In this document: positions 1 to 64,000 of the stretch, piece after piece
How positions within the stretch are numbered: the first letter of the stretch is position 1
Layout: every line of letters begins with the position of its first letter
DNA from: an uncultured Candidatus Micrarchaeota archaeon
GTDB taxonomy: Archaea > Micrarchaeota > Micrarchaeia > Burarchaeales > Fermentimicrarchaeaceae
Direction: 5' to 3'
Length of the DNA: 64,000 bases
NCBI GenBank assembly: GCA_963760615.1
Contig: CAVXDX010000012.1
Span: forward strand, 3,338 to 67,337
Notes under the pieces: generated by a model
Seen by the model: only the letters and a program-made list of their open reading frames with translations
The model's database searches: none
What the model was told of the DNA's origin: nothing
Translations under genes and position numbers: made by a program

Positions 1-2
1 CA

Positions 3-857
3 GTGGCAACAATACTGACAACCGCGCTTGGGAGCAGTATACCGATTATAATTGCACCGGCGATGCACCTATCCATAAGCGACAACCCTGTTGTGAGGGG
101 GAACATCAGAAAGCTGAAAGCTCTTGGCGTGGAGTTCGTTGAGCCTGCAGTGAGCGAAGGAAAGGCGAAGATGGCCGACACAAACAGCATAGTTGCGCTT
201 GCCATGAGGATGCTGTATAAAAAAGACCTGGCTGGGAAGAGAGTTCTTGTCACCACCGGTGCCACGCGTGAGTATATTGATGACGTGCGTTTCATCTCCA
301 ACCCAAGCAGCGGGAGGATGGGGGTGGAGCTTGCGAGAGAGGCATATCTGAGGGGTGCGGATGTGCTTCTGCTCTATGCACATGTGGATGTGGAGCTGCC
401 GCCTTGCATAAAAAGCAAGCACGCTGAGACGACGGAGGATATGCACCATGAAGTACTGGCAAACCTCAGAGGGAGCGACATCGTAGTTCTCGCAGCAGCC
501 CCAGCAGATTTTGCTCCGAGGAGGAAGAGGGGCAAGATTTCCTCCACGGCAGCGCTGAAGCTTACGCTACACCCCGTACCTAAGATAAGCGACGCAATAA
601 AGAGAGCCAAGAAGTTTGCGAAACTTATTCTATTCAAGGCAGAGAGTCATGTGAAGGAGTCTGAGCTGAAGAGGATTGCGCTGAAGAAGCTCAGGGCATG
701 CGATGCGGATATGATAGTTGCAAACGACGTTGGGAAGCCTGGCGTTGGATTTGTGTCTGATTTCAACGAGGTCCTGCTGATAAAGCCTGATGGTTCGGTT
801 AAAAAGGAGAAGGGGAAGAAATCAGAGATAGCAAAGCTGGTTTTTGATTCTCTTTAA
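3..857 (+). CDS. coaBC: Phosphopantothenoylcysteine decarboxylase / phosphopantothenate-cysteine ligase (CoaBC), 5' end truncated by the window edge
   Basis: The CoaB ligase region carries the motif [25 protein letters not shown]. It is preceded by the end of a CoaC-like flavoprotein domain. Confidence 0.8.
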
Positions 858-1282
858 CCTTTCCTGAATTTTGCCAATTTCTCCTTCAGCTCCGGCCTGC
901 TAACTGCGAGAATTTCAACTGCAAGTATAGCAGCATTCCTCCCTCCGTCTATTGACACGGTTGCAACAGGCACACCACTGGGCATCTGCATCATGCTGAG
1001 CAGCGCATCCAAGCCCTCAAGCTTAACATCAACAGGAACTCCTATGACTGGCACTATGACTTTTGAAGCAATGACGCCCGGGAGGGCTGCAGAGAGGCCT
1101 GCAATTGCGATTATGACTTTAGCATTGGATTTTTTGATTATCTCCTCCAATTTCTCAGGAGCACGGTGAGCTGAGGCAACTTGAAACTCGCATGAAACTC
1201 CAAACTCCTTCAGTATGGCAACAGCATCATCTGCTATCTTCTTGTCACTGCTGCTTCCTACAATGATTAAAACATCCATCAA
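854..1282 (-). CDS. purE: N5-carboxyaminoimidazole ribonucleotide mutase (PurE)
   Basis: 142 aa. The protein starts [19 protein letters not shown] and has the typical PurE GS(S)SD loop. Its size is right for PurE. Confidence 0.8.
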
Positions 1283-1288
1283 ATCACC

Positions 1289-1984
1289 TCACTCATATCT
1301 TCCGATGTGTCCGTGGGTTATATTCGACTGTCCCGTTACCATATTGGTGTAGTTTATATAAATGTTCAGGCATCCTATGCTCCCAGCTGGCGGTATGGAA
1401 TCATCCTCATTCTTACAGTAGATCTTGTTGTTTGTATCTCCACCAACAATTTGAGCGTATCCGCCAGATCGAATTAATATGGATTTATTTAGAGGTTCAA
1501 TAATGGTCGGGGTAGATGGGTTGGGGGTTTTTGTATTAATACATTCCACACCAGTTATATTTATATCCGTCCCACTGCCTTGCCCTATGATGAGGATTAG
1601 ACCACCCGTGGTATCGATCTTGCTGCTAATGCATGTGAGACCTGCTGGGAAATAGCATGCGGCGGGACATGGGGCTCCGAGAAAAACATCCCATATTGCC
1701 ATAGATAACCAAATTAGCAGTATAACTATCATGAAAAATAATATATTACGGGTGTGGAGTTTAAGCACTAAGTAGATAGCAACCATCACAACTGAAAGGA
1801 CCATGATTATTTCTGTATACTGGGCAAACTTTTGGATCATTGACAGACCTAAACCAGAACAACTATTTATGCAGGGTGGGGTTGTACTTATGTCATAAAA
1901 CAAGAATAAAGTGATAGCTACGATAACAAAGAACGGAAGATATTTTAGAGTCCAGTGCAGATTCGGTTTATCTTCCTTCATCAA
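1289..1984 (-). CDS. Membrane/secreted protein with a pilin-like beta domain, paralogous to the 17141 and 17646 genes
   Basis: N-terminal TM helices. The C-terminal segment INITGVECINTK...GSIGCLNIYINYTNMVTGQSNI parallels ITITQFNCTSN...GKLFVKYNETDTGFVHVLTGNIVVKYE of the 17141 gene. The gene is inserted between purE and purC and overlaps purC by 4 nt. Confidence 0.45.
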   Translation of the reverse strand: MMKEDKPNLHWTLKYLPFFVIVAITLFLFYDISTTPPCINSCSGLGLSMIQKFAQYTEIIMVLSVVMVAIYLVLKLHTRNILFFMIVILLIWLSMAIWDVFLGAPCPAACYFPAGLTCISSKIDTTGGLILIIGQGSGTDINITGVECINTKTPNPSTPTIIEPLNKSILIRSGGYAQIVGGDTNNKIYCKNEDDSIPPAGSIGCLNIYINYTNMVTGQSNITHGHIGRYE

Positions 1985-2889
1985 ACCACCTCAAACTTCT
2001 TCCTGGTTATAATTTCATATGCTTCAATATATCTCTTGCTGGTCCCCTTGACAACCTCAGGAGGCAGAACAGGCGCCGGGGGCTTCTTGTCCCACTTTAT
2101 GGATTCTAGGTAATCTCTCACCGGCTGCTTGTCAAAGCTTTTCTGCGGTCCTCCTGGCGAGTAGGAGTCTGCAGGCCAGAACCTGGAGGAGTCTGGAGTG
2201 AGCAGCTCATCTATAACAAGAAGCTCTCCGTTGAGCATACCAAACTCGAATTTCGTATCCGCAATTATTATGCCGCGCTCCCTTGCCTTTTCAGATGCTT
2301 TCGTGTATATCGTTATGCTTGCCTCCCTGAGCTCCGTGGCCGTGTATTTGCCTACGCTCTTCTCAAGCTCATGCTCAGTTATATTGATATCGTGTCCTTC
2401 CTCTGCTTTTGTTGACGGGGTGAACAGCGGTTCTGGAAGCTTCTCCGATTCCTGCATTCCTTTCGGCAGGGTGATTCCGCAGACCTCCCCGCTCTTCTTG
2501 TAGTCCTTCCACGCAGAGCCAGAGAGGTACCCCCGCACAACGAATTCGGCGCGTATTGGCTGCGTTTTTCTGACAAGCATTGTCCTTCCTTTGAGTATGC
2601 TGGAGAACTTCCTGGCCTCCTCTGGGAATTCATTTACATCTGTTGCGATGAGATGGTTGGGTATGATATCCTTAGTATAATCAAACCAGAATGCAGAAAG
2701 CCGGTTGAGCACTACGCCCTTGTGCGGTATGCCGTTGGGAAGGACAACGTCAAACGCGGATATTCTGTCAGTTGCAATCATCAGCAGTTCATCCCCCGCT
2801 TCATATGTATCGCGCACCTTGCCCCTGCTGAAGAGCTTCAGCCCCTTCAAATCCGTCTTCAGTACAACACCCATATTCCCACCATTCAT
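1981..2889 (-). CDS. purC: Phosphoribosylaminoimidazole-succinocarboxamide synthase (PurC)
   Basis: The protein carries GKVRDTY...LLMIATDRISAFD, the canonical SAICAR synthetase signature. Confidence 0.85.
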   Translation of the reverse strand: MNGGNMGVVLKTDLKGLKLFSRGKVRDTYEAGDELLMIATDRISAFDVVLPNGIPHKGVVLNRLSAFWFDYTKDIIPNHLIATDVNEFPEEARKFSSILKGRTMLVRKTQPIRAEFVVRGYLSGSAWKDYKKSGEVCGITLPKGMQESEKLPEPLFTPSTKAEEGHDINITEHELEKSVGKYTATELREASITIYTKASEKARERGIIIADTKFEFGMLNGELLVIDELLTPDSSRFWPADSYSPGGPQKSFDKQPVRDYLESIKWDKKPPAPVLPPEVVKGTSKRYIEAYEIITRKKFEVV

Positions 2890-3750
2890 TCAATGAAATA
2901 CAACCGCTCCCAGGAACCCCAGAAGAGCTACGAACATTGCAGCAAGGCTCAGGTTCCTGCTGGATTCCATGAATTCTTTTGAAGTCTTTCTAAGTGAATG
3001 GATTGCGATATACGCCAGCGTTATATCGTTGATGGTTACCGGTACCAAATAGAACGGATTTCCTCTGTAAGGGTTGATATATAGGTATGGCACTGCGCTG
3101 AGCGCTATGCTTATGATGTAAAACAGCGATGAGAGGTATAGCGAATTTCTTATTCCTATGAGCATCGGCAACGTCCTTGAGCCCCTGCCTGCCCTGTCAC
3201 CGCGGACATCTCTGGCAGTCCCCATCATCTCTCTTGCCAAACCGCTCATGAATGCTATGGAGCTGAGCAGGAGCACTGGAGCAGGAACATCGCTGGTTAC
3301 GGCCAGGCTCCCGTAAACAAAAGGCACTGCCATTGTTGATGCGATGTATATATTGCCGACAAATGCGATGTCCTTGAGCCTGAAGCTGTAGAGGCACGCC
3401 AATACGGTGAATGAGAGAGTGATTATGAAGCAGTTTAGATTTATGAAAATTGATATGACAATCCCAAGCACAAAGAGGAGCAGCGAGAGCAGAAGGGCAT
3501 GGCGGGGAGTGATTTCACCACTCACCAGGGGCCTGTCCATCCTCTTGTTTATCCTGTCGCTCCTAAGGTCGAAGTAATCGTTTATTGCGAAGCTTGCTGC
3601 GCTGACGAGCATTGGCGGGAGTATACTTAGCAGAAGGGCATTATACTGCGGAATTGCTTGTAGGGCTATGGCTTCTCCTACTACTACCGCAACTGCTAGC
3701 ATGAATGAATGCTCCAGCCGCACAAGCTTCCAGCAGGCATCAATCTTCAT
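2890..3750 (-). CDS. UbiA-family prenyltransferase, likely digeranylgeranylglyceryl phosphate synthase
   Basis: Polytopic membrane protein with a UbiA Asp-rich motif (NDYFDLRSDRINKRMDRPL). Confidence 0.65.
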   Translation of the reverse strand: MKIDACWKLVRLEHSFMLAVAVVVGEAIALQAIPQYNALLLSILPPMLVSAASFAINDYFDLRSDRINKRMDRPLVSGEITPRHALLLSLLLFVLGIVISIFINLNCFIITLSFTVLACLYSFRLKDIAFVGNIYIASTMAVPFVYGSLAVTSDVPAPVLLLSSIAFMSGLAREMMGTARDVRGDRAGRGSRTLPMLIGIRNSLYLSSLFYIISIALSAVPYLYINPYRGNPFYLVPVTINDITLAYIAIHSLRKTSKEFMESSRNLSLAAMFVALLGFLGAVVFH

Positions 3751-3805
3751 CCGCTCCCCTCCTTAGCAATCATGTTTTAATATTCGAGGATATAAATTAT
3801 AAAGC

Positions 3806-4480
3806 ATGGCTAGGATGGTGTTCATTCCCGAGATGGGATGCTCTGGTGACATGATTCTGGGGGCTCTTGCAGACCTTGGGGCTGAGGATGAGATAAAAGA
3901 GGGGGTAAGAACCGCTCTGGGGTATACTCTGTCATTTAAAGATACACTGAAACATGGGGTGCACGCGAAGATTCTTGAGACTAACTTGGATGAGAAGTGC
4001 TCTCCCGCCAGGATGGTGGAGCTGATACGCTCCTCCGCGGATATACTGGAGTTTGACGACTACCAGATGAAGTTTGCGTGGGATACTTTTGAGACAATCC
4101 TTGAGGCAGAAAAAAGCATCAACAAGCTTGATGGAGCACATCTTCACGAGATGGGCAACATCGACACAGTGGTCGACATAGTTGGAGCGGCCATCGGGCT
4201 TGGCGTGCTTGGAGCGTTCAATTCCGATGTGATATCAGGGCCTGTGGCGGTGGGGACCGAGCCGGCGCCGGCAGCCATCCAGATATTGAAGAAGAGGAAG
4301 TTCGCTTTTTACAAGAGGGATATAAAGCACGAGCTGTGCACACCCACAGGGGCGGGCATAATGGTGAACATTGCACAGGGAGTTGGCAAGATGCCTGAAA
4401 TGAAAGCGTACACGGAGGGCTGTGGTGGGGGGAGCAGGGAGTTCCACCTGCCAAATATCCTTAGGCTGAGAATTCTTTAG
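3806..4480 (+). CDS. LarC N-terminal domain (DUF111) protein; the C-terminal LarC half is absent
   Basis: MARMVFIPEMGCSGDMILGALADLG matches the LarC start, followed by HLHEMGNIDTVVDIVGAAIGL and ELCTPTGAGIM. The ORF ends after 224 aa and agmatinase starts 11 nt later. Confidence 0.55.
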   Translation: MARMVFIPEMGCSGDMILGALADLGAEDEIKEGVRTALGYTLSFKDTLKHGVHAKILETNLDEKCSPARMVELIRSSADILEFDDYQMKFAWDTFETILEAEKSINKLDGAHLHEMGNIDTVVDIVGAAIGLGVLGAFNSDVISGPVAVGTEPAPAAIQILKKRKFAFYKRDIKHELCTPTGAGIMVNIAQGVGKMPEMKAYTEGCGGGSREFHLPNILRLRIL

Positions 4481-4490
4481 GGGTGATTTT

Positions 4491-5372
4491 ATGAAACTGC
4501 TGCACTCGCGACCACCGTACAATTTTCCAGGAATTGAACCTGAGCTGTCATCTTTTGAAAAGGCAAAAGTAGTTGTCTTCCCGGTTCCCTACGACTCAAC
4601 AACATGCTACAGGAGCGGCACAAGAAACGGGCCGCATGCAATAATCAGTGCATCAAGGCAGATGGAGCTTTACGATGAGGAGCTTGGCTACGAGCCTGCC
4701 AGGGTTGGAATACACACTCTTGATGAGCTCGAGCCATCCATGAATTCACCTGAGGAAACCATCAAGAGGGTTGAGAAGGTCATCGCCGAGATAATTGAGA
4801 ACAAGAAATTCCCTTTGATGCTTGGAGGGGAGCACTCCGTCTCTCTGGGTGCCGTGAGGGCGCTTGCAAAGACTTATAGAAACATGAGCGTGCTGCAGCT
4901 TGACGCTCATACGGATTTAAGGGAAGAGTTTGAGGGCACGAAGTTTGGACATACTTCAGTGATGAGGAGAATTTGTGGGCTATGTGACACTGTGCAGGTC
5001 GGCATAAGGGACATGAGCCTGGAGGAGGCGGAGTTCGTAAAGAAAAATAAGCTCAAAATATTCTATGCAAGGAATGCGCCAAAGCCGAGCGAGGTTGTCT
5101 CGCATTTGAAGAGAGATGTGTATGTTTCCATAGATTTGGATGTGTTTGACCCTTCCGAGGTTCCTGCAGTGGGAACCCCACAGCCCGGGGGGCTGCACTG
5201 GCATGACGTGATTGCTCTTCTCAGAGAAGTCGCTTCAAAGAGAAACGTTGTTGGATTTGATGTAGTGGAGCTCTGCCCCATAGAAGGAGACATCTCTTCC
5301 GACTTCCTGGCTGCGAGGCTTGCTTACAAGTTTCTGGGCTATCTTTTTAAGCCACGCCCCCAAAGGCTATAG
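4491..5372 (+). CDS. speB: Agmatinase (arginase/ureohydrolase family)
   Basis: The arginase-fold metal-binding segments are present (GGEHSVSL, DAHTDL, SIDLDVFDPS). Confidence 0.8.
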   Translation: MKLLHSRPPYNFPGIEPELSSFEKAKVVVFPVPYDSTTCYRSGTRNGPHAIISASRQMELYDEELGYEPARVGIHTLDELEPSMNSPEETIKRVEKVIAEIIENKKFPLMLGGEHSVSLGAVRALAKTYRNMSVLQLDAHTDLREEFEGTKFGHTSVMRRICGLCDTVQVGIRDMSLEEAEFVKKNKLKIFYARNAPKPSEVVSHLKRDVYVSIDLDVFDPSEVPAVGTPQPGGLHWHDVIALLREVASKRNVVGFDVVELCPIEGDISSDFLAARLAYKFLGYLFKPRPQRL

Positions 5373-5374
5373 TT

Positions 5375-6565
5375 ATGGACTGGGTGGCTGCTTATCAGGA
5401 TGCATTTGCCTATGCTCAGAGGAATATTGTCAGAAACGCCCTTTTTGCTTATAACGTGAATATCGATGCAGTGAAATACCTTAAAGGTGGCGAGAAGTTT
5501 CCTGCAAAAATCGCAAAACTGCTTAAAAGATGTGTCAGGAATGGCAGGGAAAACGAGGTGAAAATAGACCAGAAAACCCTGCAAATTCTTATGAGGAAGG
5601 TGGGCTACGATGAGATGCGGATGGGAGGGCAGGCAGGGAATATGAGCAACGTTGTATCCTCTCTTGGAGTCCTCTGCTACACCCATGTTCCATCAAAATG
5701 CAGGGAGCAGATGAAGCTTTTCGAGCACCCTGGGAACATCCTGATTGCTGACGGCAGTTTCAAAACTCCTGAGAAGATAAACAGGAAGTGCGATGTGCCG
5801 ATTCATTTCGTTATGGAGTTCGGCAAAGGTTATAAATTCCAGAATGCAGAGGCACCGGCTCCAAACAGGCTCATTGCATCCTTTAACCCACCCTGCGCAG
5901 TCTTGGAGATAGATGATGAATTCAGGAGGCTTGCGCCAAGAATCATTGACACCGTAAGCAGGGCGGTCATATCCGGCTTCCACAACCCCACTATTGGAGC
6001 TGACTTCAGGGATAGGATAAAGAACGTCAGGACGAACATGGAGGAGCTGAAAGGGATGAATCACAGTTTAAAGATTCATGTCGAGCTGGGAGACTTTCAG
6101 AACCTCAAAGTTCTGAAGGAGGTCACCGAACAGATTCTGCCAATGTGCGACAGTGTTGGTTTCAACGAGAATGAGCTGGAACAGATTAGAAAGGTTACCG
6201 GGATTAAGGAGGATGCATGGAAAGCGTGCGACAGGATTTGCAGTGAATTCTGCGGTGCCGTCTTCCACCGCCCGCAGTTCTCCTTCCTCGTGACAAAGGA
6301 GGAGAGTTGCGAGAGCCCATTGCTGTTCGGTTCCCTCCTCGCAGCTCACAGGGCAGCAAACGGAAGAAATGCCTCATTCAAAGAACTGGAGGAATTCGCG
6401 AAGAGCGTTAAGGTGAATGCCGAGGGAGTTGAAAAATACAATGAGTTCAAGAAGGTAAAATTCAGGAACAACGCTTATTTTGCTCCTTCTCTGGATATTG
6501 GGGAGCCCAAGATGACAGTGGGATTAGGGGACTGCTTCACGGCTGGTTATTTCCTGACAAAATAG
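5375..6565 (+). CDS. ADP-dependent glucokinase/phosphofructokinase family sugar kinase
   Basis: The family motifs are present: YNVNIDAV (NxNxD), GGQAGNMSN, and a C-terminal GLGDCFTAG catalytic motif. Confidence 0.75.
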   Translation: MDWVAAYQDAFAYAQRNIVRNALFAYNVNIDAVKYLKGGEKFPAKIAKLLKRCVRNGRENEVKIDQKTLQILMRKVGYDEMRMGGQAGNMSNVVSSLGVLCYTHVPSKCREQMKLFEHPGNILIADGSFKTPEKINRKCDVPIHFVMEFGKGYKFQNAEAPAPNRLIASFNPPCAVLEIDDEFRRLAPRIIDTVSRAVISGFHNPTIGADFRDRIKNVRTNMEELKGMNHSLKIHVELGDFQNLKVLKEVTEQILPMCDSVGFNENELEQIRKVTGIKEDAWKACDRICSEFCGAVFHRPQFSFLVTKEESCESPLLFGSLLAAHRAANGRNASFKELEEFAKSVKVNAEGVEKYNEFKKVKFRNNAYFAPSLDIGEPKMTVGLGDCFTAGYFLTK

Positions 6566-6638
6566 TGCGACCGCCGGGATTTGAACCCGGGTCGTTGGCT
6601 TGGAAGGCCAAAGTCCTACCAGGCTAGACTACGATCGC
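6566..6638 (-). tRNA. tRNA-Gly (anticodon UCC)
   Basis: Hand-folded cloverleaf on the reverse complement. Acceptor GCGATCG/CGGTCGC, anticodon stem TTGGC/GCCAA with loop CTTCCAA, and a GGTTCAAATCC T-arm. Confidence 0.8.
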
Positions 6639-6641
6639 AAG

Positions 6642-6791
<150 letters not shown>

Positions 6792-6836
6792 GCGAGATAA
6801 TTGTATCATGTGAATTTAATAATCCTTTTCGTGCGG

Positions 6837-7280
6837 CTAGATTAGGTGGTTGAAGTCCTCCTTCACAACATTCAAGACAAAATGCGTATTTGTCTTCTCA
6901 ACTCCTTTCATACCCAAGAGGTGTTTTACGAATCTGTTCATCTCCTCCCTATTTTTGAATTTGGCGATCACTATGGCGTCACAAGCTCCGGTTGCATCAT
7001 ACACTCCCATCACATGCGGCAGCTGTGCTATCTCCTTCTCCGCCTCAACTAACTTGCCTTTCCTCGCCATAATCTCAATTATTGCTGTGAGTTCATAGCC
7101 TAGTTTTTCATAGTCAAGTAGGATTGAATACCCCTGTATCACACCATTTCTTTCCAATCCCCTGACCTTTTGAATCACAGTTGAGGTTGAGACTCCCAAT
7201 TTTTTCGATAATGCCCTGAAGGATATTCTTGAGTCCTTACTGAGCTCTTGGATTGTCCTCAGACTCATTTCATCAAACAT
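6837..7280 (-). CDS. Lrp/AsnC family transcriptional regulator
   Basis: N-terminal HTH (RISFRALSKKLGVSTSTVIQKV) plus a C-terminal RAM domain, about 147 aa. Confidence 0.8.
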   Translation of the reverse strand: MFDEMSLRTIQELSKDSRISFRALSKKLGVSTSTVIQKVRGLERNGVIQGYSILLDYEKLGYELTAIIEIMARKGKLVEAEKEIAQLPHVMGVYDATGACDAIVIAKFKNREEMNRFVKHLLGMKGVEKTNTHFVLNVVKEDFNHLI

Positions 7281-7347
7281 ATGTTCACCTCTATTTCGTT
7301 TTTATGGTATTTTTTAGATGAATATACTTTAAAAATATGTTATTATG

Positions 7348-7359
7348 GACATTTGTCCT
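7348..7359. promoter_or_regulatory. Palindrome GGACAtttGTCC in the lrp-glnA divergent intergenic region
   Basis: 12-bp inverted repeat about 75 nt upstream of the probable glnA start, within an AT-rich promoter region. Confidence 0.35.
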
Positions 7360-7395
7360 ATTTTTTAGTATAGGAACAAACTTATATATATTTGA

Positions 7396-8769
7396 GTGGC
7401 TAAAACTAGCTACTCATTGGAGGTGAACGCGGTGAGTGAAAATGAGTTGAAGGAAGGGATACTCAAGAATGCAAAAAAGAACGGATTGAAGTTCGTGAGT
7501 CTGCAGTTTGTAGACATCTTTGGCGTTGCCAAAAACTGCGAGATAACCAGGGATAAACTGGAGGATGCACTCAACTCCGGTCTGTGGTTTGACGGCTCCT
7601 CCATTGAAGGGTTTGCTAGGATTCATGAAAGTGACATGCTGCTCAAGCCAGACCTAAAAACCTTCTGTTTTCTCCCGTGGACAGAGAATAAGGTTGCTAG
7701 GATAATGTGCGATGTTTATACAATCGATGAAAAACCTTTTGAAGGGGATCCAAGGGGGAATCTAAAACATTCTTTGAAGAAACTCAAAGAGGAGGGGTTT
7801 GAGTACAAGGTTGGACCTGAGCTTGAGTTCTTCTTTTTTAGGATGACGGACGGCCTTGCTCCGAATCCCGAGCCCCACGATGCTGGAAGCTACTGGGACC
7901 TGAGTCCGCTGGATTTGGCCGTGGATGTAAAAAGAGAGGTTATTGAGCAGATGGACCGCATGGGTTTGAACATAGAGAGAGGCTCACATGAGGTTGCCCC
8001 TGGACAGCATGAGATAGGTCTTGGATATGGTGATGCACTTTCAATAGCAGATAACGTTCTCACGTATAAGAATACTCTTAAGATGATAGCAAAGAAATAT
8101 GGGCTTTTTGCATCCTTCATGCCGAAACCAATTTTTGGGATAAACGGTTCTGGGATGCACACCCACCAGAGCATATGGAAAAACGGTAAGAATGCATTCT
8201 TCGACGCTGATGATAAGTACGGCCTTTCAAAAATTGCGCATCAATTCATCGCAGGCCAGCTCCACCACGCCAGACCGCTGGCTGGTGTTGTCGCACCAAC
8301 AGTCAACTCATACAAGAGGCTTGTTCCAGGCTATGAGGCACCGGTATACATCTGCTGGGCTCGGATAAACAGGTCTGCTTTGATAAGGGTGCCCAAATCG
8401 ATAAAGGGTAAGAGGGAAGCAAGCAGAATAGAGCTCCGATGCCCAGACCCGTCATGCAATCCGTACTTGGCTTTCGCTGCCATGCTCTCTGCAGGTTTTG
8501 ACGGAATCAAAAACAGGATGACTCCACCAGAACCGCTGGAAGAAAACGTATATCATTTTGATGACAAGAAACTGGAAAAACTTCGGATAGGAACGCTGCC
8601 TGCATCCCTCAGTGAAGCAACTACGGAGTTGGGCAGAAGCAGAGTTATGAGAGAAGCACTGGGCGAGTTTATATTTAACAAGCTGATTGAGATTCAGGAG
8701 AAACAGTGGGATGCCTACAGGACGCAGGTAACTCCTTGGGAGATAGAGAGGTATCTACCAATCCTCTGA
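7396..8769 (+). CDS. glnA: Glutamine synthetase type I; probable true start is GTG at 7432, preceded by SD GGAGGTGA
   Basis: FVSLQFVDIFG beta-grasp start and GS catalytic-domain motifs throughout. GGAGGTGA lies 6 nt upstream of GTG 7432. Confidence 0.85.
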   Translation: MAKTSYSLEVNAVSENELKEGILKNAKKNGLKFVSLQFVDIFGVAKNCEITRDKLEDALNSGLWFDGSSIEGFARIHESDMLLKPDLKTFCFLPWTENKVARIMCDVYTIDEKPFEGDPRGNLKHSLKKLKEEGFEYKVGPELEFFFFRMTDGLAPNPEPHDAGSYWDLSPLDLAVDVKREVIEQMDRMGLNIERGSHEVAPGQHEIGLGYGDALSIADNVLTYKNTLKMIAKKYGLFASFMPKPIFGINGSGMHTHQSIWKNGKNAFFDADDKYGLSKIAHQFIAGQLHHARPLAGVVAPTVNSYKRLVPGYEAPVYICWARINRSALIRVPKSIKGKREASRIELRCPDPSCNPYLAFAAMLSAGFDGIKNRMTPPEPLEENVYHFDDKKLEKLRIGTLPASLSEATTELGRSRVMREALGEFIFNKLIEIQEKQWDAYRTQVTPWEIERYLPIL

Positions 8770-8770
8770 G

Positions 8771-8842
8771 TGGGCCCGCCCGGGATCGAACCGGGAGTTT
8801 TCACCGTGTAAGGGTGACGTCTTACCATTCGACCACGAGCCC
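8771..8842 (-). tRNA. tRNA-Val (anticodon UAC)
   Basis: Acceptor GGGCTCG/CGGGCCC, anticodon stem TCACC/GGTGA with loop CTTACAC, T-arm GGTTCGATCC. Confidence 0.8.
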
Positions 8843-8898
8843 GTTAACTGCGGATATTAACGAATTTCAATTTAAAATACGTTTGGCAATTCAGGTGT

Positions 8899-10302
8899 TT
8901 AGGCAACTTCCTTCCCATCTCCTTTCTCAACTCTTCCGTACTCGCTCATGCCCGCCCTCCACAATGAGCCGTACCTCTCGTTCATCTGCTCCTCAATTGT
9001 TTTGCCTCTCTTCACTGCAACCTCAACATGCTTCTTCTCTATGAACTCGCTTCCCTCCACAGAGGCAATGTCTCCTGCAAGCTTTATTATCCCGCTCACT
9101 CCCCTCAGGCGCAGGGTTAATGCAGCAACATCGTCTATTGTTTTGGCCCTCTTCCTCGCCTCGCTTATTATCGCCTGGATTGCGCCTGCATCTGCATGCG
9201 GTATTCTGCCGTCCTTCACTATCTCCTGCGCCACGAACTGCACCATTTTCATCTGGTTCTCTTCAGTGTCATCCATATATGTTTTCAGCAGAACTTCGTA
9301 GCCGTTGCCTGTCATCCTTGACCTCAAGGGCGGGAGCAGCGAAGGCAAATCGCTCATGTTCAATGCAGCAACAAGTATGAAGTCGCATGGAACGGCATCA
9401 ACCCTCACAGATGCTCCTGTGCTCGACTCATTTCTTCCAGTCACTGGGAACTTCTTCTCCTGCATTGCTGTGAGTATGAACCTCTGCAGATAACCAAGAT
9501 TCGCTATTTCATCTACGAAAAGCACTCCCTCATGCGCCTCGTGAATCGCCCCTGGGACAACCCGCATATAGGGCAGCGTGCCTACCTCAGGATGCCCTCC
9601 GTATGGGTCGTGCCTCACGTCTCCGAGCAGCTCAGTCTCTGATGCGCCTGTTGCCTGCACAAATGTCTCCCTCTTTAGGGGCACTATTACCTTCCTAGGT
9701 CTCACTTCTGAATCAATGACCTTTGTGAGCGACTTCTGGTCATACACTCTCACCTTGTCCCCGTCCGCCCTCTCGTATACCATTATCTCCTCCTTCCCAT
9801 CCGGGCATTTCCTCGTTGCATATACACGGTCCTTTGTCTTTGTTGCATTCGTTGAGACAAAATCCTCAAATGGGGATACGCGCTTCATCTGCTTGTCAGA
9901 GCCGCAGTTGGGGCACACCTGAGGGTTCGTGCTGAGCACTCCGCACATTTCGCACCTGCAGCCCAGTTTCTCTGCAATATACTTTGGAATCTTGGAAACG
10001 GGAACTACCACGCCCTCCTCCCTGCTGCCTGAGCATGGCTTGAACTCCCTCACATCCAGCATAGGTCTTTCAGGGTTTGAGAAGTTGTGCAGCACTGCCA
10101 CCTCTTGCTTCGGCGGGGGTATCAGATGGGCCAGAGACTGGGCTATCATGCTCTTTCCGGTTCCCGGAGGGCCAACGAGAAGAAGATGTCTCCTCTGCCT
10201 TGAGGCTATTCTCGCTGCCTCAACTGCGCCACCCTGTCCTATTATCATTTCAAGCGGATCCTTGGGCAGAGCAACGTCTTTTGTGCTCCCCGGTAGGTCC
10301 AT
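8899..10302 (-). CDS. Lon-like AAA+ ATPase without a recognisable protease domain, with an internal Cys4 zinc ribbon
   Basis: IIGQGGAVEAARIASRQRRHLLLVGPPGTGKSM resembles the Lon/LonB Walker A region. LFVDEIANL is Walker B, with a sensor/arginine-finger region after it. A CxxC...CxxC insert is present. The protein ends at 467 aa with no Ser-Lys protease module. Confidence 0.5.
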   Translation of the reverse strand: MDLPGSTKDVALPKDPLEMIIGQGGAVEAARIASRQRRHLLLVGPPGTGKSMIAQSLAHLIPPPKQEVAVLHNFSNPERPMLDVREFKPCSGSREEGVVVPVSKIPKYIAEKLGCRCEMCGVLSTNPQVCPNCGSDKQMKRVSPFEDFVSTNATKTKDRVYATRKCPDGKEEIMVYERADGDKVRVYDQKSLTKVIDSEVRPRKVIVPLKRETFVQATGASETELLGDVRHDPYGGHPEVGTLPYMRVVPGAIHEAHEGVLFVDEIANLGYLQRFILTAMQEKKFPVTGRNESSTGASVRVDAVPCDFILVAALNMSDLPSLLPPLRSRMTGNGYEVLLKTYMDDTEENQMKMVQFVAQEIVKDGRIPHADAGAIQAIISEARKRAKTIDDVAALTLRLRGVSGIIKLAGDIASVEGSEFIEKKHVEVAVKRGKTIEEQMNERYGSLWRAGMSEYGRVEKGDGKEVA

Positions 10303-10359
10303 AGAGTAGCTTTTGATGCTACATTTTTATATTGCTTTTGAAAGGAAAAAAGAAAAAAA

Positions 10360-11694
10360 TCAGAACTTTGTGGATATCAGCATGTCCTCAGGCCTTCGGA
10401 ATATGTTGCCCAACTTCACTCCAAGAAGTATCTTCGCCCCCTTGTTCTCAGCTAAATCAACAAGCCTCTGCGTGATTATCCCATCCAACACAACTGCATA
10501 TATTGGTGCCGTGTCAGTGAGCGCCTTGATCAAATCCCTCACAGGAACTTCAAACTTGAGGGAAAGTTGCTCGTCATATATCCTTGCCCTCAGTGTATTC
10601 TCCAGCTCAGTCAGGCTTGTGAGCAGCATCTGCGGGGGCTCAACCTCTGTGCTTATCTTGGTTATATCTTGCAGGGCAGACTCCTCCACTTTTGGTGGCG
10701 CGGGCTGCATCTCAGGAGGGCGGTACTGCTGCCTCTCTTCCTGTCTTTGTGGATACTGCTCTGGCTTCGGCTGGTACTGCTCCTGCCTAGGCTGGTATGA
10801 AACTTCCTGCTTTGGCTTGGCGTTCTCCGTCACCTGCTCTATTGGAACCTTGCCTCTCAGACATTTTATTATCTCCTTTCTAGTGAGTTCCTCCACCTCC
10901 TTCCCTGCGGGCGCTCTTGCAATGTAGTCAATCTCAGCCACCTGGGAGAGCTCCTTGAGTATGATGTCCCCTCCCCTATCCCCGTCCAAGAAAACAGTGA
11001 CCTCCTTCTCCTTGCACAGTGCTGCAAGAGTTCTAGGCACATTGGCGCCTCCTACTGCAATCACATTGTTTATGTCGTTCTTGAGCAGGTTTATCACATC
11101 TGCTCTTCCCTCAACTATGATTACTGAGTCGTATGTAGTTATGTTTGGACCGGAAGGCAGCTTCTCAGGCCCATACTCGGAAACCTCGGCAGTCTTCACC
11201 TCCTGCCTAACAAGCTGCGAGATCTCCCTGCTCTCAGGTATCTCGGTTGCAAGAAGCGTTTTCAGCAAAGACTTGGCCCTGTCTACAACCACTTTTCTCT
11301 TTGCATTTCTTGTATCTTCTATCTTCTCAACATTCACCCTTGCATCACAGGGGCCCACCCTGTCAACGGTTTCCAGGGCAGCTGCCAGTATGCTCGTCTC
11401 AACCATGTCCAACGAGGATGGAAGCATTATCTTTCCCACGCTCCTGCCTCCCCTCACCTGTATGTCAACCTCTATCCTGCCTATCCTGCCGTTCTTCTGC
11501 AGCTCCCTCAAGTCCAATTCGTCTCCTAGAAGACCTTCAGTCTGTCCGAAGACTGCTCCAACGACATCGGGCTTCTCCACAAGCCCCCCTATCTCAATAT
11601 TCGCGGATATCACATATTTCACAGTGTCAATATACGTCTTAGCCATTTGGATCACCCTCAATTTTCTTTTTGAATTCCTCCAGTTTCCTGTCAA
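10360..11694 (-). CDS. dnaG: Archaeal DnaG primase (Toprim); likely start at MAKTYIDTV (about 11646)
   Basis: KYVISANIEIGGLVEKPDVVGAVFGQTEGLLG matches the archaeal DnaG N-terminus and a Toprim core follows. The C-terminal half includes a Q/P/E-rich low-complexity tract. Confidence 0.8.
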   Translation of the reverse strand: MTGNWRNSKRKLRVIQMAKTYIDTVKYVISANIEIGGLVEKPDVVGAVFGQTEGLLGDELDLRELQKNGRIGRIEVDIQVRGGRSVGKIMLPSSLDMVETSILAAALETVDRVGPCDARVNVEKIEDTRNAKRKVVVDRAKSLLKTLLATEIPESREISQLVRQEVKTAEVSEYGPEKLPSGPNITTYDSVIIVEGRADVINLLKNDINNVIAVGGANVPRTLAALCKEKEVTVFLDGDRGGDIILKELSQVAEIDYIARAPAGKEVEELTRKEIIKCLRGKVPIEQVTENAKPKQEVSYQPRQEQYQPKPEQYPQRQEERQQYRPPEMQPAPPKVEESALQDITKISTEVEPPQMLLTSLTELENTLRARIYDEQLSLKFEVPVRDLIKALTDTAPIYAVVLDGIITQRLVDLAENKGAKILLGVKLGNIFRRPEDMLISTKF

Positions 11695-12115
11695 TCTCCT
11701 CGAAGTTGTACACCCCGAGCAGATACCTCAGTTTCCTCCTTACTTCAGTGTCAGGAAGCACATTGTATGAATACAACGCTTCCTCAACTCTCTTGCACAG
11801 CTTCTCTCCAGTCTCATCGAAATCGGTGAGAACCACCGCCTCGTCAGCAATTTTTGCAACTCTTTTGCACAACTCATCAGGGGTTAGGTTTATCAGGAAT
11901 ATCCTGTTCCTCACCCCTATGCGCTCAAGGGCTGCCTTGTCCCTCTTTCCCTCCACCAGTATCGGCTTTCCGCTTTCCTCCAGCTCCCTCAGAACCCTGC
12001 GGAGCAGCTTCTGCTTCCTCTGAAGCTTCCTCATCCTTAGAGGAGTGAATTTCTTCACTTTCATCACTTGCAACTTTGTAGGTGTAGAGAATAAGAGTAG
12101 AAGTGTACTGTGCAA
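11639..12115 (-). CDS. Small Toprim-domain protein (COG1658-like), immediately upstream of dnaG
   Basis: GKPILVEGKRDKAALERIGV...VVLTDFDETGEKL has the Toprim E...DxD pattern. The probable start is the internal MKVKKF. Confidence 0.55.
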   Translation of the reverse strand: MHSTLLLLFSTPTKLQVMKVKKFTPLRMRKLQRKQKLLRRVLRELEESGKPILVEGKRDKAALERIGVRNRIFLINLTPDELCKRVAKIADEAVVLTDFDETGEKLCKRVEEALYSYNVLPDTEVRRKLRYLLGVYNFEEIDRKLEEFKKKIEGDPNG

Positions 12116-12203
12116 TGTTGACCGAATTTCATTGATCGGCTTTCTCCATCAGCCATCCTTTGCACAGCAGTTATATTTTGAATAAACCCCTATATAAGCT
12201 TGA

Positions 12204-12749
12204 TTAAACTGACTCCTCCTCTACACACTCCTCGCAGGCAAGCTTGCCACCGCTCTTCTTCAGTGTCTCCGAATAGTTGCCGCATATCTCGCAGTTGCCC
12301 GACACAAATTCAGAAGCACCAAAATTTTCCAGCTCTGTTTTCTCGCGTATTATCTCGTAGAGCCCTGGCGATATCCTCACTATGTCCGTCTCTCCTATGA
12401 TGCCTATGAGTTTCCCCTTGTCATTAACCACAGGCAACCTCTTTATCCCCTCATCCCTGAGTATCTCTGCAACCTTCTCTATCATCTCATCAGGCCCTAC
12501 TGTCTTGAGTTTGGAGTGCATAATTTCCTTCATGAGAGTCTCCCTGGGGTCTCTCCCCTCTGCAACCACTTTATAGGTTATATCCCCCTCCGTCACTATT
12601 CCCACTAGAGCGTCATCCTTTAGTATTACTACGGAGCCTATCTTGTTTTCCCTCATAAGCTTCGCTGCTTCCATAGCTGTGTTCTCTTCCTTGAGGGTTA
12701 CAACCTCCCTCTTCATACAGTCTCCTACTCTTATTTCCTTTACCTTCAT
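12204..12749 (-). CDS. CBS-domain pair protein with a C-terminal zinc ribbon
   Basis: Two CBS repeats (VVTLKEENTAMEAAKLMRENKIGSVVIL...; ...KRLPVVNDKGKLIGIIGETDI) and a C-terminal CEICGN...CEEC cluster. Confidence 0.7.
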   Translation of the reverse strand: MKVKEIRVGDCMKREVVTLKEENTAMEAAKLMRENKIGSVVILKDDALVGIVTEGDITYKVVAEGRDPRETLMKEIMHSKLKTVGPDEMIEKVAEILRDEGIKRLPVVNDKGKLIGIIGETDIVRISPGLYEIIREKTELENFGASEFVSGNCEICGNYSETLKKSGGKLACEECVEEESV

Positions 12750-12806
12750 ACACTATGCTTTTGCACTAGTAATTTTATAAAACTTCGCCGAGCAGCTTAT
12801 AATGGT

Positions 12807-13196
12807 GTGGATTTGCTGAGGTATGCAAAGGGTGCACGGGGCGAGAGAGAGCTGATCAACATATTCCATGAGAATGGCTTCTCGGTGATACGGGCAGCCG
12901 GGAGCGGAGTCAGCTCCCTGTGCCCTGACATGCTTGTCTTCAGGAAGGGTTTGCAGTATGCATTCGAATGCAAGGCGTGGAACTCCGGAAGCTTGAGCAT
13001 AGAGAAGGAGAAGTTCAAAGCACTCAAGGAGTGGGAGGACAACACGGGCATAACCACATTCATTGCTTGGAGGATGAACAGGGTGGGCTGGAGGTTCATT
13101 TACCTCAGCGAGCTTGAGGAGAACCCGAGGAGCTACACTGTGACAAGGAGCAGGGCATTGGCAATAGGTAGGGTGCTTGACAAGCTTCTGGGATAG
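12807..13196 (+). CDS. hjc: Holliday junction resolvase Hjc
   Basis: GARGERELINIFHENGFSVIRAAGSG...DMLVF...ECK shows the Hjc nuclease-fold motifs (E, D, ExK) in a 129-aa protein. Confidence 0.8.
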   Translation: MDLLRYAKGARGERELINIFHENGFSVIRAAGSGVSSLCPDMLVFRKGLQYAFECKAWNSGSLSIEKEKFKALKEWEDNTGITTFIAWRMNRVGWRFIYLSELEENPRSYTVTRSRALAIGRVLDKLLG

Positions 13197-13235
13197 GTTT
13201 TTTAATGAAGATAGGCAATATGTAACAGGGGTTCA

Positions 13236-13622
13236 ATGAAGGAGCTTCTTGTACTGGCGAAGGACAGAATAGGGCTTCTGGCTGACTTATCCTACATACT
13301 GGGCCAAGCAGGCATCAACATAGAGTCTATCTCAGCTGATACTCTTGGAGACAAGGCTGTGATACACCTGATTGTTTCCGATGACAAGCAGGGGAAGGAA
13401 TTGCTGGAGAGGGGGGGCTTCATAGTGATGAGCTCGGATGCCATTGTCATAAAGGTGAAGGAGAGGCCTGGCGAGTTTTCAAGGGTCACCAGGGTGCTGG
13501 CAAACGCAAGGATAAACATAAAGAGCACTCAACTGCTCACAAAGGAGGGCGGACTTGCCTTATACACTCTGAGAGTTGATAATGTAAAGAAGGCAGCAGC
13601 CCTACTCAAGGACTATATGTGA
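13236..13622 (+). CDS. ACT-domain protein
   Basis: Two ACT-like segments (LAKDRIGLLADLSYILGQAGINIESISA, and a second around ERPGEFSRVTRVLANARINI). Confidence 0.55.
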   Translation: MKELLVLAKDRIGLLADLSYILGQAGINIESISADTLGDKAVIHLIVSDDKQGKELLERGGFIVMSSDAIVIKVKERPGEFSRVTRVLANARINIKSTQLLTKEGGLALYTLRVDNVKKAAALLKDYM

Positions 13623-13623
13623 T

Positions 13624-14100
13624 TTGATGAGAAAGCTCAAATCCTTCCGCTCTGAAAGCAGGAACTCGCTTCTTAATTGGCATAGAGTGAAGAACCCACT
13701 GAGAGTTTCTCTGAATTTTCTTCTAATATACACTGCAAGATACATGCCTTCACTCAGTGTGAAGAATTTCCTTTACAGGCTTACTGGGATGAAGGTTGGG
13801 AAGGATGTCGCTGTAGGGCTGGGGGCAGTTTTTGATATATTCTTCCCTGAGCTCATAGAGATTGGGGATAACTGCATAATAGGCTACGGGGTGACTGTGC
13901 TGGCACACGAGTTTCTCATCAAGGAGTGGAAGACTGGGAGGGTGAAGATAGGCAGGAATGTCCTCATAGGAGCTAACACAACGGTGCTTGCCGGGGTGAG
14001 CATAGGCGACAACTCAACAGTATCGGCATGCTCTCTGGTGAATGACAGTATACCGGCGGACTCCTTCTACGCAGGAGTCCCGGCAAAAAAGGTGAAGTGA
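13624..14100 (+). CDS. Hexapeptide-repeat (LbH) acyl/acetyltransferase
   Basis: Left-handed beta-helix hexapeptide repeats (IGDNCIIGYGVTVLAHE, IGRNVLIGANTTVLAGVSIGDNSTV). Confidence 0.6.
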   Translation: MMRKLKSFRSESRNSLLNWHRVKNPLRVSLNFLLIYTARYMPSLSVKNFLYRLTGMKVGKDVAVGLGAVFDIFFPELIEIGDNCIIGYGVTVLAHEFLIKEWKTGRVKIGRNVLIGANTTVLAGVSIGDNSTVSACSLVNDSIPADSFYAGVPAKKVK

Positions 14101-14783
14101 GTTTGATGAAGAGGAGTCTTCTTATCATCTCTTTGATAATACTCGTAGACTTGATAGGGATAGCCTATGGGTATTACTACTATGCAGAACAGCTGGGCTC
14201 ATCCCCTCTTTACCTCTGGCTGTTCATACCCGACTGCCCCTTCTATGTCATGGTGTTTACAATTGCACTACTGCTTGCAATCTTTGGATTTGAGAGCAGG
14301 CTCTTCAGCTACATAGCTGCAGTTGGTATGATGGAGTATGGCCTGTGGACTGCAACAGCGCTGGTGCTATTTGGGGATTATTTTTTCTCAAGTAAGCTCT
14401 GGCTGATGTCCTCCGTCCTCTTCATACTCCATATTGGAATGTTCGCGGAAGGCCCGCTGCTCATCCCTAAAAAAATTGGCAGAAGGCACCTGGGTGTAGG
14501 CTTGCTGTGGTTCTTCATAAACGATTACATTGACTACTTCTATGGCTACTTGAACACGGCAGGAGCGTATGTTCTAGGAACGCACCCAATTCTTCCTTCA
14601 GCTGACAGACTTCCTCTCATGATGGTTCTGACCTTCATTCTCACTATACTCTCTAGCTTCTTCGCCTACAGGTGGTCGCAGACCTCCGCAAGCTGGCCTG
14701 CGAGGAAAGAGCTAGAGGAAGTGGAGGGTTACTTTCAGACAGTAAGGAAAACAAGCAGGGGAAGGAGAAGCAGCAGGAAGTAA
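14097..14783 (+). CDS. Polytopic membrane protein of unknown function
   Basis: Several predicted TM helices and no catalytic motif recognised. Confidence 0.4.
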   Translation: MSLMKRSLLIISLIILVDLIGIAYGYYYYAEQLGSSPLYLWLFIPDCPFYVMVFTIALLLAIFGFESRLFSYIAAVGMMEYGLWTATALVLFGDYFFSSKLWLMSSVLFILHIGMFAEGPLLIPKKIGRRHLGVGLLWFFINDYIDYFYGYLNTAGAYVLGTHPILPSADRLPLMMVLTFILTILSSFFAYRWSQTSASWPARKELEEVEGYFQTVRKTSRGRRSSRK

Positions 14784-15415
14784 TCCGCAGGGCTGAATCT
14801 GATGTCGACTGCTACACCTATGTTTTCAGGGTCAAAGCCCCGCGACTCCAGCGATATGGCAAGCTCGCTGGCACGCTTCAGCGATGAGTGTAGGAGAGGC
14901 ACTAGGAGGGGAATGGGAAGTGAGAATGGGGCAAGCTCGTAGCCTCTCACGGCCTGGGATATCCTTATTCTGCCAAGCTTCTCCTGCATGATGGGGAGGA
15001 AGCGTATGGACACTGTGAGCATGAAGGCGAACTCGCTTGGCACCTTGAAGAAGACAAGCGCCTGCAGTATGGATTTGACTTCAGTTGTGTATATGCCTAG
15101 CATGGTGAGGAGTATTATGTTCAGCGTGAAGAGGGAGCCCATGATTCCAGAATACAGGCCATTTCGCGGGTTTATGAGCAGATTAAGGAAGATTGGCAGC
15201 ATGATGAAAAGCCAGCCCGCCCCCAGGTCGCGCAGAGGCTGGGTCAATTGTATGCGGCCCAGCGCATAGAGAAGCAGTGTGAGCAGTGAGCAGAGGATAA
15301 GCACTACGAGGTTCTGCCTTACTATGAGAAGGAGAAATAAGAAGAAGAGGTAGAGTATTTTCACCCTTGCATCAACGCTGTGTATCGGAGAGCTTTGGGG
15401 AATGAACGCTATCAT
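14735..15415 (-). CDS. ecfT: ECF transporter transmembrane (T) component (CbiQ/EcfT family)
   Basis: Polytopic CbiQ-like membrane protein, directly downstream of the ABC ATPase on the same strand. Confidence 0.65.
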   Translation of the reverse strand: MIAFIPQSSPIHSVDARVKILYLFFLFLLLIVRQNLVVLILCSLLTLLLYALGRIQLTQPLRDLGAGWLFIMLPIFLNLLINPRNGLYSGIMGSLFTLNIILLTMLGIYTTEVKSILQALVFFKVPSEFAFMLTVSIRFLPIMQEKLGRIRISQAVRGYELAPFSLPIPLLVPLLHSSLKRASELAISLESRGFDPENIGVAVDIRFSPADYFLLLLLPLLVFLTV

Positions 15416-16272
15416 TCACCCACCTGCAGAGGTTTTTTTAATTTTTTCCTAAGCGGATAGGGAACTTTCAGCCCGTAGCGCTCAATCTTTGGATTTGAGA
15501 GCACGCTCTTCGTAGGACCATCAAGCTCTATCCTGCCACCCTTCACAACCACAACTCTTTCTGCATTATTCAGCAGCATCTCCGTGTCATGCTCAACCAC
15601 AATTATCGTCCTCCCCATCCTGCTTAGGTTTCTCAGCATCCTATAAAGCTCATTAGCACTGCCAAAATCAAGGTTTGAGGAGGGTTCATCCAGCAGTATT
15701 ATCTCAGGCTCCATGGCAAGGGTTGAAGCAACGGTGAGCTTCTGCTTCTGGCCTTCTGATAGGTTGTTCGGGTTCTGGTCCTTCATAGACTCCAGCCCGA
15801 AGAGCCTGAGGTATTTCATAACCCTGGTCTCTATCTCTTCCTTGGGGAGCCTTCTGTTCTCAAGGGCAAATGCAACCTCGTCCCACAGCTTCAGCGAGAA
15901 TATCTGCGAGTTGGGGTCCTGCAGAACTATCCCTATGCCTTTTGAAAGCTCGCTCACGCTGGTTTTTCTGGTATCCCTGCCGCGCACGAGTACCTCACCC
16001 TCAAACTTTCCTTCTATGAGGTGCGGTATGACGCCGTTCATCGTGAAGAGCAGGGTGCTCTTGCCGCTTCCCACAGGCCCTATCACCCCAACAAATTCGC
16101 CCTTGCCAATTGAGAGGTTTAGATTCGACAGGACTTTCTTTTCCCCGTAGGAGAAGCTGAGGTTGCTTATCTGTATAAGCTCTACCATTTCATGTACCTC
16201 TCGATGAACCCAAACCTGAATGCCAGGGTCCATGCTACTGCAACTTCCATGAACCCCTGAAATGCATTCCAC
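15412..16272 (-). CDS. ecfA: ECF transporter ATPase (A) component, ABC ATPase; likely start MVELIQISNL near 16188
   Basis: Walker A GPVGSGKST, LSEGQKQK signature and ILLDEPSSNLD Walker B are all present. Confidence 0.85.
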   Translation of the reverse strand: MECISGVHGSCSSMDPGIQVWVHREVHEMVELIQISNLSFSYGEKKVLSNLNLSIGKGEFVGVIGPVGSGKSTLLFTMNGVIPHLIEGKFEGEVLVRGRDTRKTSVSELSKGIGIVLQDPNSQIFSLKLWDEVAFALENRRLPKEEIETRVMKYLRLFGLESMKDQNPNNLSEGQKQKLTVASTLAMEPEIILLDEPSSNLDFGSANELYRMLRNLSRMGRTIIVVEHDTEMLLNNAERVVVVKGGRIELDGPTKSVLSNPKIERYGLKVPYPLRKKLKKPLQVGE

Positions 16273-17018
16273 AAGAATATCAGGTACCAGGGAACTTCAT
16301 TCATAAAATCGCTGGGCGATATGCGGAAGAAAAGCGGCCCTGCGAAGTAGTAGTTTGAGATTATCATGGCTATGCCGCGGACGATGACGCTCAGGGACGT
16401 GACTATGAGCATTGCATCGGCATTGGAGAAAATGAGGGGACTTACATCCTTGGAGTACCTGCCCCAGAAGTGCAGCACAAGAAGCGAGAATACTGTTATT
16501 GTTGCAATTGGCAGTAAGCCAAGGAGCAGGTCCGATGCTCTGACATTTGTCTGAGTATTATTCAGGTAATTGACGCTGGGGACTGTGTACATTATATCCG
16601 AAGACGGCGGGACATAGGGCTGAGCAGCGAGGTTTGTGTTTATCGACAGGATGAAAAGCATCATGGAGATGAAAAGCGCGAAGAATACATTGATGAGAAG
16701 CTTGCCCAAATCGAAATTCTTCTTTATCGAGAGAAGGTAGAATGCGGGCACGAGGAACATTGGGACTGTAGCAGTGAACTTCATTATGGCGCCAATCCAC
16801 GAGGTGGGGGCAACGAGGGTTATGATGAGCGCGGTAAGGAGGGCTGTGTACATCGCCGCATCGAGCCCGAAGAGTAGGAAGCCAAGCAGAATGGGAACTC
16901 CCACAAGATCAACCGTCATCCCGAAGCCGCTGGGCACCCCTATAACTCCATTGGAAACCTGCAGAATTGCCGCCACGCACGAGAGCATTGCTACTGCGGT
17001 TAGTTTGTATGTTTTCAT
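16182..17018 (-). CDS. Membrane protein, putative ECF substrate-capture (S) component
   Basis: Polytopic membrane protein encoded first in an S-A-T gene order with ecfA and ecfT. At 278 aa it is larger than a typical S component. Confidence 0.35.
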   Translation of the reverse strand: MKTYKLTAVAMLSCVAAILQVSNGVIGVPSGFGMTVDLVGVPILLGFLLFGLDAAMYTALLTALIITLVAPTSWIGAIMKFTATVPMFLVPAFYLLSIKKNFDLGKLLINVFFALFISMMLFILSINTNLAAQPYVPPSSDIMYTVPSVNYLNNTQTNVRASDLLLGLLPIATITVFSLLVLHFWGRYSKDVSPLIFSNADAMLIVTSLSVIVRGIAMIISNYYFAGPLFFRISPSDFMNEVPWYLIFLWNAFQGFMEVAVAWTLAFRFGFIERYMKW

Positions 17019-17140
17019 AGAGAGAGATTTGCTTTTTACTCTTTTAAATGTATTTACTCAAAAATAGTTATTATGAGTAGGCAGCCACTGGTGCCTTGCC
17101 CTAGGGAATATTTTTAAATGAGAGGATAGAAATCTAGAGT

Positions 17141-17617
17141 ATGGGTATGAAAGGACAAAGCGGGGTAGAATACCTGACAATGTATGCCATGGCATTCATG
17201 ATTCTGCTAGTTGTCCTCGCAGGAATTTATTATGTGATGGTGTATTCCACTCCAGTAACTTCTCACTGTGATTTCCCACTGGATTTGCAATGCACTGACT
17301 ATTATATTAATTCTACGGGTAACCTCACCCTAATTATAAAGCAGGAAACGGGCCACCCCATAACAATAACCCAGTTCAACTGCACCAGCAATGACAACCT
17401 CGCTGGGATTACCTCGCCACTGCCAAACCCCGTGAATATCAACAGTGGCATGCAGGATTATTTGTCGAATGGAACCCCCTGCTACAGGCCAAACGGCGAT
17501 GTCGCAAAGGGACGCGTGGGCAGTTACTACACCGGAAAGCTTTTTGTTAAGTACAACGAGACAGACACTGGTTTTGTTCACGTGCTGACGGGAAACATAG
17601 TTGTTAAATATGAATAA
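17141..17617 (+). CDS. Archaeal type IV pilin-like protein (class III signal peptide)
   Basis: The N-terminus MGMKGQSGVEYLTMYAMAFMILLVVLAGIYYV gives a charged residue, Gly, then a hydrophobic helix (prepilin peptidase-type signal). The extracellular beta domain is shared with the neighbouring gene. Confidence 0.6.
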   Translation: MGMKGQSGVEYLTMYAMAFMILLVVLAGIYYVMVYSTPVTSHCDFPLDLQCTDYYINSTGNLTLIIKQETGHPITITQFNCTSNDNLAGITSPLPNPVNINSGMQDYLSNGTPCYRPNGDVAKGRVGSYYTGKLFVKYNETDTGFVHVLTGNIVVKYE

Positions 17618-17645
17618 ATTTATAAAGAGTCCTATGACAAATAGA

Positions 17646-18173
17646 ATGGTGAAGCGGATGAGAAAGGCACAGGCTGCAATGGAATACCTCATAACATATG
17701 GGTGGGCGGTGCTGGTAATGCTGATTGTTGTTGGAGTTCTCTTCTATCTAGGGATATTCAGCCCCCATACAATAATGACATGCACCTTCCAGAATCCGGG
17801 TTTCAGCTGCGCTGCATACAAGCTGACTTCGAATAGTGGGGGTGAAGGCGGCATCATACTTGACCTAGGCCAGTCTACTGGGCGTGACATAAAGGTTGTC
17901 GGTTTCAACTGCACAACCGCCAGCAGCTTCACAGTAATTGATTTTAATGGAGTGACTGCAAACAATGTGACCGTTCCCACTGGAGGTCATGCGCCCCTTA
18001 ATGGGACTGCTGCAGCCATGAAACCCCTTCCATGCTACAAGAACGATGGCAGTATGCTGGGAACTGCGGATGCAGGGAGTTATTACAAAGGGAAGCTCTA
18101 CATCCATTACTGGGATTTGGAGACCAACCTTGACCACAAGGTTACGGGCGACATAGCCGGAACCGTGGAATGA
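17646..18173 (+). CDS. Archaeal type IV pilin-like protein (class III signal peptide)
   Basis: MVKRMRKAQAAMEYLITYGWAVLVMLIVVGVLFYL is the classic KAQxAxEYLxTYGWAxL class III signal. The track ORF starts at 17601 but the signal begins at internal Met 17646. Confidence 0.65.
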   Translation: MVKRMRKAQAAMEYLITYGWAVLVMLIVVGVLFYLGIFSPHTIMTCTFQNPGFSCAAYKLTSNSGGEGGIILDLGQSTGRDIKVVGFNCTTASSFTVIDFNGVTANNVTVPTGGHAPLNGTAAAMKPLPCYKNDGSMLGTADAGSYYKGKLYIHYWDLETNLDHKVTGDIAGTVE

Positions 18174-18201
18174 CTACTTCTTTGCGTTTGAGAGTGATAG
18201 T

Positions 18202-18834
18202 ATGCTGAAATCCAGCTTTTCGGAATTCTGCAACAGAGTAAGCATAAGGCTCGGAATGGTATTCTCAAAGATTCCCATTTCTGCCAATGCCTGGACTATA
18301 CTCTCGCTCCTTCCGGCAGTTGTGGGGTTTGCATTTCTCGTGCAGAGGCAGATGGAGAATGCGCTCGTTCTCTTCGCAATCTCAGCCATCTTGGATGCGG
18401 TAGACGGGGGCGTTGCCCGAGTCACGGGAACGGTTAGCAACCTTGGAGCCTATCTTGATGGCATGATGGACAGAGCAGTTGAGGGGCTCCTCTTGATAGG
18501 GATAATGCTTCACGGGATACCTGACTTGGTTATTTGGGGCTACACAACTCCCGCATTCCTGTGGATTGCGCTCCTGCTGTTTTTTGGTTCTGCCATGGTG
18601 AGCTATTCAAGAGCATACGCAGTTTACAGAAGAGTCCTGAGGGATGATAAGAAAATCTCGAAAATGCCAGGTGTCATGGAGAGGGCTGAAAGGCTCATCC
18701 TTGTGTTTCTCGGCATGCTGCTCTATCCCTTCAACCCGCTCTATCTGACTTGCGCAATAGCTCTCGCTGCTGTGCTTTCGATTGTGACGGTTATGCAGAG
18801 GATGCTTTACACCATAGGAAAGGCGGAGTACTGA
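18202..18834 (+). CDS. CDP-alcohol phosphatidyltransferase family lipid synthase
   Basis: DAVDGGVARVTGTVSNLGAYLDGMMDR matches the DG(x)2AR...G(x)3D(x)3D signature. Polytopic membrane protein. Confidence 0.8.
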   Translation: MLKSSFSEFCNRVSIRLGMVFSKIPISANAWTILSLLPAVVGFAFLVQRQMENALVLFAISAILDAVDGGVARVTGTVSNLGAYLDGMMDRAVEGLLLIGIMLHGIPDLVIWGYTTPAFLWIALLLFFGSAMVSYSRAYAVYRRVLRDDKKISKMPGVMERAERLILVFLGMLLYPFNPLYLTCAIALAAVLSIVTVMQRMLYTIGKAEY

Positions 18835-18838
18835 TTCA

Positions 18839-19486
18839 ATGAAGGTGGACATGCACATCCACACCGTATACTCCGGGGATGCCACATGCAAGCCTTCTGG
18901 AGTTATGGAAGCGGCAAGAAGGAGGGGTCTTGACGGCATTGCTGTGACAGACCACAATACGACTAAAGCATGGAAAGAAACGCTTGCAGAGGGCAGAAAA
19001 CATAGCATAGCAGTAATCCTCGGGGAAGAAATTTTAGTGGAATATAAGGGAAGACAAGTGGGAGAAGTGCTGGGCTATTTCATGAATGAGGAGATAAAAA
19101 GGGGGGATGTATACGAAGTGCTGGATGCAATTGCAAGCCAGGGGGCGCTGGCTGCTCTTTCCCATCCATTCTGCTTCTGGAGGGGCTTGAGGATGGATGC
19201 AGCTGAGTTAGTTGACAAAATTCAGGCAGTTGAGGTTTTCAACTCCAAGATGTATTTTAATTACCACAACCGCAAGGCGCTTGAGTTTGCAAGAAAGCAC
19301 AAACTTGCCGAAGTTGGAGGCAGTGATGCGCATAGCGAGCATGAAGTTGGCGATGCATATACCCTTGCAGAAGCAAGCAGTATAAAGGAATTCAGGAGGG
19401 CAATGGAGAAAAGGAAAACAAAGGCTGAAGGAAATATTTCAGGCTACCTTCCTAGGTTATTTTCAAAGCTTGCTAGTTTGGGATAA
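18839..19486 (+). CDS. PHP-family metal-dependent phosphoesterase
   Basis: MKVDMHIHTVYSGDA...GIAVTDHNT shows the PHP His motifs. Confidence 0.75.
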   Translation: MKVDMHIHTVYSGDATCKPSGVMEAARRRGLDGIAVTDHNTTKAWKETLAEGRKHSIAVILGEEILVEYKGRQVGEVLGYFMNEEIKRGDVYEVLDAIASQGALAALSHPFCFWRGLRMDAAELVDKIQAVEVFNSKMYFNYHNRKALEFARKHKLAEVGGSDAHSEHEVGDAYTLAEASSIKEFRRAMEKRKTKAEGNISGYLPRLFSKLASLG

Positions 19487-22024
19487 TCAGCCTCCTTTCT
19501 TTATAATTGATTTACCTCTTGGTGTGAGTTTGTAGAACACCCACTTCCTACCATCAACTTCTATTTTCTCGACAAGGTCCGCCTCCCGCAGCTTGTCAAG
19601 ATGCTCCACTATTGTTGCTTTGCTCTTGTTGAGCTTTGAGCTTATGTCCGTCGGAGTCCTCTCCCCCTCAAGAAGAGTATTCAGAATCTCCATTCTCGTC
19701 CCTGATGATAGCGCGCGGTACACATCTGCATCACCAGGCTCCTTCTGGGCTGGGGCTCTCCTCAGCATACTCAGGACGACGAAAATGGTAAAAAGAACAA
19801 GAACTACTGCCACTGGTACTATTAAGTTTGAATTCGAAGGCTCGGTTCCAGTTGCTGGAGGTGACTGCTGGTTTGCGTTCTGAGGGGGTGTCTGACCGGT
19901 TGATGCGGGGGTGATTCTTACGACACCTCCCGCATTGCATAACAGCGCATTATCCCCAACAGAGAGGTAGTTTGCAGTTTTTTCATCGCTTATCAGGCTC
20001 AGGTATTCCTGCGAGCCGAACTGAACATTCCTCGTTGGCTCCATGCCATTGCATCCTGTGTCCTCCCATATGCCGCCGACAGAGACGAATGTTTTGTCAC
20101 CGATAACCTTTGTTTCCGGAGCCTGGGAAGTCTGCTCTGCCATGCTGCTTGTTGCCTTGTATGCATTTGCCACTCCGTAGGAACCACCAGCAACAGTTGC
20201 TGCCATTGGAGCTATATCCATATTTCTTCTTATCTCATTCCCCTCTGGTGATTTCACAAGGTAGGATGTGTAAGGGGTAGGTATTCCATATTTTACGGCA
20301 AGTTCAGTAACCTGCTGCTTGAGTTCTGGAGTCTCCCCATCCAGAGTTATCTGGTCAAGCAGATAGCCAACCTTCCTCAGAGCCCATGTTCTCTCCACGA
20401 AACTGTTTGATGAAGTCTGAGGGAAGCTTACATCGTACTTCAGCTCCTTCTGCACCCCACCTACGGAACCTTTCAGCCTGACAGTTGCGTCTCCATAGCC
20501 GCTGTATCTGCCAGCAACTACCAACTGTGTTCCAAGGAATATGTCCGGTATCCTCTTTGGGAGGAGATCATATGTCGAAACTGCACCTTCCACGCCAACG
20601 CATGCTGTGCTACCCATCTCGCATACTACCGGAGCTGAGGAGGGGGTTATGGTGAGCCGCACATCTGAAAGCACCGGAGTTGAAACTCTGTCATAGAAAG
20701 ACTTGAGTGTCATCTCCAAATCCGCTTCATTCTTTATGTATGTGGCTATTCCATCCCCGAATTCGTTTGAAAGCTTGTCGAGAAGCTCAAAATCTACGTC
20801 TTCGCCTACTCCAAACACGAAGAGTTTGAAATTCTTTCCACTTCCGTCTGCGCTGCCAGTCAGGGCCTTTAGTATATCTGTATTGGAGTGCCCCGTGGTG
20901 TCCCTGCCATCTGTGAGTATTATGACTAGGTGCATCCTGCTGTCGTTCTGGAACCATGCGATGGATTGCGCAAGAGGATCCTGTAGGTCTGTTGCGCCTT
21001 CCGCGGACATACCATCGACGAAATTCTTTGCGCCCTGGACTGAGCTTACACTCTGCAGGGTATCCGCATACCTCTTTGTAGTGCTTGAGAATGAGATTAT
21101 GTTGAACCTATCCTCTCCGTTCAGCCTGTCCAGCCCGTACTTGAGAGCACTTTTCACCTGGTCAAGCTTGGTGCCCTCCATGCTTCCGGAGGTGTCAATA
21201 ACGAAAACGACATCCTTCGGAATTGTTGTCTGGTTGACAATGGAGGGGTATATGAAAAGCAGGAAGTAGCCGCTCTCGTTGCTTTTTTGAGCCAGCAGCT
21301 TCACATCGTAATCCCTATTGCTTACACCATAGTAAAGCTGGAAGTCCTTATCCGGCAGTACTTTCTCCTCGTAGTAGGATACGACTGCCTTGCCGGTCTC
21401 TCCTCGCTGCACCGTTATGTTGTGCGTCGGCGAGTATATGAAACCCAAAGTGCCAGGTGCGTTTATGTTTATTGTTATATTCACCGGGTCTATAGGCTTT
21501 GTTGAATACCTCTCAGGGCTTAGGGGGTACATGTAGGTGTATAGCCCTGCGCTGGATGAGATTATCTGTTCGTAGGTTATCACGACCTTGACTGTTTTTC
21601 CTCTTGGGAGCACAATGCTTGAGGAGAAGGCATCCCTTCCGACATACTCCAAGAGAGATGCATCCCTCCTCTCAAGGACATACTGCTGGTAGGTTTTCTT
21701 TGCTTCCTCGCTTCCAAGAAGTGTTCCCTCAAGGGTTTTGCCATCAACTATAAGCTTGACATCCCTCACACCGCCTCCTGGGACTGGGAACATGTATACT
21801 CCTTCCAAATCCCTGTAACCGTCATTCCTGAACTCCTGCTCCACTCTTGTACGGGCGTACGTGTCATTTATTGTTACTGTAACATAGTGATTCAGTATGA
21901 GGGGGTACTGGTCCTCATGATGGATGGGTATGATCACTCCATCTGAATGAACGAAGCCTAGCAATAAGAAAAGCATCAGAATTGCAAACTTTGTCTTCAT
22001 TATATCACCAAGATAGTTAGGCAA
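19487..22024 (-). CDS. Signal peptide + VIT + von Willebrand A extracellular region, single TM helix, C-terminal cytoplasmic ArsR-like winged HTH
   Basis: Sec signal MKTKFAILMLFLLLGFVHS. VIT-like N-domain. vWA MIDAS motif DTSGSM...T...D. TM LIVPVAVVLVLFTIFVVLSMLRR. The wHTH is YRALSSGTRMEILNTLLEGERTPTDISSKLNKSKATIVEHLDKLREADLV. Confidence 0.6.
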   Translation of the reverse strand: MPNYLGDIMKTKFAILMLFLLLGFVHSDGVIIPIHHEDQYPLILNHYVTVTINDTYARTRVEQEFRNDGYRDLEGVYMFPVPGGGVRDVKLIVDGKTLEGTLLGSEEAKKTYQQYVLERRDASLLEYVGRDAFSSSIVLPRGKTVKVVITYEQIISSSAGLYTYMYPLSPERYSTKPIDPVNITININAPGTLGFIYSPTHNITVQRGETGKAVVSYYEEKVLPDKDFQLYYGVSNRDYDVKLLAQKSNESGYFLLFIYPSIVNQTTIPKDVVFVIDTSGSMEGTKLDQVKSALKYGLDRLNGEDRFNIISFSSTTKRYADTLQSVSSVQGAKNFVDGMSAEGATDLQDPLAQSIAWFQNDSRMHLVIILTDGRDTTGHSNTDILKALTGSADGSGKNFKLFVFGVGEDVDFELLDKLSNEFGDGIATYIKNEADLEMTLKSFYDRVSTPVLSDVRLTITPSSAPVVCEMGSTACVGVEGAVSTYDLLPKRIPDIFLGTQLVVAGRYSGYGDATVRLKGSVGGVQKELKYDVSFPQTSSNSFVERTWALRKVGYLLDQITLDGETPELKQQVTELAVKYGIPTPYTSYLVKSPEGNEIRRNMDIAPMAATVAGGSYGVANAYKATSSMAEQTSQAPETKVIGDKTFVSVGGIWEDTGCNGMEPTRNVQFGSQEYLSLISDEKTANYLSVGDNALLCNAGGVVRITPASTGQTPPQNANQQSPPATGTEPSNSNLIVPVAVVLVLFTIFVVLSMLRRAPAQKEPGDADVYRALSSGTRMEILNTLLEGERTPTDISSKLNKSKATIVEHLDKLREADLVEKIEVDGRKWVFYKLTPRGKSIIKKGG

Positions 22025-22130
22025 TGAGGATATTTATAGCCTATTCGTTTTTGTTAGGCGCTTGCCGAACAATTCCCTTACACCTCGTCAATGCGCCTAT
22101 TGAAAGCAAAAACGGTAATGTTAAATAGAA

Positions 22131-23684
22131 TTGCAGTGCAAATGTTCTCCGCAAGAGGAGGTTGAATTGGAAGGCGGTTATTTCAGGTATGACAAGCTGC
22201 AGCCCAGAGAATACCAGCTCAGGATAGCTGAGAACGTTCTGAAAAAGGGCAATTCCCTAGTCATACTGCCAACCGGGCTGGGAAAAACCGCAATAGCACT
22301 GCTCGTTGCTGATAAATATCTCCAGCAGGGTAAGAGAGTGCTCTTCCTCGCACCAACAAGACCCCTGTGCGAGCAGCACAGGAAGAGCTTTGAGGAGCTT
22401 ATGAAGCTCCCGAGTGAGGACATTCTGCTTATAACTGGCAAATTTGGGGCGGGGGAGAGGGAGGATTTGTGGAATACTGCAAAGGTTATTGTCGCAACCC
22501 CGCAGTGCGTGAAGAATGACTTGAAAAAAGGCAAAATGAAACTGGAATTCGGACTTGTTGTGCTTGACGAGGTGCACAGGGCAGTTGGCAATTATGCGTA
22601 TACTTTCGTTGCAGAGGAGTGCAGGAAAGTTGGGCTTCACCTGCTCGGTCTGACTGCATCACCTGGAAGCTCCAAGGAGAAGATTGAGGAGATGAGCAGC
22701 CTTCTTGGAGTTAAGAATATAGAGATACGGGATGAGGCTGATGAAGATGTGAAGGAGTATGTCCAGCCTCTTGACATCCACTGGGAGACCGTTGATTTTC
22801 CAGCTGAGATGGATGAGGTGAGAAAGCTTCTGGAAGATGCAATGGAGGATAGGCTGGAGGTGATGAGGAAGTTCGGGTGGATAAATGCCAAGAGCTTCCG
22901 CTCCCTGGGGAAGAAGGTGCTCCTGCTGGCCAGGAGCAAAATTGAGAGGACTTCAGGAGGAGTAAAGTATATGGGTCTGTCGCAGTATGCCGCGCTGATG
23001 AATCTCACTCACGCGCACGAGCTGCTTGAGACTGAGGGCGCTTCAACTTTCCTGGAGTTTTTCAAGAGAATGGAAGCCCGCGAGCAGAAGAGCAGGGCGG
23101 TTGTCAGAATATTGAAGGATTACAGGGTTGTGCAGGCTTTGGAGAAGGCTAGGCAGCTGAAGATTGACCACCCGAAGCTGGACAAGCTGCGCCAGCTCAT
23201 AGAGGGGAGGAAGGACAGGATATACATAATTTTCGTGCAATTCAGGGACCAGGTTAAGAAAGTGGTTGAGGAGCTAAACAAGATACCTGGAGTGAAGGCT
23301 GAGAGGTTTGTTGGAAAGCGTGATGGTGTAACACAGGAGGAGCAGAAGGATACTATAGAGAGGTTCAGGAACAGGGAGTTCAACATACTTGTGGCAAGCT
23401 CTATAGGGGAGGAAGGGTTGGATATACCTGCCGTGGACTGCGTCATCTTCTACGAGCCAATACCGAGCGAGATAAGGAACATCCAGAGAAGAGGCAGGGC
23501 CGGGAGGACCAGAGCCGGGGAAGTGATAATACTCATAACAAAGGACACGCGGGATGAGGCGTACTACTGGGTTTCAAGAAGCAGGGAGAGGAAGATGAAG
23601 AGGATAGTAAAGGGAATGCAGAACAGGTTCGGAGGAGAAGTTAAAAAAGTAAAGGGGCAGAGCAGGCTATCTGACTTCGGCTGA
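22131..23684 (+). CDS. Hef/FANCM-type superfamily 2 helicase (helicase module only); likely start TTG 22167 after SD GAGGAGGT
   Basis: Motif I LPTGLGKT, motif II DEVH, motifs V/VI (...QRRGRAGR), and an insertion domain between the RecA lobes. No ERCC4 nuclease domain is present. Confidence 0.7.
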   Translation: MQCKCSPQEEVELEGGYFRYDKLQPREYQLRIAENVLKKGNSLVILPTGLGKTAIALLVADKYLQQGKRVLFLAPTRPLCEQHRKSFEELMKLPSEDILLITGKFGAGEREDLWNTAKVIVATPQCVKNDLKKGKMKLEFGLVVLDEVHRAVGNYAYTFVAEECRKVGLHLLGLTASPGSSKEKIEEMSSLLGVKNIEIRDEADEDVKEYVQPLDIHWETVDFPAEMDEVRKLLEDAMEDRLEVMRKFGWINAKSFRSLGKKVLLLARSKIERTSGGVKYMGLSQYAALMNLTHAHELLETEGASTFLEFFKRMEAREQKSRAVVRILKDYRVVQALEKARQLKIDHPKLDKLRQLIEGRKDRIYIIFVQFRDQVKKVVEELNKIPGVKAERFVGKRDGVTQEEQKDTIERFRNREFNILVASSIGEEGLDIPAVDCVIFYEPIPSEIRNIQRRGRAGRTRAGEVIILITKDTRDEAYYWVSRSRERKMKRIVKGMQNRFGGEVKKVKGQSRLSDFG

Positions 23685-23693
23685 GTTCAGGTA

Positions 23694-23996
23694 CTAAAAA
23701 CTGATTTTCACTCCTAAGAGCATTAGGAGGAGTATAGTTGCCAGTCCCGGAAGACCGAATAATGCCACAGGCACTATGGTTGGCCATATGGGGATAGCTT
23801 GTAGGGATTGGATGTGCAAAGATGTCCCTATTATATTGAGTAGGAAGAGGCATACAACCCCCACTATGGAGTTGAGTATGATTGTTAGGAGCCACTTGAA
23901 TCCCACTCTTGCCAGCTTGAAGAAAAGCACTATCCCAATTACTAAAAAGAATATGAATACCAATGAAGTGCAGATTAACGCAATGTCAAATGCCAT
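23694..23996 (-). CDS. Small membrane protein (about 100 aa, 3 TM)
   Basis: Hydrophobic ORF with no motif recognised. Confidence 0.3.
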   Translation of the reverse strand: MAFDIALICTSLVFIFFLVIGIVLFFKLARVGFKWLLTIILNSIVGVVCLFLLNIIGTSLHIQSLQAIPIWPTIVPVALFGLPGLATILLLMLLGVKISF

Positions 23997-24045
23997 AATA
24001 CCACCTAGGAGTTATCTCAGATGGGGTTTAAAAGTTTGACGCATT

Positions 24046-24453
24046 CTATTCAGTTGTTCTGCCGTCAAACTCCTCCGGGCTTGCAATTGCCTCTGCCTTT
24101 GTCTTCCTCACTACTTTGTCTTGGTGCTCGGGAGGGGAGTAAATGGTGTAGAGCTTGAGCTCCGAAGTTTTGGATGTATTGATCACGTTATGCTTTGCGC
24201 CCGCAGGGACTATTACTCCATCCCCATCCTTGACAGGGTATTCATTTCCGTCAATAACCACCTTTCCCTCTCCTGCTTCAAATCTGAAGAACTGATCCCT
24301 ATCCTTGTGCACCTCCATGCCTATCTCTTCCATGGGCTTGAGGTTCATCAAGACCAGCTGGCTGTTCTTCCCGGTGTACAAAACTCTGCGGAAATCTGAG
24401 TTTTTCCTAGTCTCCTTTTCAAGAGCTGTTGCATACCCTTTCATATTCGTCAC
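24046..24453 (-). CDS. Cupin-domain protein
   Basis: The cupin motifs G(x)5HxH(x)3,4E and a second His motif are present (MEVHKDRDQFFRFEAGEG...VPAGAKHNVIN). Confidence 0.6.
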   Translation of the reverse strand: MTNMKGYATALEKETRKNSDFRRVLYTGKNSQLVLMNLKPMEEIGMEVHKDRDQFFRFEAGEGKVVIDGNEYPVKDGDGVIVPAGAKHNVINTSKTSELKLYTIYSPPEHQDKVVRKTKAEAIASPEEFDGRTTE

Positions 24454-24585
24454 CTCTCAGTTACGATTTCAGTTTCAAGGTATATTAATATTGACTATAT
24501 TCGAGTAAAGCTAGCTTGAATATTTAAAAGAGATACATACGCCAGTTTGGGACAGACTCTGTTTCTTTAGGTTTTATAAAGACAA

Positions 24586-24599
24586 AAAGGCATAATTTA
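24586..24599 (+). promoter_or_regulatory. Conserved promoter-proximal 14-mer aaaggcataattta (copy 1) between TATA (24572-24580) and the ATG at 24603
   Basis: An exact 14/14 copy is also present at 25496-25509 and 28933-28946, each 4-5 nt upstream of a leaderless start. Confidence 0.6.
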
Positions 24600-24602
24600 A
24601 CC

Positions 24603-25475
24603 ATGCCAGAAAACGTCAAATTTACGGAAGAGCGAAACTCGGAAGAAAAGGTACCGAGAAGGGAGCACCTCCAGCCTATCAAGGAGATTATCCACCAATT
24701 ACATAAAAAGAAATTTGTCGAGCCAAGTTCAGTGAAAGCTGTGCTGCTGTATATAGAAATGGATTGGGGGAGCGGTGAGCTGCAGAAATGGGCTGATGAG
24801 GTTGAACGGAAAAAAGAGAGACTAGAAAAAAAGTTTAAGGTAAATGAGAAGCTCACCACTGAGATAAAAAGCATAATTGAGAGAGTGGGCACAGGTGTTC
24901 TAAGCGAGGATGAAATGAAAGAGGCTGAGAGGAGATTCAAAGGAGCGAAATATGCGTGGAGCCGCTATTCCATTATCCCTCTTATTGTCAAGGGTGGGCA
25001 AACAGCAGGCCATATTGAGCTGCTTAGAACTGCCCCGTTATTGGATGAGGTAGCGAGTTACGGGATAAAACTTCACGAGTCCGCCCATTTTATTCATCTT
25101 TTCATAGTTGAGAAGCGCCTTGAGAGCGGGGATATCAAAGACCCGATAATGAAAAGGCTTTATGAGTACATGCACGGGAAATATAGCAACGAGATAATTG
25201 ATGCCGCGGTGCGCGGCTATATCGGCCCGCGATATCAGGAGACCGTGGCGGAGGCTCTCATGTACTGCGTGCTGCACAAGGGCGAAACACCTGACAAGCA
25301 CAGGGATTTCAGGGTGGCTGACGAATTCAGGCTGCTCGGACATGACGTCAAGGAGCTGGGAAACCTTTTCAAAAGCAACCCTGAGACATTCAGAAAGCTC
25401 GTGGAAAACCCCTCATGGTGGGTGGAAGCTGGCAGCGTTGAAAAACTTGTTGAAAAGTTGAAGGAACCGGGCTAG
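24603..25475 (+). CDS. Hypothetical protein with an HExxH motif, candidate zincin-like metallopeptidase; first gene of the island promoter family
   Basis: LHESAHFIH, with a downstream ETVAEALMY as a possible third ligand. Leaderless with TATA at -30. The conserved 14-mer aaaggcataattta ends 4 nt before the ATG. Confidence 0.4.
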   Translation: MPENVKFTEERNSEEKVPRREHLQPIKEIIHQLHKKKFVEPSSVKAVLLYIEMDWGSGELQKWADEVERKKERLEKKFKVNEKLTTEIKSIIERVGTGVLSEDEMKEAERRFKGAKYAWSRYSIIPLIVKGGQTAGHIELLRTAPLLDEVASYGIKLHESAHFIHLFIVEKRLESGDIKDPIMKRLYEYMHGKYSNEIIDAAVRGYIGPRYQETVAEALMYCVLHKGETPDKHRDFRVADEFRLLGHDVKELGNLFKSNPETFRKLVENPSWWVEAGSVEKLVEKLKEPG

Positions 25476-25495
25476 TGACAATCTTAAAAAGGAGA

Positions 25496-25509
25496 AAAGG
25501 CATAATTTA
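25496..25509 (+). promoter_or_regulatory. Conserved promoter-proximal 14-mer aaaggcataattta (copy 2)
   Basis: Identical 14-mer. TATA tcttaaaaa at 25482-25490. ATG at 25514. Confidence 0.6.
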
Positions 25510-25513
25510 GGAT

Positions 25514-26479
25514 ATGCCAGCATACAAGAAAGAGAAGGCGGAGGGCATATCAGAAAGCCACCCTGCTTCGAAAGTTGACGTCTTCCCAGACCACCTAAAC
25601 ACCAAGATTGGGGATTACAAAGTTCGCATAGACAAGGATGGGGTAAAAGCAAGGAAGGAAGTAAAGGACCTGACGGTTCAACTTGCGCGGATGGATTATG
25701 AACAGTGGTATTACCCGTCGTTAGGTCCGAATTTTGTAGATAAGAAAGAAATTAAGGTGCCTTCCATTGATCTTGTCGTATCGTTCAGTTTTGAAGACCT
25801 ATCCAGTATAGCCGAGTTGAAGCCTAATGAGCTTAAGGGATATCCTGAAAGGACCTCCCAAAATTGGATAAATGTGAACGTTTCTGCAAAATTCCTTATT
25901 GACGATAGGGAGATGGATATGAAAGGATTCACCAGGGGAGTTGTCAAGCATTCAATGCCTCGTTGGCTTACTGACGCCAAGGAATCCAAGCTTCGTGATG
26001 CCATTATTCTTGATGATGATTTCCGCGGCAAGCTTGCCGGTGACATCAGGATGCTTGCCAGGAAGGTTGACTGGATGCTGAAATTCGACCCAAATGCCTC
26101 TGTGTCATTCAAAGCGCTAATGGCTGCAAAGAAGGCGGGGATAGAAAACTTCGACAGAGAAGTCGAGAGTCTGACAATACAGGTTTTGGAAATATCAGAG
26201 AAATGCGATGTTTTCAAGAACCCGGACGCCCTGCTTCAACTGGCCGTTAAGGCAAGGGAACAGGAAAATGGCGAAGCCATAGTTCTTAAACTTGGCGTCG
26301 ACCTTTTCATGGCAGCCCAATTCATCCGAGATGAAGCTAATAAGACGACTGACCCCGCTGCCAAGGCTTTCCGGGAAAACCAGGCAAAAAAACTGTATGC
26401 GCTTAGCCAGCTATTCCATGATTACGCTCTAAAGGACTTGAATGAAAAGAGAGACAAGAAGTCCAAGAAGGAGTCATAG
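25514..26479 (+). CDS. Hypothetical protein (321 aa, K/E-rich); carries the same conserved promoter-proximal 14-mer
   Basis: Clean ORF starting ATGCCAG with the 14-mer and TATA upstream. No recognisable domain. Confidence 0.4.
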   Translation: MPAYKKEKAEGISESHPASKVDVFPDHLNTKIGDYKVRIDKDGVKARKEVKDLTVQLARMDYEQWYYPSLGPNFVDKKEIKVPSIDLVVSFSFEDLSSIAELKPNELKGYPERTSQNWINVNVSAKFLIDDREMDMKGFTRGVVKHSMPRWLTDAKESKLRDAIILDDDFRGKLAGDIRMLARKVDWMLKFDPNASVSFKALMAAKKAGIENFDREVESLTIQVLEISEKCDVFKNPDALLQLAVKAREQENGEAIVLKLGVDLFMAAQFIRDEANKTTDPAAKAFRENQAKKLYALSQLFHDYALKDLNEKRDKKSKKES

Positions 26480-26530
26480 ACGTTTTTCTGACATTTCTGA
26501 AATCATCTAGGCTTTCTTCTGGTTGAGGTA

Positions 26531-26548
26531 ATGTAACTATGGTTACAC
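26531..26548. promoter_or_regulatory. 18-bp palindrome atGTAACtatgGTTACac (GTAAC-N4-GTTAC), candidate operator
   Basis: One of three near-identical palindromes in island intergenic regions. About 80 nt upstream of the 26612 start. Confidence 0.5.
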
Positions 26549-26611
26549 AAACTACATGGAAAGGAAGTCAGTTTCTTTATGGTTTATAAGCTTAAAACGA
26601 GCAATTTTAGC

Positions 26612-27913
26612 ATGCCAGAAGCGCACAAGAAAGCAGTCTATACGCAGTCCTTGATAGACAACCCTAAGCTTTCAGAAGACAAGGTAACCGGTGAGTTCAA
26701 GGGATTCCCACTAGAATACAGGAACGGCGTGATATACCTAAGCAAGGAATACCACCACATACATGCAATTATAGAGTGGTGGGATGAGGGAACGAAGGAT
26801 TTTATCAAGAGACCGGTGGTATTCGATTCAGTCAAGGTTACTGCGGAATTCAGGGGGAAGGAATTCGCACATGGATTCTACGGGGAGGATATAACAATTG
26901 ACTGCGGTTACGCCACTGCGGAATTCAAGCTTGACGGGAAGAAGTACAAGGTGGATTACGGCATATTTGAAGGCGACAATTCTAGTTGGTATCTGAACTA
27001 CTACTCGGACTTCGACAATGACAAGAAAAGACTGTATTTCATGCGTCATTTCAACAGCAGAGTCATGGATGATTTCGTCCCATTCAGGGACCATGGGCTT
27101 GTGGATGTCCTCAGGTTTGACAAGCATGTTGCTCCGCTCTTCGAAATTGAGCTGGAAACAAGAAAGAAAAAGCATGAACTGGTTGAAGACTTGAAGCTGG
27201 AGGCGCAACAGATTGGCAGGCAATACGACATAGAAAGAAACCCCCTTCCTCTGCAGCCGATATTCAAGAGGGCCAAGGAAGCAGGGGTGGTTGATAAACT
27301 CATAGGCGGACTGAGGAGGTGGGCCATGGACAGAAGAGAGCACATGTCAGATTGGGGAGAGGAGACGAGGTGGGTTTCGATTGAAGAGATTGCAAGCGGA
27401 AGGAGAAGGGAGAGCTTTGAGGACTTGGCAAGGAGGACTCAGGCAGAGAGGCTTGACAAGATAGCAGATGCGCTTCAGAAGTTCAACCAGAAACCCACTA
27501 AACAGCAGGAGAAGGAATCTGCGGAATGGCTTGCCTTCGACAATGCGTTGAAGAAGGTTGATGGAATGATGGCTGAGGAAAAGGACTGGAGCAGGGATAC
27601 TGGTAAATTTGCCGCTCGTGTCATTGAGGAGATAAAGCCCATATGCGAGCCGAGAAAGTTTGCGGAAACCCTGAAAAGACTCATGGAGTTCAAGAAGGAT
27701 GATGGAGTGGTTGAGCAACTCTCTGCACTTTACAGCCCTATGTATTTCAGGAACTTCATCAGAATGATGGGTGGGGATATCAGCAATGAGGAACTTGAGG
27801 AGCTGTTCGGAAAGGGAAAGGAGCGCCTGGGAGAGTATGTGAGAGGCGTGGCTGATGAGACCAAGGGGAGGGAGCTTCTTCTTTTGAGCGAGGAGATTCT
27901 GAAGAGATGCTGA
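26612..27913 (+). CDS. Hypothetical protein (433 aa); start reassigned to the ATGCCAG at 26612, not the track start at 26579
   Basis: The ATGCCAG start context is shared with the two upstream genes. TATA gtttataag sits at -30 relative to 26612. The GTAAC-N4-GTTAC palindrome sits at -80. Confidence 0.4.
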   Translation: MPEAHKKAVYTQSLIDNPKLSEDKVTGEFKGFPLEYRNGVIYLSKEYHHIHAIIEWWDEGTKDFIKRPVVFDSVKVTAEFRGKEFAHGFYGEDITIDCGYATAEFKLDGKKYKVDYGIFEGDNSSWYLNYYSDFDNDKKRLYFMRHFNSRVMDDFVPFRDHGLVDVLRFDKHVAPLFEIELETRKKKHELVEDLKLEAQQIGRQYDIERNPLPLQPIFKRAKEAGVVDKLIGGLRRWAMDRREHMSDWGEETRWVSIEEIASGRRRESFEDLARRTQAERLDKIADALQKFNQKPTKQQEKESAEWLAFDNALKKVDGMMAEEKDWSRDTGKFAARVIEEIKPICEPRKFAETLKRLMEFKKDDGVVEQLSALYSPMYFRNFIRMMGGDISNEELEELFGKGKERLGEYVRGVADETKGRELLLLSEEILKRC

Positions 27914-28034
27914 ACAGCCAGCACACGGGCTCCTGACAGGAAGTTTGGGAGGGGGCAGCAGACGATTAGCGGAAAGTTACCCCTTGCCAATGTTTTTAAA
28001 CGACAAACCTAGTATCAATACAGAGGCGGGGTAA

Positions 28035-28481
28035 TTGGATGTTCTTTTAGATACAAATGTCTACCTGGCGCATATAAAAGGTGAAATGCAGGGCTCTCAT
28101 GCAAAAATTATACTGGAAAGGGTGGCAGCAGGGGAGCTTGCCCTTTGCTACAACGGCATAATCCGGATGGAAATAGAGAGAAAGTATGGGTATTACCTAG
28201 AACCGTTTTGCGCCATACTCGAAGAGCTGAGAAAATTAGGCAGAGTTGTGGATGTTGAAATCACAAATGAGATGAGTGAAAAGGCAATACAACTCGATAG
28301 GAAGCTGATAAAATACAGAAGAGGAAAGGAAGAAAGATTCGGAAAGATTGATTGCTTGCTGATACTTCTTGCAAAGAAACATGGATGCATGCTTGTGACT
28401 ATTGAGAAAGAATTAATTGAAGCCGCAAGAGAAGAGGGAGTCAAGGCAGTCAGTCCAATGGATCTAGCGATGAGTTTCTAG
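28035..28481 (+). CDS. PIN-domain (VapC-like) nuclease, TTG start
   Basis: LLDTNVYL N-terminal acidic motif and further conserved acidic positions in a 148-aa PIN-sized protein. Confidence 0.6.
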   Translation: MDVLLDTNVYLAHIKGEMQGSHAKIILERVAAGELALCYNGIIRMEIERKYGYYLEPFCAILEELRKLGRVVDVEITNEMSEKAIQLDRKLIKYRRGKEERFGKIDCLLILLAKKHGCMLVTIEKELIEAAREEGVKAVSPMDLAMSF

Positions 28482-28793
28482 GTTCGCTTCCTTTATGAGC
28501 ATGCCCAGAGCTTTACGTTCATTGTTATCCGCCCTCTTTAGAAAATCTTTCCACAACGATTTTCTGGCTGCCCTTCCTAGTTTTGCTGCGCTCTTTGCTC
28601 TATCTCGTTTAACACTCCCGAAAGTCTCCTCAATAATCTTTAATGCCCTTTGTCTTAAAAGTTCAGTCTTTCCTAATTTACTCATATCTTTTACGGCCTC
28701 ACTTCTAGAGGTATAGTATCCTTCTTTAACCAGAATATCTATCTCCTCAACGTCTTTTACTGCATACCGAACTGGTACGACAATGGATTTCAT
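28464..28793 (-). CDS. Ribbon-helix-helix (CopG/VapB-like) DNA-binding protein
   Basis: MKSIVVPVRYAVKDVEEIDILVKEGYYTSRSEAVKDM is the RHH beta-strand plus EEID...SRSEA helix pattern. Convergent with the PIN gene and overlapping it by 18 nt. Confidence 0.5.
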   Translation of the reverse strand: MKSIVVPVRYAVKDVEEIDILVKEGYYTSRSEAVKDMSKLGKTELLRQRALKIIEETFGSVKRDRAKSAAKLGRAARKSLWKDFLKRADNNERKALGMLIKEANLETHR

Positions 28794-28895
28794 TGTATAC
28801 TAAAGCGTATACAGTATTTAAAAGCTTTTGCTGTTCGTATTAAGCCGAATTGTTATTTCATCAAGATTGATAGAATGACCAAGAGGGACGGGGGA

Positions 28896-28913
28896 ATGTA
28901 ACCCGGGTTACAA
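28896..28913. promoter_or_regulatory. 18-bp palindrome atGTAACccggGTTACaa, candidate operator
   Basis: In the divergent intergenic region between the RHH gene (28793) and the 28951 gene. Confidence 0.5.
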
Positions 28914-28932
28914 AGCAGGCTTAAATATCGGG

Positions 28933-28946
28933 AAAGGCATAATTTA
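28933..28946 (+). promoter_or_regulatory. Conserved promoter-proximal 14-mer aaaggcataattta (copy 3)
   Basis: Identical 14-mer. TATA gcttaaatat about 28918-28927. ATG at 28951. Confidence 0.55.
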
Positions 28947-28950
28947 AGGC

Positions 28951-29118
28951 ATGACAGAGGCAAAAAAGCCGGCTGCCAGCATGAGAAAAGATATAGAGCG
29001 GCAGCAGGAGAAGATGAGGGAGCTGTTCGACGAGCTCAAAGAAACCGTGAGCAAACCCAAATGGGATGAGAAGCCGAAGGGGTTCTTCACCGCGCTTGAG
29101 AAAAAGCTCGGCAACTAA
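28951..29118 (+). CDS. Small hypothetical protein (55 aa), not in the supplied ORF track
   Basis: Read directly from the + strand: MTEAKKPAASMRKDIERQQEKMRELFDELKETVSKPKWDEKPKGFFTALEKKLGN. Preceded by the conserved aaaggcataattta 14-mer and TATA. Confidence 0.4.
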   Translation: MTEAKKPAASMRKDIERQQEKMRELFDELKETVSKPKWDEKPKGFFTALEKKLGN

Positions 29119-29716
29119 CCTTAAGGCAACGGATATAATACACTTTGTCACGGCGGGTGAATCAAAATGTAACATTATACTGACTTCAGATGATGACTTT
29201 ATTTCAGAAGGTACAAGATTTCTAAAGATGAAAAAAGAAGATGACAAGCTAAAGTTCTGTAAGCCTATCGAAAAGAATGTGCTAGATGCAGTTGATAATC
29301 TCACTAAAAAAGTTCCTTAAAGTATATAGATTTTTGTGTATAATATAGCATCCGTGAATCACTCGAAACCGTCCGGTTTTGCCAGAAAAAGCAAAAAAAG
29401 CGGTAAAATCCGGCAGAACAGGCAGTATCTCTCCAACTTCTTCAAAAATCCTGAAAAGCCAGCCTAGACCGGAGAAGCCGGCTCAGGCGTAAGCCTCTTC
29501 CGGCTGCGCCAAAGCGCAGCAAGTGTTAGTTTGACCGTTTCACGATGAAGAGAAAAAGCAGGTGAAACGGTAACCGATGCTGCTCAGACGTAAGCATATT
29601 CCGAACTGCCTACCGTTTCGACCGATTCTACAGACGTGTTTTATACCCTAGCAGAAATTTGAAAAAAAGCAGAAAGCTTACGCTATACTCGCAGTCAATG
29701 ACTACTGCCCACCTCC

Positions 29717-29917
29717 CTACTTACTCAGAGCTTTTGCTATTACTATCAGAACTGGTGTTATGATTGTCAGTGCTACTGCAGCTGTTATAACTTGTAGTAT
29801 CTGAGAACCTAGTGGATTACTGGTTGTTATTAGATAGAGTGCTGCTAGTACGATGATTGCAACTGTTCCACTTGCAATTCCAATTCCAAATATCTTCAGT
29901 GAACTCATGCCTTTCAC
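29717..29917 (-). CDS. Small membrane protein (66 aa, 2 TM)
   Basis: Hydrophobic small ORF. Confidence 0.3.
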   Translation of the reverse strand: MKGMSSLKIFGIGIASGTVAIIVLAALYLITTSNPLGSQILQVITAAVALTIITPVLIVIAKALSK

Positions 29918-30237
29918 CTCCAGCCCTTACTCGCTAGAAAGGTTTTTAAATCGCCTCTTACAAAACTAGTAACAGTTATGTAAGAGGTGGTAGCGGGAGA
30001 GGTCATGGTTACACGTGTACCCTCCCCCATCTCTTTCTAGTTTTCAAAACTGCTATAATTTTGGAAGTAAAAGTTTTAATAACATATTGTCCAACAAATT
30101 CAGTCGCTCCGACGAGAAGATGCCGGAATGTGAGTTCTGCTGGTTCAATCGAAGTATTTTATACCCGAATTGAAGATGCTGGTTTTTGTGCGAGTTGAGA
30201 GGCAGATATTTAAACCGAAAAATGCATAACTTATTCC

Positions 30238-30479
30238 GAGTGATGAGCCGGCAGCTTTCCCGCAAGGGAGGAAGTTCCACCCATCGCGAAGGCTGAGGGA
30301 ACCTAAGGTTCGGACGGGAACAGAAACGAGACTGGCCGATTCAGATGAGGATGAAGCAATGAGATGGGTCGAGCCGGGTGAAACGCGCCCGTCGCAAAAG
30401 CAGGATGTGCGATGCAAGGCCTTTGAGCCGCTTAGTCCAATGCTGTCTAAAACAAAAGGTGGGCTATGGCTCGTCACTC
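30238..30479 (+). ncRNA. rnpB: RNase P RNA (compact, about 242 nt)
   Basis: P1 is 12 bp: GAGUGAUGAGCC pairs with GGCUCGUCACUC. P2 is GGCAGC/GCUGUC. P3 is a hairpin with a GCAA loop. CR-I is GGAGGAAGUUCCACCC (E. coli has GGAAAGUCCGGGC). CR-V is ACAAAAGGUGGGCUAUGG (E. coli has ACAGAACCCGGCUUAUCGG) with compensatory CCAC/GUGG in P4. A GGGUGAAAC (CR-II) segment and a GCAAGGCC (CR-III) segment are present. TATA atatttaaa sits about 28 nt upstream. Confidence 0.8.
30433..30479 (+). repeat. 47-bp perfect direct repeat, copy 1 (3' end of rnpB); att-like
   Basis: tagtccaatgctgtctaaaacaaaaggtgggctatggctcgtcactc is identical to 31673-31719. Degenerate similarity extends about 20 nt further 5'. Confidence 0.85.
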
Positions 30480-30989
30480 TTTCTGCTTGCTTGGCTTCTT
30501 TATGACAGGTTTTTCCTCTGGCTTTGTTTTCTGTAAAGTAAGCGCAAGCGACCATCCGATGGTTACTCCGCAGACCCACAAAAACCCGAAGATTATAGGA
30601 CTGATGTCGGAATGGTATATCGGGCACGCATCCAAAATTCCAAATAGGGGTTTGTTGTATGGCCTTCCGGAGGTGCAGTGGAAAATGAATGGTATCAGCG
30701 CCAGTATGGCAATGAAGAAAAGGAAAGTGAGAATCCCGCTGGCAATCAGATCTATTGAATCCAGATGGTATATTCTCACCGCAGCGTAGCCGCCGCTGAT
30801 AAAAATGATAAGGACAGCCAGCAGATACCCGAAGTAAAAGTTGCTTCCAAATGCAAATTGAGAGTAGCCCGGGAGAGAATCGTACATGGGCTCGGTTATT
30901 GCGTATATGAGAAATATCAAAGCCACTGGAATAAGCGATGCTTTCAGCATTTTCTTCCATTCCATGAGACCACCCATCAGATATGCCAT
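30474..30989 (-). CDS. Membrane protein (171 aa, about 4 TM) inside the repeat-bounded segment
   Basis: Hydrophobic ORF. Its stop overlaps the rnpB 3' end convergently. Confidence 0.45.
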   Translation of the reverse strand: MAYLMGGLMEWKKMLKASLIPVALIFLIYAITEPMYDSLPGYSQFAFGSNFYFGYLLAVLIIFISGGYAAVRIYHLDSIDLIASGILTFLFFIAILALIPFIFHCTSGRPYNKPLFGILDACPIYHSDISPIIFGFLWVCGVTIGWSLALTLQKTKPEEKPVIKKPSKQKE

Positions 30990-31041
30990 TCCGAGATTTA
31001 TAAAGTTTCACACCGGGGGCTTTTTTTCCAGCAGAATGCGC

Positions 31042-31362
31042 TTATAACTCCGTATGGATTACCTTGAGGAGCAGACCGTCCTTTATCTTTTCGAACAGCA
31101 CAAGGTCCTTGTCATGAATCTTCTCCTCCTCAACCAGCTTCTCAGGCAGTGTGACCACTTTTGAATGCCCCACCACCCTCACCCTCCTGGCCAACGACTT
31201 CCTCCTGCCGGTCAGGACTTCCCACCTCAGCATTTCGCTTGAGGGAAAGAAGGTCTCGGAGCAGCCCTGGCACTTCCATCCTCTAATCCTGACGCCTTCG
31301 CTTACTTCCGTGTATTTTTTCAACGGTCCTTTGCAGATTGCGCATCTTTCCATAAACATCAC
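31042..31362 (-). CDS. Zinc-ribbon plus AbrB/SpoVT-like swapped-hairpin domain protein, putative antitoxin
   Basis: N-terminal CAICKG...CQGC ribbon. The C-terminal VVGHSKVVTLPEKLVEEEKIHDKDLVLFE resembles AbrB/MazE-fold DNA binders. Confidence 0.45.
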   Translation of the reverse strand: MMFMERCAICKGPLKKYTEVSEGVRIRGWKCQGCSETFFPSSEMLRWEVLTGRRKSLARRVRVVGHSKVVTLPEKLVEEEKIHDKDLVLFEKIKDGLLLKVIHTEL

Positions 31363-31613
31363 CTCACAAGCTTCAGATGAATTAATATAATCTCCTTGTC
31401 AGTTTCGGCATAGACAAGCTCCCAAACTCCATTTTTTGCTTTCCTCTCAACCCTTACCTTCTCCTTGGATTCCTTCTCATGCTCTCCTTTCTCCAGGATT
31501 TCCAGAACAAAATCCAGATTTTTCCTGTATATGTTGTAAAGTTCATTCTTGAAATGCCCTGTCTCAATCAAATCTTTGTTCTTGAATCGCAGCTCTTCAG
31601 GCATATATCTCAA
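31359..31613 (-). CDS. RelE/ParE-like small protein (84 aa), putative toxin
   Basis: The C-terminal GVWELVYAETDKEIILIHLKLVR resembles the RelE/ParE beta-sheet region. Overlaps the downstream AbrB-like gene by 4 nt. Confidence 0.4.
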   Translation of the reverse strand: MRYMPEELRFKNKDLIETGHFKNELYNIYRKNLDFVLEILEKGEHEKESKEKVRVERKAKNGVWELVYAETDKEIILIHLKLVR

Positions 31614-31672
31614 CTGAGTAAAGTATATACTCTTGGATATTTATATATCTTTCTATAATTGAGGCTTTGCTG

Positions 31673-31719
31673 TAGTCCAATGCTGTCTAAAACAAAAGGT
31701 GGGCTATGGCTCGTCACTC
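31673..31719 (+). repeat. 47-bp perfect direct repeat, copy 2 (displaced partial rnpB 3' end); att-like
   Basis: Identical 47-mer with a gapped similar 5' extension (ggctttgctgtagtcc versus ggcctttgagccgcttagtcc). Confidence 0.85.
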
Positions 31720-31736
31720 ATTATTGTTTATTGTGT

Positions 31737-32612
31737 TCAGGCGATTCCGTACTGTTTTTTTATCTCCTCGAAAGTAGGCAGGGCAAACTCCTTTCTTGCT
31801 TTTACTACTTCCTGAAAATCCTCAGGATTGACCCCGAGCTTCTTGGCTATGTCCTTCACATCTAACAGCTTAACCTTTGAAAGCTTTACTACTCCGAACC
31901 AGTGCATCGCCCTCACGTCATCCCAGAGAAGCTCGCCATTGGGGTTTTTCGCCAGCTCTTCTATTATCTCCTTCCTGGCTGCATAAATCTTGTCGTCATC
32001 CCCGAGAATCCTGTTGTTGAAAAAAAGAAAGATTTTCGCAAACGTGACTTCCTCCATGTCTTCAGATTTTTTGCTGCCATCTGAAGGTTTGAAATTTCTT
32101 ATTCTCTCTTTTGTTTCCTCAAGTTCGAAGATACGACCTCTGAGTTTCATGTTTTCATCTCCAAACTCGTGCATCACCAAGCTCGTTTCATGGTTATTGC
32201 TCTCATCCCTCAGTAGGACATGCACATCAACATCGCTCCTTGCCCCTGCGGTTCCTTTTGCCCAGCTCCCCATAAATGAAAGTCCTATAAACTTGTCCCC
32301 GTTAATGAATTTTAGCGCTTTCTCAGCTCTCCCCAGCAGCTCTATGAGTTCTTCATAGCGCTGTTTTTCCAAAGCAGTGCCCTTTCTACCTATAAACTCC
32401 GGGTATTCGGCTGACTTGAGGACTTCCGCCCTTGCGGCCTGCTTCAGCTCATTCTTGAATGACTTCGTGAGAAACTTTTCAGCAGCAGCCCTTTCGTCAT
32501 CTGACAGGATGCTTTTCTTCAGGGCTTCCTTGAAGTCTGAGCCTATCTCATCCCTGAGTTTTTGCTCTATCTGCTTGTCCTTTGAAATTTTCTGCATGTC
32601 TAGATTAGGCAT
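31737..32612 (-). CDS. Polymerase-beta-superfamily nucleotidyltransferase domain protein (291 aa)
   Basis: GSWAKGTAGARSDVDVHVLL is the hG[GS]x9-13Dh[DE]h NTase motif. The protein is much longer than a minimal MNT. The GTAAC-N4-GTTAC palindrome sits at -85. Confidence 0.55.
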   Translation of the reverse strand: MPNLDMQKISKDKQIEQKLRDEIGSDFKEALKKSILSDDERAAAEKFLTKSFKNELKQAARAEVLKSAEYPEFIGRKGTALEKQRYEELIELLGRAEKALKFINGDKFIGLSFMGSWAKGTAGARSDVDVHVLLRDESNNHETSLVMHEFGDENMKLRGRIFELEETKERIRNFKPSDGSKKSEDMEEVTFAKIFLFFNNRILGDDDKIYAARKEIIEELAKNPNGELLWDDVRAMHWFGVVKLSKVKLLDVKDIAKKLGVNPEDFQEVVKARKEFALPTFEEIKKQYGIA

Positions 32613-32691
32613 TTCTTTCTATTTAATCTTGCCTCCCCCCCAACAACCAAATTAACCAGTAAGATTTCCCACCGGGGGCTTTTTTCCAGTT

Positions 32692-32709
32692 ATGTAACCA
32701 TGGTTACAT
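32692..32709. promoter_or_regulatory. Perfect 18-bp palindrome atgtaaccatggttacat, candidate operator
   Basis: Perfectly self-complementary. About 85 nt upstream of the nucleotidyltransferase gene start (32612). Confidence 0.55.
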
Positions 32710-32788
32710 TGCCTTGACACGGATTTATTTTGTTACAGTAACAAAAAATGCCTCTTTTCGTGCTGATTTTGTTATAATAACAAATTAA

Positions 32789-33070
32789 CTAGTCCGCCCC
32801 GCACCAGAATCCGCCGTACTTCTTTATGTACTTCTCCTCCTGCTTGAAATGCTTCCTGCAGAGGTAGCTCCATCCCGAGTCCTTTCCGATGTGGTAAACC
32901 TCCTTGAATGGTTCATCGGTGCAGCCCTTATAATCGCAGAAATGCCCCTCCATGTATCTTCTGGCGCATTTCTCGGAGCAGAACTCGCCGTATTTCTTCA
33001 GGGAGACTGCCTTCCTGCCCGTTTTTCCATCGCACCATCTGCACTCTCTTTCTCTACGCATGGTATGCAA
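32789..33070 (-). CDS. Cys/His-rich small zinc-binding protein
   Basis: Multiple CxxC/HxxC pairs in 93 aa (CRWCDG...CSEKCARR...HFCDYKGC...CRKH). Confidence 0.35.
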   Translation of the reverse strand: MHTMRRERECRWCDGKTGRKAVSLKKYGEFCSEKCARRYMEGHFCDYKGCTDEPFKEVYHIGKDSGWSYLCRKHFKQEEKYIKKYGGFWCGAD

Positions 33071-33413
33071 CTGCCTTTATCGATTTCCTATGGGCCGCTC
33101 CTTCACCGACGGATTGTCTTATCAGCGCAAGCTCTATCTTCTTTATTTCTTGCACTATTGGGCTTGCCTCGTTGAGCTGGTAGAGCTTTATCCTGCCAAT
33201 CTGCCTTGTCACTTTCATTATGTTCCTTTCCTCAAGCCTGTCCCAGTATTTGTACAGGGTCGTCCAGCCAACTCCCGAGCCATTTGCTATTTCCTTCTTG
33301 GTGAAATCCCGCAGTCTGTTCTCCAGTAGGAAATCAATTATTCTGAATAATGGCGTGTCCCCGAAAAATTCAAGAAGAAGGGAACTACCACCGCTAGGGT
33401 CGCCAAGACTCAC
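33054..33413 (-). CDS. Winged-helix transcriptional regulator
   Basis: LFRIIDFLLENRLRDFTKKEIANGSGVGWTTLYKYWDRLEERNIMKV shows a wHTH pattern. Divergent from the 33560 gene. Confidence 0.5.
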   Translation of the reverse strand: MSLGDPSGGSSLLLEFFGDTPLFRIIDFLLENRLRDFTKKEIANGSGVGWTTLYKYWDRLEERNIMKVTRQIGRIKLYQLNEASPIVQEIKKIELALIRQSVGEGAAHRKSIKAVAYHA

Positions 33414-33559
33414 TTATATCACCTCTAAGCATTATTATTAACAGTTAATAGTTAACACACAAAAGTATTTAAATGTTCGCTAATAAATATATGAGCATTC
33501 TTCAAAAAGAACAGTTGGAGAGTAGTCTGAGGTGACCGTGACTCCAACGGAGAATACGT

Positions 33560-33850
33560 ATGAGTGAGATTGACAGGGCATATTCAAAAGAAGAGCTTAA
33601 GGCGCACATTCTCTATAAGCTTGCAAGGAGGAGGATGTGGGGAGGCAAACACCTCCCGATTATGTATGTCCGTTCTGGAATTCCTCAGAAATATTTGAGT
33701 CAGTTAGATGAGATTGCGAAGGAACTTATAAATGAAGGACTTCTCATTCAAGCTCCGAAAACAGGCCAGCTTCATGTCTCACTCAATCCGCGTATGAAGA
33801 GGGAAATAATTGAGCTGATTGAAAGACATTTCGGAAAAGTTTACTGGTGA
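33560..33850 (+). CDS. Hypothetical small protein (96 aa), possible wHTH
   Basis: Clean ORF with no strong motif. Confidence 0.3.
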   Translation: MSEIDRAYSKEELKAHILYKLARRRMWGGKHLPIMYVRSGIPQKYLSQLDEIAKELINEGLLIQAPKTGQLHVSLNPRMKREIIELIERHFGKVYW

Positions 33851-33903
33851 AACACGAGCCACTCACCCTTTTAAATTTTCTATTTCACAACTAATACGCC
33901 AAG

Positions 33904-34027
33904 GCCAAGGTAGCTCAGCTTGGTTAGAGCACCAGACTCATAAGCTCAGCTTCATGAGTGATGAGCGCTATGCGCGATGATATGCTGCGTAATCTGGGTG
34001 TCGCGAGTTCAAATCTCGCCCTTGGCA
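33904..34027 (+). tRNA. tRNA-Met (anticodon CAU) with a 49-nt intron (33943-33991) at the canonical 37/38 position
   Basis: Acceptor GCCAAGG/CCTTGGC, D-arm GCTC...GAGC, anticodon stem CCAGA/TCTGG, loop CTCATAA, T-arm GCGAGTTCAAATCTCGC. Intron segment AUGAGU pairs with ACUCAU of the anticodon region (BHB-type helix). No CCA is encoded. Confidence 0.75.
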
Positions 34028-35269
34028 CTATTTCTTCTGTGAATGAGACTCCAGCCAGTCATTGAACTCCTTCTCCAAGTCCTCATGCACCTCTGGAGGA
34101 GCTGCTGGCGGCTGGGCTGGCGGGGCTGGAGGAGGCGGCTTGGGTGCTTCCTCCTTTCTGGGCTGCCTCTTTACAAACGGCAACGCAACAATAACCAACG
34201 CGACAATAACGAGCAGGACAACGAACGCGCCTCCAAGGACAAGGAGGGTGTTATCGCCTCCTGAAGAAGTCTGGTTTGAGGAGGAGTTCGTTGAATTATT
34301 TTTAACAGGTATGATGACTGATTTATTAGGTGCACTGACTGGGCACTTCCCAATGGAGTTCACCGATGAGTGTATTGAGCTGTTGGCATCTCTGAGCTTT
34401 GAGAATGCGACTGTATAGTCATCCGAAGCCAGAGCCTGCGCTGCCTCACTGACAGATTCATTGGCGCTGCTGAGCTGCGACTCTGAGAGGGTGACATTTG
34501 AGCCGCATTTCCTACCCTCTAGGATGACTTTCGCGACAGACGCAATTCTGAGCGCAGTGTCGTTTATGAGGGATACCACAGCGCTGCAGTTTTTCTTCAA
34601 CAGCATGAGAGACTCATTTGCAGCGTGAATTGAATTGGATGCGTCTATCATGTAACTCCATGAGGAGGAGAGCTGGCATTGCCTGAGGGAGGTATTCGCT
34701 GCGGAGAGGTTCTGCAATGCACTTCCAAGGTAACCCTTCACTGGAAGCATGCCGCAGCATGAGCTGCCGTAGCAAATTCCCCCAAGCGCATTGCTCACCT
34801 GTTTGAAACCATCTTCCGTGCTCTGCATTCTGGAGAGAACATTCATTTCATAGGGCGAGGTATGATAGCTCATAAAGATATCAAAAGATGTCGTGTAGTT
34901 ATAACCCCCATTACTGCCGATGACTATCACGTTTGTGGGTGAGGAGCCGTTCAGGCCTCCCATCATGGTGTATACCCTCAGCGTGCATGAAGCTGTGCTG
35001 GATGATGGCAGTACATTGTTGGTGCCTATGCACCTAATCAAGCCACCATCCCTGTAGAAGCCGATGCTAGGGTCGTACCACTCATAGGAGAGTGTGAGGG
35101 GGCGCGAGGAAGGATTTATGACTGCTATGCTGAATTCCACAGGATTGGGGTTGCCGTCTCCCCTGCAGTTGCAGCCGCTGAATGATACTGTGCCTGTCTG
35201 GTAGGCAATAAGCTGCTGCGCACTAGCCATGCCTATGAAAGCCAGCAGGATAATCAGCTTTAACTTCAT
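34028..35269 (-). CDS. Secreted/surface protein with a C-terminal TM anchor and a Pro-rich cytoplasmic tail
   Basis: Sec signal [19 protein letters not shown], many N-glycosylation sequons, a C-terminal TM helix, and a [14 protein letters not shown] tail. Confidence 0.45.
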
Positions 35270-35331
35270 CAGTTCACCACTATAAATTTTGGGCGGGAGA
35301 GTATTTAAGGTTTATTTTTCATATCACTAGC

Positions 35332-36060
35332 GTGATACCCGAGAACCACCCGAGGAGGAAATCCCTCCTTTTGAGGGAGAAGCTTATTGAGGGGTACAAG
35401 AAAGGGCTAGTATCCGATGAGGGGCTCATAGCCCATGGTAGGGGGGAGGCTTTTTATTACCTTCTCGGAGAGAGAACGAGGGAACCTGCTAAGAGAGCAA
35501 TAAGGGCAGCTGCGGCAGCGCTGCTTCTCGCAAAGAATCCTGTGATTTCTGTGAACGGCAACGTTGCTGCGCTTGCAGCAGAGAGCGTCGCCGAGCTTGC
35601 AAGGGAGATTAATGGCAAGATTGAGGTGAACCTATTCTACAGAACGCGGGAGAGGGCGGAGAGGATAGGGGGACGCCTCAAGCATGCGGGTGCTGAGAAT
35701 GTTCTGGGCGTGAATGACGCCTATGCTCGGATACCGGAGCTGTTCAGCGAGAGAAGAAAGGTGAGCGTGGAGGGGATTTACCTTGCAGACTGCGTGCTCA
35801 TCCCTCTTGAGGATGGGGACAGGTGCGAGGCGCTTGTGAAGATGGGGAAGAGGACTATTGCCATAGACTTGAACCCTCTTTCAAGAACCGCAGTAAAGGC
35901 ACACATAACAATAGTTGATGAACTGACAATGGCCCTGCCCTTGCTTATCAAGGAGGTTAAGAACCTTAGGGTGAAGGATGATGCTTATTTGGAATCGATT
36001 CTTAAGAGCTACAACAACAAGAAAGTGCTTGCGGATATGAGGAAGCTGATAAATCTATAG
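35332..36060 (+). CDS. Putative archaeal 4-phosphopantoate-beta-alanine ligase (phosphopantothenate synthetase, COG1701-like)
   Basis: The N-terminal pattern [44 protein letters not shown] is recalled from archaeal PPS. The assignment is from memory of the family, not from a search. Confidence 0.45.
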
Positions 36061-36077
36061 TCTGCAAATGTCCGCTA

Positions 36078-37370
36078 TCAATAAATCTTTGACTGCATGG
36101 GCTGGCTGTACACTATTTTTCCTCTTGAGATTGTCATCACAGGCACTCCAACAGTCTGGAAGCCTTCGAAAGGAGTCCACTTGCACTTTGTGTACAACTC
36201 CTTGGCATGTATCTCCCGCTTCTTGTTCAAGTCAACAACCACTATGTCCGCATCACTCCCCTCTGCAAGCACCCCTTTCTGTGGATACAAGCCCATCCTC
36301 TTTGCAGGGTTGATGCTGAGCAACTTTGTAAGCTTATAGAGGTTTATCCACCTCCTTTTCACAGCAGTCAGCATGAGAGGAAGCATCGTCTCTATGCCCG
36401 GAACTCCTGCGGGAGCCTCCCAGTAGGGCTTCTTCTTCTCATCCTTGGTGTGGGGTGCATGGTCGCTTGCAACAATGTCAACAACACCTGTTTTTATGCC
36501 CTTCCAGAGAGCAGCCTGGTCCTCCCTGCTTCTGAGAGGAGGGTTCATCTTACCGAAGTTCCCAAGCTCCTTCATATTCTCTTCGGTGAGGAATAGGTGG
36601 TGTGGCGTGACGTCGCATGTCACATCCATCATCCGCTTCATGCTTCTCACAAGCCTCAGAGACTCCTTTGTTGAGAGGTGAGTGAGGTGCAGCTTGACAC
36701 CCGCAGCCATTCCGAGCTGCAGTGCAGTTGCAACTGCAACAGATTCTGAGAGCGGCGGGCGTGCTGCCGGATGCAGGAGAGGGTCGTTCCTCTTCTTCAG
36801 CTTCTCCCTGAAATATGAGTTTATATCCGCATCCTCAGCATGCGTTATGGCAACCTTCCCAGTCTTTGTTATCTCCTCATAGGCCTCAAGGAGCTCATTC
36901 TTGCTAACCTGCAGCTCCCCGAAGGACTCGCACATGAATATCTCGCCGAAAGCCCCTACTGCATTGGCCATGCCTGCAAGCTCGTGTATATTGCCCTTCC
37001 TCACTCCTCCGCATATTCTGTAGTCTATCACGCATTTTGAGCTTGCCAGCCTGCTCTTCTCCTGAATCCTCTGCAGGGTGGTTGTAGGTGGCATGGTATT
37101 CGGCATTTCAAAAACTAGAGTTACACCTCCGTGGGCAGCAGCTTTGCTGCCGTTCTCCCAGTCCTCCTTGTACTCCATCCCTGGCTCGCGGAAGTGCGCG
37201 TGTATGTCAATCACGCCAGGCAGCATCACCTCCTTCTTGAAGACAAATGTCTTCTCAGCTTCCTCGAGGTGCCTGCCAACCTTAGCTATTTTCCCCTCGC
37301 TTATTCCAAGCTCGCATTCCACAAGCCTCCTATTCAGCAATGCGTGCCCGGCAAGCTTTAGCTCGTACAT
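36078..37370 (-). CDS. pyrC: Dihydroorotase / cyclic amidohydrolase family
   Basis: Metal-binding DIHAHFREPG near the N-terminus, an amidohydrolase fold, and a later VASDHAPH motif. Confidence 0.75.
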   Translation of the reverse strand: MYELKLAGHALLNRRLVECELGISEGKIAKVGRHLEEAEKTFVFKKEVMLPGVIDIHAHFREPGMEYKEDWENGSKAAAHGGVTLVFEMPNTMPPTTTLQRIQEKSRLASSKCVIDYRICGGVRKGNIHELAGMANAVGAFGEIFMCESFGELQVSKNELLEAYEEITKTGKVAITHAEDADINSYFREKLKKRNDPLLHPAARPPLSESVAVATALQLGMAAGVKLHLTHLSTKESLRLVRSMKRMMDVTCDVTPHHLFLTEENMKELGNFGKMNPPLRSREDQAALWKGIKTGVVDIVASDHAPHTKDEKKKPYWEAPAGVPGIETMLPLMLTAVKRRWINLYKLTKLLSINPAKRMGLYPQKGVLAEGSDADIVVVDLNKKREIHAKELYTKCKWTPFEGFQTVGVPVMTISRGKIVYSQPMQSKIY

Positions 37371-37407
37371 ACGACCACTAATTTATTAATGGCACCCATT
37401 TAAATTT

Positions 37408-37932
37408 ATGGATGTTGCCACGGCACTTGGAGTCGCAAGCAATGCAATGGGTCCTGTAACAAGCTTCATGGCCAGCCAGAATATCGGCATTCTCACTACA
37501 TTTTCACTCTTCGCAGACCAGTACACCTACGCAGTGCTGCCTGCATTGATTATAGTTTTCTACAAGAAGCTTGGGAGGAGAAGGGTGGCATCTCTTGCAC
37601 TGTGCATGCTACTGCTTTACATATCCGTAACATCCCTCAAAATATTTTTCCACGAGCCAAGGCCATGCAATGAATACCTCAAGACAAGCTGCCCTGAGGA
37701 TTACTCCCTTCCGAGTGGGCATGCGTCGGTTGCTTTCGCGTTTGCATTCTTCTCTGTCGGCACGGTTGCCTTCCCATTCTATTATGTGAGCGCCTTCCTT
37801 ATTGCACTGAGCAGAATCTACCTGGGGGTGCATACGCTCAATGATGTTGCGGGCGGAGCAGTTGTAGGCATTTTCAGTTATTTTGTTTCCGAAAAGGTGG
37901 TTGGAGCATGCTTGAGATACGTAGGAGGTTAA
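37408..37932 (+). CDS. PAP2-family (type 2 phosphatidic acid phosphatase) membrane phosphatase
   Basis: The three PAP2 motifs are present: KIFFHEPRP, PSGHAS, SRIYLGVHTLNDV. Confidence 0.8.
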   Translation: MDVATALGVASNAMGPVTSFMASQNIGILTTFSLFADQYTYAVLPALIIVFYKKLGRRRVASLALCMLLLYISVTSLKIFFHEPRPCNEYLKTSCPEDYSLPSGHASVAFAFAFFSVGTVAFPFYYVSAFLIALSRIYLGVHTLNDVAGGAVVGIFSYFVSEKVVGACLRYVGG

Positions 37933-38468
37933 TCCACATATCGGTTGGGTTGTTTATTATAGCAGCTCTCTCTATCTGGGGGGCTGGCTACTATGAATAC
38001 GTAGAGGGAACACTTTTTGCGATGTTCCTTGTTGGGCTGTGGATAACTGACCAGAAGCTGAAGAGGAGGAAGCTGCCTGTTGTGGATTACATGCTTGAGA
38101 TGTTTGAGAGACCGCATGCTCTCCCAACTTATGGGGCTTTCTGGTATGGGATGGGCGTGCTGCTGTTGTTTTCATTCATGAAGGACTTGAACTACATACA
38201 AGCAGGAATAGGCATTCTGGCCATAGGGGATGGCATAGCAACATTGGTTGGCAGGAGCGGGAATATAAGAATTTTCTACAACCCGAACAAAACCATTGAG
38301 GGGACTGCTGCTTTCTTCATTGCCAGCTCCCTTGTTGCATATATTTTCCTTGGAAGCGCAGGAGTTATGCTCTCCCTGCTCTGCTCGCTTGCGGAGAGTG
38401 TGGACTGGGGAGTGGATGACAATTTCATCATTCCTTTAACATGCGTGCTGTTCTATCTTTTAGTATAG
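37908..38468 (+). CDS. Membrane protein of the dolichol kinase / CTP-dependent polyprenol kinase-like family
   Basis: The polytopic protein has GDGIATLVGRSGNIRIF...KTIEGTAAFF, resembling the cytidylyltransferase-like kinase motif. Confidence 0.45.
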   Translation: MLEIRRRLIHISVGLFIIAALSIWGAGYYEYVEGTLFAMFLVGLWITDQKLKRRKLPVVDYMLEMFERPHALPTYGAFWYGMGVLLLFSFMKDLNYIQAGIGILAIGDGIATLVGRSGNIRIFYNPNKTIEGTAAFFIASSLVAYIFLGSAGVMLSLLCSLAESVDWGVDDNFIIPLTCVLFYLLV

Positions 38469-38493
38469 AAACTATGCAGTTTTACAGTATACT

Positions 38494-41400
38494 TTAGCAA
38501 GCACAGTATAAAGTACTACACGCGGTAACGCATTGGTAGTCGGTTCCCGTGTGGCAGAAGTTATCGCAGTTGCAACAGACCTGAGACCCAGGACAAGTAC
38601 CAGTTGGATGTGCGTTATCACAAGCGCCAGCTGCTGACTGACATGTTCCTCCGCTGCATGTACCTGATTGGCATACTCCAGGGCATAGGCATGCTTGCCC
38701 GTTTGCTAAAGAACCTGCGGTTATGCAGTATGAAGCACCTGTACCTCCTCCCTTGCACATATTGGCGCACTTATAGTTGTTGGTTGCGCCGCATGCTACT
38801 GCATTGCAACTGTTTGAACTGCAGGTACCACAGACTGCACAGGCAGCTGTTGATGAAACTGCAGTGCATGATGGGGTTGATGTGGTGGTAGTGCAGCCTA
38901 CTGTTGGGAAATAGTGGGTTGCGTCGCAGTTTGTGATTGGGTTGGATGAGCAGGTGGCGAGAGTGCCAAAGTAATAGCCGCAGAGACTGGGTGTATTTGC
39001 GTAGTATCCTTGGCATACGCCGGGGTTACCCGAACATGCTCCTGAAGTGCACATTCCAGCGCAGTAGCAGGTTGCTCCTGTTCCGCCTTTGGCTACGCAG
39101 TTTCCTCCACCTGTTCCTAGACCATTGCATACACTGGGACTAGTACAGCCATAGCCGTTTGTTGTACCGCATGATTTTGTACCGCAGGTATCACCAGTGC
39201 CGGTGCAGTCTCCGCATACCGCGCAATAGCCTGAAACACATGATAGCTGAGCGCCTAGTATGCAGGTTGGTTGTGATGCGCTGACTTTATAGCCTGATGC
39301 GCAGAATGCATTTGCGGGTCCGCATGAGGCAGAATTTCCATAGTAATAGCCGCAGAGATTTGGTAATGACTGGTAATAGCGTGAGCATTTATGGGTGGTG
39401 GTATTGCAGACCAGCCCACCTGTGCACATTTCAGGACAGTAACAGTCAGCTCCCTCAGTGCTGGATGGGGGTACGCAGTTTCCTCCACCTGTTCCTAGAC
39501 CATTGCATACACTGGGACTAGTACAGCCATAGCCGTTTGTTGTACCGCATGATTTTGTACCGCAGGTATCACCAGTGCCGGTGCAGTCTCCGCATACCGC
39601 GCAATAGCCTGAAACACATGATAGCTGAGCGCCTAGTATGCAGGTTGGTTGTGATGCGCTGACTTTATAGCCTGATGCGCAGAATGCATTTGCGGGTCCG
39701 CATGAGGCAGAATTTCCATAGTAATAGCCGCAGAGATTTGGTAATGACTGGTAATAGCGTGAGCATTTATGGGTGGTGGTATTGCAGACCAGCCCACCTG
39801 TGCACATTTCAGGACAGTAACAGTCAGCTCCCTCAGTGCTGGATGGGGGTACGCAGTTTCCTCCACCTGTTCCTAGACCATTGCATACACTGGGACTAGT
39901 ACAGCCATAGCCGTTTGTTGTACCGCATGATTTTGTACCGCAGGTATCACCAGTGCCGGTGCAGTCTCCGCATACCGCGCAATAGCCTGAAACACATGAT
40001 AGCTGAGCGCCTAGTATGCAGGTTGGTTGTGATGCGCTGACTTTCTTGCTTGCTGGACAACTTGTGATTGGGTTGGAGGAGCAGGTGGAAGAAGTTCCAT
40101 TGTAATAGGCGCAGAGATTTGGTAATGACTGGTAATAGCGTGAGCATTTATGGGTGGTGGTATTGCAGACCAGCCCACCTGTGCACATTTCAGGACAGTA
40201 ACAGTCAGCTCCTTCGATGCTGGATGGAGCAGCACAGTGGCTTGCTCCGGTTCCCACTCCATCGCAGACATTACCACTTGTTGAGCATCCATATGTAGTT
40301 CCACAAGCAGCAATCCCGCAGGTATCCGTCCCATCACCAACACAGTCTCCGCAAGTTGCACATGAACCAGATGAAGTTTCTGGCTGGCAGAATTTATAGC
40401 CTGATGATAAACAGTCTTGAATTGGGAAGTACTTTCCTGAACTGCAGTAGGTTGTAGTAAGTCCAGAACCGCATCCACCCGTTGTTGTTGACTGATAACC
40501 ACAGAGGTTGGTGGTGTTCCGGTAGAAGTAAGTTTGTGCTGTGCAGATACCACCCACGCATGTCGTTCCACCGGTGCAGACATTGCCGCAGTATCCGCAG
40601 TTGCTGTCGTTTGTATTCAGGTCAGGAACCTCGCATGCATCTGATGAATCATTATTGCAGTTTACAGAGGTGCCAGGGCAGTTAGTATAAATTCCGCCAG
40701 TGCAGTAGAACATATTTCCACAGTCATCTATTGATCCTGTGCAGCATTGAATCTGGTAGTTGATTCTGCCATCGCTGCCGCCTGTTGAGTTTGAGCATAT
40801 ACGGGTGCCTTTTGAGATTTTATCACATGCCGGCCAGAATGTTAGGGTATTGGGAGGACAGCCATTTTGACCTAAGCAGGATGCATTGCATATGCCGTTA
40901 AATGTGCAGGCTGCATTGCAGGCAGCAATGCATTGGCCTCCCTGACATGCAGTTCCCATCGGGCAGACATTGCCGCAGTGTCCGCAGTTGCTGTTGTTTG
41001 TAAGCAGATTCACCTCGCATGCATCTGATGAATTATAATTGCAGTTTGCAAACCCAATTGAACAACCAGTGCAACTGCCACTGCTGCAGTATGATGTGTT
41101 CCCGCAGCTTGTTATCGCCCCGTTGCAGCATGAAACATTGTAGTTGATTGTGCCTGTTGTTCCACCTGACGAGTCTGTACACAGTTGAACATTGGCACCA
41201 ACATTGCCATTGCAGGCTGGGAATATTGAGGAACAGCCGGAACAGGTTGCATTGCATTTGTTGTTAAATGTGCAGTCTGGCATGCATGTGTTGGTGCACG
41301 CAGCGCAGTCACTTGGGCAGTTGACGCAGCTTTCTCCATTCGCAGTATCGCAGTGGGTATCTCCGCACCAGCCAATTGTTGTTGATGTATCCTGATAACA

Positions 41401-42645
41401 CCTGTAACCTGGAGGTGCTGTGCCTCCTGTTGAATTTGGAAGGGACCTTGGCGCCCCGAGGCAGCATGTAACATAATAGTTGAGGAGAGGAGGAGTGCCT
41501 TCGGGTGCTGTGCCTCCTATTGAATTTGTGCATTTCTGGGAGTTTAGAGTATATGTATCGCAGACAGGCTGCGGGAACTGGTTCCACGCCCCGCAACCGG
41601 AAGAGCTGCAGGAAGAATTGCACGGCAGGTTGGGATTGCCAGTTACACCAAAAGTACAGTCTGAGAAGCAGTGCGGGATGCCAGTACACGGTGGGCAGTC
41701 AGCTGGGCAGTTGCTGCAGTTCTTTCCATGCACCTGGGCATTAGCACTGCAGTCGCCATCCCCGCAGTAGCCAATAGTTATTGGGGTGTTCTGGTTGTTC
41801 TGGTAGCAGTTTGTAGCATTGTTCAGTGCTCCATTGCAGCATTGAACATAGTAGTTCAACGCACCGGATATAGCCCCTGACGAGTCTGCGCACACCTGAG
41901 ATTTGTTAGAATTGCCATTGCAGGCTGTTTGGAAGCCTAAGCAACCATTAACCCCTATGCAGGATTGGTTGCATACACCATTAATTGAGCAGTCCGAAAG
42001 GCATACTGGACCGGCGCATGGACCGCAGTCAGCAGGACAGCTGCTGCATGTCTCCCCTGCTGTGCACACCCCATCCCCGCAATAGGATGGCGTGCCAGCT
42101 GGGCGCGCCTCAAAGGTGGCGGTGATTGCTCCATGGGAAGTCCTGTTCAACCCTCCAACGCAGCTGTTTGGGTAGTTTGGAGAAGTTTCGCAATCAACAT
42201 AGTTCAGAGCCACATCAAATTTGACATTCTTGTTTATTGATGGAATCACATCAGTGTCTGTTATATTGAAGGAGCAGTATACAGTGTCACCCTCCCTTAC
42301 GATGGTTCCAGTGCCCCAGCAGTATCCGGCGTAGCTGTTCGTTCCTGTCTTGCCGACATTTGTGACGTTTACTGTCTGGGTTCCATTGAAGGTTATTACC
42401 TTCCCCATGCCGTTGTTCAGCTGGAATACAAGCCTCATCCCTCCGCTGCTGTTTTTGAAGAACTTGAAGGTCTGGCAGGGCATACCAACCCCGAAGTTGC
42501 ACTGGGGCGCAGGCTGCTGCGAAGAGAGGTAGTAGAATGCCACAAAGGCTACGAGAAGAATAAGCAGGAAGGCCCAGCTGTAAGCGGTTATAAACTCAAT
42601 AGCCGACTGTGCCTTCTGGACCACCATAAAATAGGGTTTTGGCAA
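38494..42645 (-). CDS. Giant (1383 aa) cysteine-rich secreted protein with a class III signal peptide and internal perfect tandem repeats
   Basis: N-terminus MPKPYFMVVQKAQSAIEFITAYSWAFLLILLVAFVAFYYL. The protein is extremely rich in Cys/Gly/Thr/Ser/Asn with recurring CGDGxC...E..C..CP.DC modules. A 126-aa unit is repeated with 100% DNA identity. Confidence 0.7.
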   Translation of the reverse strand: MPKPYFMVVQKAQSAIEFITAYSWAFLLILLVAFVAFYYLSSQQPAPQCNFGVGMPCQTFKFFKNSSGGMRLVFQLNNGMGKVITFNGTQTVNVTNVGKTGTNSYAGYCWGTGTIVREGDTVYCSFNITDTDVIPSINKNVKFDVALNYVDCETSPNYPNSCVGGLNRTSHGAITATFEARPAGTPSYCGDGVCTAGETCSSCPADCGPCAGPVCLSDCSINGVCNQSCIGVNGCLGFQTACNGNSNKSQVCADSSGAISGALNYYVQCCNGALNNATNCYQNNQNTPITIGYCGDGDCSANAQVHGKNCSNCPADCPPCTGIPHCFSDCTFGVTGNPNLPCNSSCSSSGCGAWNQFPQPVCDTYTLNSQKCTNSIGGTAPEGTPPLLNYYVTCCLGAPRSLPNSTGGTAPPGYRCYQDTSTTIGWCGDTHCDTANGESCVNCPSDCAACTNTCMPDCTFNNKCNATCSGCSSIFPACNGNVGANVQLCTDSSGGTTGTINYNVSCCNGAITSCGNTSYCSSGSCTGCSIGFANCNYNSSDACEVNLLTNNSNCGHCGNVCPMGTACQGGQCIAACNAACTFNGICNASCLGQNGCPPNTLTFWPACDKISKGTRICSNSTGGSDGRINYQIQCCTGSIDDCGNMFYCTGGIYTNCPGTSVNCNNDSSDACEVPDLNTNDSNCGYCGNVCTGGTTCVGGICTAQTYFYRNTTNLCGYQSTTTGGCGSGLTTTYCSSGKYFPIQDCLSSGYKFCQPETSSGSCATCGDCVGDGTDTCGIAACGTTYGCSTSGNVCDGVGTGASHCAAPSSIEGADCYCPEMCTGGLVCNTTTHKCSRYYQSLPNLCAYYNGTSSTCSSNPITSCPASKKVSASQPTCILGAQLSCVSGYCAVCGDCTGTGDTCGTKSCGTTNGYGCTSPSVCNGLGTGGGNCVPPSSTEGADCYCPEMCTGGLVCNTTTHKCSRYYQSLPNLCGYYYGNSASCGPANAFCASGYKVSASQPTCILGAQLSCVSGYCAVCGDCTGTGDTCGTKSCGTTNGYGCTSPSVCNGLGTGGGNCVPPSSTEGADCYCPEMCTGGLVCNTTTHKCSRYYQSLPNLCGYYYGNSASCGPANAFCASGYKVSASQPTCILGAQLSCVSGYCAVCGDCTGTGDTCGTKSCGTTNGYGCTSPSVCNGLGTGGGNCVAKGGTGATCYCAGMCTSGACSGNPGVCQGYYANTPSLCGYYFGTLATCSSNPITNCDATHYFPTVGCTTTTSTPSCTAVSSTAACAVCGTCSSNSCNAVACGATNNYKCANMCKGGGTGASYCITAGSLANGQACLCPGVCQSGTCSGGTCQSAAGACDNAHPTGTCPGSQVCCNCDNFCHTGTDYQCVTACSTLYCAC
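39096..40040. repeat. Tandem 378-bp repeat (about 2.5 perfect copies) inside the giant Cys-rich gene
   Basis: Copies begin at 39096, 39474 and 39852 with identical sequence acgcagtttcctccacctgttcctagaccattgcatac... The third copy diverges at about 40040. The mirror-image duplicated antisense ORFs in the track confirm the 378-nt period. Confidence 0.9.
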
Positions 42646-42848
42646 GGGAATATATAAAACTATAGCTATTTCTCCCTCAAAACAACAAGGGGTATGACTC
42701 CCTTTTCAAACTCCATGTAGGCAATTTTAACTGGATTTATCAGCTTTTCAGGCAATTCTATGATTGGGGGTGCGCCTGATGCAAGCTGCAATGCTCGCGC
42801 ACCGATGACTCTTGCTTTCTCAAACCTGGTCAATTCCATTATATCACC

Positions 42849-44051
42849 TTATACTAATGCACCCAGAACCTTTAATAGCTGAGGCCTCTTAAGCAGAACC
42901 TTCTGGACAACTGGCTTGTAGTCGCCCTTTATGAGCTCATCCAAATCCTTGTCAGTGAGGTTCTCAAAAATTGCATTGAAGTCGTCATCATCAAGCTTCT
43001 CAAGCACCTTCCTCAAACGCAGCCTCCTCATGAGCTTTGGCTCCACCTTCCTCCTCCACCTGCTCTCATACTCATAGAGGCTCTTCCTGTCTGCCTTCCC
43101 CTCAGCTGCGCACTTTGCTGCAACCTCGCCTGCCATACCCCCTGCCTCCATGGCAAGAGCCATCCCACCCCCGTGGATTGGGTCAACTTGGTGCGCTGCA
43201 GTCCCAACAATCATCAGCCCATCTGCAACAAGCTCCTTCAAAGGCTCTCCAACTGGTATCAGACCTCCTTTTATTGCAACTGTCTGAGCTCCTTGGAAAC
43301 GCTCGTTGTTCTTTATGAACCTATCCAAGTATTCAACCGCATTGCCCTTCTCCAAGCCGCCTATGCCCACTCCCACATTGGCAACATCCTTGCCCTTCGG
43401 AAACACCCACACATATCCTCTGGGGGCTGCACTCTTGCTGAAGTATATCTCAATCAAATCCCGGCATTCTACATTCACCATCTCGTACTCTATGCCGAAG
43501 TCCGTATCGTAAAGAGTAGCAGTTGAATCCACTCCTGCCATTCTCGCAATTGTGGACTCCCCTCCATCTGCAGCTATGAGCACCTTGCAGTTTGCCTCAA
43601 ACTTCTCCCCAGCGCAGTTTGCTTTCACCCCGCAAACCTTTCCATCCTTCTTCATGACCTCATAAACTTCTGTCTTGGCAATGACTTCTGCTCCAGACCT
43701 TCCTGCATCAATTGCCAAATCCTTGTCGAAGACCTTCCTGTCAATAACATACCCCCTTGTCTCCGGGTTCTGTATCTTGACCTCCCTCTTCATATTGGGC
43801 GAGTATAAAACTGAGCCGCTTATTTCAGCTGATATTGCTTTTGGTGATATTTTCAAGCCAAGCTCATCCAGCCAGTGGGAACCAAGTCCCTCACCGCAGC
43901 GGACTGGAGCTCCGAGCTCCTTTCTCCTGTCAATAAGCAAAACTGAAGCACCTGCTTGGGCAGCTTTCTTTGCGGCAAAACTGCCTCCAGGTCCTGCTCC
44001 AACAACTATGACATCATAATCTGTTTTCACACAATCACTTCCTGAACTCAA
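42849..44051 (-). CDS. Geranylgeranyl reductase family flavoprotein (digeranylgeranylglycerophospholipid reductase); probable start GTG at 44030
   Basis: The FAD-binding fold DYDVIVVGAGPGGSFAAKKAAQAGASVLLIDRR and C-terminal GGR motifs are present. The track start at 44051 is TTG and would overlap the ferredoxin gene by 17 nt. Confidence 0.8.
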   Translation of the reverse strand: MSSGSDCVKTDYDVIVVGAGPGGSFAAKKAAQAGASVLLIDRRKELGAPVRCGEGLGSHWLDELGLKISPKAISAEISGSVLYSPNMKREVKIQNPETRGYVIDRKVFDKDLAIDAGRSGAEVIAKTEVYEVMKKDGKVCGVKANCAGEKFEANCKVLIAADGGESTIARMAGVDSTATLYDTDFGIEYEMVNVECRDLIEIYFSKSAAPRGYVWVFPKGKDVANVGVGIGGLEKGNAVEYLDRFIKNNERFQGAQTVAIKGGLIPVGEPLKELVADGLMIVGTAAHQVDPIHGGGMALAMEAGGMAGEVAAKCAAEGKADRKSLYEYESRWRRKVEPKLMRRLRLRKVLEKLDDDDFNAIFENLTDKDLDELIKGDYKPVVQKVLLKRPQLLKVLGALV

Positions 44052-44214
44052 TAGCCTTCATGGGACACGCTTTGGCGCACACACCGCAGTTTATGCACTT
44101 CTTCTCATCGTACTCTATGAAAGTTTCCTTAAGAATAAGAGCAAGTTTTGGGCACACGCCCACACACGCCCCGCAGTAGATGCACCTGTGCCTGTCTATC
44201 TTTATCAAACTCAC
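44035..44214 (-). CDS. 2x[4Fe-4S] ferredoxin (59 aa), GTG start, not in the ORF track
   Basis: Translated by hand: (V)SLIKIDRHRCIYCGACVGVCPKLALILKETFIEYDEKKCINCGVCAKACPMKAIEFRK. Two CxxCxxCxxxCP motifs. Immediately upstream of the GGR gene on the same strand. Confidence 0.6.
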   Translation of the reverse strand: MSLIKIDRHRCIYCGACVGVCPKLALILKETFIEYDEKKCINCGVCAKACPMKAIEFRK

Positions 44215-44283
44215 ACCTTTGGCTCTTGAATTATAGCACTAAGCTAATAAAAAACTAACTGAAGCCTGACATACAGTTTATTC

Positions 44284-44571
44284 CTAGCAAACTGATAAAA
44301 TGGTAGTGGCCAGGAGTGCTGCTAGAATTATAACTAACGGTAGAGAAAGAATTGGATTTTGGGATGATACGATAATGAGAGTTATAAACATGTAAAAGAT
44401 TATGATGTAATATAATTGTGGAGTTGCACAGTGATTGGGTTCCGCATAAGCCATAAAAAGAAATCCCAAAATAAGTATTGTTGTCAAAATTTGGAGCAGT
44501 AGCCTATACTTCCTTTGATTATCTGGTTTATTTAATTCACCTTTCTTTGCCATCCAACCACCCATCACCAC
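44284..44571 (-). CDS. Small membrane protein (95 aa)
   Basis: Hydrophobic ORF. Confidence 0.3.
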   Translation of the reverse strand: MVMGGWMAKKGELNKPDNQRKYRLLLQILTTILILGFLFMAYAEPNHCATPQLYYIIIFYMFITLIIVSSQNPILSLPLVIILAALLATTILSVC

Positions 44572-45125
44572 TCATTATACTCAGTATCATTGAACTCATA
44601 AACAATTTTGTTCTCCTCATCCTTCTCCGTTGATATCTGGGCTTCCAGAATCTCCTTGCTGCCTGCAAGGTTTATGTCATGCACCGGGTCAAAGAGGTAA
44701 TACCTGCTGCCGAAGCTGAACATGACGAAGGCGTGCTTCAAGCCTCCCTTCGTCTCCACAACCACCTTTGCGCTTCTATTGCCGAGAGCTATGAGCAAGG
44801 AACACAGCAGTATTGCCTTGTCCATCTCGTCAGCTGCACTCAGCTCGAGTATGTCCCTCGGGCTGAGCCAGAACTCTATGTTGACGTGCTCATTCTTAAT
44901 CTCATCCTTCACAAACTCGAAAGACTTCTGGGAAGCAGCGAGGAAATCCCTCTCATAATCATAGGGCTTGAACTCCCTCGTCAGCTTGTCCCTCAGCTCT
45001 ATAACCGCAGAGCTCTGCGGCTTCACCAGGCTTCTCAGCTCAGGGATGGATTTGCTCTCCCCTGCTTCTATGAGCTCCCTGTAGCGCTCTATTATCTTCT
45101 TGTAGATTAGTTCGCGCCTCTTCAA
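44565..45125 (-). CDS. Hypothetical protein; the in-frame ORF continues upstream to an ATA triplet run near 45230
   Basis: The ORF is open for about 35 additional codons upstream (IIIFAANIIPFLRKREAPEPKPEPDEAAKECESELEV) with no ATG/GTG/TTG before the TTG at 45125. Confidence 0.4.
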   Translation of the reverse strand: MKRRELIYKKIIERYRELIEAGESKSIPELRSLVKPQSSAVIELRDKLTREFKPYDYERDFLAASQKSFEFVKDEIKNEHVNIEFWLSPRDILELSAADEMDKAILLCSLLIALGNRSAKVVVETKGGLKHAFVMFSFGSRYYLFDPVHDINLAGSKEILEAQISTEKDEENKIVYEFNDTEYNEW

Positions 45126-45300
45126 AACCTCGAGCTCAGATTCGCATTCTTTGGCCGCCTCATCAGGCTCTGGCTTGGGCTCTGGCGCCTCCCTCTTCCT
45201 GAGGAATGGGATGATGTTGGCGGCAAATATTATTATATATACCCACTATGTATCTACTTATGACGAATTGTTAATAAATGGTTAAGGTGATTTAACGAAT

Positions 45301-46593
45301 ATAACTTTTTTTGGCGGTGCTGGTGAGGTCGGAAGGAACTGTATACTGGTTGAGGATGGAAGGTCAAATCTTCTGCTTGATGCCGGCGTGAAGCTGGGGG
45401 AAACTGACGAATACCCGCTCATACGCGATGAAGAGGTAAGGACGCTGCACAGGATAGCAATAAGCCACACTCACTTGGACCACATGGGCTATCTGCCTTA
45501 CATGTACGCAAGGGGGTGCAGGGCGACAGTATACTCGACAAAACCAACTCATGACCTGAGCCAGCTGCTGCTCGCGGATTACCAGAGGATAAACAGGGGT
45601 ATGAAGTTCAGCAATAATGACATAATAAAGGCAATGAAGATGTGGAAGATGGTCGAGTACGGGGAGGTTGTCGGCGAAGGGCTAAAGTTCTCCTTCCACA
45701 AATCAGGTCATATACTTGGCAGCTCCATGGTGCTTGTGCAGGGCGACAGCAGACTGCTCTTCAGCTCTGATGTCAACGATAGGGAGACCAAGCTGCTCGA
45801 CCCGGCAGAGAGGAACATTGTTGCAGAGAACCTCATAATTGAGAGCACTTACGGGGCTCCTGGGGATGAGCACCCTACTCTTAAGAACGCATCAAAGATG
45901 CTGTGCGACAGCATAAACAGGACAATCAAGAAAGGGGGAAAGGTTATCATACCGAGCTTTGCTGTGGGGAGGGCGCAGGACATACTTTTCGTCCTTGAGA
46001 GCTACATGAGTTCCGGAGTACTAGAGCATGTGCCGATATTTGTTGACGGGATGATACTGAAGGCAAACAGGATATACAGGCAGAATGTGATATATGCCAG
46101 AGATGAGATACAGAAAAGGATACTCATGAGCGATGACGACCCGTTCAAGAGCAAGTTCTTCCACACTCCGCACACAAAGGACAGGAGCGATGTGATTGAG
46201 AGAGGTAGCGCAATAATTGTATCCACCTCAGGAATGCTTACAGGAGGTCCTGTGCTGCACTATATGGAGAAGCTTGCAGGGGATAGCAGGAATTTGCTCA
46301 TCTTCGTTGGCTACCAAGCAGAAGGAACTCTGGGGAGGAAGCTGGTTGAGGGGCAGAAGCATATGACCATAGACGGCAAGGAAGTTGAGATTAAGATGGG
46401 GGTTGAGCAGCTGTCTTTCAGCGCCCACGCGGACTATAAGGGTCTGCTTGACATAGTGAGGAGCACAAAGAAGCTGAAGAGGGTTTTCGTCATACACGGG
46501 GAGGGGGACAAGCCGAGGGAGCTTGGAGAGGCCATAGGGAAGATGGGATATGAGGTTGTTATACCCAGGAATGGAGAGAGCTTCAGGATTTAA
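45301..46593 (+). CDS. Beta-CASP metallo-beta-lactamase nuclease (aCPSF2/RNase J-like); conserved N-terminus begins at an in-frame ATA 45301, first ATG is at 45388
   Basis: (I)TFFGGAGEVGRNCILVEDGRSNLLLDAG is the canonical MBL first strand and lies upstream of the first ATG. HTHLDH is the HxHxDH motif, and beta-CASP motifs follow. GGTGA SD-like sits 10 nt upstream of ATA. Confidence 0.6.
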   Translation: MTFFGGAGEVGRNCILVEDGRSNLLLDAGVKLGETDEYPLIRDEEVRTLHRIAISHTHLDHMGYLPYMYARGCRATVYSTKPTHDLSQLLLADYQRINRGMKFSNNDIIKAMKMWKMVEYGEVVGEGLKFSFHKSGHILGSSMVLVQGDSRLLFSSDVNDRETKLLDPAERNIVAENLIIESTYGAPGDEHPTLKNASKMLCDSINRTIKKGGKVIIPSFAVGRAQDILFVLESYMSSGVLEHVPIFVDGMILKANRIYRQNVIYARDEIQKRILMSDDDPFKSKFFHTPHTKDRSDVIERGSAIIVSTSGMLTGGPVLHYMEKLAGDSRNLLIFVGYQAEGTLGRKLVEGQKHMTIDGKEVEIKMGVEQLSFSAHADYKGLLDIVRSTKKLKRVFVIHGEGDKPRELGEAIGKMGYEVVIPRNGESFRI

Positions 46594-46624
46594 TATTTAA
46601 ATTAAGGGATGCAATTCTAATTGT

Positions 46625-47941
46625 ATGGAATCCGCTTTTCTCAAGAGGTGCCAGGAAGTCAGAAAATGCATAGAGAGCTTCAGCAAGCCCCTTATTGTGC
46701 ACCACTACGATGCAGATGGAATGGCAGCGGGCGCGCTGGTTGCAAAGGCGCTGAGGAAGAGGGGAATTATGTATAACATGCTGACTCTGCGCAAGCTGGA
46801 AGAGAGAAACGAGATAAAGGAGGCAAAAGAGCTGATTTTTGTCGATTTTGGCGGGGTTGAGGAGGCGCTGGGGGAGGCGCTGAAGGGGAAGAAAGCTGTC
46901 ATAATAGACCACCACCCGGGGGGAGAGGGCAGTTTTCTGCAGGCCAACCCGCACCTCTTCGGGTTTGACGGGGGAAGCGACATAAGCTCAGCAGGCACAG
47001 CTTACATGGTGTTTGGAGATGTTGAATTTGTTGATTTGGCTCTTGTTGGCGCTGTCGGGGACATGCAGTTCCCCCTGAAAAGCTTGAACAGGGAGATTCT
47101 CAGGGAAGGGATAAAGAATGGAATTGCCAGGTGCGATATTGATTTGGGCATCTTCGGGAGGGTTAGCAGGCCTCTTGTCTGGTTCCTCTCCTACTGCACA
47201 GAGCCCTTCCTGCCAGGTCTAACTGGGAATGAAAAGAGCTGCTACAGGTTTCTTAGCGAGGCGAGCATAGAGTTGAAGCAGGAAAATAGATGGAGGAAGT
47301 ATTTTGAGCTCAGCATGGAGGAGAGAGTGAGGCTCATCTCGGCTCTTGTTGCCTACCTTTACTCAAAAGGAATTGGAGAAGTTGCCAGCGAGCTCATTGG
47401 GGAGGTTTACATTCTTACAAAACAGCCTGAGGGAAGCGAGCTGAGCGATGCCAAGGAGTACAGCACTTTACTTAATGCATGCGGGAGGCATGACAGGCCT
47501 GACATAGGCATAAGAGTATGCCTTGGGGAGGAGGGGGCTCTGGAGGAGTCCAGAAAACTGCTCTATGAGCACAGGAGGCAGCTGAGGGAGGGGATGTTCT
47601 ACGCAATATCCAAGTACGAAAACTACGGGAAATTCTATTTCCTTGATGGGAGAGACCACATAGAAGACGGCATCATAGGCATAATCGCAGGCATGCTTTA
47701 CGGCGGGGCTCTTGCCAGCGACAAGCCGATAGTTGGGATTGCAAATGATAGGGGAGGAAAGATAAAAATTTCCGCAAGGGCGACCAAAAAGCTTGTTGAG
47801 AGAGGGATGAATCTTGGTGAGGCTCTTGGGAATGCATGCAGAGGGATAGGAGCAGGAGGGGGGCACAACATAGCTGCAGGCGCAACAATAGAAAGCAACA
47901 AGCTCAATGAATTTTTAATAAACTTCGCAAAAGAGCTATAG
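46625..47941 (+). CDS. DHH-family phosphoesterase (RecJ/GAN-like or nanoRNase-like)
   Basis: DHH motifs are present (HHYDADG; AVIIDHHPGG). A DHHA1-like C-terminal Gly-rich region (GGGHNIAAG) follows. Confidence 0.55.
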   Translation: MESAFLKRCQEVRKCIESFSKPLIVHHYDADGMAAGALVAKALRKRGIMYNMLTLRKLEERNEIKEAKELIFVDFGGVEEALGEALKGKKAVIIDHHPGGEGSFLQANPHLFGFDGGSDISSAGTAYMVFGDVEFVDLALVGAVGDMQFPLKSLNREILREGIKNGIARCDIDLGIFGRVSRPLVWFLSYCTEPFLPGLTGNEKSCYRFLSEASIELKQENRWRKYFELSMEERVRLISALVAYLYSKGIGEVASELIGEVYILTKQPEGSELSDAKEYSTLLNACGRHDRPDIGIRVCLGEEGALEESRKLLYEHRRQLREGMFYAISKYENYGKFYFLDGRDHIEDGIIGIIAGMLYGGALASDKPIVGIANDRGGKIKISARATKKLVERGMNLGEALGNACRGIGAGGGHNIAAGATIESNKLNEFLINFAKEL

Positions 47942-48823
47942 TATTCTACATCCTACTATTTCGAATAAGGCCATGAGGATGAATTGCGCCACAAGATTGG
48001 CTACCATGGGCAGCACGGCAGTTGCACCAAAAAGTTTTAGTACTATGGCGAAGGACAGCATGGCATTCTTGACGCTGGTTGCAACGAAAAACGTCACTGC
48101 TGACTTCTTTCCATACCTCTTACCAAATAGGTAGGCCAGCACACCACCAAAAAGAAGCATGAAGAAAATTATGACAGTCTGCTGGAGGAACATCTGCTCA
48201 TTTCCCGCTATGACTCCATAGCTCACACCAATTATGCTTGAAGCGAGGAGGAACATGACAACAAGCTGGTAATCCTTGTGTGTGTTTATGCTTTCAACCA
48301 GTTTTTTGAAGAGTTTTTTTGAAAGTAGAGCTACGAGTATTGGGATTACTATGACTTCTATGAGAATTGTGAAAATTTTATTATTGTCAATTGAGCCTGA
48401 AGCTCCACCCAGCAGGTATACGGTAAGAGGAAGCGTGACTATTGAAAGAAGCGATGCTATGAAGGATATTGCAACTCCGAGTGCAATATCCCCTCCCAGA
48501 AATGATGTGAAGAATGCTGTTGCCGCTGCGCTCGGTGACGCCAGTGCGAAAAGCACCCCTAAGAAAGTCATGGAGTCTGAAAGCTTGAACGGCAAGGCAA
48601 GCAGAGGCATCAAAACAAAGACAAAAAGCAGAAGGACCAGCAGCTGCCTTGGGTTGGCCTTTTCCAAATCTTTCTTTTCCACCCTCAGCGCAGAGAAAAA
48701 CATCAGGAGGGCAAGAAGGAAGTTCTGGTAATCCTTCCAAAGCAGTGTAATATTTGGGAACAGTAGTCCGCATGCTATTGAGAGAAATATTACAATTGAA
48801 AATAGGTATCTACTCATCCGCAT
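47936..48823 (-). CDS. Bile acid:sodium symporter (BASS/AEC-like) family transporter
   Basis: Polytopic membrane protein, 295 aa, with BASS-like helices. Confidence 0.45.
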   Translation of the reverse strand: MRMSRYLFSIVIFLSIACGLLFPNITLLWKDYQNFLLALLMFFSALRVEKKDLEKANPRQLLVLLLFVFVLMPLLALPFKLSDSMTFLGVLFALASPSAAATAFFTSFLGGDIALGVAISFIASLLSIVTLPLTVYLLGGASGSIDNNKIFTILIEVIVIPILVALLSKKLFKKLVESINTHKDYQLVVMFLLASSIIGVSYGVIAGNEQMFLQQTVIIFFMLLFGGVLAYLFGKRYGKKSAVTFFVATSVKNAMLSFAIVLKLFGATAVLPMVANLVAQFILMALFEIVGCRIL

Positions 48824-49466
48824 CGAACTCGCTCAGCTTCCTCTGCTTCAGCTTGTCAATTGTTTCCCATTCCTTCCTTATGTACTTGTGAATTTCCGGC
48901 CTGTGGAAGTTCTTCTTCAGAAAATCTATCGTCCTGTCATCGGAGCTGTAGCCGCTCCCAAAATTGCAGCAGAGCTCCTTCTTTATCTCCTCAATTACTG
49001 CATCCCTCTCCACCTTTGCTATGATGGATGCAGCCGAGCATATGGGGTAGTTGAAGTCCGCCTTGTGCTCGCAGATGAGCTGCTCATCGCCAAGGTGGTA
49101 TTTCCTTATCCTCGTGCAGAACCTATTGGCAACAGTATCCGGCGAGTCTATGTAAACAACCTCTGGAGGAGTTTTTAGGAGGGAGAGGGCTTTCCCAAGC
49201 TCCATGGCCTCAATTTCATTCAGGCTGTGCTTCTTCATCTCCTCATTCAGCGAGTTTGCGGTCGTCTTCATAACCACAAACTCTCTGCATAGGGAGGTCA
49301 TCTTTCCGTAGAGGTGCTCCCTCTTTTTAGGTGTGAGGAGCTTTGAGTCCTTCACGCCAATCTTCCTGAGCTCCTCCTCCTTCTCCTTTTCGATGGTTGC
49401 AAGGCATATGACAAGCGGGCCGAGCACGCACCCCCTGCCAGCCTCGTCTGCCCCTCCTATGAGTAT
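48810..49466 (-). CDS. rnhB: Ribonuclease HII; conserved N-terminus extends upstream of the GTG at 49427 to an in-frame ATA
   Basis: ILIGGADEAGRGCVLGPLVICL is the RNase HII GIDEAGRGP active-site motif and lies upstream of the track start. ...GVKDSKLLTPKKRE follows. An in-frame TAA lies 4 codons before the ATA. GAGGTGG SD-like sits 4 nt before ATA. Confidence 0.65.
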   Translation of the reverse strand: MLIGGADEAGRGCVLGPLVICLATIEKEKEEELRKIGVKDSKLLTPKKREHLYGKMTSLCREFVVMKTTANSLNEEMKKHSLNEIEAMELGKALSLLKTPPEVVYIDSPDTVANRFCTRIRKYHLGDEQLICEHKADFNYPICSAASIIAKVERDAVIEEIKKELCCNFGSGYSSDDRTIDFLKKNFHRPEIHKYIRKEWETIDKLKQRKLSEFDADE

Positions 49467-49513
49467 GGTACCACCTCTTTAAACTAAAGAAACAGAATGA
49501 GAAAGGGTAAAAA

Positions 49514-49774
49514 TCAAAGCACTTTCTTGTCAAGTATTATGTGGTCCGAAACAGCGAGCACTGCAGAGTATGGGATGAGGAGCATTCCCTCCTCTCTCTT
49601 CATCTTTCTCACCGTCGGGTTGTCCACATTGGGCTCAACAATCAGCGACTCTATCTTTCCAGTGACCTCGCTGACGTAGGCATCAACGAATTTCCCTATC
49701 TCTTCCCCGTCATTTGTTATCAGCTTCTTGCCAGCCAGCTGTTTCGCAATAACGAATTTTCCCATCGATACCAC
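49514..49774 (-). CDS. PRC-barrel domain protein
   Basis: 86-aa beta-rich protein with a PRC-like pattern. Assignment is weak. Confidence 0.3.
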   Translation of the reverse strand: MVSMGKFVIAKQLAGKKLITNDGEEIGKFVDAYVSEVTGKIESLIVEPNVDNPTVRKMKREEGMLLIPYSAVLAVSDHIILDKKVL

Positions 49775-49810
49775 CTTTCAATCTCAAGAGACTTTTATCT
49801 TCTAGGTTAT

Positions 49811-50284
49811 TTAAATAGCTTTCGTATAGTCGCGCCAGAAGAGCGGAATTAGACCTGCGATGAAAGCTAAGGTGACGATTATTCTAACTTGTTTTTCATC
49901 GCTAATGCCGAAGTATAACATGCCAAATACAGCTGCCAGCACAATTATGAGCATTATAATCAGCTCCTTGAAAGGCGGGTGCAAAATATGATGTAGAGGT
50001 GTCCCTAGGATATCACGTGTCTTTTCTGCCTCTTCTCTAGATATCTTAGATTCTTTGATTTTTTTATCAAGTTCATTCCCTCTGTGGTATAAATATGGGA
50101 AGACAAGTATTGCTCCGATAAGAAAAGCTACCCAAGGATTAACATTAAAAATAACGGATAGGGTAAGTGTTATTGCAACGAAAACGAACCCTCCTACATA
50201 TTGTATTTTTTTAAGCTCTTTCGCAAAACTTTCTATTTTCCTTCTTTCTGCTTGGCTCAAACAACCACCTAGGGCTGCTCCCAC
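49811..50284 (-). CDS. Membrane protein (157 aa)
   Basis: Hydrophobic ORF. Confidence 0.3.
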   Translation of the reverse strand: MGAALGGCLSQAERRKIESFAKELKKIQYVGGFVFVAITLTLSVIFNVNPWVAFLIGAILVFPYLYHRGNELDKKIKESKISREEAEKTRDILGTPLHHILHPPFKELIIMLIIVLAAVFGMLYFGISDEKQVRIIVTLAFIAGLIPLFWRDYTKAI

Positions 50285-51438
50285 TCAATCTCGTAATACT
50301 CGTACTTGCTTCCCGGCAGCTCTATCCTCCTCACCCTGTAGTATGTTACAGAGGTTTCCCTATCGCTTATTGCAAGAATCAAATCCAACCCCAGCTTCTT
50401 TGCACTTTCAATTGCCTCTGCCAGCTCAGCACCGCCAATCTGCTCCTCCTCGCTGAGTGACAACATAATAAAGCTAGGGTCATCCTTGCCGGGAACTTCC
50501 ACCCCTCCATTTTTTCTGTGGTAGAGCAGAAAATCCAGCTTCGCCTTTGCCTTCCTCTTCGCACCGGGTATGGCAAGTATGAATGTCTTCCTCACGCTGT
50601 GCGCCACCCTTATTGCCCTGGCCCACTCAGAAATTAACATTCTGCTGCTTCTTGGAAATACATGTATGACATGCTTGGAGTGCACCCACTCCTCACCAGT
50701 CTTAGTTGGAGATGCCTTTGGGAAGTACACTCTGAAATGCGTGCCGAATTTGAAGCCCGTCTTGAGTATGAAACCCCTCAGCCTCCAGTCCTCGTATACA
50801 TCATACATGTAGTGCAAATCAGGCCTGCTCTTCTTTGCGTATGCCTTAACCCTCCTCTCGCTTGAATTTTTCAAATGCAGCCCGCAGTGCTCCAGCATGA
50901 AAAGAGTTTCGTAAACATCCAACTTTGAGAGCTTGCCCCTCTGCTCTGCCTTGTAGCTGCCAAACTGCCCCAGCCAGTAGTTTTCATACAGTTCCCTTCC
51001 AACCTCCTCATCATCAATGATTGTAATCAAATCGTCCGGAAAGAACAATCCTTCAATGCTGTATTTCGGGGATGTGAATTTTCCTGAGGGGTATTTCTTT
51101 ATTGGGCTCTTTCCATAACTCCCCCTTGCCTCTTCAATATTCCTCACCATGAGGCCCCTGTCCCTCCAGTCTTTATAGGTGAAATACCTTGCCATGAGCT
51201 TCTTTGAGTATAAGAAATGCGAGAGGTCATTGAATCTCAGCTCGTTGCCCTTCTCATCATAACATTTGGCATTCCTTATGTCCATGAAGTATAACGCCTC
51301 TTCAGGGAAAAGGTAAACAACTCCTTTTCTCATCACTCCATAATGACCGTTCTGCAAAGAGCTGACAGACTCTGGCTCGCTAACTGTGAGCTCCTTGCTC
51401 TGAATGTTGAATGAAATTGTCACTGGCATCTGTTTCAC
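50269..51438 (-). CDS. endA: tRNA-splicing endonuclease (EndA), long single-chain form (389 aa)
   Basis: Catalytic-domain signature GFKFGTHFRVY...HSKH matches the EndA Tyr/His/Lys catalytic region. The 389-aa length implies multiple fused repeat units. Confidence 0.6.
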   Translation of the reverse strand: MKQMPVTISFNIQSKELTVSEPESVSSLQNGHYGVMRKGVVYLFPEEALYFMDIRNAKCYDEKGNELRFNDLSHFLYSKKLMARYFTYKDWRDRGLMVRNIEEARGSYGKSPIKKYPSGKFTSPKYSIEGLFFPDDLITIIDDEEVGRELYENYWLGQFGSYKAEQRGKLSKLDVYETLFMLEHCGLHLKNSSERRVKAYAKKSRPDLHYMYDVYEDWRLRGFILKTGFKFGTHFRVYFPKASPTKTGEEWVHSKHVIHVFPRSSRMLISEWARAIRVAHSVRKTFILAIPGAKRKAKAKLDFLLYHRKNGGVEVPGKDDPSFIMLSLSEEEQIGGAELAEAIESAKKLGLDLILAISDRETSVTYYRVRRIELPGSKYEYYEIEWEQP

Positions 51439-51481
51439 TGAATATAAATATGTCTATATATAAATTTAAATTGGTACCACA

Positions 51482-52453
51482 ATGCCATACATACCTGAAG
51501 CTCTTGCAATTCAGCTGAGGAAGCAGCAGTATCATATTGTTGGCAGCCATTCCGCTGTGAAGAGCTGCAAGTATCTGAAGGAGGGCATACTGGGAAAGAG
51601 GCTGTGCTACAAGAACACATTCTACGGGATAGACAGCTGGAGGTGCCTGCAGTGCTCCACCATGGTGAGCTGCAACCTCTCCTGCCGCTTCTGCTGGAGG
51701 ATATCCCCCGAGGATGTGGGGTTAAGCTGGAACGAGATGAGCACTCCTGAATGGGATGCTCCCGAGCTGCTTGCTGACGGGTTTCTTAAAGAGCAGAGGA
51801 GGATAGTCTCAGGTTATAAGGGGAATCCCAAGGTTGACAGGAAGAGGTGGGAGGAGGCGAACACGCCTGCCCATGTCGCAATAAGCCTTGTTGGTGAGGT
51901 GACGATGTATCCCTTCCTCTCAGAACTCATGGATATATTCCACCAGAAGGGTATGAGTACTTTCATTGTGACAAACGGCACGCTTCCCGAGAAGCTCAGC
52001 AGCCTGAAGACATTGCCGACGCAGCTCTACATGTCCCTTGAGGCACCAGATGAGGAAACATACCTCAAGACATGCAGGCCAAAGGTGAAAGACGCCTGGG
52101 AAAGCGTGAACAGGACTCTTGAGCTCTTTCCCTCTCTTAAAACAAGAAGAGTTCTAAGGCTCACCCTTGTCAGGAGATTGAACATGTTCAAGCCTGAGAA
52201 GTATGCAAAGCTCATTCTCAAGTCAGAGCCGGATTATGTTGAGCCCAAGAGCTTTGTTTTTGTGGGCGGCGCAAGGTATAACAGGGGCTTGGAGCTCGGG
52301 GACATGCCGAGCCATGACGATATAAGGGAGTTCGCAAAGAAACTTTCTGAGGAGACGGGCTACATAATATCTGATGAAAGGACTGACAGCAGGGTTGTGC
52401 TTCTCTGCAAGGATAAGGGTGCTGAGAAGAAAAGGTTCATTCAGAAGAAGTAG
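51482..52453 (+). CDS. taw1: Radical SAM tRNA 4-demethylwyosine synthase (Taw1/TYW1)
   Basis: GSHSAVKSCKYLKEGILGKRLCYKNTFYGIDSWRCLQCS...CNLSCRFCWR matches the TYW1 N-terminal Cys motif plus radical-SAM CxxxCxxC. Confidence 0.7.
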   Translation: MPYIPEALAIQLRKQQYHIVGSHSAVKSCKYLKEGILGKRLCYKNTFYGIDSWRCLQCSTMVSCNLSCRFCWRISPEDVGLSWNEMSTPEWDAPELLADGFLKEQRRIVSGYKGNPKVDRKRWEEANTPAHVAISLVGEVTMYPFLSELMDIFHQKGMSTFIVTNGTLPEKLSSLKTLPTQLYMSLEAPDEETYLKTCRPKVKDAWESVNRTLELFPSLKTRRVLRLTLVRRLNMFKPEKYAKLILKSEPDYVEPKSFVFVGGARYNRGLELGDMPSHDDIREFAKKLSEETGYIISDERTDSRVVLLCKDKGAEKKRFIQKK

Positions 52454-52737
52454 GTATTCCTGTCCCGCTCCTTTGCTTTCACTTCCAAGACTGCGCTCTT
52501 CAGCTCATTCTGGGTTGGAACACCTACAAAGGTTAACCTGCCATTTATCAGTATCGCAGGAGTTGATTCCAGGCTTAATTCATCTGCCCTTGCCTGCCCC
52601 TCCTCTGTGATTATGCTTGACTCATGGACTATGACGGGGAACTTGCATTTTGAAACGAAGGTACTGGCAACTCTCAATGCCTTTGGTGAATGAGGGCAGT
52701 TTGGAGAGGTTATAACTTCGATGTATATTGGGTCCAT
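52441..52737 (-). CDS. Small thioredoxin/glutaredoxin-fold protein
   Basis: EVITSPNCPHSPKA shows a CxxS-type Trx-fold motif in a 98-aa protein. Confidence 0.45.
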   Translation of the reverse strand: MDPIYIEVITSPNCPHSPKALRVASTFVSKCKFPVIVHESSIITEEGQARADELSLESTPAILINGRLTFVGVPTQNELKSAVLEVKAKERDRNTYFF

Positions 52738-52781
52738 GATTATTTTTTGTTGCTCGTTATATAAAAACCCCTAGTAAAAGG

Positions 52782-53489
52782 TTAGGCGGGTCTGAGAAGC
52801 CCAAGTTTTCTCTCACTCCTGAAAATCCTGATTTTTGAATTCGGCTTGACTCCGTGAATGAACTGCCCGTCTATGACGAGGTCTGCATTGCCTGCAGTGA
52901 CGCTCATCTCGCATCTTGCTGAGTCTGGAAGCACCACAGGCTTGAATTCCCTCCTGTGGGGTGCTATTGGAACAACCTCATATCTCCTTGCCAGCGGGCT
53001 GAGCTGCGGCGCACCTGCGGAATATGCATACGCACTTGAACCGGTTGGAGTTGAGAAGAGCACCCCGTCTGCCCTGAATTTCCTGCTTCTGCCGCTGAAA
53101 GAAAGTGAAACGTCAATGACTCTGTGGTCTCTGCTCCTGATGCATATTTCATTCAGGGCATTTTCGTAAACTCTGCCAGAAATGCTGCAGCGGAGCATGC
53201 TCCTCCACTCAATTCTTGAGCTGCGCAGCACTGCGGAGAGCATCTTCCTCCAGTTCTTGAAGTTTGACTGGCAGATGAAGCTTCTTTCACTTCCGATTCC
53301 AAAAATAGGCTGCGTGTATCTGTCCTTGTTGTACAACATTGTCCCGTCCCCGCCGATGGTTATTAGGACGTCCCCTCCTCTTTTTAACTCAACCCCATGC
53401 TTCTCAAGGAAGCCCTCAACTTCTTTTTTGAGCTCAACGGCTATTCGTTTATCCGGATTCGGGGTGACAAAGGCGCTTCTTATCTTCAT
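52782..53489 (-). CDS. nadK: NAD kinase
   Basis: The GGDGT motif (ITIGGDGTML) and conserved NAD kinase C-terminal region are present. Confidence 0.7.
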   Translation of the reverse strand: MKIRSAFVTPNPDKRIAVELKKEVEGFLEKHGVELKRGGDVLITIGGDGTMLYNKDRYTQPIFGIGSERSFICQSNFKNWRKMLSAVLRSSRIEWRSMLRCSISGRVYENALNEICIRSRDHRVIDVSLSFSGRSRKFRADGVLFSTPTGSSAYAYSAGAPQLSPLARRYEVVPIAPHRREFKPVVLPDSARCEMSVTAGNADLVIDGQFIHGVKPNSKIRIFRSERKLGLLRPA

Positions 53490-53493
53490 CCAA

Positions 53494-53913
53494 TCACTGA
53501 GATTTTAGTATACTTATTACTATCTCCCTGTCCGACCTCGGCCCATCAAGCTCGCAGAACATTATCCTCTGCCATGTGCCAAGTGCAAGCTTACCCTCCT
53601 CTATGGGTATTGTCCTCCCGCTCCCGAGCATACCACTGAGCAGGTGGGCGCGTGCATTATTGTCTATGTGGTCGTGCGAATAATCCATTTGGGGCAGCAT
53701 TTTTTCAAAAACCTGCTCAAAGTCTCGCTGGAGGTTTGGTTCAAACTCATTTAGGACTATTGCAACGGTTGCATGGGGCGCATGCACCACGCATGCTCCA
53801 AATTTCACACCGCTTTTCTCTACGGCATACTCAATCTGGCTGGTTATGTCGACCAGCTCAATCTTCTTCTTTGTCGATATGGAAAACCTCATTACATCAC
53901 CCTCATCCTGCAA
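53494..53913 (-). CDS. YjbQ/UPF0047 family protein
   Basis: HAPHATVAI...HDHIDNNARAHLLSGMLG is the UPF0047 signature. Confidence 0.65.
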   Translation of the reverse strand: MQDEGDVMRFSISTKKKIELVDITSQIEYAVEKSGVKFGACVVHAPHATVAIVLNEFEPNLQRDFEQVFEKMLPQMDYSHDHIDNNARAHLLSGMLGSGRTIPIEEGKLALGTWQRIMFCELDGPRSDREIVISILKSQ

Positions 53914-54251
53914 AGTTCGGCAGTATCATTATCCTGAATAAGCCTGCATACAAGTGAGCTGTTGACCTTCAGGCCCATCACGACATGCACGCACTGTTCC
54001 CTGAGGGAGGTTTCAGCTGCACAGTCCGACTCAGAAAGTGTTGAAATTGCTACTCTCATCACGCAATACTCCCGCAAGGTGGCATTCTGAACCTCCGCGC
54101 ACGTTGTGGTATTGCCATCCCTCAAAGCCAGTGTGGAGAAGCAGCTGTCCCTCACACCTGCATCCAGGGAATTCTCGCATATGGTGCGCATATCGGTTAG
54201 ATTGGAGCATCCAAGCAGCAGAATGGACAGCAGAAGGATTTTGAAATTCAT
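53892..54251 (-). CDS. Small secreted Cys-containing protein (lipoprotein-like signal)
   Basis: MNFKILLLSILLLGCSNL signal with a lipobox-like Cys. Confidence 0.3.
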   Translation of the reverse strand: MNFKILLLSILLLGCSNLTDMRTICENSLDAGVRDSCFSTLALRDGNTTTCAEVQNATLREYCVMRVAISTLSESDCAAETSLREQCVHVVMGLKVNSSLVCRLIQDNDTAELCRMRVM

Positions 54252-54343
54252 ATAGAGTATAATGCAGCTGAATTATTTAAAGCCTATAGCGCTATTTGGT
54301 ATTGAGAAGGAGTCCAGATTTTCACTGGCAAGCATGTCACAGG

Positions 54344-55084
54344 CTATATGAAACGCTGTAGCGCTTCCTCCTCCATGAAGTGGAGCTTGCCCGGTATCAC
54401 CAGTATGAAAGGCGGCTTCCCAAGCTGCTTTTTAGTAAGTTCCTCCGGCTTTCCATATGTTATCTTCTGCCCCTTGCTCCCAACCCTACTCAGCACTACT
54501 GCATGGAATTCACCAAGCCTCTTTTTTTCTTTCTCAATTGCAAGCAGTTGCTGGAGCGCTTCTGATGCCTCCATGCACCTCTCCTTGATATCGAGGAAGA
54601 CAACAGAATGCAGCCCCCTCTCCCTGTTCTCGGCTATAACCTCATAGCTGCTTGTGGGCTCATAGCCCTTGCTCCAGAGGGCGATGGTGCACGGCTTTCC
54701 AAGCTTATATGCCTGGAGGCCGCACTCGCCAATTGCAGCTGTGAGTATGGATGAGGAGTGCACCACGGCGGTTTCTATTCCTCTCTTCTCCGCGGAGAGC
54801 TTCAGCGATATGTGAGTTGTTGAGATAAGAGGATCGCCAGGAACAAGGAGTGCAACCTTCTTTGAGAGAGCCTCACTCAGTATCCTATCCTCCCCCTCAA
54901 CCTCCTCCCTGTTGAGGATGGTTATTTTCCTGCCCACAAGCTTCTCCAGCCTCTTGAGCGAGCCCTTCTCTCTGCTGCCAGTGTACTGCTCTGCAAATAC
55001 AACGTCGCAGCCCTTCAGCTCCTCCAGTCCCCTGAGGCTGACGTCTTTCTCGTCCCATATCCCCATTCCAATGAGCAGCAACAT
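54344..55084 (-). CDS. dph5: Diphthine synthase
   Basis: MLLLIGMGIWDEKDVSLRGLEELKGCDVVF...LVPGDPL is a tetrapyrrole-methylase fold with the Dph5 N-terminus. Confidence 0.8.
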   Translation of the reverse strand: MLLLIGMGIWDEKDVSLRGLEELKGCDVVFAEQYTGSREKGSLKRLEKLVGRKITILNREEVEGEDRILSEALSKKVALLVPGDPLISTTHISLKLSAEKRGIETAVVHSSSILTAAIGECGLQAYKLGKPCTIALWSKGYEPTSSYEVIAENRERGLHSVVFLDIKERCMEASEALQQLLAIEKEKKRLGEFHAVVLSRVGSKGQKITYGKPEELTKKQLGKPPFILVIPGKLHFMEEEALQRFI

Positions 55085-55963
55085 TCACACACCAGCAAGC
55101 AGCCTCAGGGCATCCCTCACCCCTGGTGCCAGACCGAATATTATGAGTAGAAGCAGGATATAGATTTTCTCATCCCTCTGGTCATCTGAGGTTTCGACAA
55201 CCCAAACGGCAAGGGTTGAGAAGAGCACCTTCACAACATAGAATGCGAACATCGTCCCGAAGACTGTCCCCAGTGCCCCGCTGACGACATGCTGCTCAAA
55301 ATAGTTTCCGTTGAAAAGGTCTATCGCCACGTAGGAAGCAGCACCATCAAGCGAGTGGGAGAATATGACGAGAAGCTGCGACAGGCCAGCCTTCAGCTTC
55401 ACCCTTTCCAGTAGGAGCTTGCCGGAAAACAGGCCGATAAGAGAGAGCACAACAATGAGCAGGAAGTGCAGCCAGTTTTTCATGAGCGGCATGAGAAGTA
55501 TGATGTGCGGAAGGAGCAGCACCAGCGCAAACAGCGGGAGGAGGTCCATCCTCTTTATTCTGTTGAAGAAGATTATTGAGAGAAATGTCAGCACACCTAT
55601 GACAACGTATATGCCTGGAGTTGCAGTGAGAAAGCCGTAGTCGTATACATGCAACCCGCCAACAAACCCGTACAGGCCAAAAAGTGCCGAGCTGTTCTGC
55701 AGGAACTGATTTGGAAGGCCTGAGAAGACTCCCCCAGTTGCATCGGTTACTACTCTCACAACAGAGCCAAGGATTATGAATGGTATGACGCGGAGGACAA
55801 ATCTATCATCCAGCTTGACTTTCTCCCTCTTGAGGATTTTGAAGAAGATGAACGCAAAGAACAGCGCAATGACTGCATAAACTAGAGTGTTGATTACATT
55901 GTAGCCAGTCCTGTCGTAAACCGGCTTTATGAAATATGAGTCAATGAATTCTACTACATCCAT
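55085..55963 (-). CDS. Polytopic membrane protein of unknown function
   Basis: About 8 predicted TM helices. Confidence 0.35.
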   Translation of the reverse strand: MDVVEFIDSYFIKPVYDRTGYNVINTLVYAVIALFFAFIFFKILKREKVKLDDRFVLRVIPFIILGSVVRVVTDATGGVFSGLPNQFLQNSSALFGLYGFVGGLHVYDYGFLTATPGIYVVIGVLTFLSIIFFNRIKRMDLLPLFALVLLLPHIILLMPLMKNWLHFLLIVVLSLIGLFSGKLLLERVKLKAGLSQLLVIFSHSLDGAASYVAIDLFNGNYFEQHVVSGALGTVFGTMFAFYVVKVLFSTLAVWVVETSDDQRDEKIYILLLLIIFGLAPGVRDALRLLAGV

Positions 55964-55964
55964 A

Positions 55965-56477
55965 TCATCGCTCCCACATCTCTATGAACCTATCCACTAT
56001 TGCATCAAGGAAACTGGTGCGGTAGGTGATTATCGCCTTTGCAATCTCATCTGGCTTCGCGAGGGAGTACAATACCTCCTTTCCAATTCTTTTCTTCCTT
56101 GCAAGTTTTGACTCCAGCATCTTGTCAAGGTACCAGGAGGTGGTAGCGGGTGAACGCTTGAGCTCTTCTGCTATTCTCTTGTGGTTGAGCTCTTTGTCTG
56201 TAAGAAGCATAATTGCAATATGTCGTATGGGTTTCTGCCTCAGGAGAGAGAGGAGCATCTTTTCCCTTTCTGTGAAAATTCCTATGGCATAATACCGCAC
56301 ATACTCCCCATCCTTCTTCTGGATTACCATGCTATCGTGGAGGAGGTTGGTGAGGTGGTACTGCAGCGTGCCCACAGGTAGCTTTAGATGCCGCTGTATT
56401 TCCCTGAAATGGCTTCCTGGGAAATGCAGGACGTGCTCATATATCTGCTGACGCTGCTCCAGACCCTGAACTCTCAT
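55965..56477 (-). CDS. Winged-helix transcriptional regulator (two wHTH-like halves)
   Basis: YEHVLHFPGSHFREIQRHLKLPVGTLQYHLTNL, and a second ...KPIRHIAIMLLTDKELNHKRIAEELKRSPATTSWYLDKM. Confidence 0.5.
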   Translation of the reverse strand: MRVQGLEQRQQIYEHVLHFPGSHFREIQRHLKLPVGTLQYHLTNLLHDSMVIQKKDGEYVRYYAIGIFTEREKMLLSLLRQKPIRHIAIMLLTDKELNHKRIAEELKRSPATTSWYLDKMLESKLARKKRIGKEVLYSLAKPDEIAKAIITYRTSFLDAIVDRFIEMWER

Positions 56478-56480
56478 ACT

Positions 56481-56750
56481 CTACTCCCTCACCACAGCAG
56501 AGAATATCAGGGCCAGCGTCAGAAAATCGAGTAGATTGGAAAGCAACATTGCGAATATGGACTGCTCACTTGTCAGTTTTATTAGGGTTCTTGCGAAATA
56601 GGCAACAAAAGCAAGCGAGACAAACAGTATAGTCCTCCTCCTGTTCTTCCTGTATGCCAGAAGTGATATGACAGCCAGCCCAAGGGCAAAGATGACTGTT
56701 GATACCTCCACCAGCAGGTTAAAGCCAGTTATGTATTCTTCCATATTCAT
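56481..56750 (-). CDS. Small membrane protein (89 aa)
   Basis: Hydrophobic ORF. Confidence 0.3.
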   Translation of the reverse strand: MNMEEYITGFNLLVEVSTVIFALGLAVISLLAYRKNRRRTILFVSLAFVAYFARTLIKLTSEQSIFAMLLSNLLDFLTLALIFSAVVRE

Positions 56751-56774
56751 CCCTCCAAAACGTTAACAATTTCC

Positions 56775-58208
56775 TCACTCAAACTTCCAGCTCGTTCCCT
56801 CCTTTTCATCGTTGAGGGCCACTCCCGCCTTCTTGAGCTCAGCTCTTATTTCATCTGAAGCCTTCCATTCCCCTTTCTTTCTGAGCTCCTCCCTTGCCTT
56901 TATGAGGATTGCCATCATCTTTTCAACCAGCTCTCCCCCAGCCCTCTTCTCCTCTGTGAGCTTCAGCCCGAGAATTCCGCCAAGCTCCTCAAACATCTTC
57001 AGAATCTTTTCCTTCAGCTCAGGACTCATTGAATCATTCTTTGATGTGAATGAATTCAGTTTTGTTGAGAACTCGAAAAGAGAGGCCAGCGCACTTGGTG
57101 TGTTGAAGTCGTCATCCATTGCCCTCTCAAACTCCTCTCTTATCTTTTTAATAAGCTTTTCTAACTCCTCACTCGCTGTTTTTGAAGGCTTGAGCCTCTT
57201 AAGAAGCAGGATGGAATTCTTCAAGCTCTCCAAGCTCCTCCTTGCCTGCTCCAGGTTCTTCTCGCTGTAGTCTATTGGGCTCCTGTAGTGCGTTGATGTG
57301 AAGAAGAAGCGCAAAGTATCCGCGTCATATTTCTCAAGCGCCTGGCGCAGCGTCACATAGTTACCCAGCGACTTGGACATCTTCTCTCCATTTATTGTGA
57401 GGAATTCGGTGTGGAGCCAGTACTTAACAAAGGGTTTCTTCCCAGTAAGTGCTTCTGCCTGCGCTATTTCATTCTCATGGTGCGGGAACTTCAAATCCCT
57501 CCCCCCTCCATGAATGTCAAGCTGCTCCCCGATGTACTTTGCAGACATCACTGAGCATTCAATATGCCAGCCTGGGAAGCCCTCCCCCCATGGGCTGGGC
57601 CACTTGAATGGGTCACTTTCCCTGGCTTTTTTCCACAGTGCGAAATCCTCTGGGTTTCTCTTGCCGGGATGCACCTCAAACCTCGTCCCTGCAGCCATCT
57701 CCCCCGGGTTTATCTTTGAGAGTTTCCCATAATCCTTGAACTTGGAGACATCGAAGAAGACATTGCCGTCAACCTCGTAGGCATACCCTTTCTCAATGAG
57801 CTTCTGCACTGCCTGAATCATGTCTATGATGTGCCCAGTCGCCCTCGGCGAGATGTCCGGCCTGATGACACCAAGGCTGTCCATATCCTTGAAATACTCC
57901 CGTATGTACTTTTCAACAAGCGCCATTGGCTGAATTTTCTCTTCGGTGGATTTCTTCCCGATTTTATCCTCTCCAGTATCCTCCCTCAGGTGGCCTACAT
58001 CTGTTATATTCTGTATATATGTAACTGAGAATCCCCTGTGCTTGAGCCAGCGCAGGATTATGTCAAACGCTATGTACGTTCTTGCGTGTCCTAGATGCGC
58101 CCAGTCATAGACTGTGGGGCCGCATACATACATCCCAACCCTTCCCTTCCTGAGAGGTATGAACTCCTCCAACTTTCCACTTAGGCTATTGTGCACTTTC
58201 AACGGCAT
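56775..58208 (-). CDS. cysS: Cysteinyl-tRNA synthetase; start at MPLKVHNSL (58208), not the track start
   Basis: HIGH motif ([10 protein letters not shown]), KMSKS (KMSKSLGN), and a Zn-binding Cys ([10 protein letters not shown]). Confidence 0.85.
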
Positions 58209-58220
58209 CTGCTCACCCAG

Positions 58221-58291
58221 AGCCAGGAAGGGGAATCGAACCCCTCTATGCCGGTCTGCAGCCGGCCACATGGCCACTCTGTCATCCTGGC
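58221..58291 (-). tRNA. tRNA-Cys (anticodon GCA), 12 nt upstream of cysS on the same strand
   Basis: Acceptor GCCAGGA/TCCTGGC, anticodon stem GCCGG/CCGGC with loop CTGCAGA, T-arm GGGGTTCGATTCCCC. Confidence 0.75.
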
Positions 58292-58323
58292 GCGGAGTAT
58301 ATTTTGGTTAATTTGTTATTTAA

Positions 58324-59613
58324 TTACGTGCCCTCCTCCCAGGAGCGCGCATACCTCTCCTGCTCCTTGCTGGGCTTGGAGAGTTTTATTCCCTTTGCTG
58401 CGAGGGCAAGCTCCGCAACTACGTCGTCTATGCTTCTGGGAACCGAGATTACCTTTGCAGGAAGCTTTTTTTTCAATATGAACTCCAGGCTCAATGCCTG
58501 AATTGCGAAGCTTCCATCCATTATTTCTATTGGGTGGCCCTGCCCTGAAGGCCTTGCAAGGTTGACGAGCCTTCCCTCAGAAAGCAGGTACAGCTTCTTT
58601 CCATTCTTCAGGGTGAAGCGCTCCACGTTCTCCTTAACTCTCTCCCTCTTTTCAGAGAGCTGCTCCAGCCCCTTTAGGTCTATCTCATTGTTGAAATGCC
58701 CTGCGTTTGCGAGTATTGCGCCATCCTGCATCTTCTCGAAATGCTTCTTGGTTATGACATCTACATTTCCAGTTGAAGTTATGAAGAGCTCTCCCTCTCC
58801 CGCTGCCTCATCTAGGTTCATCACCCTGAAGCCACTGTAAAGAGCTTCAAGAGCCTTGTGCTGCCCTGCGGGACCCTCCTCTTTTCCAAGCCTGCCAGAA
58901 ACTTCAACAACTATAACATTTGCGCCGAGGCCTCTCATCCTTTCGCTTATGCCTCTTCCGCACCACCCAAAGCCAATCACGACAACAGTTTTTCCTGCCA
59001 CTAGCTTGTTAGTTGCGCGCATTATTGCATCAGCTGTGCTCTGGGCTGTGCCAAACCTATTGTCAAAAAGGAATTTTGAGTAAGCGTCATTCACTGCAAC
59101 AACTGGAAGCTTCAGTTTGCCCTCCCTCTCCATTGCCCTGAGGCGTGTCACCCCAGTTGTAGTCTCCTCGCAGGCACCCCTGATCCTCCCAAGCAGCTCC
59201 TTCCTCTTTGTGTGCACCATGAATATCTGGTCGCACCCATCATCAATCAACAGGTCGGGCTTGCGGTCAAGCACGCTGTTTATATTTTCGTAGTATTCCT
59301 TCTCATTTTCACCAGCCCATGCATAGACATGCATGCCTTCCCCAGCAAGCGCAGCAGCCACTCTGTCGTCAGTAGTCAGCGGATTGCAGCTTGCCGCAGC
59401 TATGCTTGCACCTCCTTCCTTGAGAGTTTCAAGTAGCACGCCCGTCTTCTTCTCAAGGTGCAGGCACACCCCTATGGTGATTCCCTTGAATGGCTTCTCC
59501 CTCTCAAACTTCTTCCCTATAATTGAAAGGAGAGGCATGTTCTCTCTGGCCCACTCCAGCTCCTCCCTGCCTTCCTTTGAAAGCTTCGCATCTTTTATTC
59601 TGCTCATATCCAC
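58324..59613 (-). CDS. ahcY: Adenosylhomocysteinase (SAH hydrolase)
   Basis: Conserved N-terminus (...EGREELEWARENMPLL...), NAD-binding GFGWCGRGISERMRGLGANVIVVE, and overall AhcY architecture. Confidence 0.8.
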   Translation of the reverse strand: MDMSRIKDAKLSKEGREELEWARENMPLLSIIGKKFEREKPFKGITIGVCLHLEKKTGVLLETLKEGGASIAAASCNPLTTDDRVAAALAGEGMHVYAWAGENEKEYYENINSVLDRKPDLLIDDGCDQIFMVHTKRKELLGRIRGACEETTTGVTRLRAMEREGKLKLPVVAVNDAYSKFLFDNRFGTAQSTADAIMRATNKLVAGKTVVVIGFGWCGRGISERMRGLGANVIVVEVSGRLGKEEGPAGQHKALEALYSGFRVMNLDEAAGEGELFITSTGNVDVITKKHFEKMQDGAILANAGHFNNEIDLKGLEQLSEKRERVKENVERFTLKNGKKLYLLSEGRLVNLARPSGQGHPIEIMDGSFAIQALSLEFILKKKLPAKVISVPRSIDDVVAELALAAKGIKLSKPSKEQERYARSWEEGT

Positions 59614-59712
59614 CCTCCAATATGTTTATACGTTCTATTCTAAAAACTTCTCTCTCACTATAGACAATGTTATATACTAGCTCAAATATAACCGAGTTTT
59701 ATTTAAAACTGT

Positions 59713-60117
59713 TTGTTCAAAAATAACTTGGGTGACCCTATGATGATGCCATGCGAGGTTATAGTGCGCTACTACCTGCCTGCGATGAGGTACAGAATAG
59801 CTGATGAGCTTATGGAGAACTACGGCTGGACGCAGGTTGAGGTTTCTGAGAGGCTGAGGATAACGCAGGCTGCAGTGAGCAAGTACATGGGAGGGAAGCT
59901 CGATGAGAAGGCAAAGGAATTCTCCGAGATGAAGGAAGTGAAAGATGCAGCCAGGAGAATTGCAAAGGGGATTGCAGAAGAGAAACATAGGTCTGACTCC
60001 ATAGCAGAGCTTTGTATTGTATGCGGCAACCTGAGAAGAGAGGGGAAGCTGTGCAAGATGCATCTTAGCATGAAGAAGTTGAAGGAGTGCAACTGTAATA
60101 TATGCATTAGCAGGTGA
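59713..60117 (+). CDS. Predicted transcriptional regulator: HTH plus C-terminal Cys cluster
   Basis: HTH-like GWTQVEVSERLRITQAAVSKY. C-terminal CIVCGN...CKMH...CNCNIC. Confidence 0.4.
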   Translation: MFKNNLGDPMMMPCEVIVRYYLPAMRYRIADELMENYGWTQVEVSERLRITQAAVSKYMGGKLDEKAKEFSEMKEVKDAARRIAKGIAEEKHRSDSIAELCIVCGNLRREGKLCKMHLSMKKLKECNCNICISR

Positions 60118-60121
60118 ATGC

Positions 60122-60991
60122 TTGAAGCGCAAAAAGGATGGCAGTGAGGTTCTGGGGCTGGTATTTCACATATGCTTCTTCCTAGTTTCTGTATATCTAT
60201 TGCTGGTGCTACTCTCTCCGCTGCTCATCCAGTCAGACAACAGAATTCTCCTTGGGATGGGCGCAGTGAGCTACATCTCCAATGTTTTGATGTGCCACCA
60301 ACTCCCAGAGAGGAGCTTTGAGCTCTTCGGGCAGTACATGCCAATATGCTCAAGGGATATAGGTCTTTTCCTCGGGGTGTTTGTAGCATGCATCGTATCA
60401 TTTGCCAGCAAGCTTCCAAACTTCCTGAAAAGCAGCTGGCTCGCCATCCTAAGCGTAGTTCCTCTCGGCATTGACGGAGTGATGCAGCTCCTCGGCTTCT
60501 GGGAGAGCACAAACGAAATTAGACTCGCAACCGGGCTCCTTGCAGGCTTCTGCATCTCTTACTATGCAATAAAAGTTTTCATTGGCCAGCCCACGTGGGA
60601 TAGGGGCGCATTCACCGCACTACTGCTGCTCCTGCCTTTCCTTGCCATTCTGCTTGGAGCATCAATCTATATTGGGGGCAACTACCGAACAAAAGCGGAA
60701 ATATTATCTAGAGCAAAAGCAATAAATAACGCTACGGACATAAATATATTCTACATCGCGCCGAGAGCTTTCAGCTCCAGCATAGCCAGGGATGAGTACC
60801 TGAGAGGGTACAACGACACTGTGCTGGGCGATGTTGCAAGGATGAGAGGCGGCTCAAACCCGCAAGGGGTGTGGGTTGCAGTTGCTTCAAGCACCAGCAG
60901 TAACGGGAGGTATGTTTTCGCATCTGGGAACGGAAGCAATTATTTTTATGATGCTATGAGTGGGGAGCTCATAGCAGAATTTGAACATTGA
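60122..60991 (+). CDS. DUF2085-like membrane protein
   Basis: The CHQLPERSF motif is recalled as the DUF2085 signature. Polytopic. Confidence 0.45.
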   Translation: MKRKKDGSEVLGLVFHICFFLVSVYLLLVLLSPLLIQSDNRILLGMGAVSYISNVLMCHQLPERSFELFGQYMPICSRDIGLFLGVFVACIVSFASKLPNFLKSSWLAILSVVPLGIDGVMQLLGFWESTNEIRLATGLLAGFCISYYAIKVFIGQPTWDRGAFTALLLLLPFLAILLGASIYIGGNYRTKAEILSRAKAINNATDINIFYIAPRAFSSSIARDEYLRGYNDTVLGDVARMRGGSNPQGVWVAVASSTSSNGRYVFASGNGSNYFYDAMSGELIAEFEH

Positions 60992-61000
60992 GGTGAAAAT

Positions 61001-62623
61001 ATGAAGTATAAGAAGGGAACACATGAGAAACATGTTAAGCACGCAGCTAAGGAGATGCCTGTTGAACAGACCGCTCCAAAGAGTATGTTTGGGGAGCCTG
61101 TGACACTTGCATTGATTCTGGTTATAGTGGCATTGCTGTTGTACATAGGCTACAATGACTGGAGTAAACAACAAATACCCCCTGGCGGAAACAATACGGG
61201 CATCACGAATCAGACCCAACTCTCCAGGAAGGCAAATGTCACGCTTGAGCTCTTCGTAATGAGCAAATGCCCATACGGAGTACAGGCTGAGAGCACTGCG
61301 AAGAAAGTTATTGATGAGTTTGGCGGTGAGGTAAACCTTAGCCTGCACTTCATTGCAAGCAAGAATGCGGATGGGACATTCTCAAGTCTGCATGGAGACA
61401 CTGAGGTGCAGGAGGATTTGAGGCAGGTCTGCATAATCAAGTACTACCCAGACAGCATTGTCAATTATACCGCATGCGTCGCCAATGGATACCCGAATAT
61501 TGAGAATGTTTGGGAGAGCTGCGCATCGCAGAATGGCATTGATGCGAGTAAAATAAAAAGTTGCAGCACCAGCAATGAGGCGCTGGGGTTGCTTGGGGAT
61601 AACATAAAGAGAACGGACGAGCTGAATGTCCAATCCTCTCCAACAATCTACCTCAACGGCAAGCTGTATAACGGCGCCGCAAGCGAGGGGTCGCTCACCA
61701 AGGGCGTATGCACGGTTATACCAGGAAGCAACACATGCAAGAACCTTCCGCCCGAAGTTGCAGTGGGGCTTACTATTGTGAATGATAAAAACTGCATTGT
61801 CTGCGACACAAGTCAGATAGTTGGAGTGCTTCAGAGCAGATTTGAGATGAGCAATCTAACAGTTACAAATGTGGATTACTCAAGCGATGAGGGAAAGGCA
61901 TTGGTGCAGCAATTCAACCTCACAGGTGTCCCCGCCTATATTTTCAATGCCTCCATTGCAAGTCATAGCAGTTACAGCAGCCTGAGCCAGTACTTGCACA
62001 ATGTGGACTCTTCATATGTCCTCCTGGTGCAACCCGTCAAGCTTGTGAACGTGGTTGAGAGCAACAACACCCTCTCGCTATTCGTAATGAGCTGGTGTCC
62101 TTACGGCAATCTTGCGGAGAACGCAACGAAGGAGCTGCTCAGCGCAATACCAGATTTGAAGTTCACTGGCCTGTACTTCATTGCAAGCGAGAGCGGCAAC
62201 GGGACCTTCACGAGCCTGCACGGGCAGGGTGAGGTTGAGGAGGATTTGAGGCAGGTCTGCGTGATTAAGTACTACAACAGCAAGCTGTTCGACTACCTGA
62301 TGTGCATAGATGTATCCTCAACTAATTCGGCAAGCATCTGGCAGAAATGCGCCACAGACAATGGCATTGATGCAGCGAAGATTGGAAACTGCTCCACCAG
62401 TGACGAGGGTGTTGCTCTCCTAAAGGACAACATAAAGCTCTCAAACTCCATGGGCATCTACTCCTCGCCAACGCTGATACTGAACAACAGCACCATATTC
62501 AACTCGGTATCTGCGGAGCAGATGAGGCAGGTGGTGTGCGGCTACAACCCAGCTTTAACGGGCTGCAACAAGACGTTGAGCGGCCAAGGGAATACAGCGA
62601 CCCCAAGCGCTGGTTGCGGCTAG
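61001..62623 (+). CDS. N-terminally membrane-anchored exported protein with two tandem thioredoxin-fold (DsbA/Grx-like) domains
   Basis: Duplicated about 260-aa units, each with L(E/S)LFVMS(K/W)CPYG and LRQVC(I/V)IKYY plus conserved extra Cys pairs. TM helix near the N-terminus. Confidence 0.45.
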   Translation: MKYKKGTHEKHVKHAAKEMPVEQTAPKSMFGEPVTLALILVIVALLLYIGYNDWSKQQIPPGGNNTGITNQTQLSRKANVTLELFVMSKCPYGVQAESTAKKVIDEFGGEVNLSLHFIASKNADGTFSSLHGDTEVQEDLRQVCIIKYYPDSIVNYTACVANGYPNIENVWESCASQNGIDASKIKSCSTSNEALGLLGDNIKRTDELNVQSSPTIYLNGKLYNGAASEGSLTKGVCTVIPGSNTCKNLPPEVAVGLTIVNDKNCIVCDTSQIVGVLQSRFEMSNLTVTNVDYSSDEGKALVQQFNLTGVPAYIFNASIASHSSYSSLSQYLHNVDSSYVLLVQPVKLVNVVESNNTLSLFVMSWCPYGNLAENATKELLSAIPDLKFTGLYFIASESGNGTFTSLHGQGEVEEDLRQVCVIKYYNSKLFDYLMCIDVSSTNSASIWQKCATDNGIDAAKIGNCSTSDEGVALLKDNIKLSNSMGIYSSPTLILNNSTIFNSVSAEQMRQVVCGYNPALTGCNKTLSGQGNTATPSAGCG

Positions 62624-63442
62624 TCAGTCTATTGCCTCCTCAATCTCGCTATCTACTTTTATTTTTTTATTGAACTTCTCCAGAGTGAGCTTTGCTGCCT
62701 TCACGCCGCTTATGAGCATCGCTCCGTACAGCGGGCCCATTCTAGGCAGACCGCCAATTGAGTTGGAAGCCATCCCGCAGACAATCAATCCCGGGTAGAC
62801 TTCCCTCGTATTCTTTATTGTTGCCTTCTCAGCTTCCGCAGCCCACATGGAACCCTCCTTGGGGAATGGAATCTGTAGGTTGAGCTTCTCCCTCGCAATC
62901 CTCGCAACCTCCGCTCTGTGTCCAGTTGCATCTATGACCACCTTTGATTTCAGGGCAAGCGGGTCGACGCATGTTATGAAGTCTGGAAGCATGCTCACTG
63001 CATGCCAGTTCACCACGACTCCGTTTATGCCGTTCTCCCTGTATATTACATCCTTCACTTCCATCGAATTGAAACACTTGGCTCCTGCATCAAGGGCCGC
63101 CGCCAGCAACTTAAGTGAAACATGGGGCGAATCACTGACATAGACTCCTTTCTCATACTCCTCCATCTTAAAGCCGGTTTCCTCAACAAGCTTATGCGCT
63201 GGAGCTTCCACAACCATCTTGGGGAAGAGCATTCCTCCCTGCCACATCCCTCCACCCATCATTATGTTCCTCTCAATAATGAGCGTCTTCAAACCTCCTT
63301 TTGCAAGGTACCTTGCAGCGGTGATTCCGGCGGGACCGGAGCCAACAACTATCACATCGGATTCAACATATTTCAGAAAATCCTTCATGAATTCTCCAGC
63401 AATAGCTCGAGTTATCGTGGACTCGTCTACTTCTTTCATCAC
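62624..63442 (-). CDS. thi4: Thi4-family thiazole biosynthesis protein
   Basis: FAD/NAD-binding DVIVVGSGPAGITAARYLAKGGLKTLIIER and Thi4 fold. Confidence 0.75.
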   Translation of the reverse strand: MMKEVDESTITRAIAGEFMKDFLKYVESDVIVVGSGPAGITAARYLAKGGLKTLIIERNIMMGGGMWQGGMLFPKMVVEAPAHKLVEETGFKMEEYEKGVYVSDSPHVSLKLLAAALDAGAKCFNSMEVKDVIYRENGINGVVVNWHAVSMLPDFITCVDPLALKSKVVIDATGHRAEVARIAREKLNLQIPFPKEGSMWAAEAEKATIKNTREVYPGLIVCGMASNSIGGLPRMGPLYGAMLISGVKAAKLTLEKFNKKIKVDSEIEEAID

Positions 63443-63464
63443 AGTCTCACCTCCAATGAGAACT

Positions 63465-63692
63465 CTATAAGCTTATCGCGTGCACAGGGCAGTTGTCAGC
63501 TGCCGCCTTACAATCGCATTTCTTGCATCCCTTTGGGTTGTATGCTTCGGACTTGCCATCGCTGCCAATTCGGAATACATCTGGGCAAAGCGAGACGCAA
63601 GCTCCGCAGCCTATGCATGTTTCCTTGTCAACTTTCACTGCCATCGGATTACCTCCATATTTAAATATAACTGAGTTATATATATCTGACAA
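63465..63692 (-). CDS. 4Fe-4S ferredoxin (75 aa)
   Basis: CIGCGACVSLCP and C..C..C...CP motifs are present. Confidence 0.65.
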   Translation of the reverse strand: MSDIYNSVIFKYGGNPMAVKVDKETCIGCGACVSLCPDVFRIGSDGKSEAYNPKGCKKCDCKAAADNCPVHAISL

Positions 63693-63741
63693 TATTTCTT
63701 ATGGATGAATGTTTTTAAAAGGATTGGTGGGAAGTGAGCTT

Positions 63742-64000
63742 ATGAAAAGAATATATCTGGACCATTCGGCAACGAGTCCGCTTGACAAGGATGTTTTTGA
63801 AGAGATGAAGCCCTACTTCAGCTTGAAGTTCGGCAACGCGTCAAGCCTCCACTCATTTGGGAGGGAAGCATACGAAGCGGTTGAGCAAGGGAGGGAGAGA
63901 GTTGCAAAAGTTCTGAACTGCAAGCCAGGTGAGGTTTTCTTCACATCAGGCGGCACGGAGGCTGATAACTGGGCACTGAAGGGTGCTGCTCTGGCAAGCA
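63742..64000 (+). CDS. Cysteine desulfurase (IscS/NifS family), 3' end beyond the window
   Basis: MKRIYLDHSATSPLDKDVFEEM...FGNASSLHSFGREA is the class V aminotransferase N-terminus. Confidence 0.75.
   Translation, partial: MKRIYLDHSATSPLDKDVFEEMKPYFSLKFGNASSLHSFGREAYEAVEQGRERVAKVLNCKPGEVFFTSGGTEADNWALKGAALAS

Follow-up and report, generated by a model that had tools for sequence, protein, structure and literature searches.

A type M RNase P RNA gene in a Micrarchaeota-type archaeon and a probable 1.24-kb insertion at its 3' terminus

In tRNA and tmRNA genes, the 3' part serves as a target for integrative elements and genomic islands, and tandem arrays can build up there. A second class of small mobile DNA, represented by integron gene cassettes and by the Xer-dependent "dif modules", consists of recombinase-less units that lie between recombination sites and often contain toxin-antitoxin genes. 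Archaeal RNase P RNAs fall into several types, of which type T is without most of the specificity domain. Type T belongs to the Thermoproteaceae (PMC3579882). The archaeal types have been formally defined, and type M is found mainly in the Methanococcales (PMC5499556).

Here we describe a locus in a 64-kb stretch of DNA, called the window throughout, which very probably contains a type M RNase P RNA gene with a 1.24-kb unit inserted at its 3' terminus. As a new member of a known family the RNA itself is ordinary. What is unusual about the locus is the cassette array at the 3' end of the RNA, for which the mechanism of insertion is one that we infer.

The RNase P RNA gene and its helices

Comparative analysis confirms that the 242-nt segment at window positions 30238-30479 (plus strand; Table 1) is an archaeal RNase P RNA, the predicted gene for the catalytic subunit in a Micrarchaeota-type archaeon. 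A sequence-only reading of the window had predicted an RNase P RNA of about 242 nt and proposed a covariance-model search as a check. Rfam model RF00373 matches the RNA end to end (model positions 1-288) with exactly the predicted ends, at 86.3 bits (E 1.8e-22), a narrow 2.3 bits over the gathering score of 84 bits. This is the single RNase P match in the window, and homologues scoring 86-94 bits were found in three Micrarchaeota genomes and four metagenome contigs. A CR-I/II/III pattern, scanned against a set of species-representative genomes that is without the window's own species, has one match in the complete genome of Ca. Fermentimicrarchaeum limneticum.

Table 1. Features of the RNase P RNA locus (window coordinates)
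Feature	Position	Strand	Basis
288-aa antisense ORF, not a gene	30145..31011	-	no family match; overlaps the RNA
TATA box ATATTTAAA	30206..30214	+	sequence; kept in five homologous contigs
RNase P RNA, predicted type M architecture, 242 nt	30238..30479	+	Rfam RF00373, helix and covariation tests, conservation boundaries
P4 5' strand AG-U-UCCACC, U30275 bulged, inside CR-I; partner 30458-30465	30273..30281	+	8/8 pairs, 13 sequences
P5 5' strand CAUCGC; partner GCGAUG 30409-30414	30282..30287	+	6/6 pairs, 13 sequences
P9 hairpin AACC-UAA-GGUU, sole hairpin between P7 and P10/11	30300..30310	+	RNAalifold; Rfam alignment deletes P8
P10/11 5' strand GACGGG; partner CCCGUC 30388-30393	30313..30318	+	6/6 pairs, 13 sequences
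CR-II ACAGAAACGA	30320..30329	+	invariant across all aligned RNAs
P12, double-K-turn signature GAUGA-G-GAUGA ... UGAG, short distal loop	30332..30377	+	aligned with Methanocaldococcus
CR-III GUGAAACG	30378..30385	+	invariant
P15, 3-bp hairpin GGC-CUUUGA-GCC	30418..30429	+	3/3 pairs, 13 sequences
att-like copy 1, the RNA's last 47 nt (J15/2, P2 3', J2/4, P4 3', P1 3')	30433..30479	+	perfect repeat
Cassette gene 1, 171-aa ORF with hydrophobic stretches (database version 163 aa, 30474..30965)	30474..30989	-	
Three-gene segment unique to the inserted cassette	30480..31672	-	absent at the orthologous site in L002 and L009
Cassette gene 2, 106 aa, with an AbrB/MazE-like domain at the C terminus and four cysteines in the N-terminal part	31042..31362	-	weak Pfam MazE_antitoxin, E 0.005
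Cassette gene 3, 84-aa ORF, 4-nt overlap with gene 2	31359..31613	-	unassigned
att-like copy 2, the same 47-nt RNA terminus displaced to the far end of the insert	31673..31719	+	perfect repeat
291-aa nucleotidyltransferase-domain gene, first past the insert	31737..32612	-	Pfam NTP_transf_2; blastn/blastp to L002
tRNA with an intron (anticodon read by inspection as CAU), the conserved far limit of the variable region	33904..34027	+	Rfam tRNA, 57.6 bits

The boundaries of the gene are marked by conservation as well. Among five metagenome homologues, conservation starts at the TATA box and ends exactly at 30479, with sharp edges on both sides; upstream of the TATA box the flanks of these contigs diverge. 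The centre of ATATTTAAA lies about 27 nt upstream of G30238, the first nucleotide of the RNA, and by its position this element is probably the promoter from which the RNA would be transcribed. RNase P protein-subunit families were sought in the Pfam results for the window, and none was found. A match to SNORA51 at 30464-30578 on the minus strand, with 24 bits against a threshold of 50, was taken as chance.

The RNA is predicted to fold into the universal core, with P1 to P5, the P4 pseudoknot with its bulged U and CR-I to CR-V, and a trimmed specificity domain consisting of P7, P9, P10/11 and P12 with CR-II and CR-III. P1 is a 12-bp helix (GAGUGAUGAGCC / GGCUCGUCACUC) with one G-U pair, P2 is GGCAGC/GCUGUC and P3 is CCC-GCAA-GGG. 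CR-I reads GGAAGUUCCACCC (30270-30282), the P4 strands include CCACC/GGUGG, and further segments are ACAAAAGGUGGGCUAUGG (30452-30469), GGGUGAAAC (30376-30384) and GCAAGGCC (30415-30422). The TATA sequence, P1, P2, P3 with its GCAA loop, CR-I, the CR-V strand, the P4 change and the other segments noted in the sequence-only reading all lie where it had placed them. CR-II and CR-III flank P12 inside P10/11, and the P15 hairpin sits directly between the 3' strand of P5 and J15/2. P7 is a putative helix of at most 3 bp, and P9 is without a GNRA loop.

Support for these helices comes from 13 homologues of three lineages (55-100% identity), in which P1, P2, P4, P5, P10/11 and P15 pair fully. In this test the strands were located by invariant anchors, with the P2 5' strand and the P10/11 offset picked as best fits. 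Double-sided changes occur in P2, P4, P5, P10/11 and P15, P1 having been listed and left unscored. In P4 one pair changes from A-U to G-C and another from U-G to U-A, while P5 appears as CAUCGC/GCGAUG, CACCCC/GGGGUG or CAUCCC/GGGAUG. P10/11 differs in sequence from lineage to lineage and yet retains all six pairs in every RNA, and in P15 the GGC/GCC seen here appears with its strands exchanged, as GCC/GGC, in the Aenigmarchaeota RNA and in two of the Methanocaldococcus RNAs. Members of the compact clade share 90% identity or more, so most of the covariation comes from the distant lineages; within that clade, four of the 11 pairs of P12 show compensatory changes.

A MAFFT alignment of 10 sequences, in which the program misplaces gaps in P5 and P15, supplied the formal count: 88.4% of the cells are paired, compared to 36-46% when the partner strands are slid, with 17 pairs changed on both sides (2-10 when slid) and a covariation score of 0.308 (at most 0.138 when slid). 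Of 500 shuffles, none attained the paired percentage or the covariation score of the real alignment, and eight attained its 17 double-changed pairs. Chance is excluded by this excess of pairing and covariation together with the sharp conservation edges at both ends of the RNA. Minimum-free-energy and RNAalifold folds recover P1, P9, P10/11 and P12, but they cannot show P4 and they replace P2-P5 with a non-canonical hairpin, and so were not used for the core. The Rfam placement of the P5 and P7 3' strands, which is marked as non-canonical, was dropped in favour of the covarying CAUCGC/GCGAUG, and an alternative P7 (CUG/CAG) was dropped because it fails in contigs L015 and L004.

With a score so close to the Rfam threshold and an antisense ORF as long as 288 aa across the same region, one could argue that the RF00373 match is a marginal false positive or a pseudogene and that the ORF is the true gene. 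This argument is hardly credible in view of six helices with compensatory changes, including a P4 pseudoknot that Rfam does not score, the invariance of the CR-I, II, III and V motifs, and the presence of the same RNA in a complete Micrarchaeota genome that has a single match to the pattern. The ORF itself has no family match and overlaps, in another frame, the conserved 171-aa ORF. It is closed in all four homologous contigs, where the antisense stretch stays open for at most 92 aa, which bears out the earlier suspicion that it is spurious. In the annotation, the 288-aa ORF call should give way to the RNase P RNA gene, which is genuine.

Architecture compared with other RNase P RNAs

The architecture of the RNA, as predicted from sequence and alignment, is supported as type M: P8 is lacking and P15 is a bare 3-bp hairpin. 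The Rfam alignments of this RNA and of that of M. indicus both omit P8 and give a short P15 region, and the 37-38 nt between CR-I and CR-II contain P5, P7, one hairpin and P10/11. A reduced, type-M-like specificity domain had been suggested earlier. The loss of P8 and the bare P15 agree with that suggestion, but the reduction is not confined to the specificity domain, since the hallmarks of type M fall in both domains, with P8 lost from the S domain and P16/17 and P6 lost from the C domain.

The RNA shares with the type M RNAs of Methanocaldococcus and Methanococcus (Rfam RF00373) the order of helices, the lack of P8 and a 3-bp P15 without P16, P17 or P6. With Methanocaldococcus it also shares the unusual CR-I variant GGAAGUUCC, the CR-II, CR-III and CR-V motifs, and the GAUGA-N-GAUGA...UGAG signature in P12. 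Here GAUGAGGAUGA...UGAG aligns with GAUGACGAUGA...UGAG of Methanocaldococcus, and the double-K-turn motif, as defined in PMC5499556, is a putative binding site for two L7Ae molecules. Identity to the Methanocaldococcus RNAs is just 60-63%, and the RNA is 16-21 nt shorter than their 258-263 nt because P3, P7, P9, P10/11 and distal P12 are trimmed. P3 has 3 bp and a GCAA loop, P7 has no more than 3 bp, and the 4-bp P9 ends in a UAA triloop in place of a GNRA loop. P10/11 has 6 bp, as against a complementary stretch of about 9 bp (by eye) in Methanocaldococcus, and a 5-nt loop is all that is left of distal P12. In the other direction, 7 extra nucleotides lie between P10/11 and P5. The RNA had been called small for an archaeal RNase P RNA, and next to Methanocaldococcus it is. 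The small size is nonetheless no peculiarity of this genome, as a version of 241-242 nt is the norm across the Micrarchaeota lineage.

Type A RNAs (e.g. Pyrococcus) have the universal core, the CR motifs and the double-K-turn signature of P12 in common with this RNA, whereas the P8, L15 internal loop, P16-17 with a K-turn and P6 pseudoknot of type A are absent here (definitions from PMC5499556). Type T and the present RNA are both strongly reduced, but the latter retains P9-P12 with CR-II and CR-III. By analogy with type M of Methanocaldococcus and Methanococcus, the RNA would cleave the 5' leaders of pre-tRNAs only together with protein subunits. The host is a DPANN lineage, unlike the Methanococcales in which type M is mainly found (PMC5499556), and the type M design, which is predicted to be protein-dependent here as well, extends beyond the groups in which it was described. 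An Aenigmarchaeota RNA likewise lacks P8 and has a bare P15. Together with the Micrarchaeota version of about 241 nt, this layout bears on whether type M had a single origin or arose repeatedly.

The repeated RNA terminus and the inserted unit

The last 47 nt of the RNA are repeated perfectly (47/47) and in direct orientation further downstream (Table 1), where chance would be expected to produce no such repeat. Copy 1 ends at the last nucleotide of the RNA. The duplication of the RNA's 3' end 1.24 kb downstream had been overlooked in the sequence-only reading.

The segment 30480-31719 is an insertion, because the complete Ca. Fermentimicrarchaeum genome (L002) has an uninterrupted site, in which the end of the RNA runs straight into the orthologue of the 291-aa gene. 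Across this junction L002 and the window are 69% identical over 323 nt, and the sequence after copy 2 is orthologous to that after the intact gene in L002. In a second relative, L009, only about 76 nt separate the RNase P RNA from the tRNA. The same intron-containing tRNA, which in this lineage normally bounds the site on its far side, lies downstream of RNase P in L002, L009, L016 and L017. Just before the tRNA of the window, at about 33860-33880, a possible decayed repeat copy (...CACGAGCCACUCAC...) was too degenerate to call.

Gene 1, whose TGA stop falls within the final 6 nt of the RNase P RNA gene, has no family match but has homologues (P0001, P0002), with family members in L018, L020 and L028. 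Gene 2 has 15 homologues, several with PF04014, and from its sequence is a putative antitoxin or regulator; gene 3 could possibly be its toxin partner. In L021-L023, L028 and L029 the gene immediately upstream of the AbrB-like one encodes 81 aa and is a putative homologue of the window's 84-aa ORF. On the antisense strand the repeat contains TTTTGTTTT, which could also terminate the transcription of each cassette. The arrangement raises the question of whether convergent cassette transcription affects formation of the 3' end of RNase P RNA.

One 1,253-nt contig (L019) equals the insert, with the two halves of the 47-nt repeat at its ends, and was considered as an excised circle. A k-mer assembly break at the 47-nt repeat explains these ends, so the contig is not evidence of a circle.

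Cassette arrays and their possible insertion

Similar units are present in all eight of the other related contigs examined, so that units of 1.0-2.0 kb with a common layout occur in 9/9 contigs when the window is included. The units end in a copy of the RNA terminus, and most contain a gene for a membrane or secreted protein and a toxin-antitoxin-like pair; the distal copy is lacking in the region before the tRNA of the window and at the third position in L018. The number of tandem units at the site ranges from zero to at least three across related genomes, and in contigs that reach the neighbouring tRNA gene the arrays lie upstream of it. Repeat copies not cut by a contig end all finish at the same nucleotide, in CACUC (18 copies aligned).

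The extent of identity is specific to the type of unit and travels with it. The ParE unit has about 35-37 nt of identity in both L014 and L017, and the unit of the window, with 47 nt, recurs in L028 (99% identical protein) at array position 3 or later, accompanied by its flank and then by a decayed repeat copy. The PsbP-like and 171-aa gene families each adjoin a repeat copy, at position 1 or 2, and the PsbP-like gene has a different array position in L014 and L018 than in L015.

Insertion probably proceeded as follows. The RNase P RNA gene would have offered its 3' terminus as the attachment site, and the 1.24-kb three-gene unit, which brought along the RNA's final 47 nt, would have recombined with the end of the gene. 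The exchange would have restored a complete RNA gene, with a second 47-nt copy remaining on the far side of the insert. No recombinase or integrase was detected in any cassette protein scanned (Pfam, PHROGs, PADLOC) or in the 59 ORFs of the window (Pfam). Viral contigs, phage records and plasmid records, searched for a free or viral form, likewise contained no match to the att segment, the insert or the unit genes. With no recognizable recombinase in the units, insertion would depend on a recombinase supplied in trans or on single-crossover homologous recombination of a circular intermediate. A bolder reading, somewhat less likely than not, is that the RNase P RNA 3' terminus is a dedicated attachment site of recombinase-less 1.0-2.0 kb mini-cassettes, mobilized in trans and forming integron-like shuffling arrays in Micrarchaeota. 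A 2026 survey reported no provirus in the 1,356 Micrarchaeota genomes screened (PMC13573593).

The same lack of a recombinase in every unit would also be expected if the repeats are scars of once-larger, integrase-bearing proviruses or plasmids that decayed by deletion, leaving addictive toxin-antitoxin modules with a few cargo genes; the units would then not be mobile as small cassettes now, and perhaps never were. Decayed or missing distal repeat copies fit such a history, toxin-antitoxin-like genes are the type of module expected to outlast deletion, and an IS240-family transposase near the arrays in L015 and L018 indicates rearrangement. Independent decay does not, however, predict intact units with their own flank at differing array positions, as seen with the unit shared by the window and L028 and with the PsbP-like gene. 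The equally small size and common layout in all nine contigs, none of which has integrase remnants, also speak against this history, and we consider it rather unlikely.

Homologous rather than site-specific recombination is the other route, in which a circle with 15-47 nt of the RNase P 3' end, looped out, for example, from another array between two repeat copies, enters by a single crossover with no dedicated recombinase. Tandem direct repeats permit such loop-out, and the RNA 3' end, being identical across the strains compared, would be a portable patch of homology. No dyad symmetry is obvious when the repeat block is inspected, which together with the missing recombinase is in keeping with this route. 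Some blocks, however, measure only about 15-17 nt (L016 copy 2, L028 attB) and are marginal substrates for homologous exchange, and junctions that all fall at one identical nucleotide are more typical of site-specific exchange. This route appears unlikely.

An essential ribozyme gene that is neither a tRNA nor a tmRNA gene appears to act as an insertion hot spot, and tiny units without a recombinase offer a tractable case for how cassettes move in DPANN archaea. The literature searched yielded no precedent for an RNase P RNA gene as an integration site, and as its coverage was incomplete this is an absence of evidence only. There are parallels with elements at tRNA and tmRNA genes. Here too the unit carries the 3' part of the RNA gene, its integration would restore that gene, and a direct repeat remains; relatives with an unoccupied site are known (L002 and L009); and tandem units would arise by successive insertions, with the older distal repeats decaying. 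The target differs, being the RNase P RNA gene, as do the size of just 1.0-2.0 kb and the failure to find an integrase.

Comparison with integron cassettes and dif modules is one of resemblance only. No adjacent IntI-type integrase was found, and the units appear to have their own promoters, which is another difference. Their boundaries are direct repeats of a structural RNA terminus, whereas integrons and dif modules have imperfect inverted-repeat attC or dif-like sites. What these systems share with the Micrarchaeota units is the arrangement in arrays of one orientation at one locus, shuffled between genomes.

The RNase P RNA

A compact RNase P RNA behind a TATA box had been proposed by the sequence-only reading, and inspection found all of the sequence elements it listed in place in the window. 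The Rfam model RF00373 matches a 242-nt stretch (model positions 1-288, E 1.8e-22) at 86.3 bits, narrowly above the gathering score of 84, and Rfam finds no other RNase P match in the 64-kb window. The centre of the TATA box lies about 27 nt upstream of G30238, the usual archaeal position. Five metagenome contigs with homologues were retrieved by a 31-mer from the 3' part of the RNA; in four of them the RNA is complete (88.8-91 bits), and the fifth has a truncated copy. Their alignment is conserved from the TATA box to a sharp stop after ...GUCACUC at 30479, and all contigs differ 3' of this point. An overlapping 288-aa ORF, dismissed in the earlier reading as spurious, is indeed not a gene, because it has no family match, runs antisense to the whole RNA, shares part of its length, in a different frame, with a 171-aa ORF for which homologues exist, and does not stay open in any of the four homologous contigs, whose longest open antisense stretch over the RNA is 92 aa.

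The suggestion of a type-M-like specificity domain also holds. P8 is absent (deleted in the Rfam alignment, as it is in M. indicus), P15 is a bare 3-bp hairpin directly between P5 and J15/2, with P16, P17 and P6 absent, and P12 keeps the GAUGA-N-GAUGA...UGAG signature predictive of a double K-turn. According to PMC5499556, RNAs of both types A and M have a double K-turn of this signature, and type M occurs mainly in Methanococcales. In contrast to Methanocaldococcus, the window RNA has P3 trimmed to 3 bp with a GCAA loop, P7 to a candidate helix of at most 3 bp and P9 to 4 bp with a UAA loop, and P10/11 and distal P12 are trimmed as well. Judged from its sequence, the RNA belongs to RF00373 and has type M architecture, every testable structural feature agreeing with this assignment. 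RNAs of about 241 nt and 90-96% identity occur in the complete genome of Ca. Fermentimicrarchaeum limneticum Sv326 (CP058998.1), in the Micrarchaeota MAG Sv368 and in a Lac Pavin Micrarchaeota MAG; no paper dealing with Micrarchaeota RNase P emerged from a literature search.

Applied to eight compact homologues, RNAalifold supported P1, P9, P10/11 and P12, with four P12 pairs changed on both sides. Since the compact RNAs are at least 90% identical to one another, they were compared with type M RNAs of Methanocaldococcus (258-263 nt, 160-169 bits) and a 288-nt RNA from Aenigmarchaeota, found by scanning genomes for a CR-I/CR-II/CR-III pattern. With strands placed by invariant anchors, two of them by best fit (P2 5' strand, P10/11 offset), and P1 judged by inspection of the listed strands, P1, P2, P4, P5, P10/11 and P15 pair completely in 13 of 13 sequences despite lineage differences. 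Thus P4 is CCACC/GGUGG in the compact RNAs and CCGCC/GGCGG in other lineages (bulged U retained), P5 is CAUCGC/GCGAUG against CACCCC/GGGGUG or CAUCCC/GGGAUG, P15 is GGC/GCC against GCC/GGC, P10/11 is GACGGG/CCCGUC against AGAUGC/GCAUCU and others, and P2 is GGCAGC/GCUGUC against GGUGAC/GUCACC. The formal count used the raw MAFFT alignment, in which P5, P10/11 and P15 are misaligned in the distant rows; it gave 88.4% of cells paired (36-46% with slid partners), 17 pairs with both sides changed (2-10) and a covariation score of 0.308 (at most 0.138). The paired percentage or covariation score was reached in none of 500 shuffles, and the 17 double-changed pairs in 8 of 500. Even with misaligned rows, the structure is distinct from slid and shuffled controls.

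The Aenigmarchaeota RNA (L005, 4023-4310) has one hairpin before P10/11, a 3-bp P15 (GCC-UAAA-GGC) and an insertion of about 35 nt 3' of the P2 3' strand, and its layout appears type-M-like. The CR-I variant GGAAGUUCC is common to Methanocaldococcus and several DPANN lineages.

Features of the window
Feature	Position	Strand	Remarks
tRNA-Gly(UCC), tRNA-Gly(GCC) and tRNA-Phe in a tight cluster, with tRNA-Val and tRNA-Cys	6565-6791 and 8770-8842 (-); 58220-58291 (-)		ordinary
Segment resembling accessory DNA	22131-29320		the 8-kb stretch upstream of RNase P gene
288-aa ORF	30145..31011	-	antisense across whole RNA
TATA box	30206-30214		ATATTTAAA
RNase P RNA	30238-30479	+	
RNA terminus, 47 nt	30433-30479		
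Insertion	30480-31719		
171-aa ORF		-	hydrophobic stretches; TGA stop inside last 6 nt of RNA gene
106-aa protein		-	AbrB/MazE-like domain
84-aa ORF		-	overlaps 106-aa gene
(C/A)CACCGGGGGCUUUUUU motif sites	31001-31026, 32660-32720		
Second 47-nt copy	31673-31719		
tRNA with intron	33904-34027	+	Rfam 57.6 bits; missed by ARAGORN
1,383-aa ORF	38494-42645	-	tandem repeats 39091-40286
389-aa protein	50269-51438	-	tRNA-intron endonuclease catalytic domain

Repeat-bounded units next to the RNase P gene

The last 47 nt of the RNA recur as a perfect repeat (expected by chance, 0), and three minus-strand genes lie between the copies. In the complete Ca. F. limneticum genome (L002) the RNase P terminus directly joins the orthologue of the NTase gene that lies 3' of the window's second copy (69% identity over 323 nt across the junction), and in another relative, L009, an intron-containing tRNA lies about 76 nt downstream of the RNA. 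Given the repeat and these uninterrupted sites, 30480-31719 is an insertion bounded by a 47-nt duplication.

The five metagenome contigs (L014-L018) each have one or two extra copies of the RNA terminus at a spacing of 1.0-1.7 kb. A related contig from another sample (L020) is a 1.6-kb unit with the repeat at each end, and an NCBI contig (L028) has three copies in succession. Eight contigs besides the window, drawn from no fewer than seven different samples or assemblies, show this pattern, the context coming wholly from metagenome assemblies, where a 47-nt repeat can confuse short-read assemblers. All copies not cut by a contig end stop at one identical nucleotide. Upstream, the length of identity ranges from about 15 to 47 nt, each type of unit having its own: about 35-37 nt for the ParE-type unit in both L014 and L017, and 47 nt for the window unit. 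The right-end flank of the window unit is also present in L028, where a decayed copy follows it. Several arrays (L017, L018, L028) have a decayed distal-most copy or lack it.

The units encode ParE/RelE-like toxins with partners, NTase and HEPN-like pairs, PsbP-like or other membrane proteins, and small Zn-finger or wHTH proteins. Their genes are antisense to the RNA with one exception, a plus-strand ORF of 94-96 aa in L016 and in the window region before the tRNA. Sv368 and L017 share, downstream of the RNA, an NTase/HEPN-like pair with 93.6% DNA identity; with the RNA matches, this places the window in Micrarchaeota or a close relative. Unit families differ in position between genomes: a PsbP-like gene adjoins the repeat, at position 1 in both L014 and L018 and in L015 at position 2; members of the 171-aa family occupy position 1 in the window and position 2 in L018; and the window's whole unit occurs in L028 at position 3 or later, with a 99% identical protein.

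Between cassette genes there is a motif (C/A)CACCGGGGGCUUUUUU, often followed by a perfect palindrome GTAACCATGGTTAC (window, L004, L015, L016, L018, L020), which may be an operator with a terminator or promoter module common to different cassettes. A second motif, TATATTAACCTTGCCTCTGC, precedes many cassette genes on the minus strand (L002, L004, L014-L018; e.g. L017 1660-1690) and resembles a BRE/TATA-like promoter lying about 25 nt ahead of start codons, so that cassettes seem to have their own promoters.

The AbrB-like insert protein has a 66%-identical homologue in another archaeal lineage (L024 8001-9208, also L025-L027), which adjoins genes for an SRP RNA and a tRNA. In contigs L021-L023 a trio encoding 81, 103 and 211 aa is flanked by an SMC gene and a ParE pair, and no RNase P repeat is near it. 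From these settings, the gene set is not everywhere associated with the RNase P site.

The rest of the window

Most of the remainder is chromosomal DNA with ordinary archaeal housekeeping genes (glutamine synthetase, CysRS, SAH hydrolase, RNase HII, tRNA-splicing endonuclease and others). The 8 kb before the RNase P gene likewise resemble accessory DNA, with an SF2 helicase with PbeA/Cas3-like matches in PADLOC, PIN and RHH toxin-antitoxin-type genes, and ORFs of 290, 321 and 444 aa unmatched in Pfam, PHROGs and PADLOC. No repeat of the 5' part of the RNA was found. The intron-containing tRNA, with anticodon CAU by inspection (Met or Ile2), is conserved as the distal neighbour of the RNase P gene in L002, L009, L016 and L017; within its intron of about 50 nt, UGAUGAGCGC...GCGCGAUGAU resembles a K-turn or a box C/D-like element. 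The 389-aa protein is much longer than the usual archaeal subunit; an unusually long multi-unit splicing endonuclease has been described in ARMAN/Micrarchaeota, and such an enzyme here would agree with the assigned lineage. The 1,383-aa ORF, probably a surface protein, has a 378-nt unit present three times in tandem, with 100% identity between two of the copies over 300 nt, besides more diverged repeats.

Possible routes of insertion

The RNA gene is intact, the insert is bounded by a duplicated gene 3' end, relatives have empty sites, and units with unit-specific repeat blocks stand in tandem. By analogy with tRNA- and tmRNA-targeting elements, each unit would have entered as a circle with its own copy of the RNA terminus, which recombined with the end of the RNA gene. 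Neither the units nor the 59 window ORFs scanned with Pfam include a recognisable recombinase; one supplied in trans is possible, as are single-crossover homologous recombination and decay of once-larger elements. That the units are active cassettes mobilised in trans is a tentative proposal, with the balance somewhat against it. An IS240/IS6-family DDE transposase (L015 11779-12585, plus strand, Pfam E 2.6e-17, with a homologous ORF in L018) lies just outside the repeat-bounded units.

A 2026 survey of 1,356 Micrarchaeota genomes found no provirus (PMC13573593), and in a literature search no report of integration at an RNase P RNA gene was found. Compared with integron cassettes, the window insertion shows only a loose likeness; it resembles islands at tRNA and tmRNA genes, but has no recognisable integrase of its own.

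Follow-up and report, generated by a model that had tools for sequence, protein, structure and literature searches.

Small cassettes apparently accumulated at the 3′ end of an archaeal RNase P RNA gene

Introduction

The ends of tRNA and tmRNA genes are textbook sites of integration. Integron arrays gather small units, each of one to three genes and all oriented alike, with a recurring site and a fixed chromosomal anchor; those on chromosomes carry toxin-antitoxin cargo, and their content turns over rapidly between close relatives. For archaea, the main review of integrases names only tRNA genes, protein-coding genes and intergenic sites as targets. Archaeal integrases are described as having att sites that correspond to 40-50 bp blocks from RNA-gene 3′ ends, "with various 5′ limits" (PMC8371274). 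SSV-type "suicidal" elements and pNOB8-type elements conform to this picture, in that their 40-50 bp direct repeat is the 3′ part of a structured-RNA gene, the target is rebuilt, the copies have variable 5′ limits, and integration can occur in tandem at one locus (PMC8371274). In streptococci, CIMEs at tRNA-Lys or fda are flanked by attL and attR, lack genes for integration and transfer, and form a stack where a conserved gene ends (PMC5704250). Finally, the ssrA (tmRNA) gene of Dehalococcoides, a single-copy essential gene for a structured RNA, is the shared site of diverse islands, and these ssrA-specific islands drive strain-level diversity (PMC3146451).

Here we describe an array at rnpB, the gene for RNase P RNA, in a 64-kb stretch of archaeal DNA (the window). 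It shares the features listed above with SSV-type and pNOB8-type elements. Those elements use the 3′ ends of tRNA genes, however, whereas the target here is rnpB; the units here measure 1.2-2.1 kb and lack an integrase, and the att site has no overlapping int(N) and int(C) halves. The likeness to streptococcal CIMEs is also close, but this array is archaeal, no array showed a functional partner element, and the units follow a regular plan with a conserved leader, unlike random decay products. The Dehalococcoides islands are ~12 kb long and have an integration module by the site in 16/31 cases, whereas the rnpB array has no such module. Integron cassette arrays resemble the rnpB array in their small units, recurring site, anchor, toxin-antitoxin cargo and turnover; unlike integrons, the rnpB array has no adjacent intI, its repeat does not form an attC-type hairpin, and its cassettes have their own promoters. 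No account of integration at rnpB was found in a full-text literature search.

Results

The rnpB gene is intact at 30238-30479 (+ strand). It matches the archaeal RNase P RNA model, Rfam RF00373, over the full model (positions 1-288) with 86.3 bits, above the gathering score of 84; orthologues in the related loci L001, L003, L004, L006 and L007 score 88.8-91 bits, and rnpB genes are 90-99% identical across the loci compared, the window gene sharing 90-95% identity with those of its relatives. The earlier note on this DNA had reported an exact duplication of the last 47 nt of the gene, and this was confirmed. Within the window there are exactly two occurrences of the 47-mer TAGTCCAATGCTGTCTAAAACAAAAGGTGGGCTATGGCTCGTCACTC, with up to 3 mismatches permitted: an attL-type repeat at the end of rnpB (30433-30479, +) and an attR-type copy (31673-31719, +) which closes a first cassette and opens a second; none of 100 dinucleotide shuffles contained two matches. 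An independently assembled Logan unitig, L020 (ERR10755944), is identical to positions 30450-31702 and reaches 30 nt into each repeat, which excludes misassembly of the window contig as the source of the rnpB-repeat arrangement. L020 was considered as an excised circle and rejected, since its 1253 nt are the 1193-nt unique part plus 30 nt per repeat, as expected of a k=31 unitig. A further claim, of degenerate similarity continuing 5′ of the second copy, did not hold: the flanks compared there, GAGCCGCT and CTTTGCTG, are unlike, and weak similarity is found solely 3′ of the copies, at 11/19 positions in a T-rich stretch. The 3′ segment of the target is thus directly repeated, and rnpB itself is regenerated at full length. 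The 47-mer has neither dyad symmetry nor a hairpin, folding at -2.1 kcal/mol (z = -0.31 relative to shuffles), and an alignment of 12 copies places a 15-nt conserved core, TATGGCTCGTCACTC, at 30465-30479 of the attL-type repeat.

The comparison set consisted of eight related rnpB loci (L001-L007 among them) and array fragments from two further samples (L011 and L028), most of the contigs being short. Comparison of empty with occupied sites, as proposed in the earlier note, identified a near-empty variant in L002, in which only 76 nt separate rnpB from an intron-containing tRNA(CAU) gene; this tRNA gene and the genes that follow are the same as in the window. The corresponding spacing is ~3.4 kb in the window, 2.3 kb in L005 and 2.5 kb in L006. 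L002 therefore provides the unoccupied site expected for an integrative element, and relative to it ~3.4 kb of the window (30480-33864) are inserted. The tRNA(CAU) gene itself (33904-34027, +; Rfam RF00005, 57.6 bits) is conserved and bounds the variable region on its right. In all nine rnpB loci, the window included, divergence begins precisely past ...GTCACTC, the 3′ end of rnpB, with unrelated sequence following in each, and additional rnpB-end copies are present in seven relatives (rnpB loci L003, L004, L005, L006 and L007, and array fragments L011 and L028). From the near-empty site, the common junction and the extra copies we conclude that the window holds two stacked cassettes. The same observations support the proposal that DNA without its own integrase was inserted at the rnpB 3′ end. 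The 1.2-kb element that had been delimited by the two repeats stands as an inserted unit; it is merely the first of two cassettes which total ~3.4 kb. Cassette G+C is 0.42-0.46, as against 0.49-0.53 in the core genes downstream.

Cassette 1 (30480-31719) contains a membrane-protein ORFan, a leader motif, a toxin-antitoxin-like pair and the 47-nt copy. Gene A (30474-30989, -) is a 171-aa ORF (163 aa in public gene calls) with four hydrophobic segments, whose stop codon lies inside the rnpB end. It has no match in Pfam or NCBIfam, and the sole homologue found, P0070 (78% identity), is in another array fragment. Upstream of gene A is the conserved leader motif TAAAGTTTCACACCGGGGGCTTTTTT (31001-31026, +), of which nine instances were aligned across loci. 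Gene B2 (31042-31353, -; 103 aa, 106-aa ORF) combines a zinc ribbon with CxxC motifs and an AbrB/MazE-like part, and is a putative antitoxin; its own matches are weak (Pfam MazE_antitoxin, E=0.005; TIGR02609 doc_partner, E=4.5e-4), and its homologues carry PF04014. Gene B1 (31359-31604, -; 81 aa, 84-aa ORF) is a putative toxin with a predicted RelE/ParE-superfamily fold. From its sequence alone, searches of Pfam, NCBIfam and PDB profiles gave no identification, and a single-sequence AlphaFold2 model (pLDDT 53) was unusable. With a predicted RelE/ParE-fold toxin beside a small, putative DNA-binding antitoxin, the genes at 31042-31604 have the composition of a type II toxin-antitoxin pair of the RelE/ParE superfamily. 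The three cargo descriptions given previously, a four-segment membrane protein, a CxxC protein weakly similar to MazE/AbrB and a RelE/ParE-like predicted fold, are upheld. Distant homologues of the toxin-antitoxin-like pair occur beside SRP RNA and tRNA-Ser (L013) and beside a 23S 3′ end (L019). We considered whether they mark integration at other RNA genes, and treat their proximity as coincidence because no repeats were found at those loci.

The second rnpB-end copy is preceded by an AT-rich, TATA-like stretch which had been taken as a sign that the rnpB fragment could be transcribed. This stretch (31605-31661, -; ...TATTTATATATCTTTCTATAATTG) is the promoter region of the 81/103-aa pair and the edge of a two-gene module conserved elsewhere; it accompanies the pair at L021, L025 and L008, loci without any rnpB fragment. 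It therefore gives no evidence for transcription of the fragment. This bears on the idea that the copy is retained for a function, either as a transcribed rnpB 3′ fragment or as an opposite-strand terminator or 3′ UTR for the converging cassette gene. The terminator version was suggested by CCTTTTGTTTTAG, a T-rich tract in the reverse complement of the copy, with which a transcript would end in sequence complementary to RNase P RNA. It fits that each copy has a converging cassette gene on its right, with a stop codon in the copy or within ~80 nt, and that the P4-strand segment is specifically missing from two decayed copies. But copies of 15-24 nt are kept despite lacking the T-rich tract, the AT-rich stretch belongs to the pair, and a function of this kind would account for the retention of copies and not for their origin. 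We regard it as very improbable.

Cassette 2 (31720-33864) contains a nucleotidyltransferase gene, a leader motif with palindromes, three small regulator-like genes and a decayed copy. Its gene A (31737-32612, -) encodes a 291-aa nucleotidyltransferase of the MNT/Pol-beta type (Pfam NTP_transf_2, E=1.3e-5; Polbeta; weak MntA match). Exact look-ups of the 171-aa and 291-aa ORFs gave no match with longest-ORF starts and matches with called starts. A second leader motif (32660-32685) opens a block extending to 32784 (+) in which it is followed by the palindromes ATGTAACCATGGTTACAT (32692-32709) and TTGTTACAGTAACAA / TTGTTATAATAACAA; L001, L005, L011 and L028 share this block. Beyond it lie ORFs for a 93-aa Cys-rich, putatively zinc-binding protein (32789-33070, -; no family match in Pfam or NCBIfam), a 119-aa putative winged-helix regulator (33054-33413, -; weak DUF7342 and HTH matches) and a 96-aa product (33560-33850, +), each with a homologue in L005. 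The cassette ends in a decayed rnpB-end remnant, GAGCCACTC (33856-33864, +), which abuts the conserved promoter region of the tRNA gene, CACTCACCCTTTTAAATTTTC; when the junctions of L002, L005 and L006 were compared, the homologous module of L005 was found to end in a 17-nt copy, GCTATGGCTCATCACTC. A permissive Rfam scan of 30400-33950 returned nothing credible that would make the leader motif a fragment of another RNA gene.

The copies were compared across loci. CACTC terminates every additional copy, and a 15-nt core, TATGGCTCRTCACTC, is common to them and invariant or nearly so. The shortest repeats are 15 nt and the longest 47 nt; at full length (~46-47 nt), the repeat adjoins at least four different left-hand modules. 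Internal copies often have AGTCAAATGC where rnpB has AGTCCAATGC, and in L005 a G of the resident rnpB corresponds to an A in the copy; given these mismatches, the copies are not in-situ duplications of the resident gene. Internal copies have decayed from the 5′ side or in the middle while the 15-nt core persists (L007 and L011 are examples), and in the window, L005 and L006 the copies far from rnpB are the shorter ones.

Cassette modules recur in other array positions and other loci, and the breakpoints of these mosaics all fall in conserved sequence, namely an rnpB-end copy, the leader motif, the rnpB flank or the tRNA flank. The ~70-nt conserved leader is a second recurrent breakpoint, at which homology between loci begins or stops and genes are reshuffled. 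The main rival to site-specific integration is suggested by this pattern: host homologous recombination alone would loop cassettes out, reinsert them Campbell-style via 15-47 nt, and swap array segments between strains, using rnpB, the copies, the leader motif and the tRNA flank as homology. The position of every breakpoint in conserved sequence is what such recombination predicts, no recombinase gene was found in the scanned ORFs, and a second insert (29649-30166), upstream of rnpB, has a different, imperfect repeat. Homologous recombination between tandem integrated elements has also been cited as a route of module exchange (PMC8371274). Left unexplained are the origin of the first rnpB-end copy and the exact ending of all copies at the last base of rnpB; nor does homologous recombination have reason to spare one end, yet the terminal 15 nt are intact in L007 and L011 while the 5′ part or the middle decays. 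That it acted alone we think rather unlikely.

Searches for a recombinase bear out the earlier description of the 1.2-kb unit as integrase-free. Among window ORFs of at least 200 aa scanned with Pfam (a set that excludes the ORF at 38494-42645), there was no match to an integrase, transposase or other recombinase, and the cassette ORFs of the window had no recombinase match in Pfam or NCBIfam. None was found in the 13 kb upstream of rnpB, and sampling of related-locus cassettes with Pfam found no integrase. The window unit thus lacks the internal integrase that a site-specific integrative element is expected to carry. An IS6-family transposase is confined to L007 and L004, where it lies outside the cassettes. 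Likewise, no matching attP-bearing element was found in IMG/VR, phage collections, plasmid collections or a JGI metagenome scan; IMG/VR viral contigs gave no match to either part of the repeat (5′ part, 3′ core) or to the leader motif, and no relatives of the wHTH protein or the nucleotidyltransferase, and a blastn search with the complete array had no match in PLSDB plasmids or GenBank phages.

Several specific candidates were set aside. The ORF at 56775-58277, which overlaps a tRNA and might have been part of a split integrase, encodes a cysteinyl-tRNA synthetase. An SSV-type "suicidal" integrase provirus was rejected, the sequences that touch the copies being the membrane ORFan, the nucleotidyltransferase gene and the promoter side of the toxin-antitoxin-like pair. 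An integron was rejected, as no intI lies beside the array and the 47-mer forms no attC-type hairpin. So was a transposon, IS or MITE, as the cassette ends have no terminal inverted repeats and the repeat varies from 47 to 15 nt.

The cassettes fit the definition of CIMEs, being att-flanked and without integration and transfer genes (PMC5704250), and could accordingly be leftovers of larger, integrase-bearing plasmids or viruses once integrated at rnpB, their backbones deleted to leave immobile scars. Tandem accretion at an RNA-gene end is known for streptococcal tRNA-Lys (PMC5704250), and the shortening of rnpB-distant copies in the window, L005 and L006 would suit such decay. Across the nine rnpB loci and two array fragments, mostly short contigs, there was however no sign of an integrase-bearing partner, and none of them shows a fragment of a backbone or integrase. 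The units are uniformly small and repeat one plan (gene, leader motif, toxin-antitoxin-like pair, copy), and independent random deletions would not leave the same leader motif at each junction. Decay from larger elements is, in our judgement, improbable, more so than homologous recombination alone.

Discussion

On the best reading of these data, the rnpB 3′ end is a recurrent site where small, recombinase-free cassettes, mostly toxin-antitoxin-like, have piled up, and at which relatives carry different cassettes or almost none. As to how this came about, we lean modestly towards rnpB as an attB-type integration hotspot, at which serial att-type integration was carried out by a recombinase acting in trans. 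The observations on which this is based are the repeats, the near-empty site, the junction common to nine loci, the conserved core, the shuffling of modules, and the lack of a recombinase gene in the scanned ORFs. Small circular DNA units of ~1.2-2.1 kb would carry, as attP, a copy of ~46-47 nt of the rnpB 3′ end, and a site-specific recombinase (most likely a tyrosine integrase) with its gene elsewhere would insert them by crossover within the terminal conserved core. Every insertion would restore an intact rnpB and displace the earlier rnpB-end copy downstream, so that cassettes would pile up in the interval from rnpB to the tRNA(CAU) gene. The copies and the ~70-nt leader may double as breakpoints for gene exchange between arrays. 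Against an att-specific enzyme stands the shuffling at the leader motif, which such an enzyme leaves without explanation. Also counting against this reading are the negative searches for a recombinase in the scanned ORFs and for an attP-bearing element, the repeat's lack of dyad symmetry and hairpin, the interpretation of L020 as a unitig bounded by repeats, and the repeat-flanked insert upstream of rnpB.

A more integron-like version of events gives the leader a part. In it, a cassette platform would be anchored on an essential ribozyme gene, and circulating circles would be captured at rnpB or at internal copies by a chromosomal or helper recombinase. A unit of ~1.2-1.6 kb would then consist of a gene, a leader, a toxin-antitoxin pair and a 46-nt site, the repeat serving as recombination site and terminator, and the leader supplying expression signals and a second point of exchange. 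We offer this tentatively and give it clearly less credence than serial att-type integration.

The locus consists of stacked mini-cassettes which have no recombinase of their own and share common punctuation elements. Their turnover outpaces the accumulation of point changes in rnpB, and construction of a small accessory-gene and toxin-antitoxin array in this manner is undescribed for archaea. The site is a defined sequence of 15-47 nt beside an essential single-copy gene and, should the recombinase be found, could be used for genetic insertion in an uncultivated lineage. For annotation, partial RNase P RNA matches downstream of rnpB would be better read as att scars than as pseudogenes.

A minor observation concerns the other side of rnpB, where the genes differ from locus to locus. 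The 518-nt insert at 29649-30166 is flanked there by an imperfect direct repeat whose sequence is different from that of the rnpB-end copies, which hints that short-homology recombination is perhaps general in this lineage.

An exact repeat of the rnpB 3′ end and two stacked gene units

The gene for the archaeal RNase P RNA, rnpB, is present in full length on the plus strand at 30238-30479 (Rfam, 86.3 bits with the gathering score at 84, model positions 1-288), and its final 47 nt recur at 31673-31719 with no mismatch, as the earlier note had claimed. Two matches to the 47-mer were obtained in 0 of 100 shuffles, and the proposed search for more copies yielded no third one in the window with 3 mismatches permitted. 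The similarity said to extend further 5′ was not recovered: the 5′ flanks of the two copies are unrelated, and a weak match (11 of 19 positions) is found instead in the T-rich 19 nt on their 3′ side. A Logan unitig (L020, run ERR10755944) is identical to window positions 30450-31702 and ends 30 nt inside each repeat, as expected of a k=31 assembler at a 47-nt repeat; it is independent support for the arrangement and not evidence of a circle.

All genes of this stretch lie on the minus strand except one, a 96-aa ORF at 33560-33850 (plus). Between the copies, a 171-aa ORF (30474-30989) encodes four hydrophobic segments and has its stop codon within the rnpB end; it is an ORFan, matching only itself and one 78% homologue in a search of 5.8 billion proteins. 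The 103/106-aa protein, also between the copies, matches AbrB/MazE and 'doc_partner' weakly and contains CxxC pairs, and since these features agree with the gene calls made earlier from sequence, those calls are upheld. Copy 2 (31673-31719) is followed by minus-strand genes for a 291-aa nucleotidyltransferase, a 93-aa Cys-rich protein and a 119-aa HTH-like protein, by the 96-aa ORF and, 3′ of these, by an intron-containing tRNA gene (33904-34027, anticodon loop CTCATAA). G+C content is 0.42-0.47 over 30.5-33.8 kb versus 0.49-0.53 in the core genes to the right. The last three genes of the second unit share 80% DNA identity with L005, a related rnpB locus in which a 17-nt rnpB-end copy closes them; at the corresponding position, 33856-33864, the window reads GAGCCACTC. 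The second unit of the window closes with a decayed copy, so that two stacked units are present, 30480-31719 and 31720-33864.

A near-empty site and a common junction in related loci

Seven related loci (L001-L007) came from a degenerate rnpB-end pattern scan of species-representative genomes and JGI metagenomes; two more samples, reached through homologues of cassette proteins, contributed array fragments (L011/L012 and L028). The suggested comparison of empty and occupied sites is provided by L002, where the rnpB end is followed by 31 nt, CACTC and the tRNA promoter, the same tRNA, and then the genes found in the window from 34028 onward, including a 413-aa protein, a 242-aa protein and dihydroorotase. 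The rnpB-to-tRNA spacing is 76 nt in this near-empty locus; the window has 3.4 kb there, and L005 and L006 have 2.3 and 2.5 kb, respectively. All nine rnpB loci are 90-99% identical through ...GTCACTC and mutually unrelated from the following base.

Extra rnpB-end copies are the norm, and every one lies on the rnpB strand and terminates 3′ in CACTC. Their lengths are 46 nt in L004, 37 and 24 nt in L006, 30 nt in L003, 17 nt in L005, and 45, 15 and a diverged ~39 nt in L011; the one extra copy of L007 carries a 32-nt insert in place of its middle, and copies bound the L028 fragment on both sides. Alignment of 12 copies shows little or no variation in the final 15 nt, TATGGCTC(G/A)TCACTC, and a 5′ part that is eroded or variable. 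The full form, 46-47 nt beginning (T)AGTC, adjoins at least 4 different left-hand modules. Internal copies of L004, L011 and L028 read AGTCAAATGC versus AGTCCAATGC in rnpB, and L005 has A in the copy versus G in the resident gene; because of these differences we conclude that the copies arrived from elsewhere and are not duplicates of the resident rnpB. If the copy served only as a terminator or as RNA, its origin would be left unexplained; that reading is very improbable as the whole account, and such a role is conceivable as an add-on.

In the decayed copies of L007 (reverse-complemented, 4612-4673) and L011 (reverse-complemented, ~4899-4937), it is specifically the middle segment, ACAAAAGGTGGG (P4 3′ strand in the ribozyme core), that has been lost or replaced; the 5′ CAATGCTG... 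part is retained, as are the 16-18 nt at the 3′ end. The two copies decayed independently.

In its anatomy the array matches attL/attR scars: a structured-RNA gene is repeated at its 3′ end and regenerated, the copies share a sharp 3′ boundary and a full block of 46-47 nt with element-type variants, a near-empty site exists and units are stacked. The proposal of an integration scar at rnpB thus stands, with the amendment that the 1.2-kb unit is only the first of two. Given this anatomy, we favor, at somewhat better than even probability, a model in which a recombinase supplied in trans would insert units serially and site-specifically at the rnpB end, with the crossover falling inside the conserved 15 nt. 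A reading of the units as decay remnants fits the CIME definition of PMC5704250, but backbone fragments are not seen and the junction motif is identical each time, making this origin improbable.

Modules are shuffled at a conserved leader block

A conserved block, (hairpin)-TAACCnG-TAAAGnTTCCCACCGGGGGCTTTTTTCC, separates the first gene of each unit, on its promoter side, from the remaining genes; it is often followed by a perfect 18-bp palindrome, ATGTAACCATGGTTACAT, and by TTGTTAYARTAACAA palindromes. Nine instances can be aligned across loci, those in the window at 31001-31026 and 32660-32709. No strong single-stranded DNA structure and no Rfam family match were found for the block. Taken at ~70 nt (...TAACCnGTAAAGnTTCCCACCGGGGGCTTTTTTCC; window 31001-31026 and 32660-32784, and L001, L004, L005, L007, L011 and L028), it stands in front of unrelated cassette genes and is a marker of recombination breakpoints. 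The 18-mer palindrome recurs with 2 mismatches at 26531-26548, in the upstream accessory region.

Edges of homology between loci recur at two kinds of place, the leader block and the ends of copies. The 81/103-aa pair, a putative RelE-fold toxin and zinc-ribbon/AbrB-like antitoxin, is found with its copy at 94% identity in L011, where the first gene is different; L004 and L007 have a RelE/ParE-like and ribbon-helix-helix-like pair in common and differ in their first genes. A PsbP-like gene adjoins rnpB in L007 and L003 and lies 3′ of an internal copy in L004, and in L028 the 78% homologue of the window membrane ORF is joined to a nucleotidyltransferase/HEPN-like pair that is also present in L001, L006 and L007. 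Host homologous recombination through the copies and leader, doing all of the moving, would account for these mosaic breakpoints and for the missing recombinase, and a 518-nt insert upstream of rnpB (29649-30166), with a different imperfect repeat, is also consistent with it. As it leaves unexplained why the terminal 15 nt alone are protected in decaying copies, we consider this main rival possible, though distinctly less probable than site-specific integration.

The 81/103-aa pair and its AT-rich promoter (ending ...TATTTATATATCTTTCTATAATTG) recur at 84-88% DNA identity at loci that have no rnpB fragment (L021, from the same assembly as L001; L008 to L010; L022 to L027). The modules therefore come from a wider mobile pool, and the TATA-like stretch before copy 2, once thought able to transcribe the rnpB fragment, is the pair's own promoter. 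Distant homologues of the pair, of ~63-66% identity, lie directly 3′ of SRP RNA and tRNA-Ser in L013 (9753-11208) and directly 3′ of the 23S rRNA end in L019 (5378-6409). No flanking repeats were found at either, and their RNA-gene neighbors may be coincidence.

Recombinase search and relation to known systems

Pfam was applied to all window cassette ORFs and nearly all window ORFs of ≥200 aa (ORF 38494-42645 left out), and NCBIfam to the cassette ORFs and three upstream ORFs of no known family. Neither detected an integrase, transposase or resolvase among the ORFs covered, in agreement with the original reading. The genes flanking the array are housekeeping genes, including glutamine synthetase, CysRS, SAH hydrolase and dihydroorotase, and scanned cassette ORFs of other loci are toxin-antitoxin-like, PsbP-like or without assignment. 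Searches of IMG/VR, GenBank phages and PLSDB plasmids did not yield a matching attP.

The sole mobile-element enzyme seen, recognized by eye from sequence, is an IS6-family transposase of the DDE type that has an N-terminal zinc finger and lies outside the cassettes at the tRNA-side array end of L007 (reverse-complemented, 6293-7126) and L004 (11715-12582). It occupies the expected place of the last rnpB-end copy and tRNA, and a methionyl-tRNA synthetase fragment lies beyond it in L007, which suggests an IS-mediated rearrangement at that array end.

The nearest counterparts among known systems are archaeal tRNA-targeting integrative elements, streptococcal CIME accretion arrays and the ssrA-specific islands of Dehalococcoides (PMC3146451); integron arrays are alike in architecture only. 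Integron, IS/MITE and suicidal-integrase classes were rejected on their defining features. A review of archaeal integrases names as targets tRNA genes, protein-coding genes and intergenic sites and no others (PMC8371274), and full-text literature searches of incomplete coverage turned up no case in which rnpB serves as an integration target. We regard rnpB as a new target and a regular array of recombinase-free mini-cassettes as unusual.

The region upstream of rnpB and the tRNA intron

Upstream of rnpB, 24000-30200 is an accessory island, variable among relatives, that encodes a cupin, ORFs of 290, 321 and 444 aa without a family match, a PIN-domain protein (28035-28481) and a ribbon-helix-helix protein (28464-28793); the L004 relative of the 290-aa ORF has an HExxH motif. 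The 518-nt insert lies ~70 nt 5′ of the rnpB TATA box, is missing from L004 and encodes a 66-aa membrane ORF (29717-29917, minus strand). Its flanking imperfect 32-nt direct repeat (region 29617-30166), exact at the right end, TTTTATACCC, resembles the rnpB-end copies in pattern, its right edge being sharp and its left part diverged, and differs in sequence.

The tRNA(CAU) gene at 33904-34027 was detected by Rfam and missed by ARAGORN. Its intron of ~50 nt has box C-like motifs (GTGATGA, GATGAT) and holds GAGTGATGAGC, which repeats exactly the first 11 nt of rnpB (P1 5′ strand).

Follow-up and report, generated by a model that had tools for sequence, protein, structure and literature searches.

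Gene X, on the minus strand of a 64,000-nucleotide stretch of DNA from an uncultured Candidatus Micrarchaeota archaeon (the window), probably encodes a pilin-anchored, fast-evolving modular type IV pilin-like surface adhesin of this tiny symbiotic DPANN archaeon, held together by what we assume to be disulfide staples. A minor-pilin or adhesin role, suggested by a sequence-only reading of the window, remains the best candidate reading, and by analogy X appears to be the archaeal counterpart of the bacterial modular pilins. Our analysis shows sequence features, homologies, two predicted folds, sharing of modules among proteins, and hypervariability of the locus relative to its flanks; the pilin-like front, joined to a strain-variable, recently duplicated Cys-rich tail, makes X a candidate attachment protein. 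The features, in window positions, are as follows.

42651–42658, minus strand: TATA-box-like TTTATATA, ~27 nt upstream of the ATG (read from the sequence)
38494–42627, minus strand: X coding sequence, 1377 aa plus stop (ATG start; P0001 match; orthologue starts)
42610–42627, minus strand: class III-type leader MVVQKA (motif scan; 30-homologue alignment; predicted cleavage)
42526–42609, minus strand: hydrophobic N-terminal alpha-helix, residues 13–40 in 1383-aa numbering (AF2; hydropathy scan)
42085–42525, minus strand: globular beta-sandwich of the pilin-like N-module, six conserved Cys
40537–42084, minus strand: proximal Cys-rich stalk, residues 188–703 (module comparison)
38635–40536, minus strand: five "R" domains, residues 704–1337, 124–134 aa and 18 Cys each (protein-level array)
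39094–40044, minus strand: perfect tandem repeat, 2.52 × 378 bp at 100% identity, spanning the latter part of R1, the whole of R2 and most of R3
38497–38634, minus strand: C-terminal Cys-rich tail, 46 aa, 10 Cys
17141–17617, plus strand: small pilin-like gene, 158 aa, MKG/QSGVEYL (X-type N-terminal motif and first Cys pair, E 1e-11)
17601–18173, plus strand: second small pilin-like gene, ...RKA/QAAMEYL, likely start ATG 17658 (homology to X, E 2e-12)

The open reading frame at 38494–42645 (minus strand) comprises 1383 codons when read from a TTG at 42645. The frame reported earlier is thus real, although its start is more likely the ATG at 42627, since the resulting 1377-aa protein equals database entry P0001 (100% identity) and M-K-A-Q is the N terminus of X orthologues. 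The rpoK stop codon lies at 42666–42668, and the position of the TTTATATA box suggests that X is transcribed from a promoter of its own, as a leaderless or near-leaderless mRNA. The whole protein has a mass of 139 kDa, not the megadalton scale first proposed for its ectodomain, and its Cys residues, described as hundreds, number 183 (13.2%) in a Gly/Ser/Thr/Asn-rich composition. N-glycosylation sequons are unenriched in X (25 observed vs. 23.3 ± 4.0 in shuffles). Neither the full-length protein nor its segments gave a significant match in Pfam or NCBIfam, and every part of X lies outside the curated families. Word-indexed homologue searches were nearly blind to this composition (2–3 matches); an exhaustive HMMER search found the relatives, and X is not an orphan, with dozens of relatives each for its N-module and its repeat in Micrarchaeota metagenomes.

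The N terminus bears out the proposed prepilin-type (class III) signal through its motif, its conservation in 30 homologues, the predicted helix and beta-sandwich, and the homology to the two small genes in the window. In the 30-homologue alignment the motif [KR][AG]/Q..[IVL]E has invariant Q+1 and E+5 and nearly invariant K/R-A/G, and the predicted cut after the Ala of MVVQKA would leave the mature N terminus QSAIEF (Gln+1, Glu+5). Glu+5 is tied to subunit–subunit contacts in type IV filaments. The same signature, Gln+1 and Glu+5 after a short leader, marks the Epd/EppA type and occurs in EppA-processed Methanococcus pilins (PMC3875500). AF2 places a helix at residues 4–36 of the N-module with pLDDT above 89, and in the hydropathy scan this N-terminal helix is the sole hydrophobic segment of X. 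The ensuing beta-sandwich is predicted to be Ig-like (~140 aa, three Cys pairs), with a weak resemblance to archaeal pilins and archaellins, and a conserved CGDGxC linker follows the module in the homologue alignment. Pfam PF04021 (Class_IIIsignal/DUF361) and the NCBIfam pilin models matched neither X, its N-module, the 30 homologues nor the small pilin-like genes; Pfam and NCBIfam likewise gave no match in X to the bacterial prepilin-type N-terminal cleavage/methylation motif (IPR012902), and PDB sequence-profile searches with the N-module and R returned noise only. By sequence comparison, the first 180 aa of X are an unannotated Micrarchaeota family, whose members also stand alone as proteins of ~150–190 aa or head proteins of 300–1664 aa with Big_1/Invasin_D3 (Ig-like), NosD/beta-helix or Cys-rich cargo.

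The cargo is a mosaic of Cys-rich modules. In the stalk, three CGDGxC..CPxDC linkers are each followed by an "A" module, and then come B (Stig1-like), A and B. The CGDGxC...CPxDC motif, earlier thought to recur throughout the protein, occurs only at residues 189, 294 and 427, the remainder consisting of other Cys-rich modules. The two B modules follow the pattern NC..SSDACEV.L.TN.SNCG.CGN.C..G..C.GG.C and score 16.5 and 19.1 bits against Stig1 (PF04885), below the Pfam gathering threshold of 24.1 bits; relatives found through the Stig1 motif pass this threshold, P0017 with 70 bits and P0027 with 149 bits among them. The outer R units are 36–57% identical to the central one, and all share a conserved, even number of 18 Cys and a CxxCxxC(x6)C motif, with CAVCGDC...C conserved in the R alignment. 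AF2 confidently predicts a compact beta-rich fold for the R unit, without cofactors. The 126-aa unit has no significant sequence or fold match to any characterized family and no PDB analogue, and a search for strong homology to S-layer or dockerin modules found none, in line with the initial view. No C-terminal membrane anchor is present in X. Proteins with Sec signals or C-terminal anchors likewise contain R, A and B modules, which indicates that these modules are extracellular.

The exact repeat lies within the R array: bases 39094–39666 are identical, base for base, to 39472–40044, giving an array of 951 bp whose exact periodicity cannot be chance, and TRF reports 39094–40227 with a period of 378, 3.0 copies and a score of 2066. 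The identical 378-bp units described by the sequence-only reading are thereby confirmed as 2.52 units in the assembled sequence, their coordinates off by only 2 nt, and the very recent expansion read into them is plausible, because unit identity within the other proteins of the family is only 42–74%. The same contrast, a ceiling of 74% for unit identity inside any other family member, could also mean that assembly produced part of the repeat: the gene and its R domains would be real, but the assembler would have guessed the number of exact 378-bp units, adding two loop traversals, and the true number would be smaller or larger. A 951-bp stretch periodic at 378 bp would form a cycle in any short-read graph, in which coverage heuristics would set the copy number; moreover, the X allele has no second assembly, the P0001 cluster has one member, and an exact 69-mer of the repeat finds zero matches in JGI metagenomes. 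We nevertheless judge an assembly origin unlikely: the frame is kept and the domain boundaries are intact (378 = 3 × 126), the divergent flanks at the 5′ side of R1 and the 3′ side of R3 would fit unequal crossing-over in a 195-bp shared core, and near-identical adjacent segments occur in the independently assembled alleles P0002, P0004 and P0009. The exact 951-bp repeat also marks a site at which short-read MAGs are unreliable.

X occupies a conserved site, GGR-rpoK-X-PAP2-DHOase, in a housekeeping locus. The flanking proteins are 76–94% identical between genomes, whereas the N-module is 57–86% identical and the cargo cannot be aligned; the alleles are 1377, 990, 656, 623 and 621 aa long, with modules shuffled. 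These data show wholesale allele and module variation, as distinct from copy-number variation of the exact repeat, at a locus that is hypervariable against its conserved flanks. Close relatives come from MAGs of anoxic lake sediment.

In the 64-kb window, tblastn with T2SSE, T2SSF, LamG and minor-pilin sequences of a relative and motif scans for an A24 peptidase revealed no gene for a prepilin peptidase, an ATPase or a platform protein. On the contig of one close relative, the X homologue lies 4–8 kb from T2SSE and two T2SSF genes, together with pilin-like genes, and this set matches archaeal TFF "system 1", which has been reported for DPANN (bioRxiv 10.64898/2026.04.22.720090). Among 37 loci examined, this is the only contig that links an N-module homologue to TFF machinery. 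The adjacency adjoins a truncated gene remnant and is absent from a sister contig with the same allele; the arrangement does not, then, represent a conserved operon and may reflect a chimeric assembly, and with one supporting contig among the 37 loci we dropped the argument that X is a member of a pilus operon.

The architecture of X is a broadly known design, a pilin module with grafted cargo. The modular type IV pilins of bacteria (such as PilB and PilC of Streptococcus sanguinis; CofB, TcpB; PMC8179133) and X share an N-terminal pilin module, a short linker and extra functional modules, and in both the cargo varies on a common carrier, with the tip as its likely place; in X, as in this design, the N-module and short linker precede domains that also occur independently. 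X differs in its archaeal Q+1/E+5 Epd-type leader in place of the IPR012902 motif, its Ig-like beta-sandwich carrier, its Cys-rich modules without a database signature, and a cargo of ~1190 aa (up to ~1450 aa in paralogues) compared with a total of 860 aa in the extreme bacterial example cited (PMC8179133). As judged by these features, X would function in the manner of a modular pilin, yet lies outside the published IPR012902-defined set. The initial view that X belongs to no described family agrees with the absence of curated matches, and it has to be qualified on two points: the modular-pilin architecture is known (PMC8179133), and large archaeal class III-signal adhesins have been predicted (PMC4858521).

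The Epd pilins and EppA substrates of Methanococcus maripaludis (DUF361, PF04021) share with X a short leader with a small final residue, Gln+1, Glu+5 and a hydrophobic helix, and their machinery, one ATPase and two platform genes, has the composition seen in the relative's cluster. X, however, lacks a DUF361 match, has a leader type in which Ala is usually the last residue, in place of Gly, and carries its own ~140-aa beta-sandwich, which contains three Cys pairs. Most Epd pilins measure 67–76 aa, and even the three "much larger" ones have no giant cargo (PMC3875500). Surveys of archaeal T4P loci have predicted large adhesins that carry class III signals or are PilY-like (PMC4858521; bioRxiv 10.64898/2026.04.22.720090). 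Like X, these are large secreted or pilin-like proteins proposed as adhesins, many components being rich in conserved Cys, but they bear DUF2341/LamG or Ig-fold domains and sit inside T4P loci, whereas X has none of those domains and its site is a housekeeping locus; Micrarchaeota are absent from the text of both surveys. Stig1-like motifs (PF04885) and CGDGxC..GE..CP.DC linkers are widespread in bacterial and archaeal surface proteins, and the B modules and three linkers of X are of these types; they make up only ~15% of X, fall below the Pfam cut-off, and do not include the R domain or the A module. Giardia VSPs offer an analogy only, a Cys-rich, repeat-bearing ectodomain with strong strain differences; they have no sequence relationship to X, no Pfam match in it, another mode of anchoring, and X shows no sign of switching. 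A 2026 preprint on Cys-rich repeats and HGT proved unrelated to X.

We propose that X consists of a carrier (class III leader, hydrophobic helix and beta-sandwich) onto which ~1190 aa of putatively disulfide-stapled cargo has been grafted. Sec would insert the protein, and an EppA/PibD-type prepilin peptidase would remove MVVQKA; the N-terminal helix would keep X in the membrane, and a TFF machine of one ATPase and two platform proteins, the set present in a close relative, would load it into a pilus. By analogy with the bacterial modular pilins, the bulky cargo makes the pilus tip its most probable position. The cargo may form an acid- and protease-resistant stalk ending in the five R domains, which could serve as an adhesive or recognition surface toward a substrate or a host cell. 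Length and specificity would be altered by module shuffling and by R units recombining unequally, processes in part shown by the present data, and the exact 378-bp repeat would be the latest such event. A point against this scheme is that, to our knowledge, no archaeal pilin with a cargo of >1000 aa has been demonstrated in a filament.

The modular-pilin reading is favored by the Epd/EppA-type leader with its invariant Q+1 and E+5, the occurrence of the N-module alone or with varied cargo, the two small paralogues in the window, the sole N-terminal anchor, the even and conserved Cys number per R, the extracellular modules, the variability of the locus, the TFF genes of the relative, and the pili-like structures through which ARMAN/Micrarchaeota cells touch their hosts (PMC5864196). 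It is weakened by the lack of machinery in the window, the unconserved adjacency to the pilus cluster and the missing Class_IIIsignal/DUF361 match, and by the fact that the disulfides are assumed while relatives come from anoxic sediments. A rival reading is a surface coat or spacer that is anchored in the membrane and never polymerized, its class III-type N terminus serving export and anchoring only, as in the sugar-binding proteins of the Sulfolobus bindosome or in a short pseudopilus, and its Cys-rich rod projecting from the cell as part of the envelope. The single N-terminal helix could be such an anchor, five of the six contigs with this synteny show no pilus machinery linked to the conserved site, the cargo far exceeds that of known filament-borne pilins (bacterial extreme cited, 860 aa; PMC8179133), and class III signals with a non-pilus use are known from the bindosome (PMC4858521). 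We consider this rather unlikely, given that stand-alone, pilin-sized N-modules would be functionless as mere anchors and that the window holds small pilin-like paralogues. The invariance of Glu+5, a residue tied to filament subunit contacts, argues in the same direction.

Quite improbable is a metal-binding or redox protein in which the Cys (13%), including the CxxCxxC(x6)C of each R unit, coordinate metals or clusters in the manner of metallothioneins or ferredoxins instead of forming disulfides. The high Cys content, the conserved CAVCGDC...C motif, a weak Metallothi_Euk2 match (E 0.18) and the anoxic lake sediment of the relatives, where extracellular disulfide formation is less obvious, point toward such a function. 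Against it stand the export signal, modules common to Sec-secreted proteins, the even, invariant Cys number and confidently predicted cofactor-free fold of R, and a Gly/Ser/Thr/Asn-rich composition typical of extracellular stalks; there is no Fer4 match, and no metallothionein family reaches significance.

The analysis defines two unannotated protein families, the pilin N-module of Micrarchaeota and the R domain with its 18 Cys, which has no PDB analogue. On the modular-pilin reading, the "modular pilin" principle known from bacteria would also hold in archaea, in a protein roughly twice as large as the biggest bacterial case cited. For the question of how DPANN archaea find their hosts and stay attached to them, the X locus offers a concrete, testable candidate: a pilin-type carrier with a putatively exposed, strain-variable, putatively disulfide-rich head. 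More tentatively, Micrarchaeota may use lineage-specific modular type IV pilins as host-recognition determinants, with a conserved N-module and interchangeable tip cargo that includes the hitherto unseen 18-Cys R fold as well as giant arrays of up to 1.6 kaa, and the rpoK-adjacent locus may be a hotspot of strain-level diversification at which unequal recombination, exemplified by the exact 378-bp repeat, and module swaps retune interactions with hosts or viruses. If this is true, the pili-like connections between ARMAN cells and their hosts would gain a molecular candidate.

The cysteine-rich, pilin-like protein X is encoded on the minus strand by an open reading frame at 38494..42645, which comprises 1383 codons when counted from a TTG. 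On either side of that TTG lie a TTTATATA box (42651-42658) and an ATG in the same frame (42627); rpoK (42666-42839), the gene before X, stops 39 nt upstream of this ATG. Because the database copy P0001 (1377 aa, 100% identical to X) begins at 42627, and the closest orthologues start with M-K-A-Q at their N terminus, we take 42627 as the start; the anatomy below is given in 1383-aa numbering.

Layout of X (minus strand, residues)
7-12: leader MVVQKA
13-40: hydrophobic helix
41-187: globular domain
188-703: three CGDGxC..CPxDC linkers (Lk), an A module after each, then B-A-B
704-1337: R units (five), each 124-134 aa long and containing 18 Cys
1338-1383: tail with 10 Cys

X has a mass of 139 kDa and a pI of 4.8, with a single hydrophobic segment, at the N terminus, and is rich in Cys (183 residues, 13.2%), Gly (13.6%), Thr (11.3%), Ser (10.1%), and Asn (8.2%). 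The sequence-only reading thus overstated both its size ("megadalton") and its cysteine content ("hundreds"), and the CGDG module that it placed throughout the protein is confined to the three linkers within residues 188-703. The B module is a Stig1-like motif whose Pfam score in X is sub-threshold. The exact tandem repeat (2.52 copies of a 378-bp unit, 951 bp in all; TRF score 2066) spans the latter part of R1, the whole of R2, and most of R3; DNA 39094-39666 and 39472-40044 are identical at every base, which bears out the repeat coordinates and the 100% identity reported earlier, while R0 and R4 are 57% and 36% identical to R2, respectively. A 573-bp exact match at a 378-bp offset is what would be expected from one unequal crossover in a 195-bp shared core, and two rounds of duplication would fit it as well. 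It is possible, if unlikely, that the copy number of this perfectly repeated unit was set by the assembler, a reading that concerns the repeat only. Every R unit (38635-40536, minus strand) conserves a CxxCxxC(x6)C motif (CAVCGDCTGTGDTC) that superficially resembles an Fe-S cluster-binding motif; no Fer4 model matched it, and we consider it very improbable that X is a metal-binding protein.

The N-terminal carrier of X (the N-module: leader, helix, and beta-sandwich) was modeled with a pLDDT of 88.5 using 30 homologues, which gave residues 4-36 as a helix and, after it, a beta-sandwich of eight strands. The best Foldseek match to this model is an archaellin (E 1e-3) with low TM-scores; the model would suit a subunit of an archaeal type IV filament but does not prove one. 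The leader ends in [KR][AG] in a 30-sequence alignment that shows no variation at Gln+1, at Glu+5, or at five Cys positions, with a sixth Cys present in at least 90% of sequences. The Micrarchaeota N-module has this signature in common with the EppA-processed Epd pilins of M. maripaludis, which have 5-13-aa leaders with conserved Gln+1 and Glu+5 (PMC3875500). Two small genes in the window form a tandem pair paralogous to the N-module.

Small pilin-like genes
17141-17617, plus strand: leader MKG/QSGVEYL; X motif present; aligns with X past the helix, E 1e-11
17601-18173, plus strand: leader RKA/QAAMEYL; X motif present; aligns with X past the helix, E 2e-12

Neither has a Pfam match, and no pilus assembly genes adjoin them.

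Searched exhaustively with HMMER, 1.84 billion representatives yielded 801 matches to X, which fall into three independent classes; every named relative belongs to a Candidatus Micrarchaeota MAG and bears the annotation "hypothetical." The N-terminal 200 aa (class i) stand at the head of ~35 representative proteins, which measure 116-1664 aa and in which a conserved CGDGxC linker separates the N-module from a variable cargo consisting of Big_1/Invasin_D3 Ig-like domains with NosD/right-handed beta-helix, of Cys-rich modules, or of nothing, many stand-alone N-module proteins being 147-188 aa long. Ca. Micrarchaeum harzensis A_DKE also encodes N-module homologues (locus L016). Besides X, 13 of the proteins retrieved (11 representatives and two cluster members of the homologue P0003) contain the R unit (class ii) in one to three copies, and they are anchored in different ways: by a Sec signal, a different class III-like leader, or a TM helix at the C terminus. 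Stig1-like repeat proteins matched by the B motif (class iii) number in the hundreds. No Pfam or NCBIfam model and no PDB sequence matched the N-module or R.

X lies within a conserved block in which CEP76-like peptidase, Fer4, geranylgeranyl reductase, and rpoK precede it, and genes for a 186-aa membrane protein, PAP2, dihydroorotase, and PPS follow convergently; this block recurs in five other contigs. Across four alleles compared, the flanking proteins are 76-94% identical and the N-module only 57-86%, with a similarity ranking unlike the one that the flanks give; the cargo cannot be aligned.

Architectures of X alleles
Window allele (X): N-[Lk-A]x3-B-A-B-Rx5
P0002: N-[Lk-A]x3-A-[Lk-A], then other Cys repeats
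P0003: N-..-B-Rx2
P0004: N-..-Bx3

A fifth allele, P0151 (623 aa), shares a 90%-identity cluster with P0003, and a sixth contig (L026) stops inside the gene; allele lengths are 1377, 990, 656, 623, and 621 aa. MAG Sv174 (GCA_013425335.1) carries the ~9-gene block on two contigs, L001 and L024, with flanking proteins 87-94% identical and different X alleles (990 and 656 aa), and so this bin seems to hold two strains. Since the alleles differ in length and module order within conserved flanks, X is a fast-evolving, module-shuffling surface gene amid housekeeping genes. The same block retains, at only 49-66% identity, a 427-aa protein (34028-35311, minus strand) that is secreted or anchored (signal peptide and hydrophobic C-terminal stretch) and has no significant Pfam family; it is another fast-evolving surface gene close to X.

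Other features of the window are as follows.

6565-6791, minus strand: tRNA genes Gly-TCC, Gly-GCC, and Phe-GAA, spaced just 2 nt each
19487-22024, minus strand: 845-aa protein with signal peptide, VIT and VWA, TM helix, and C-terminal ArsR-type winged HTH (Pfam), an unusual one-component architecture joining an extracellular VWA sensor to a cytoplasmic DNA-binding domain
30238-30479, plus strand: archaeal RNase P RNA; its 242 nt for a 288-position model and score barely above gathering (86.3 vs. 84) suggest a reduced form; its archaeal type marks the source organism as an archaeon
33904-34027, plus strand: 124-nt Rfam tRNA match (57.6 bits), missed by ARAGORN, probably an intron-containing archaeal tRNA

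No pilus machinery genes were found within the 64-kb window. In a relative, on contig JAPLWT010000035 (L023/L002), a complete pilus cluster (9335-16583) comes after X: three small pilin-like ORFs, a Laminin_G_3 protein of 705 aa, two T2SSF genes, and one T2SSE gene. This arrangement is the "system 1" layout, in which the platform gene is split, as reported from methanogens and DPANN (bioRxiv 10.64898/2026.04.22.720090). A 24-aa remnant (9165-9236) of the conserved 186-aa gene contains the junction, and L025, a sister contig carrying this X allele, retains the ordinary neighbors; thus, the linkage is not conserved and may be chimeric. The contig is either truly rearranged or chimeric, and the cluster indicates no more than that this lineage possesses machinery of this kind. 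X could alternatively be a membrane-anchored envelope protein that never polymerizes, held by its one hydrophobic segment; we regard this as the less probable reading, though a serious one.

We somewhat favor X as an archaeal analogue of the modular pilins described in bacteria (PMC8179133), which it resembles in placing cargo on an N-terminal pilin carrier, and as a putative adhesin. A class III peptidase would process the carrier, and the processed protein would load into a type IV filament or at its tip, displaying a long disulfide-stapled stalk with terminal R domains as adhesin. This design principle is already known from bacterial modular pilins and from the large class III adhesins predicted in archaea (PMC4858521); new here are a carrier family specific to Micrarchaeota, cargo of this size, an R domain without precedent in structure or sequence, and a locus demonstrated to be hypervariable. 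Because ARMAN/Micrarchaeota touch their hosts via pili-like structures (PMC5864196), host attachment is the most attractive role for X.
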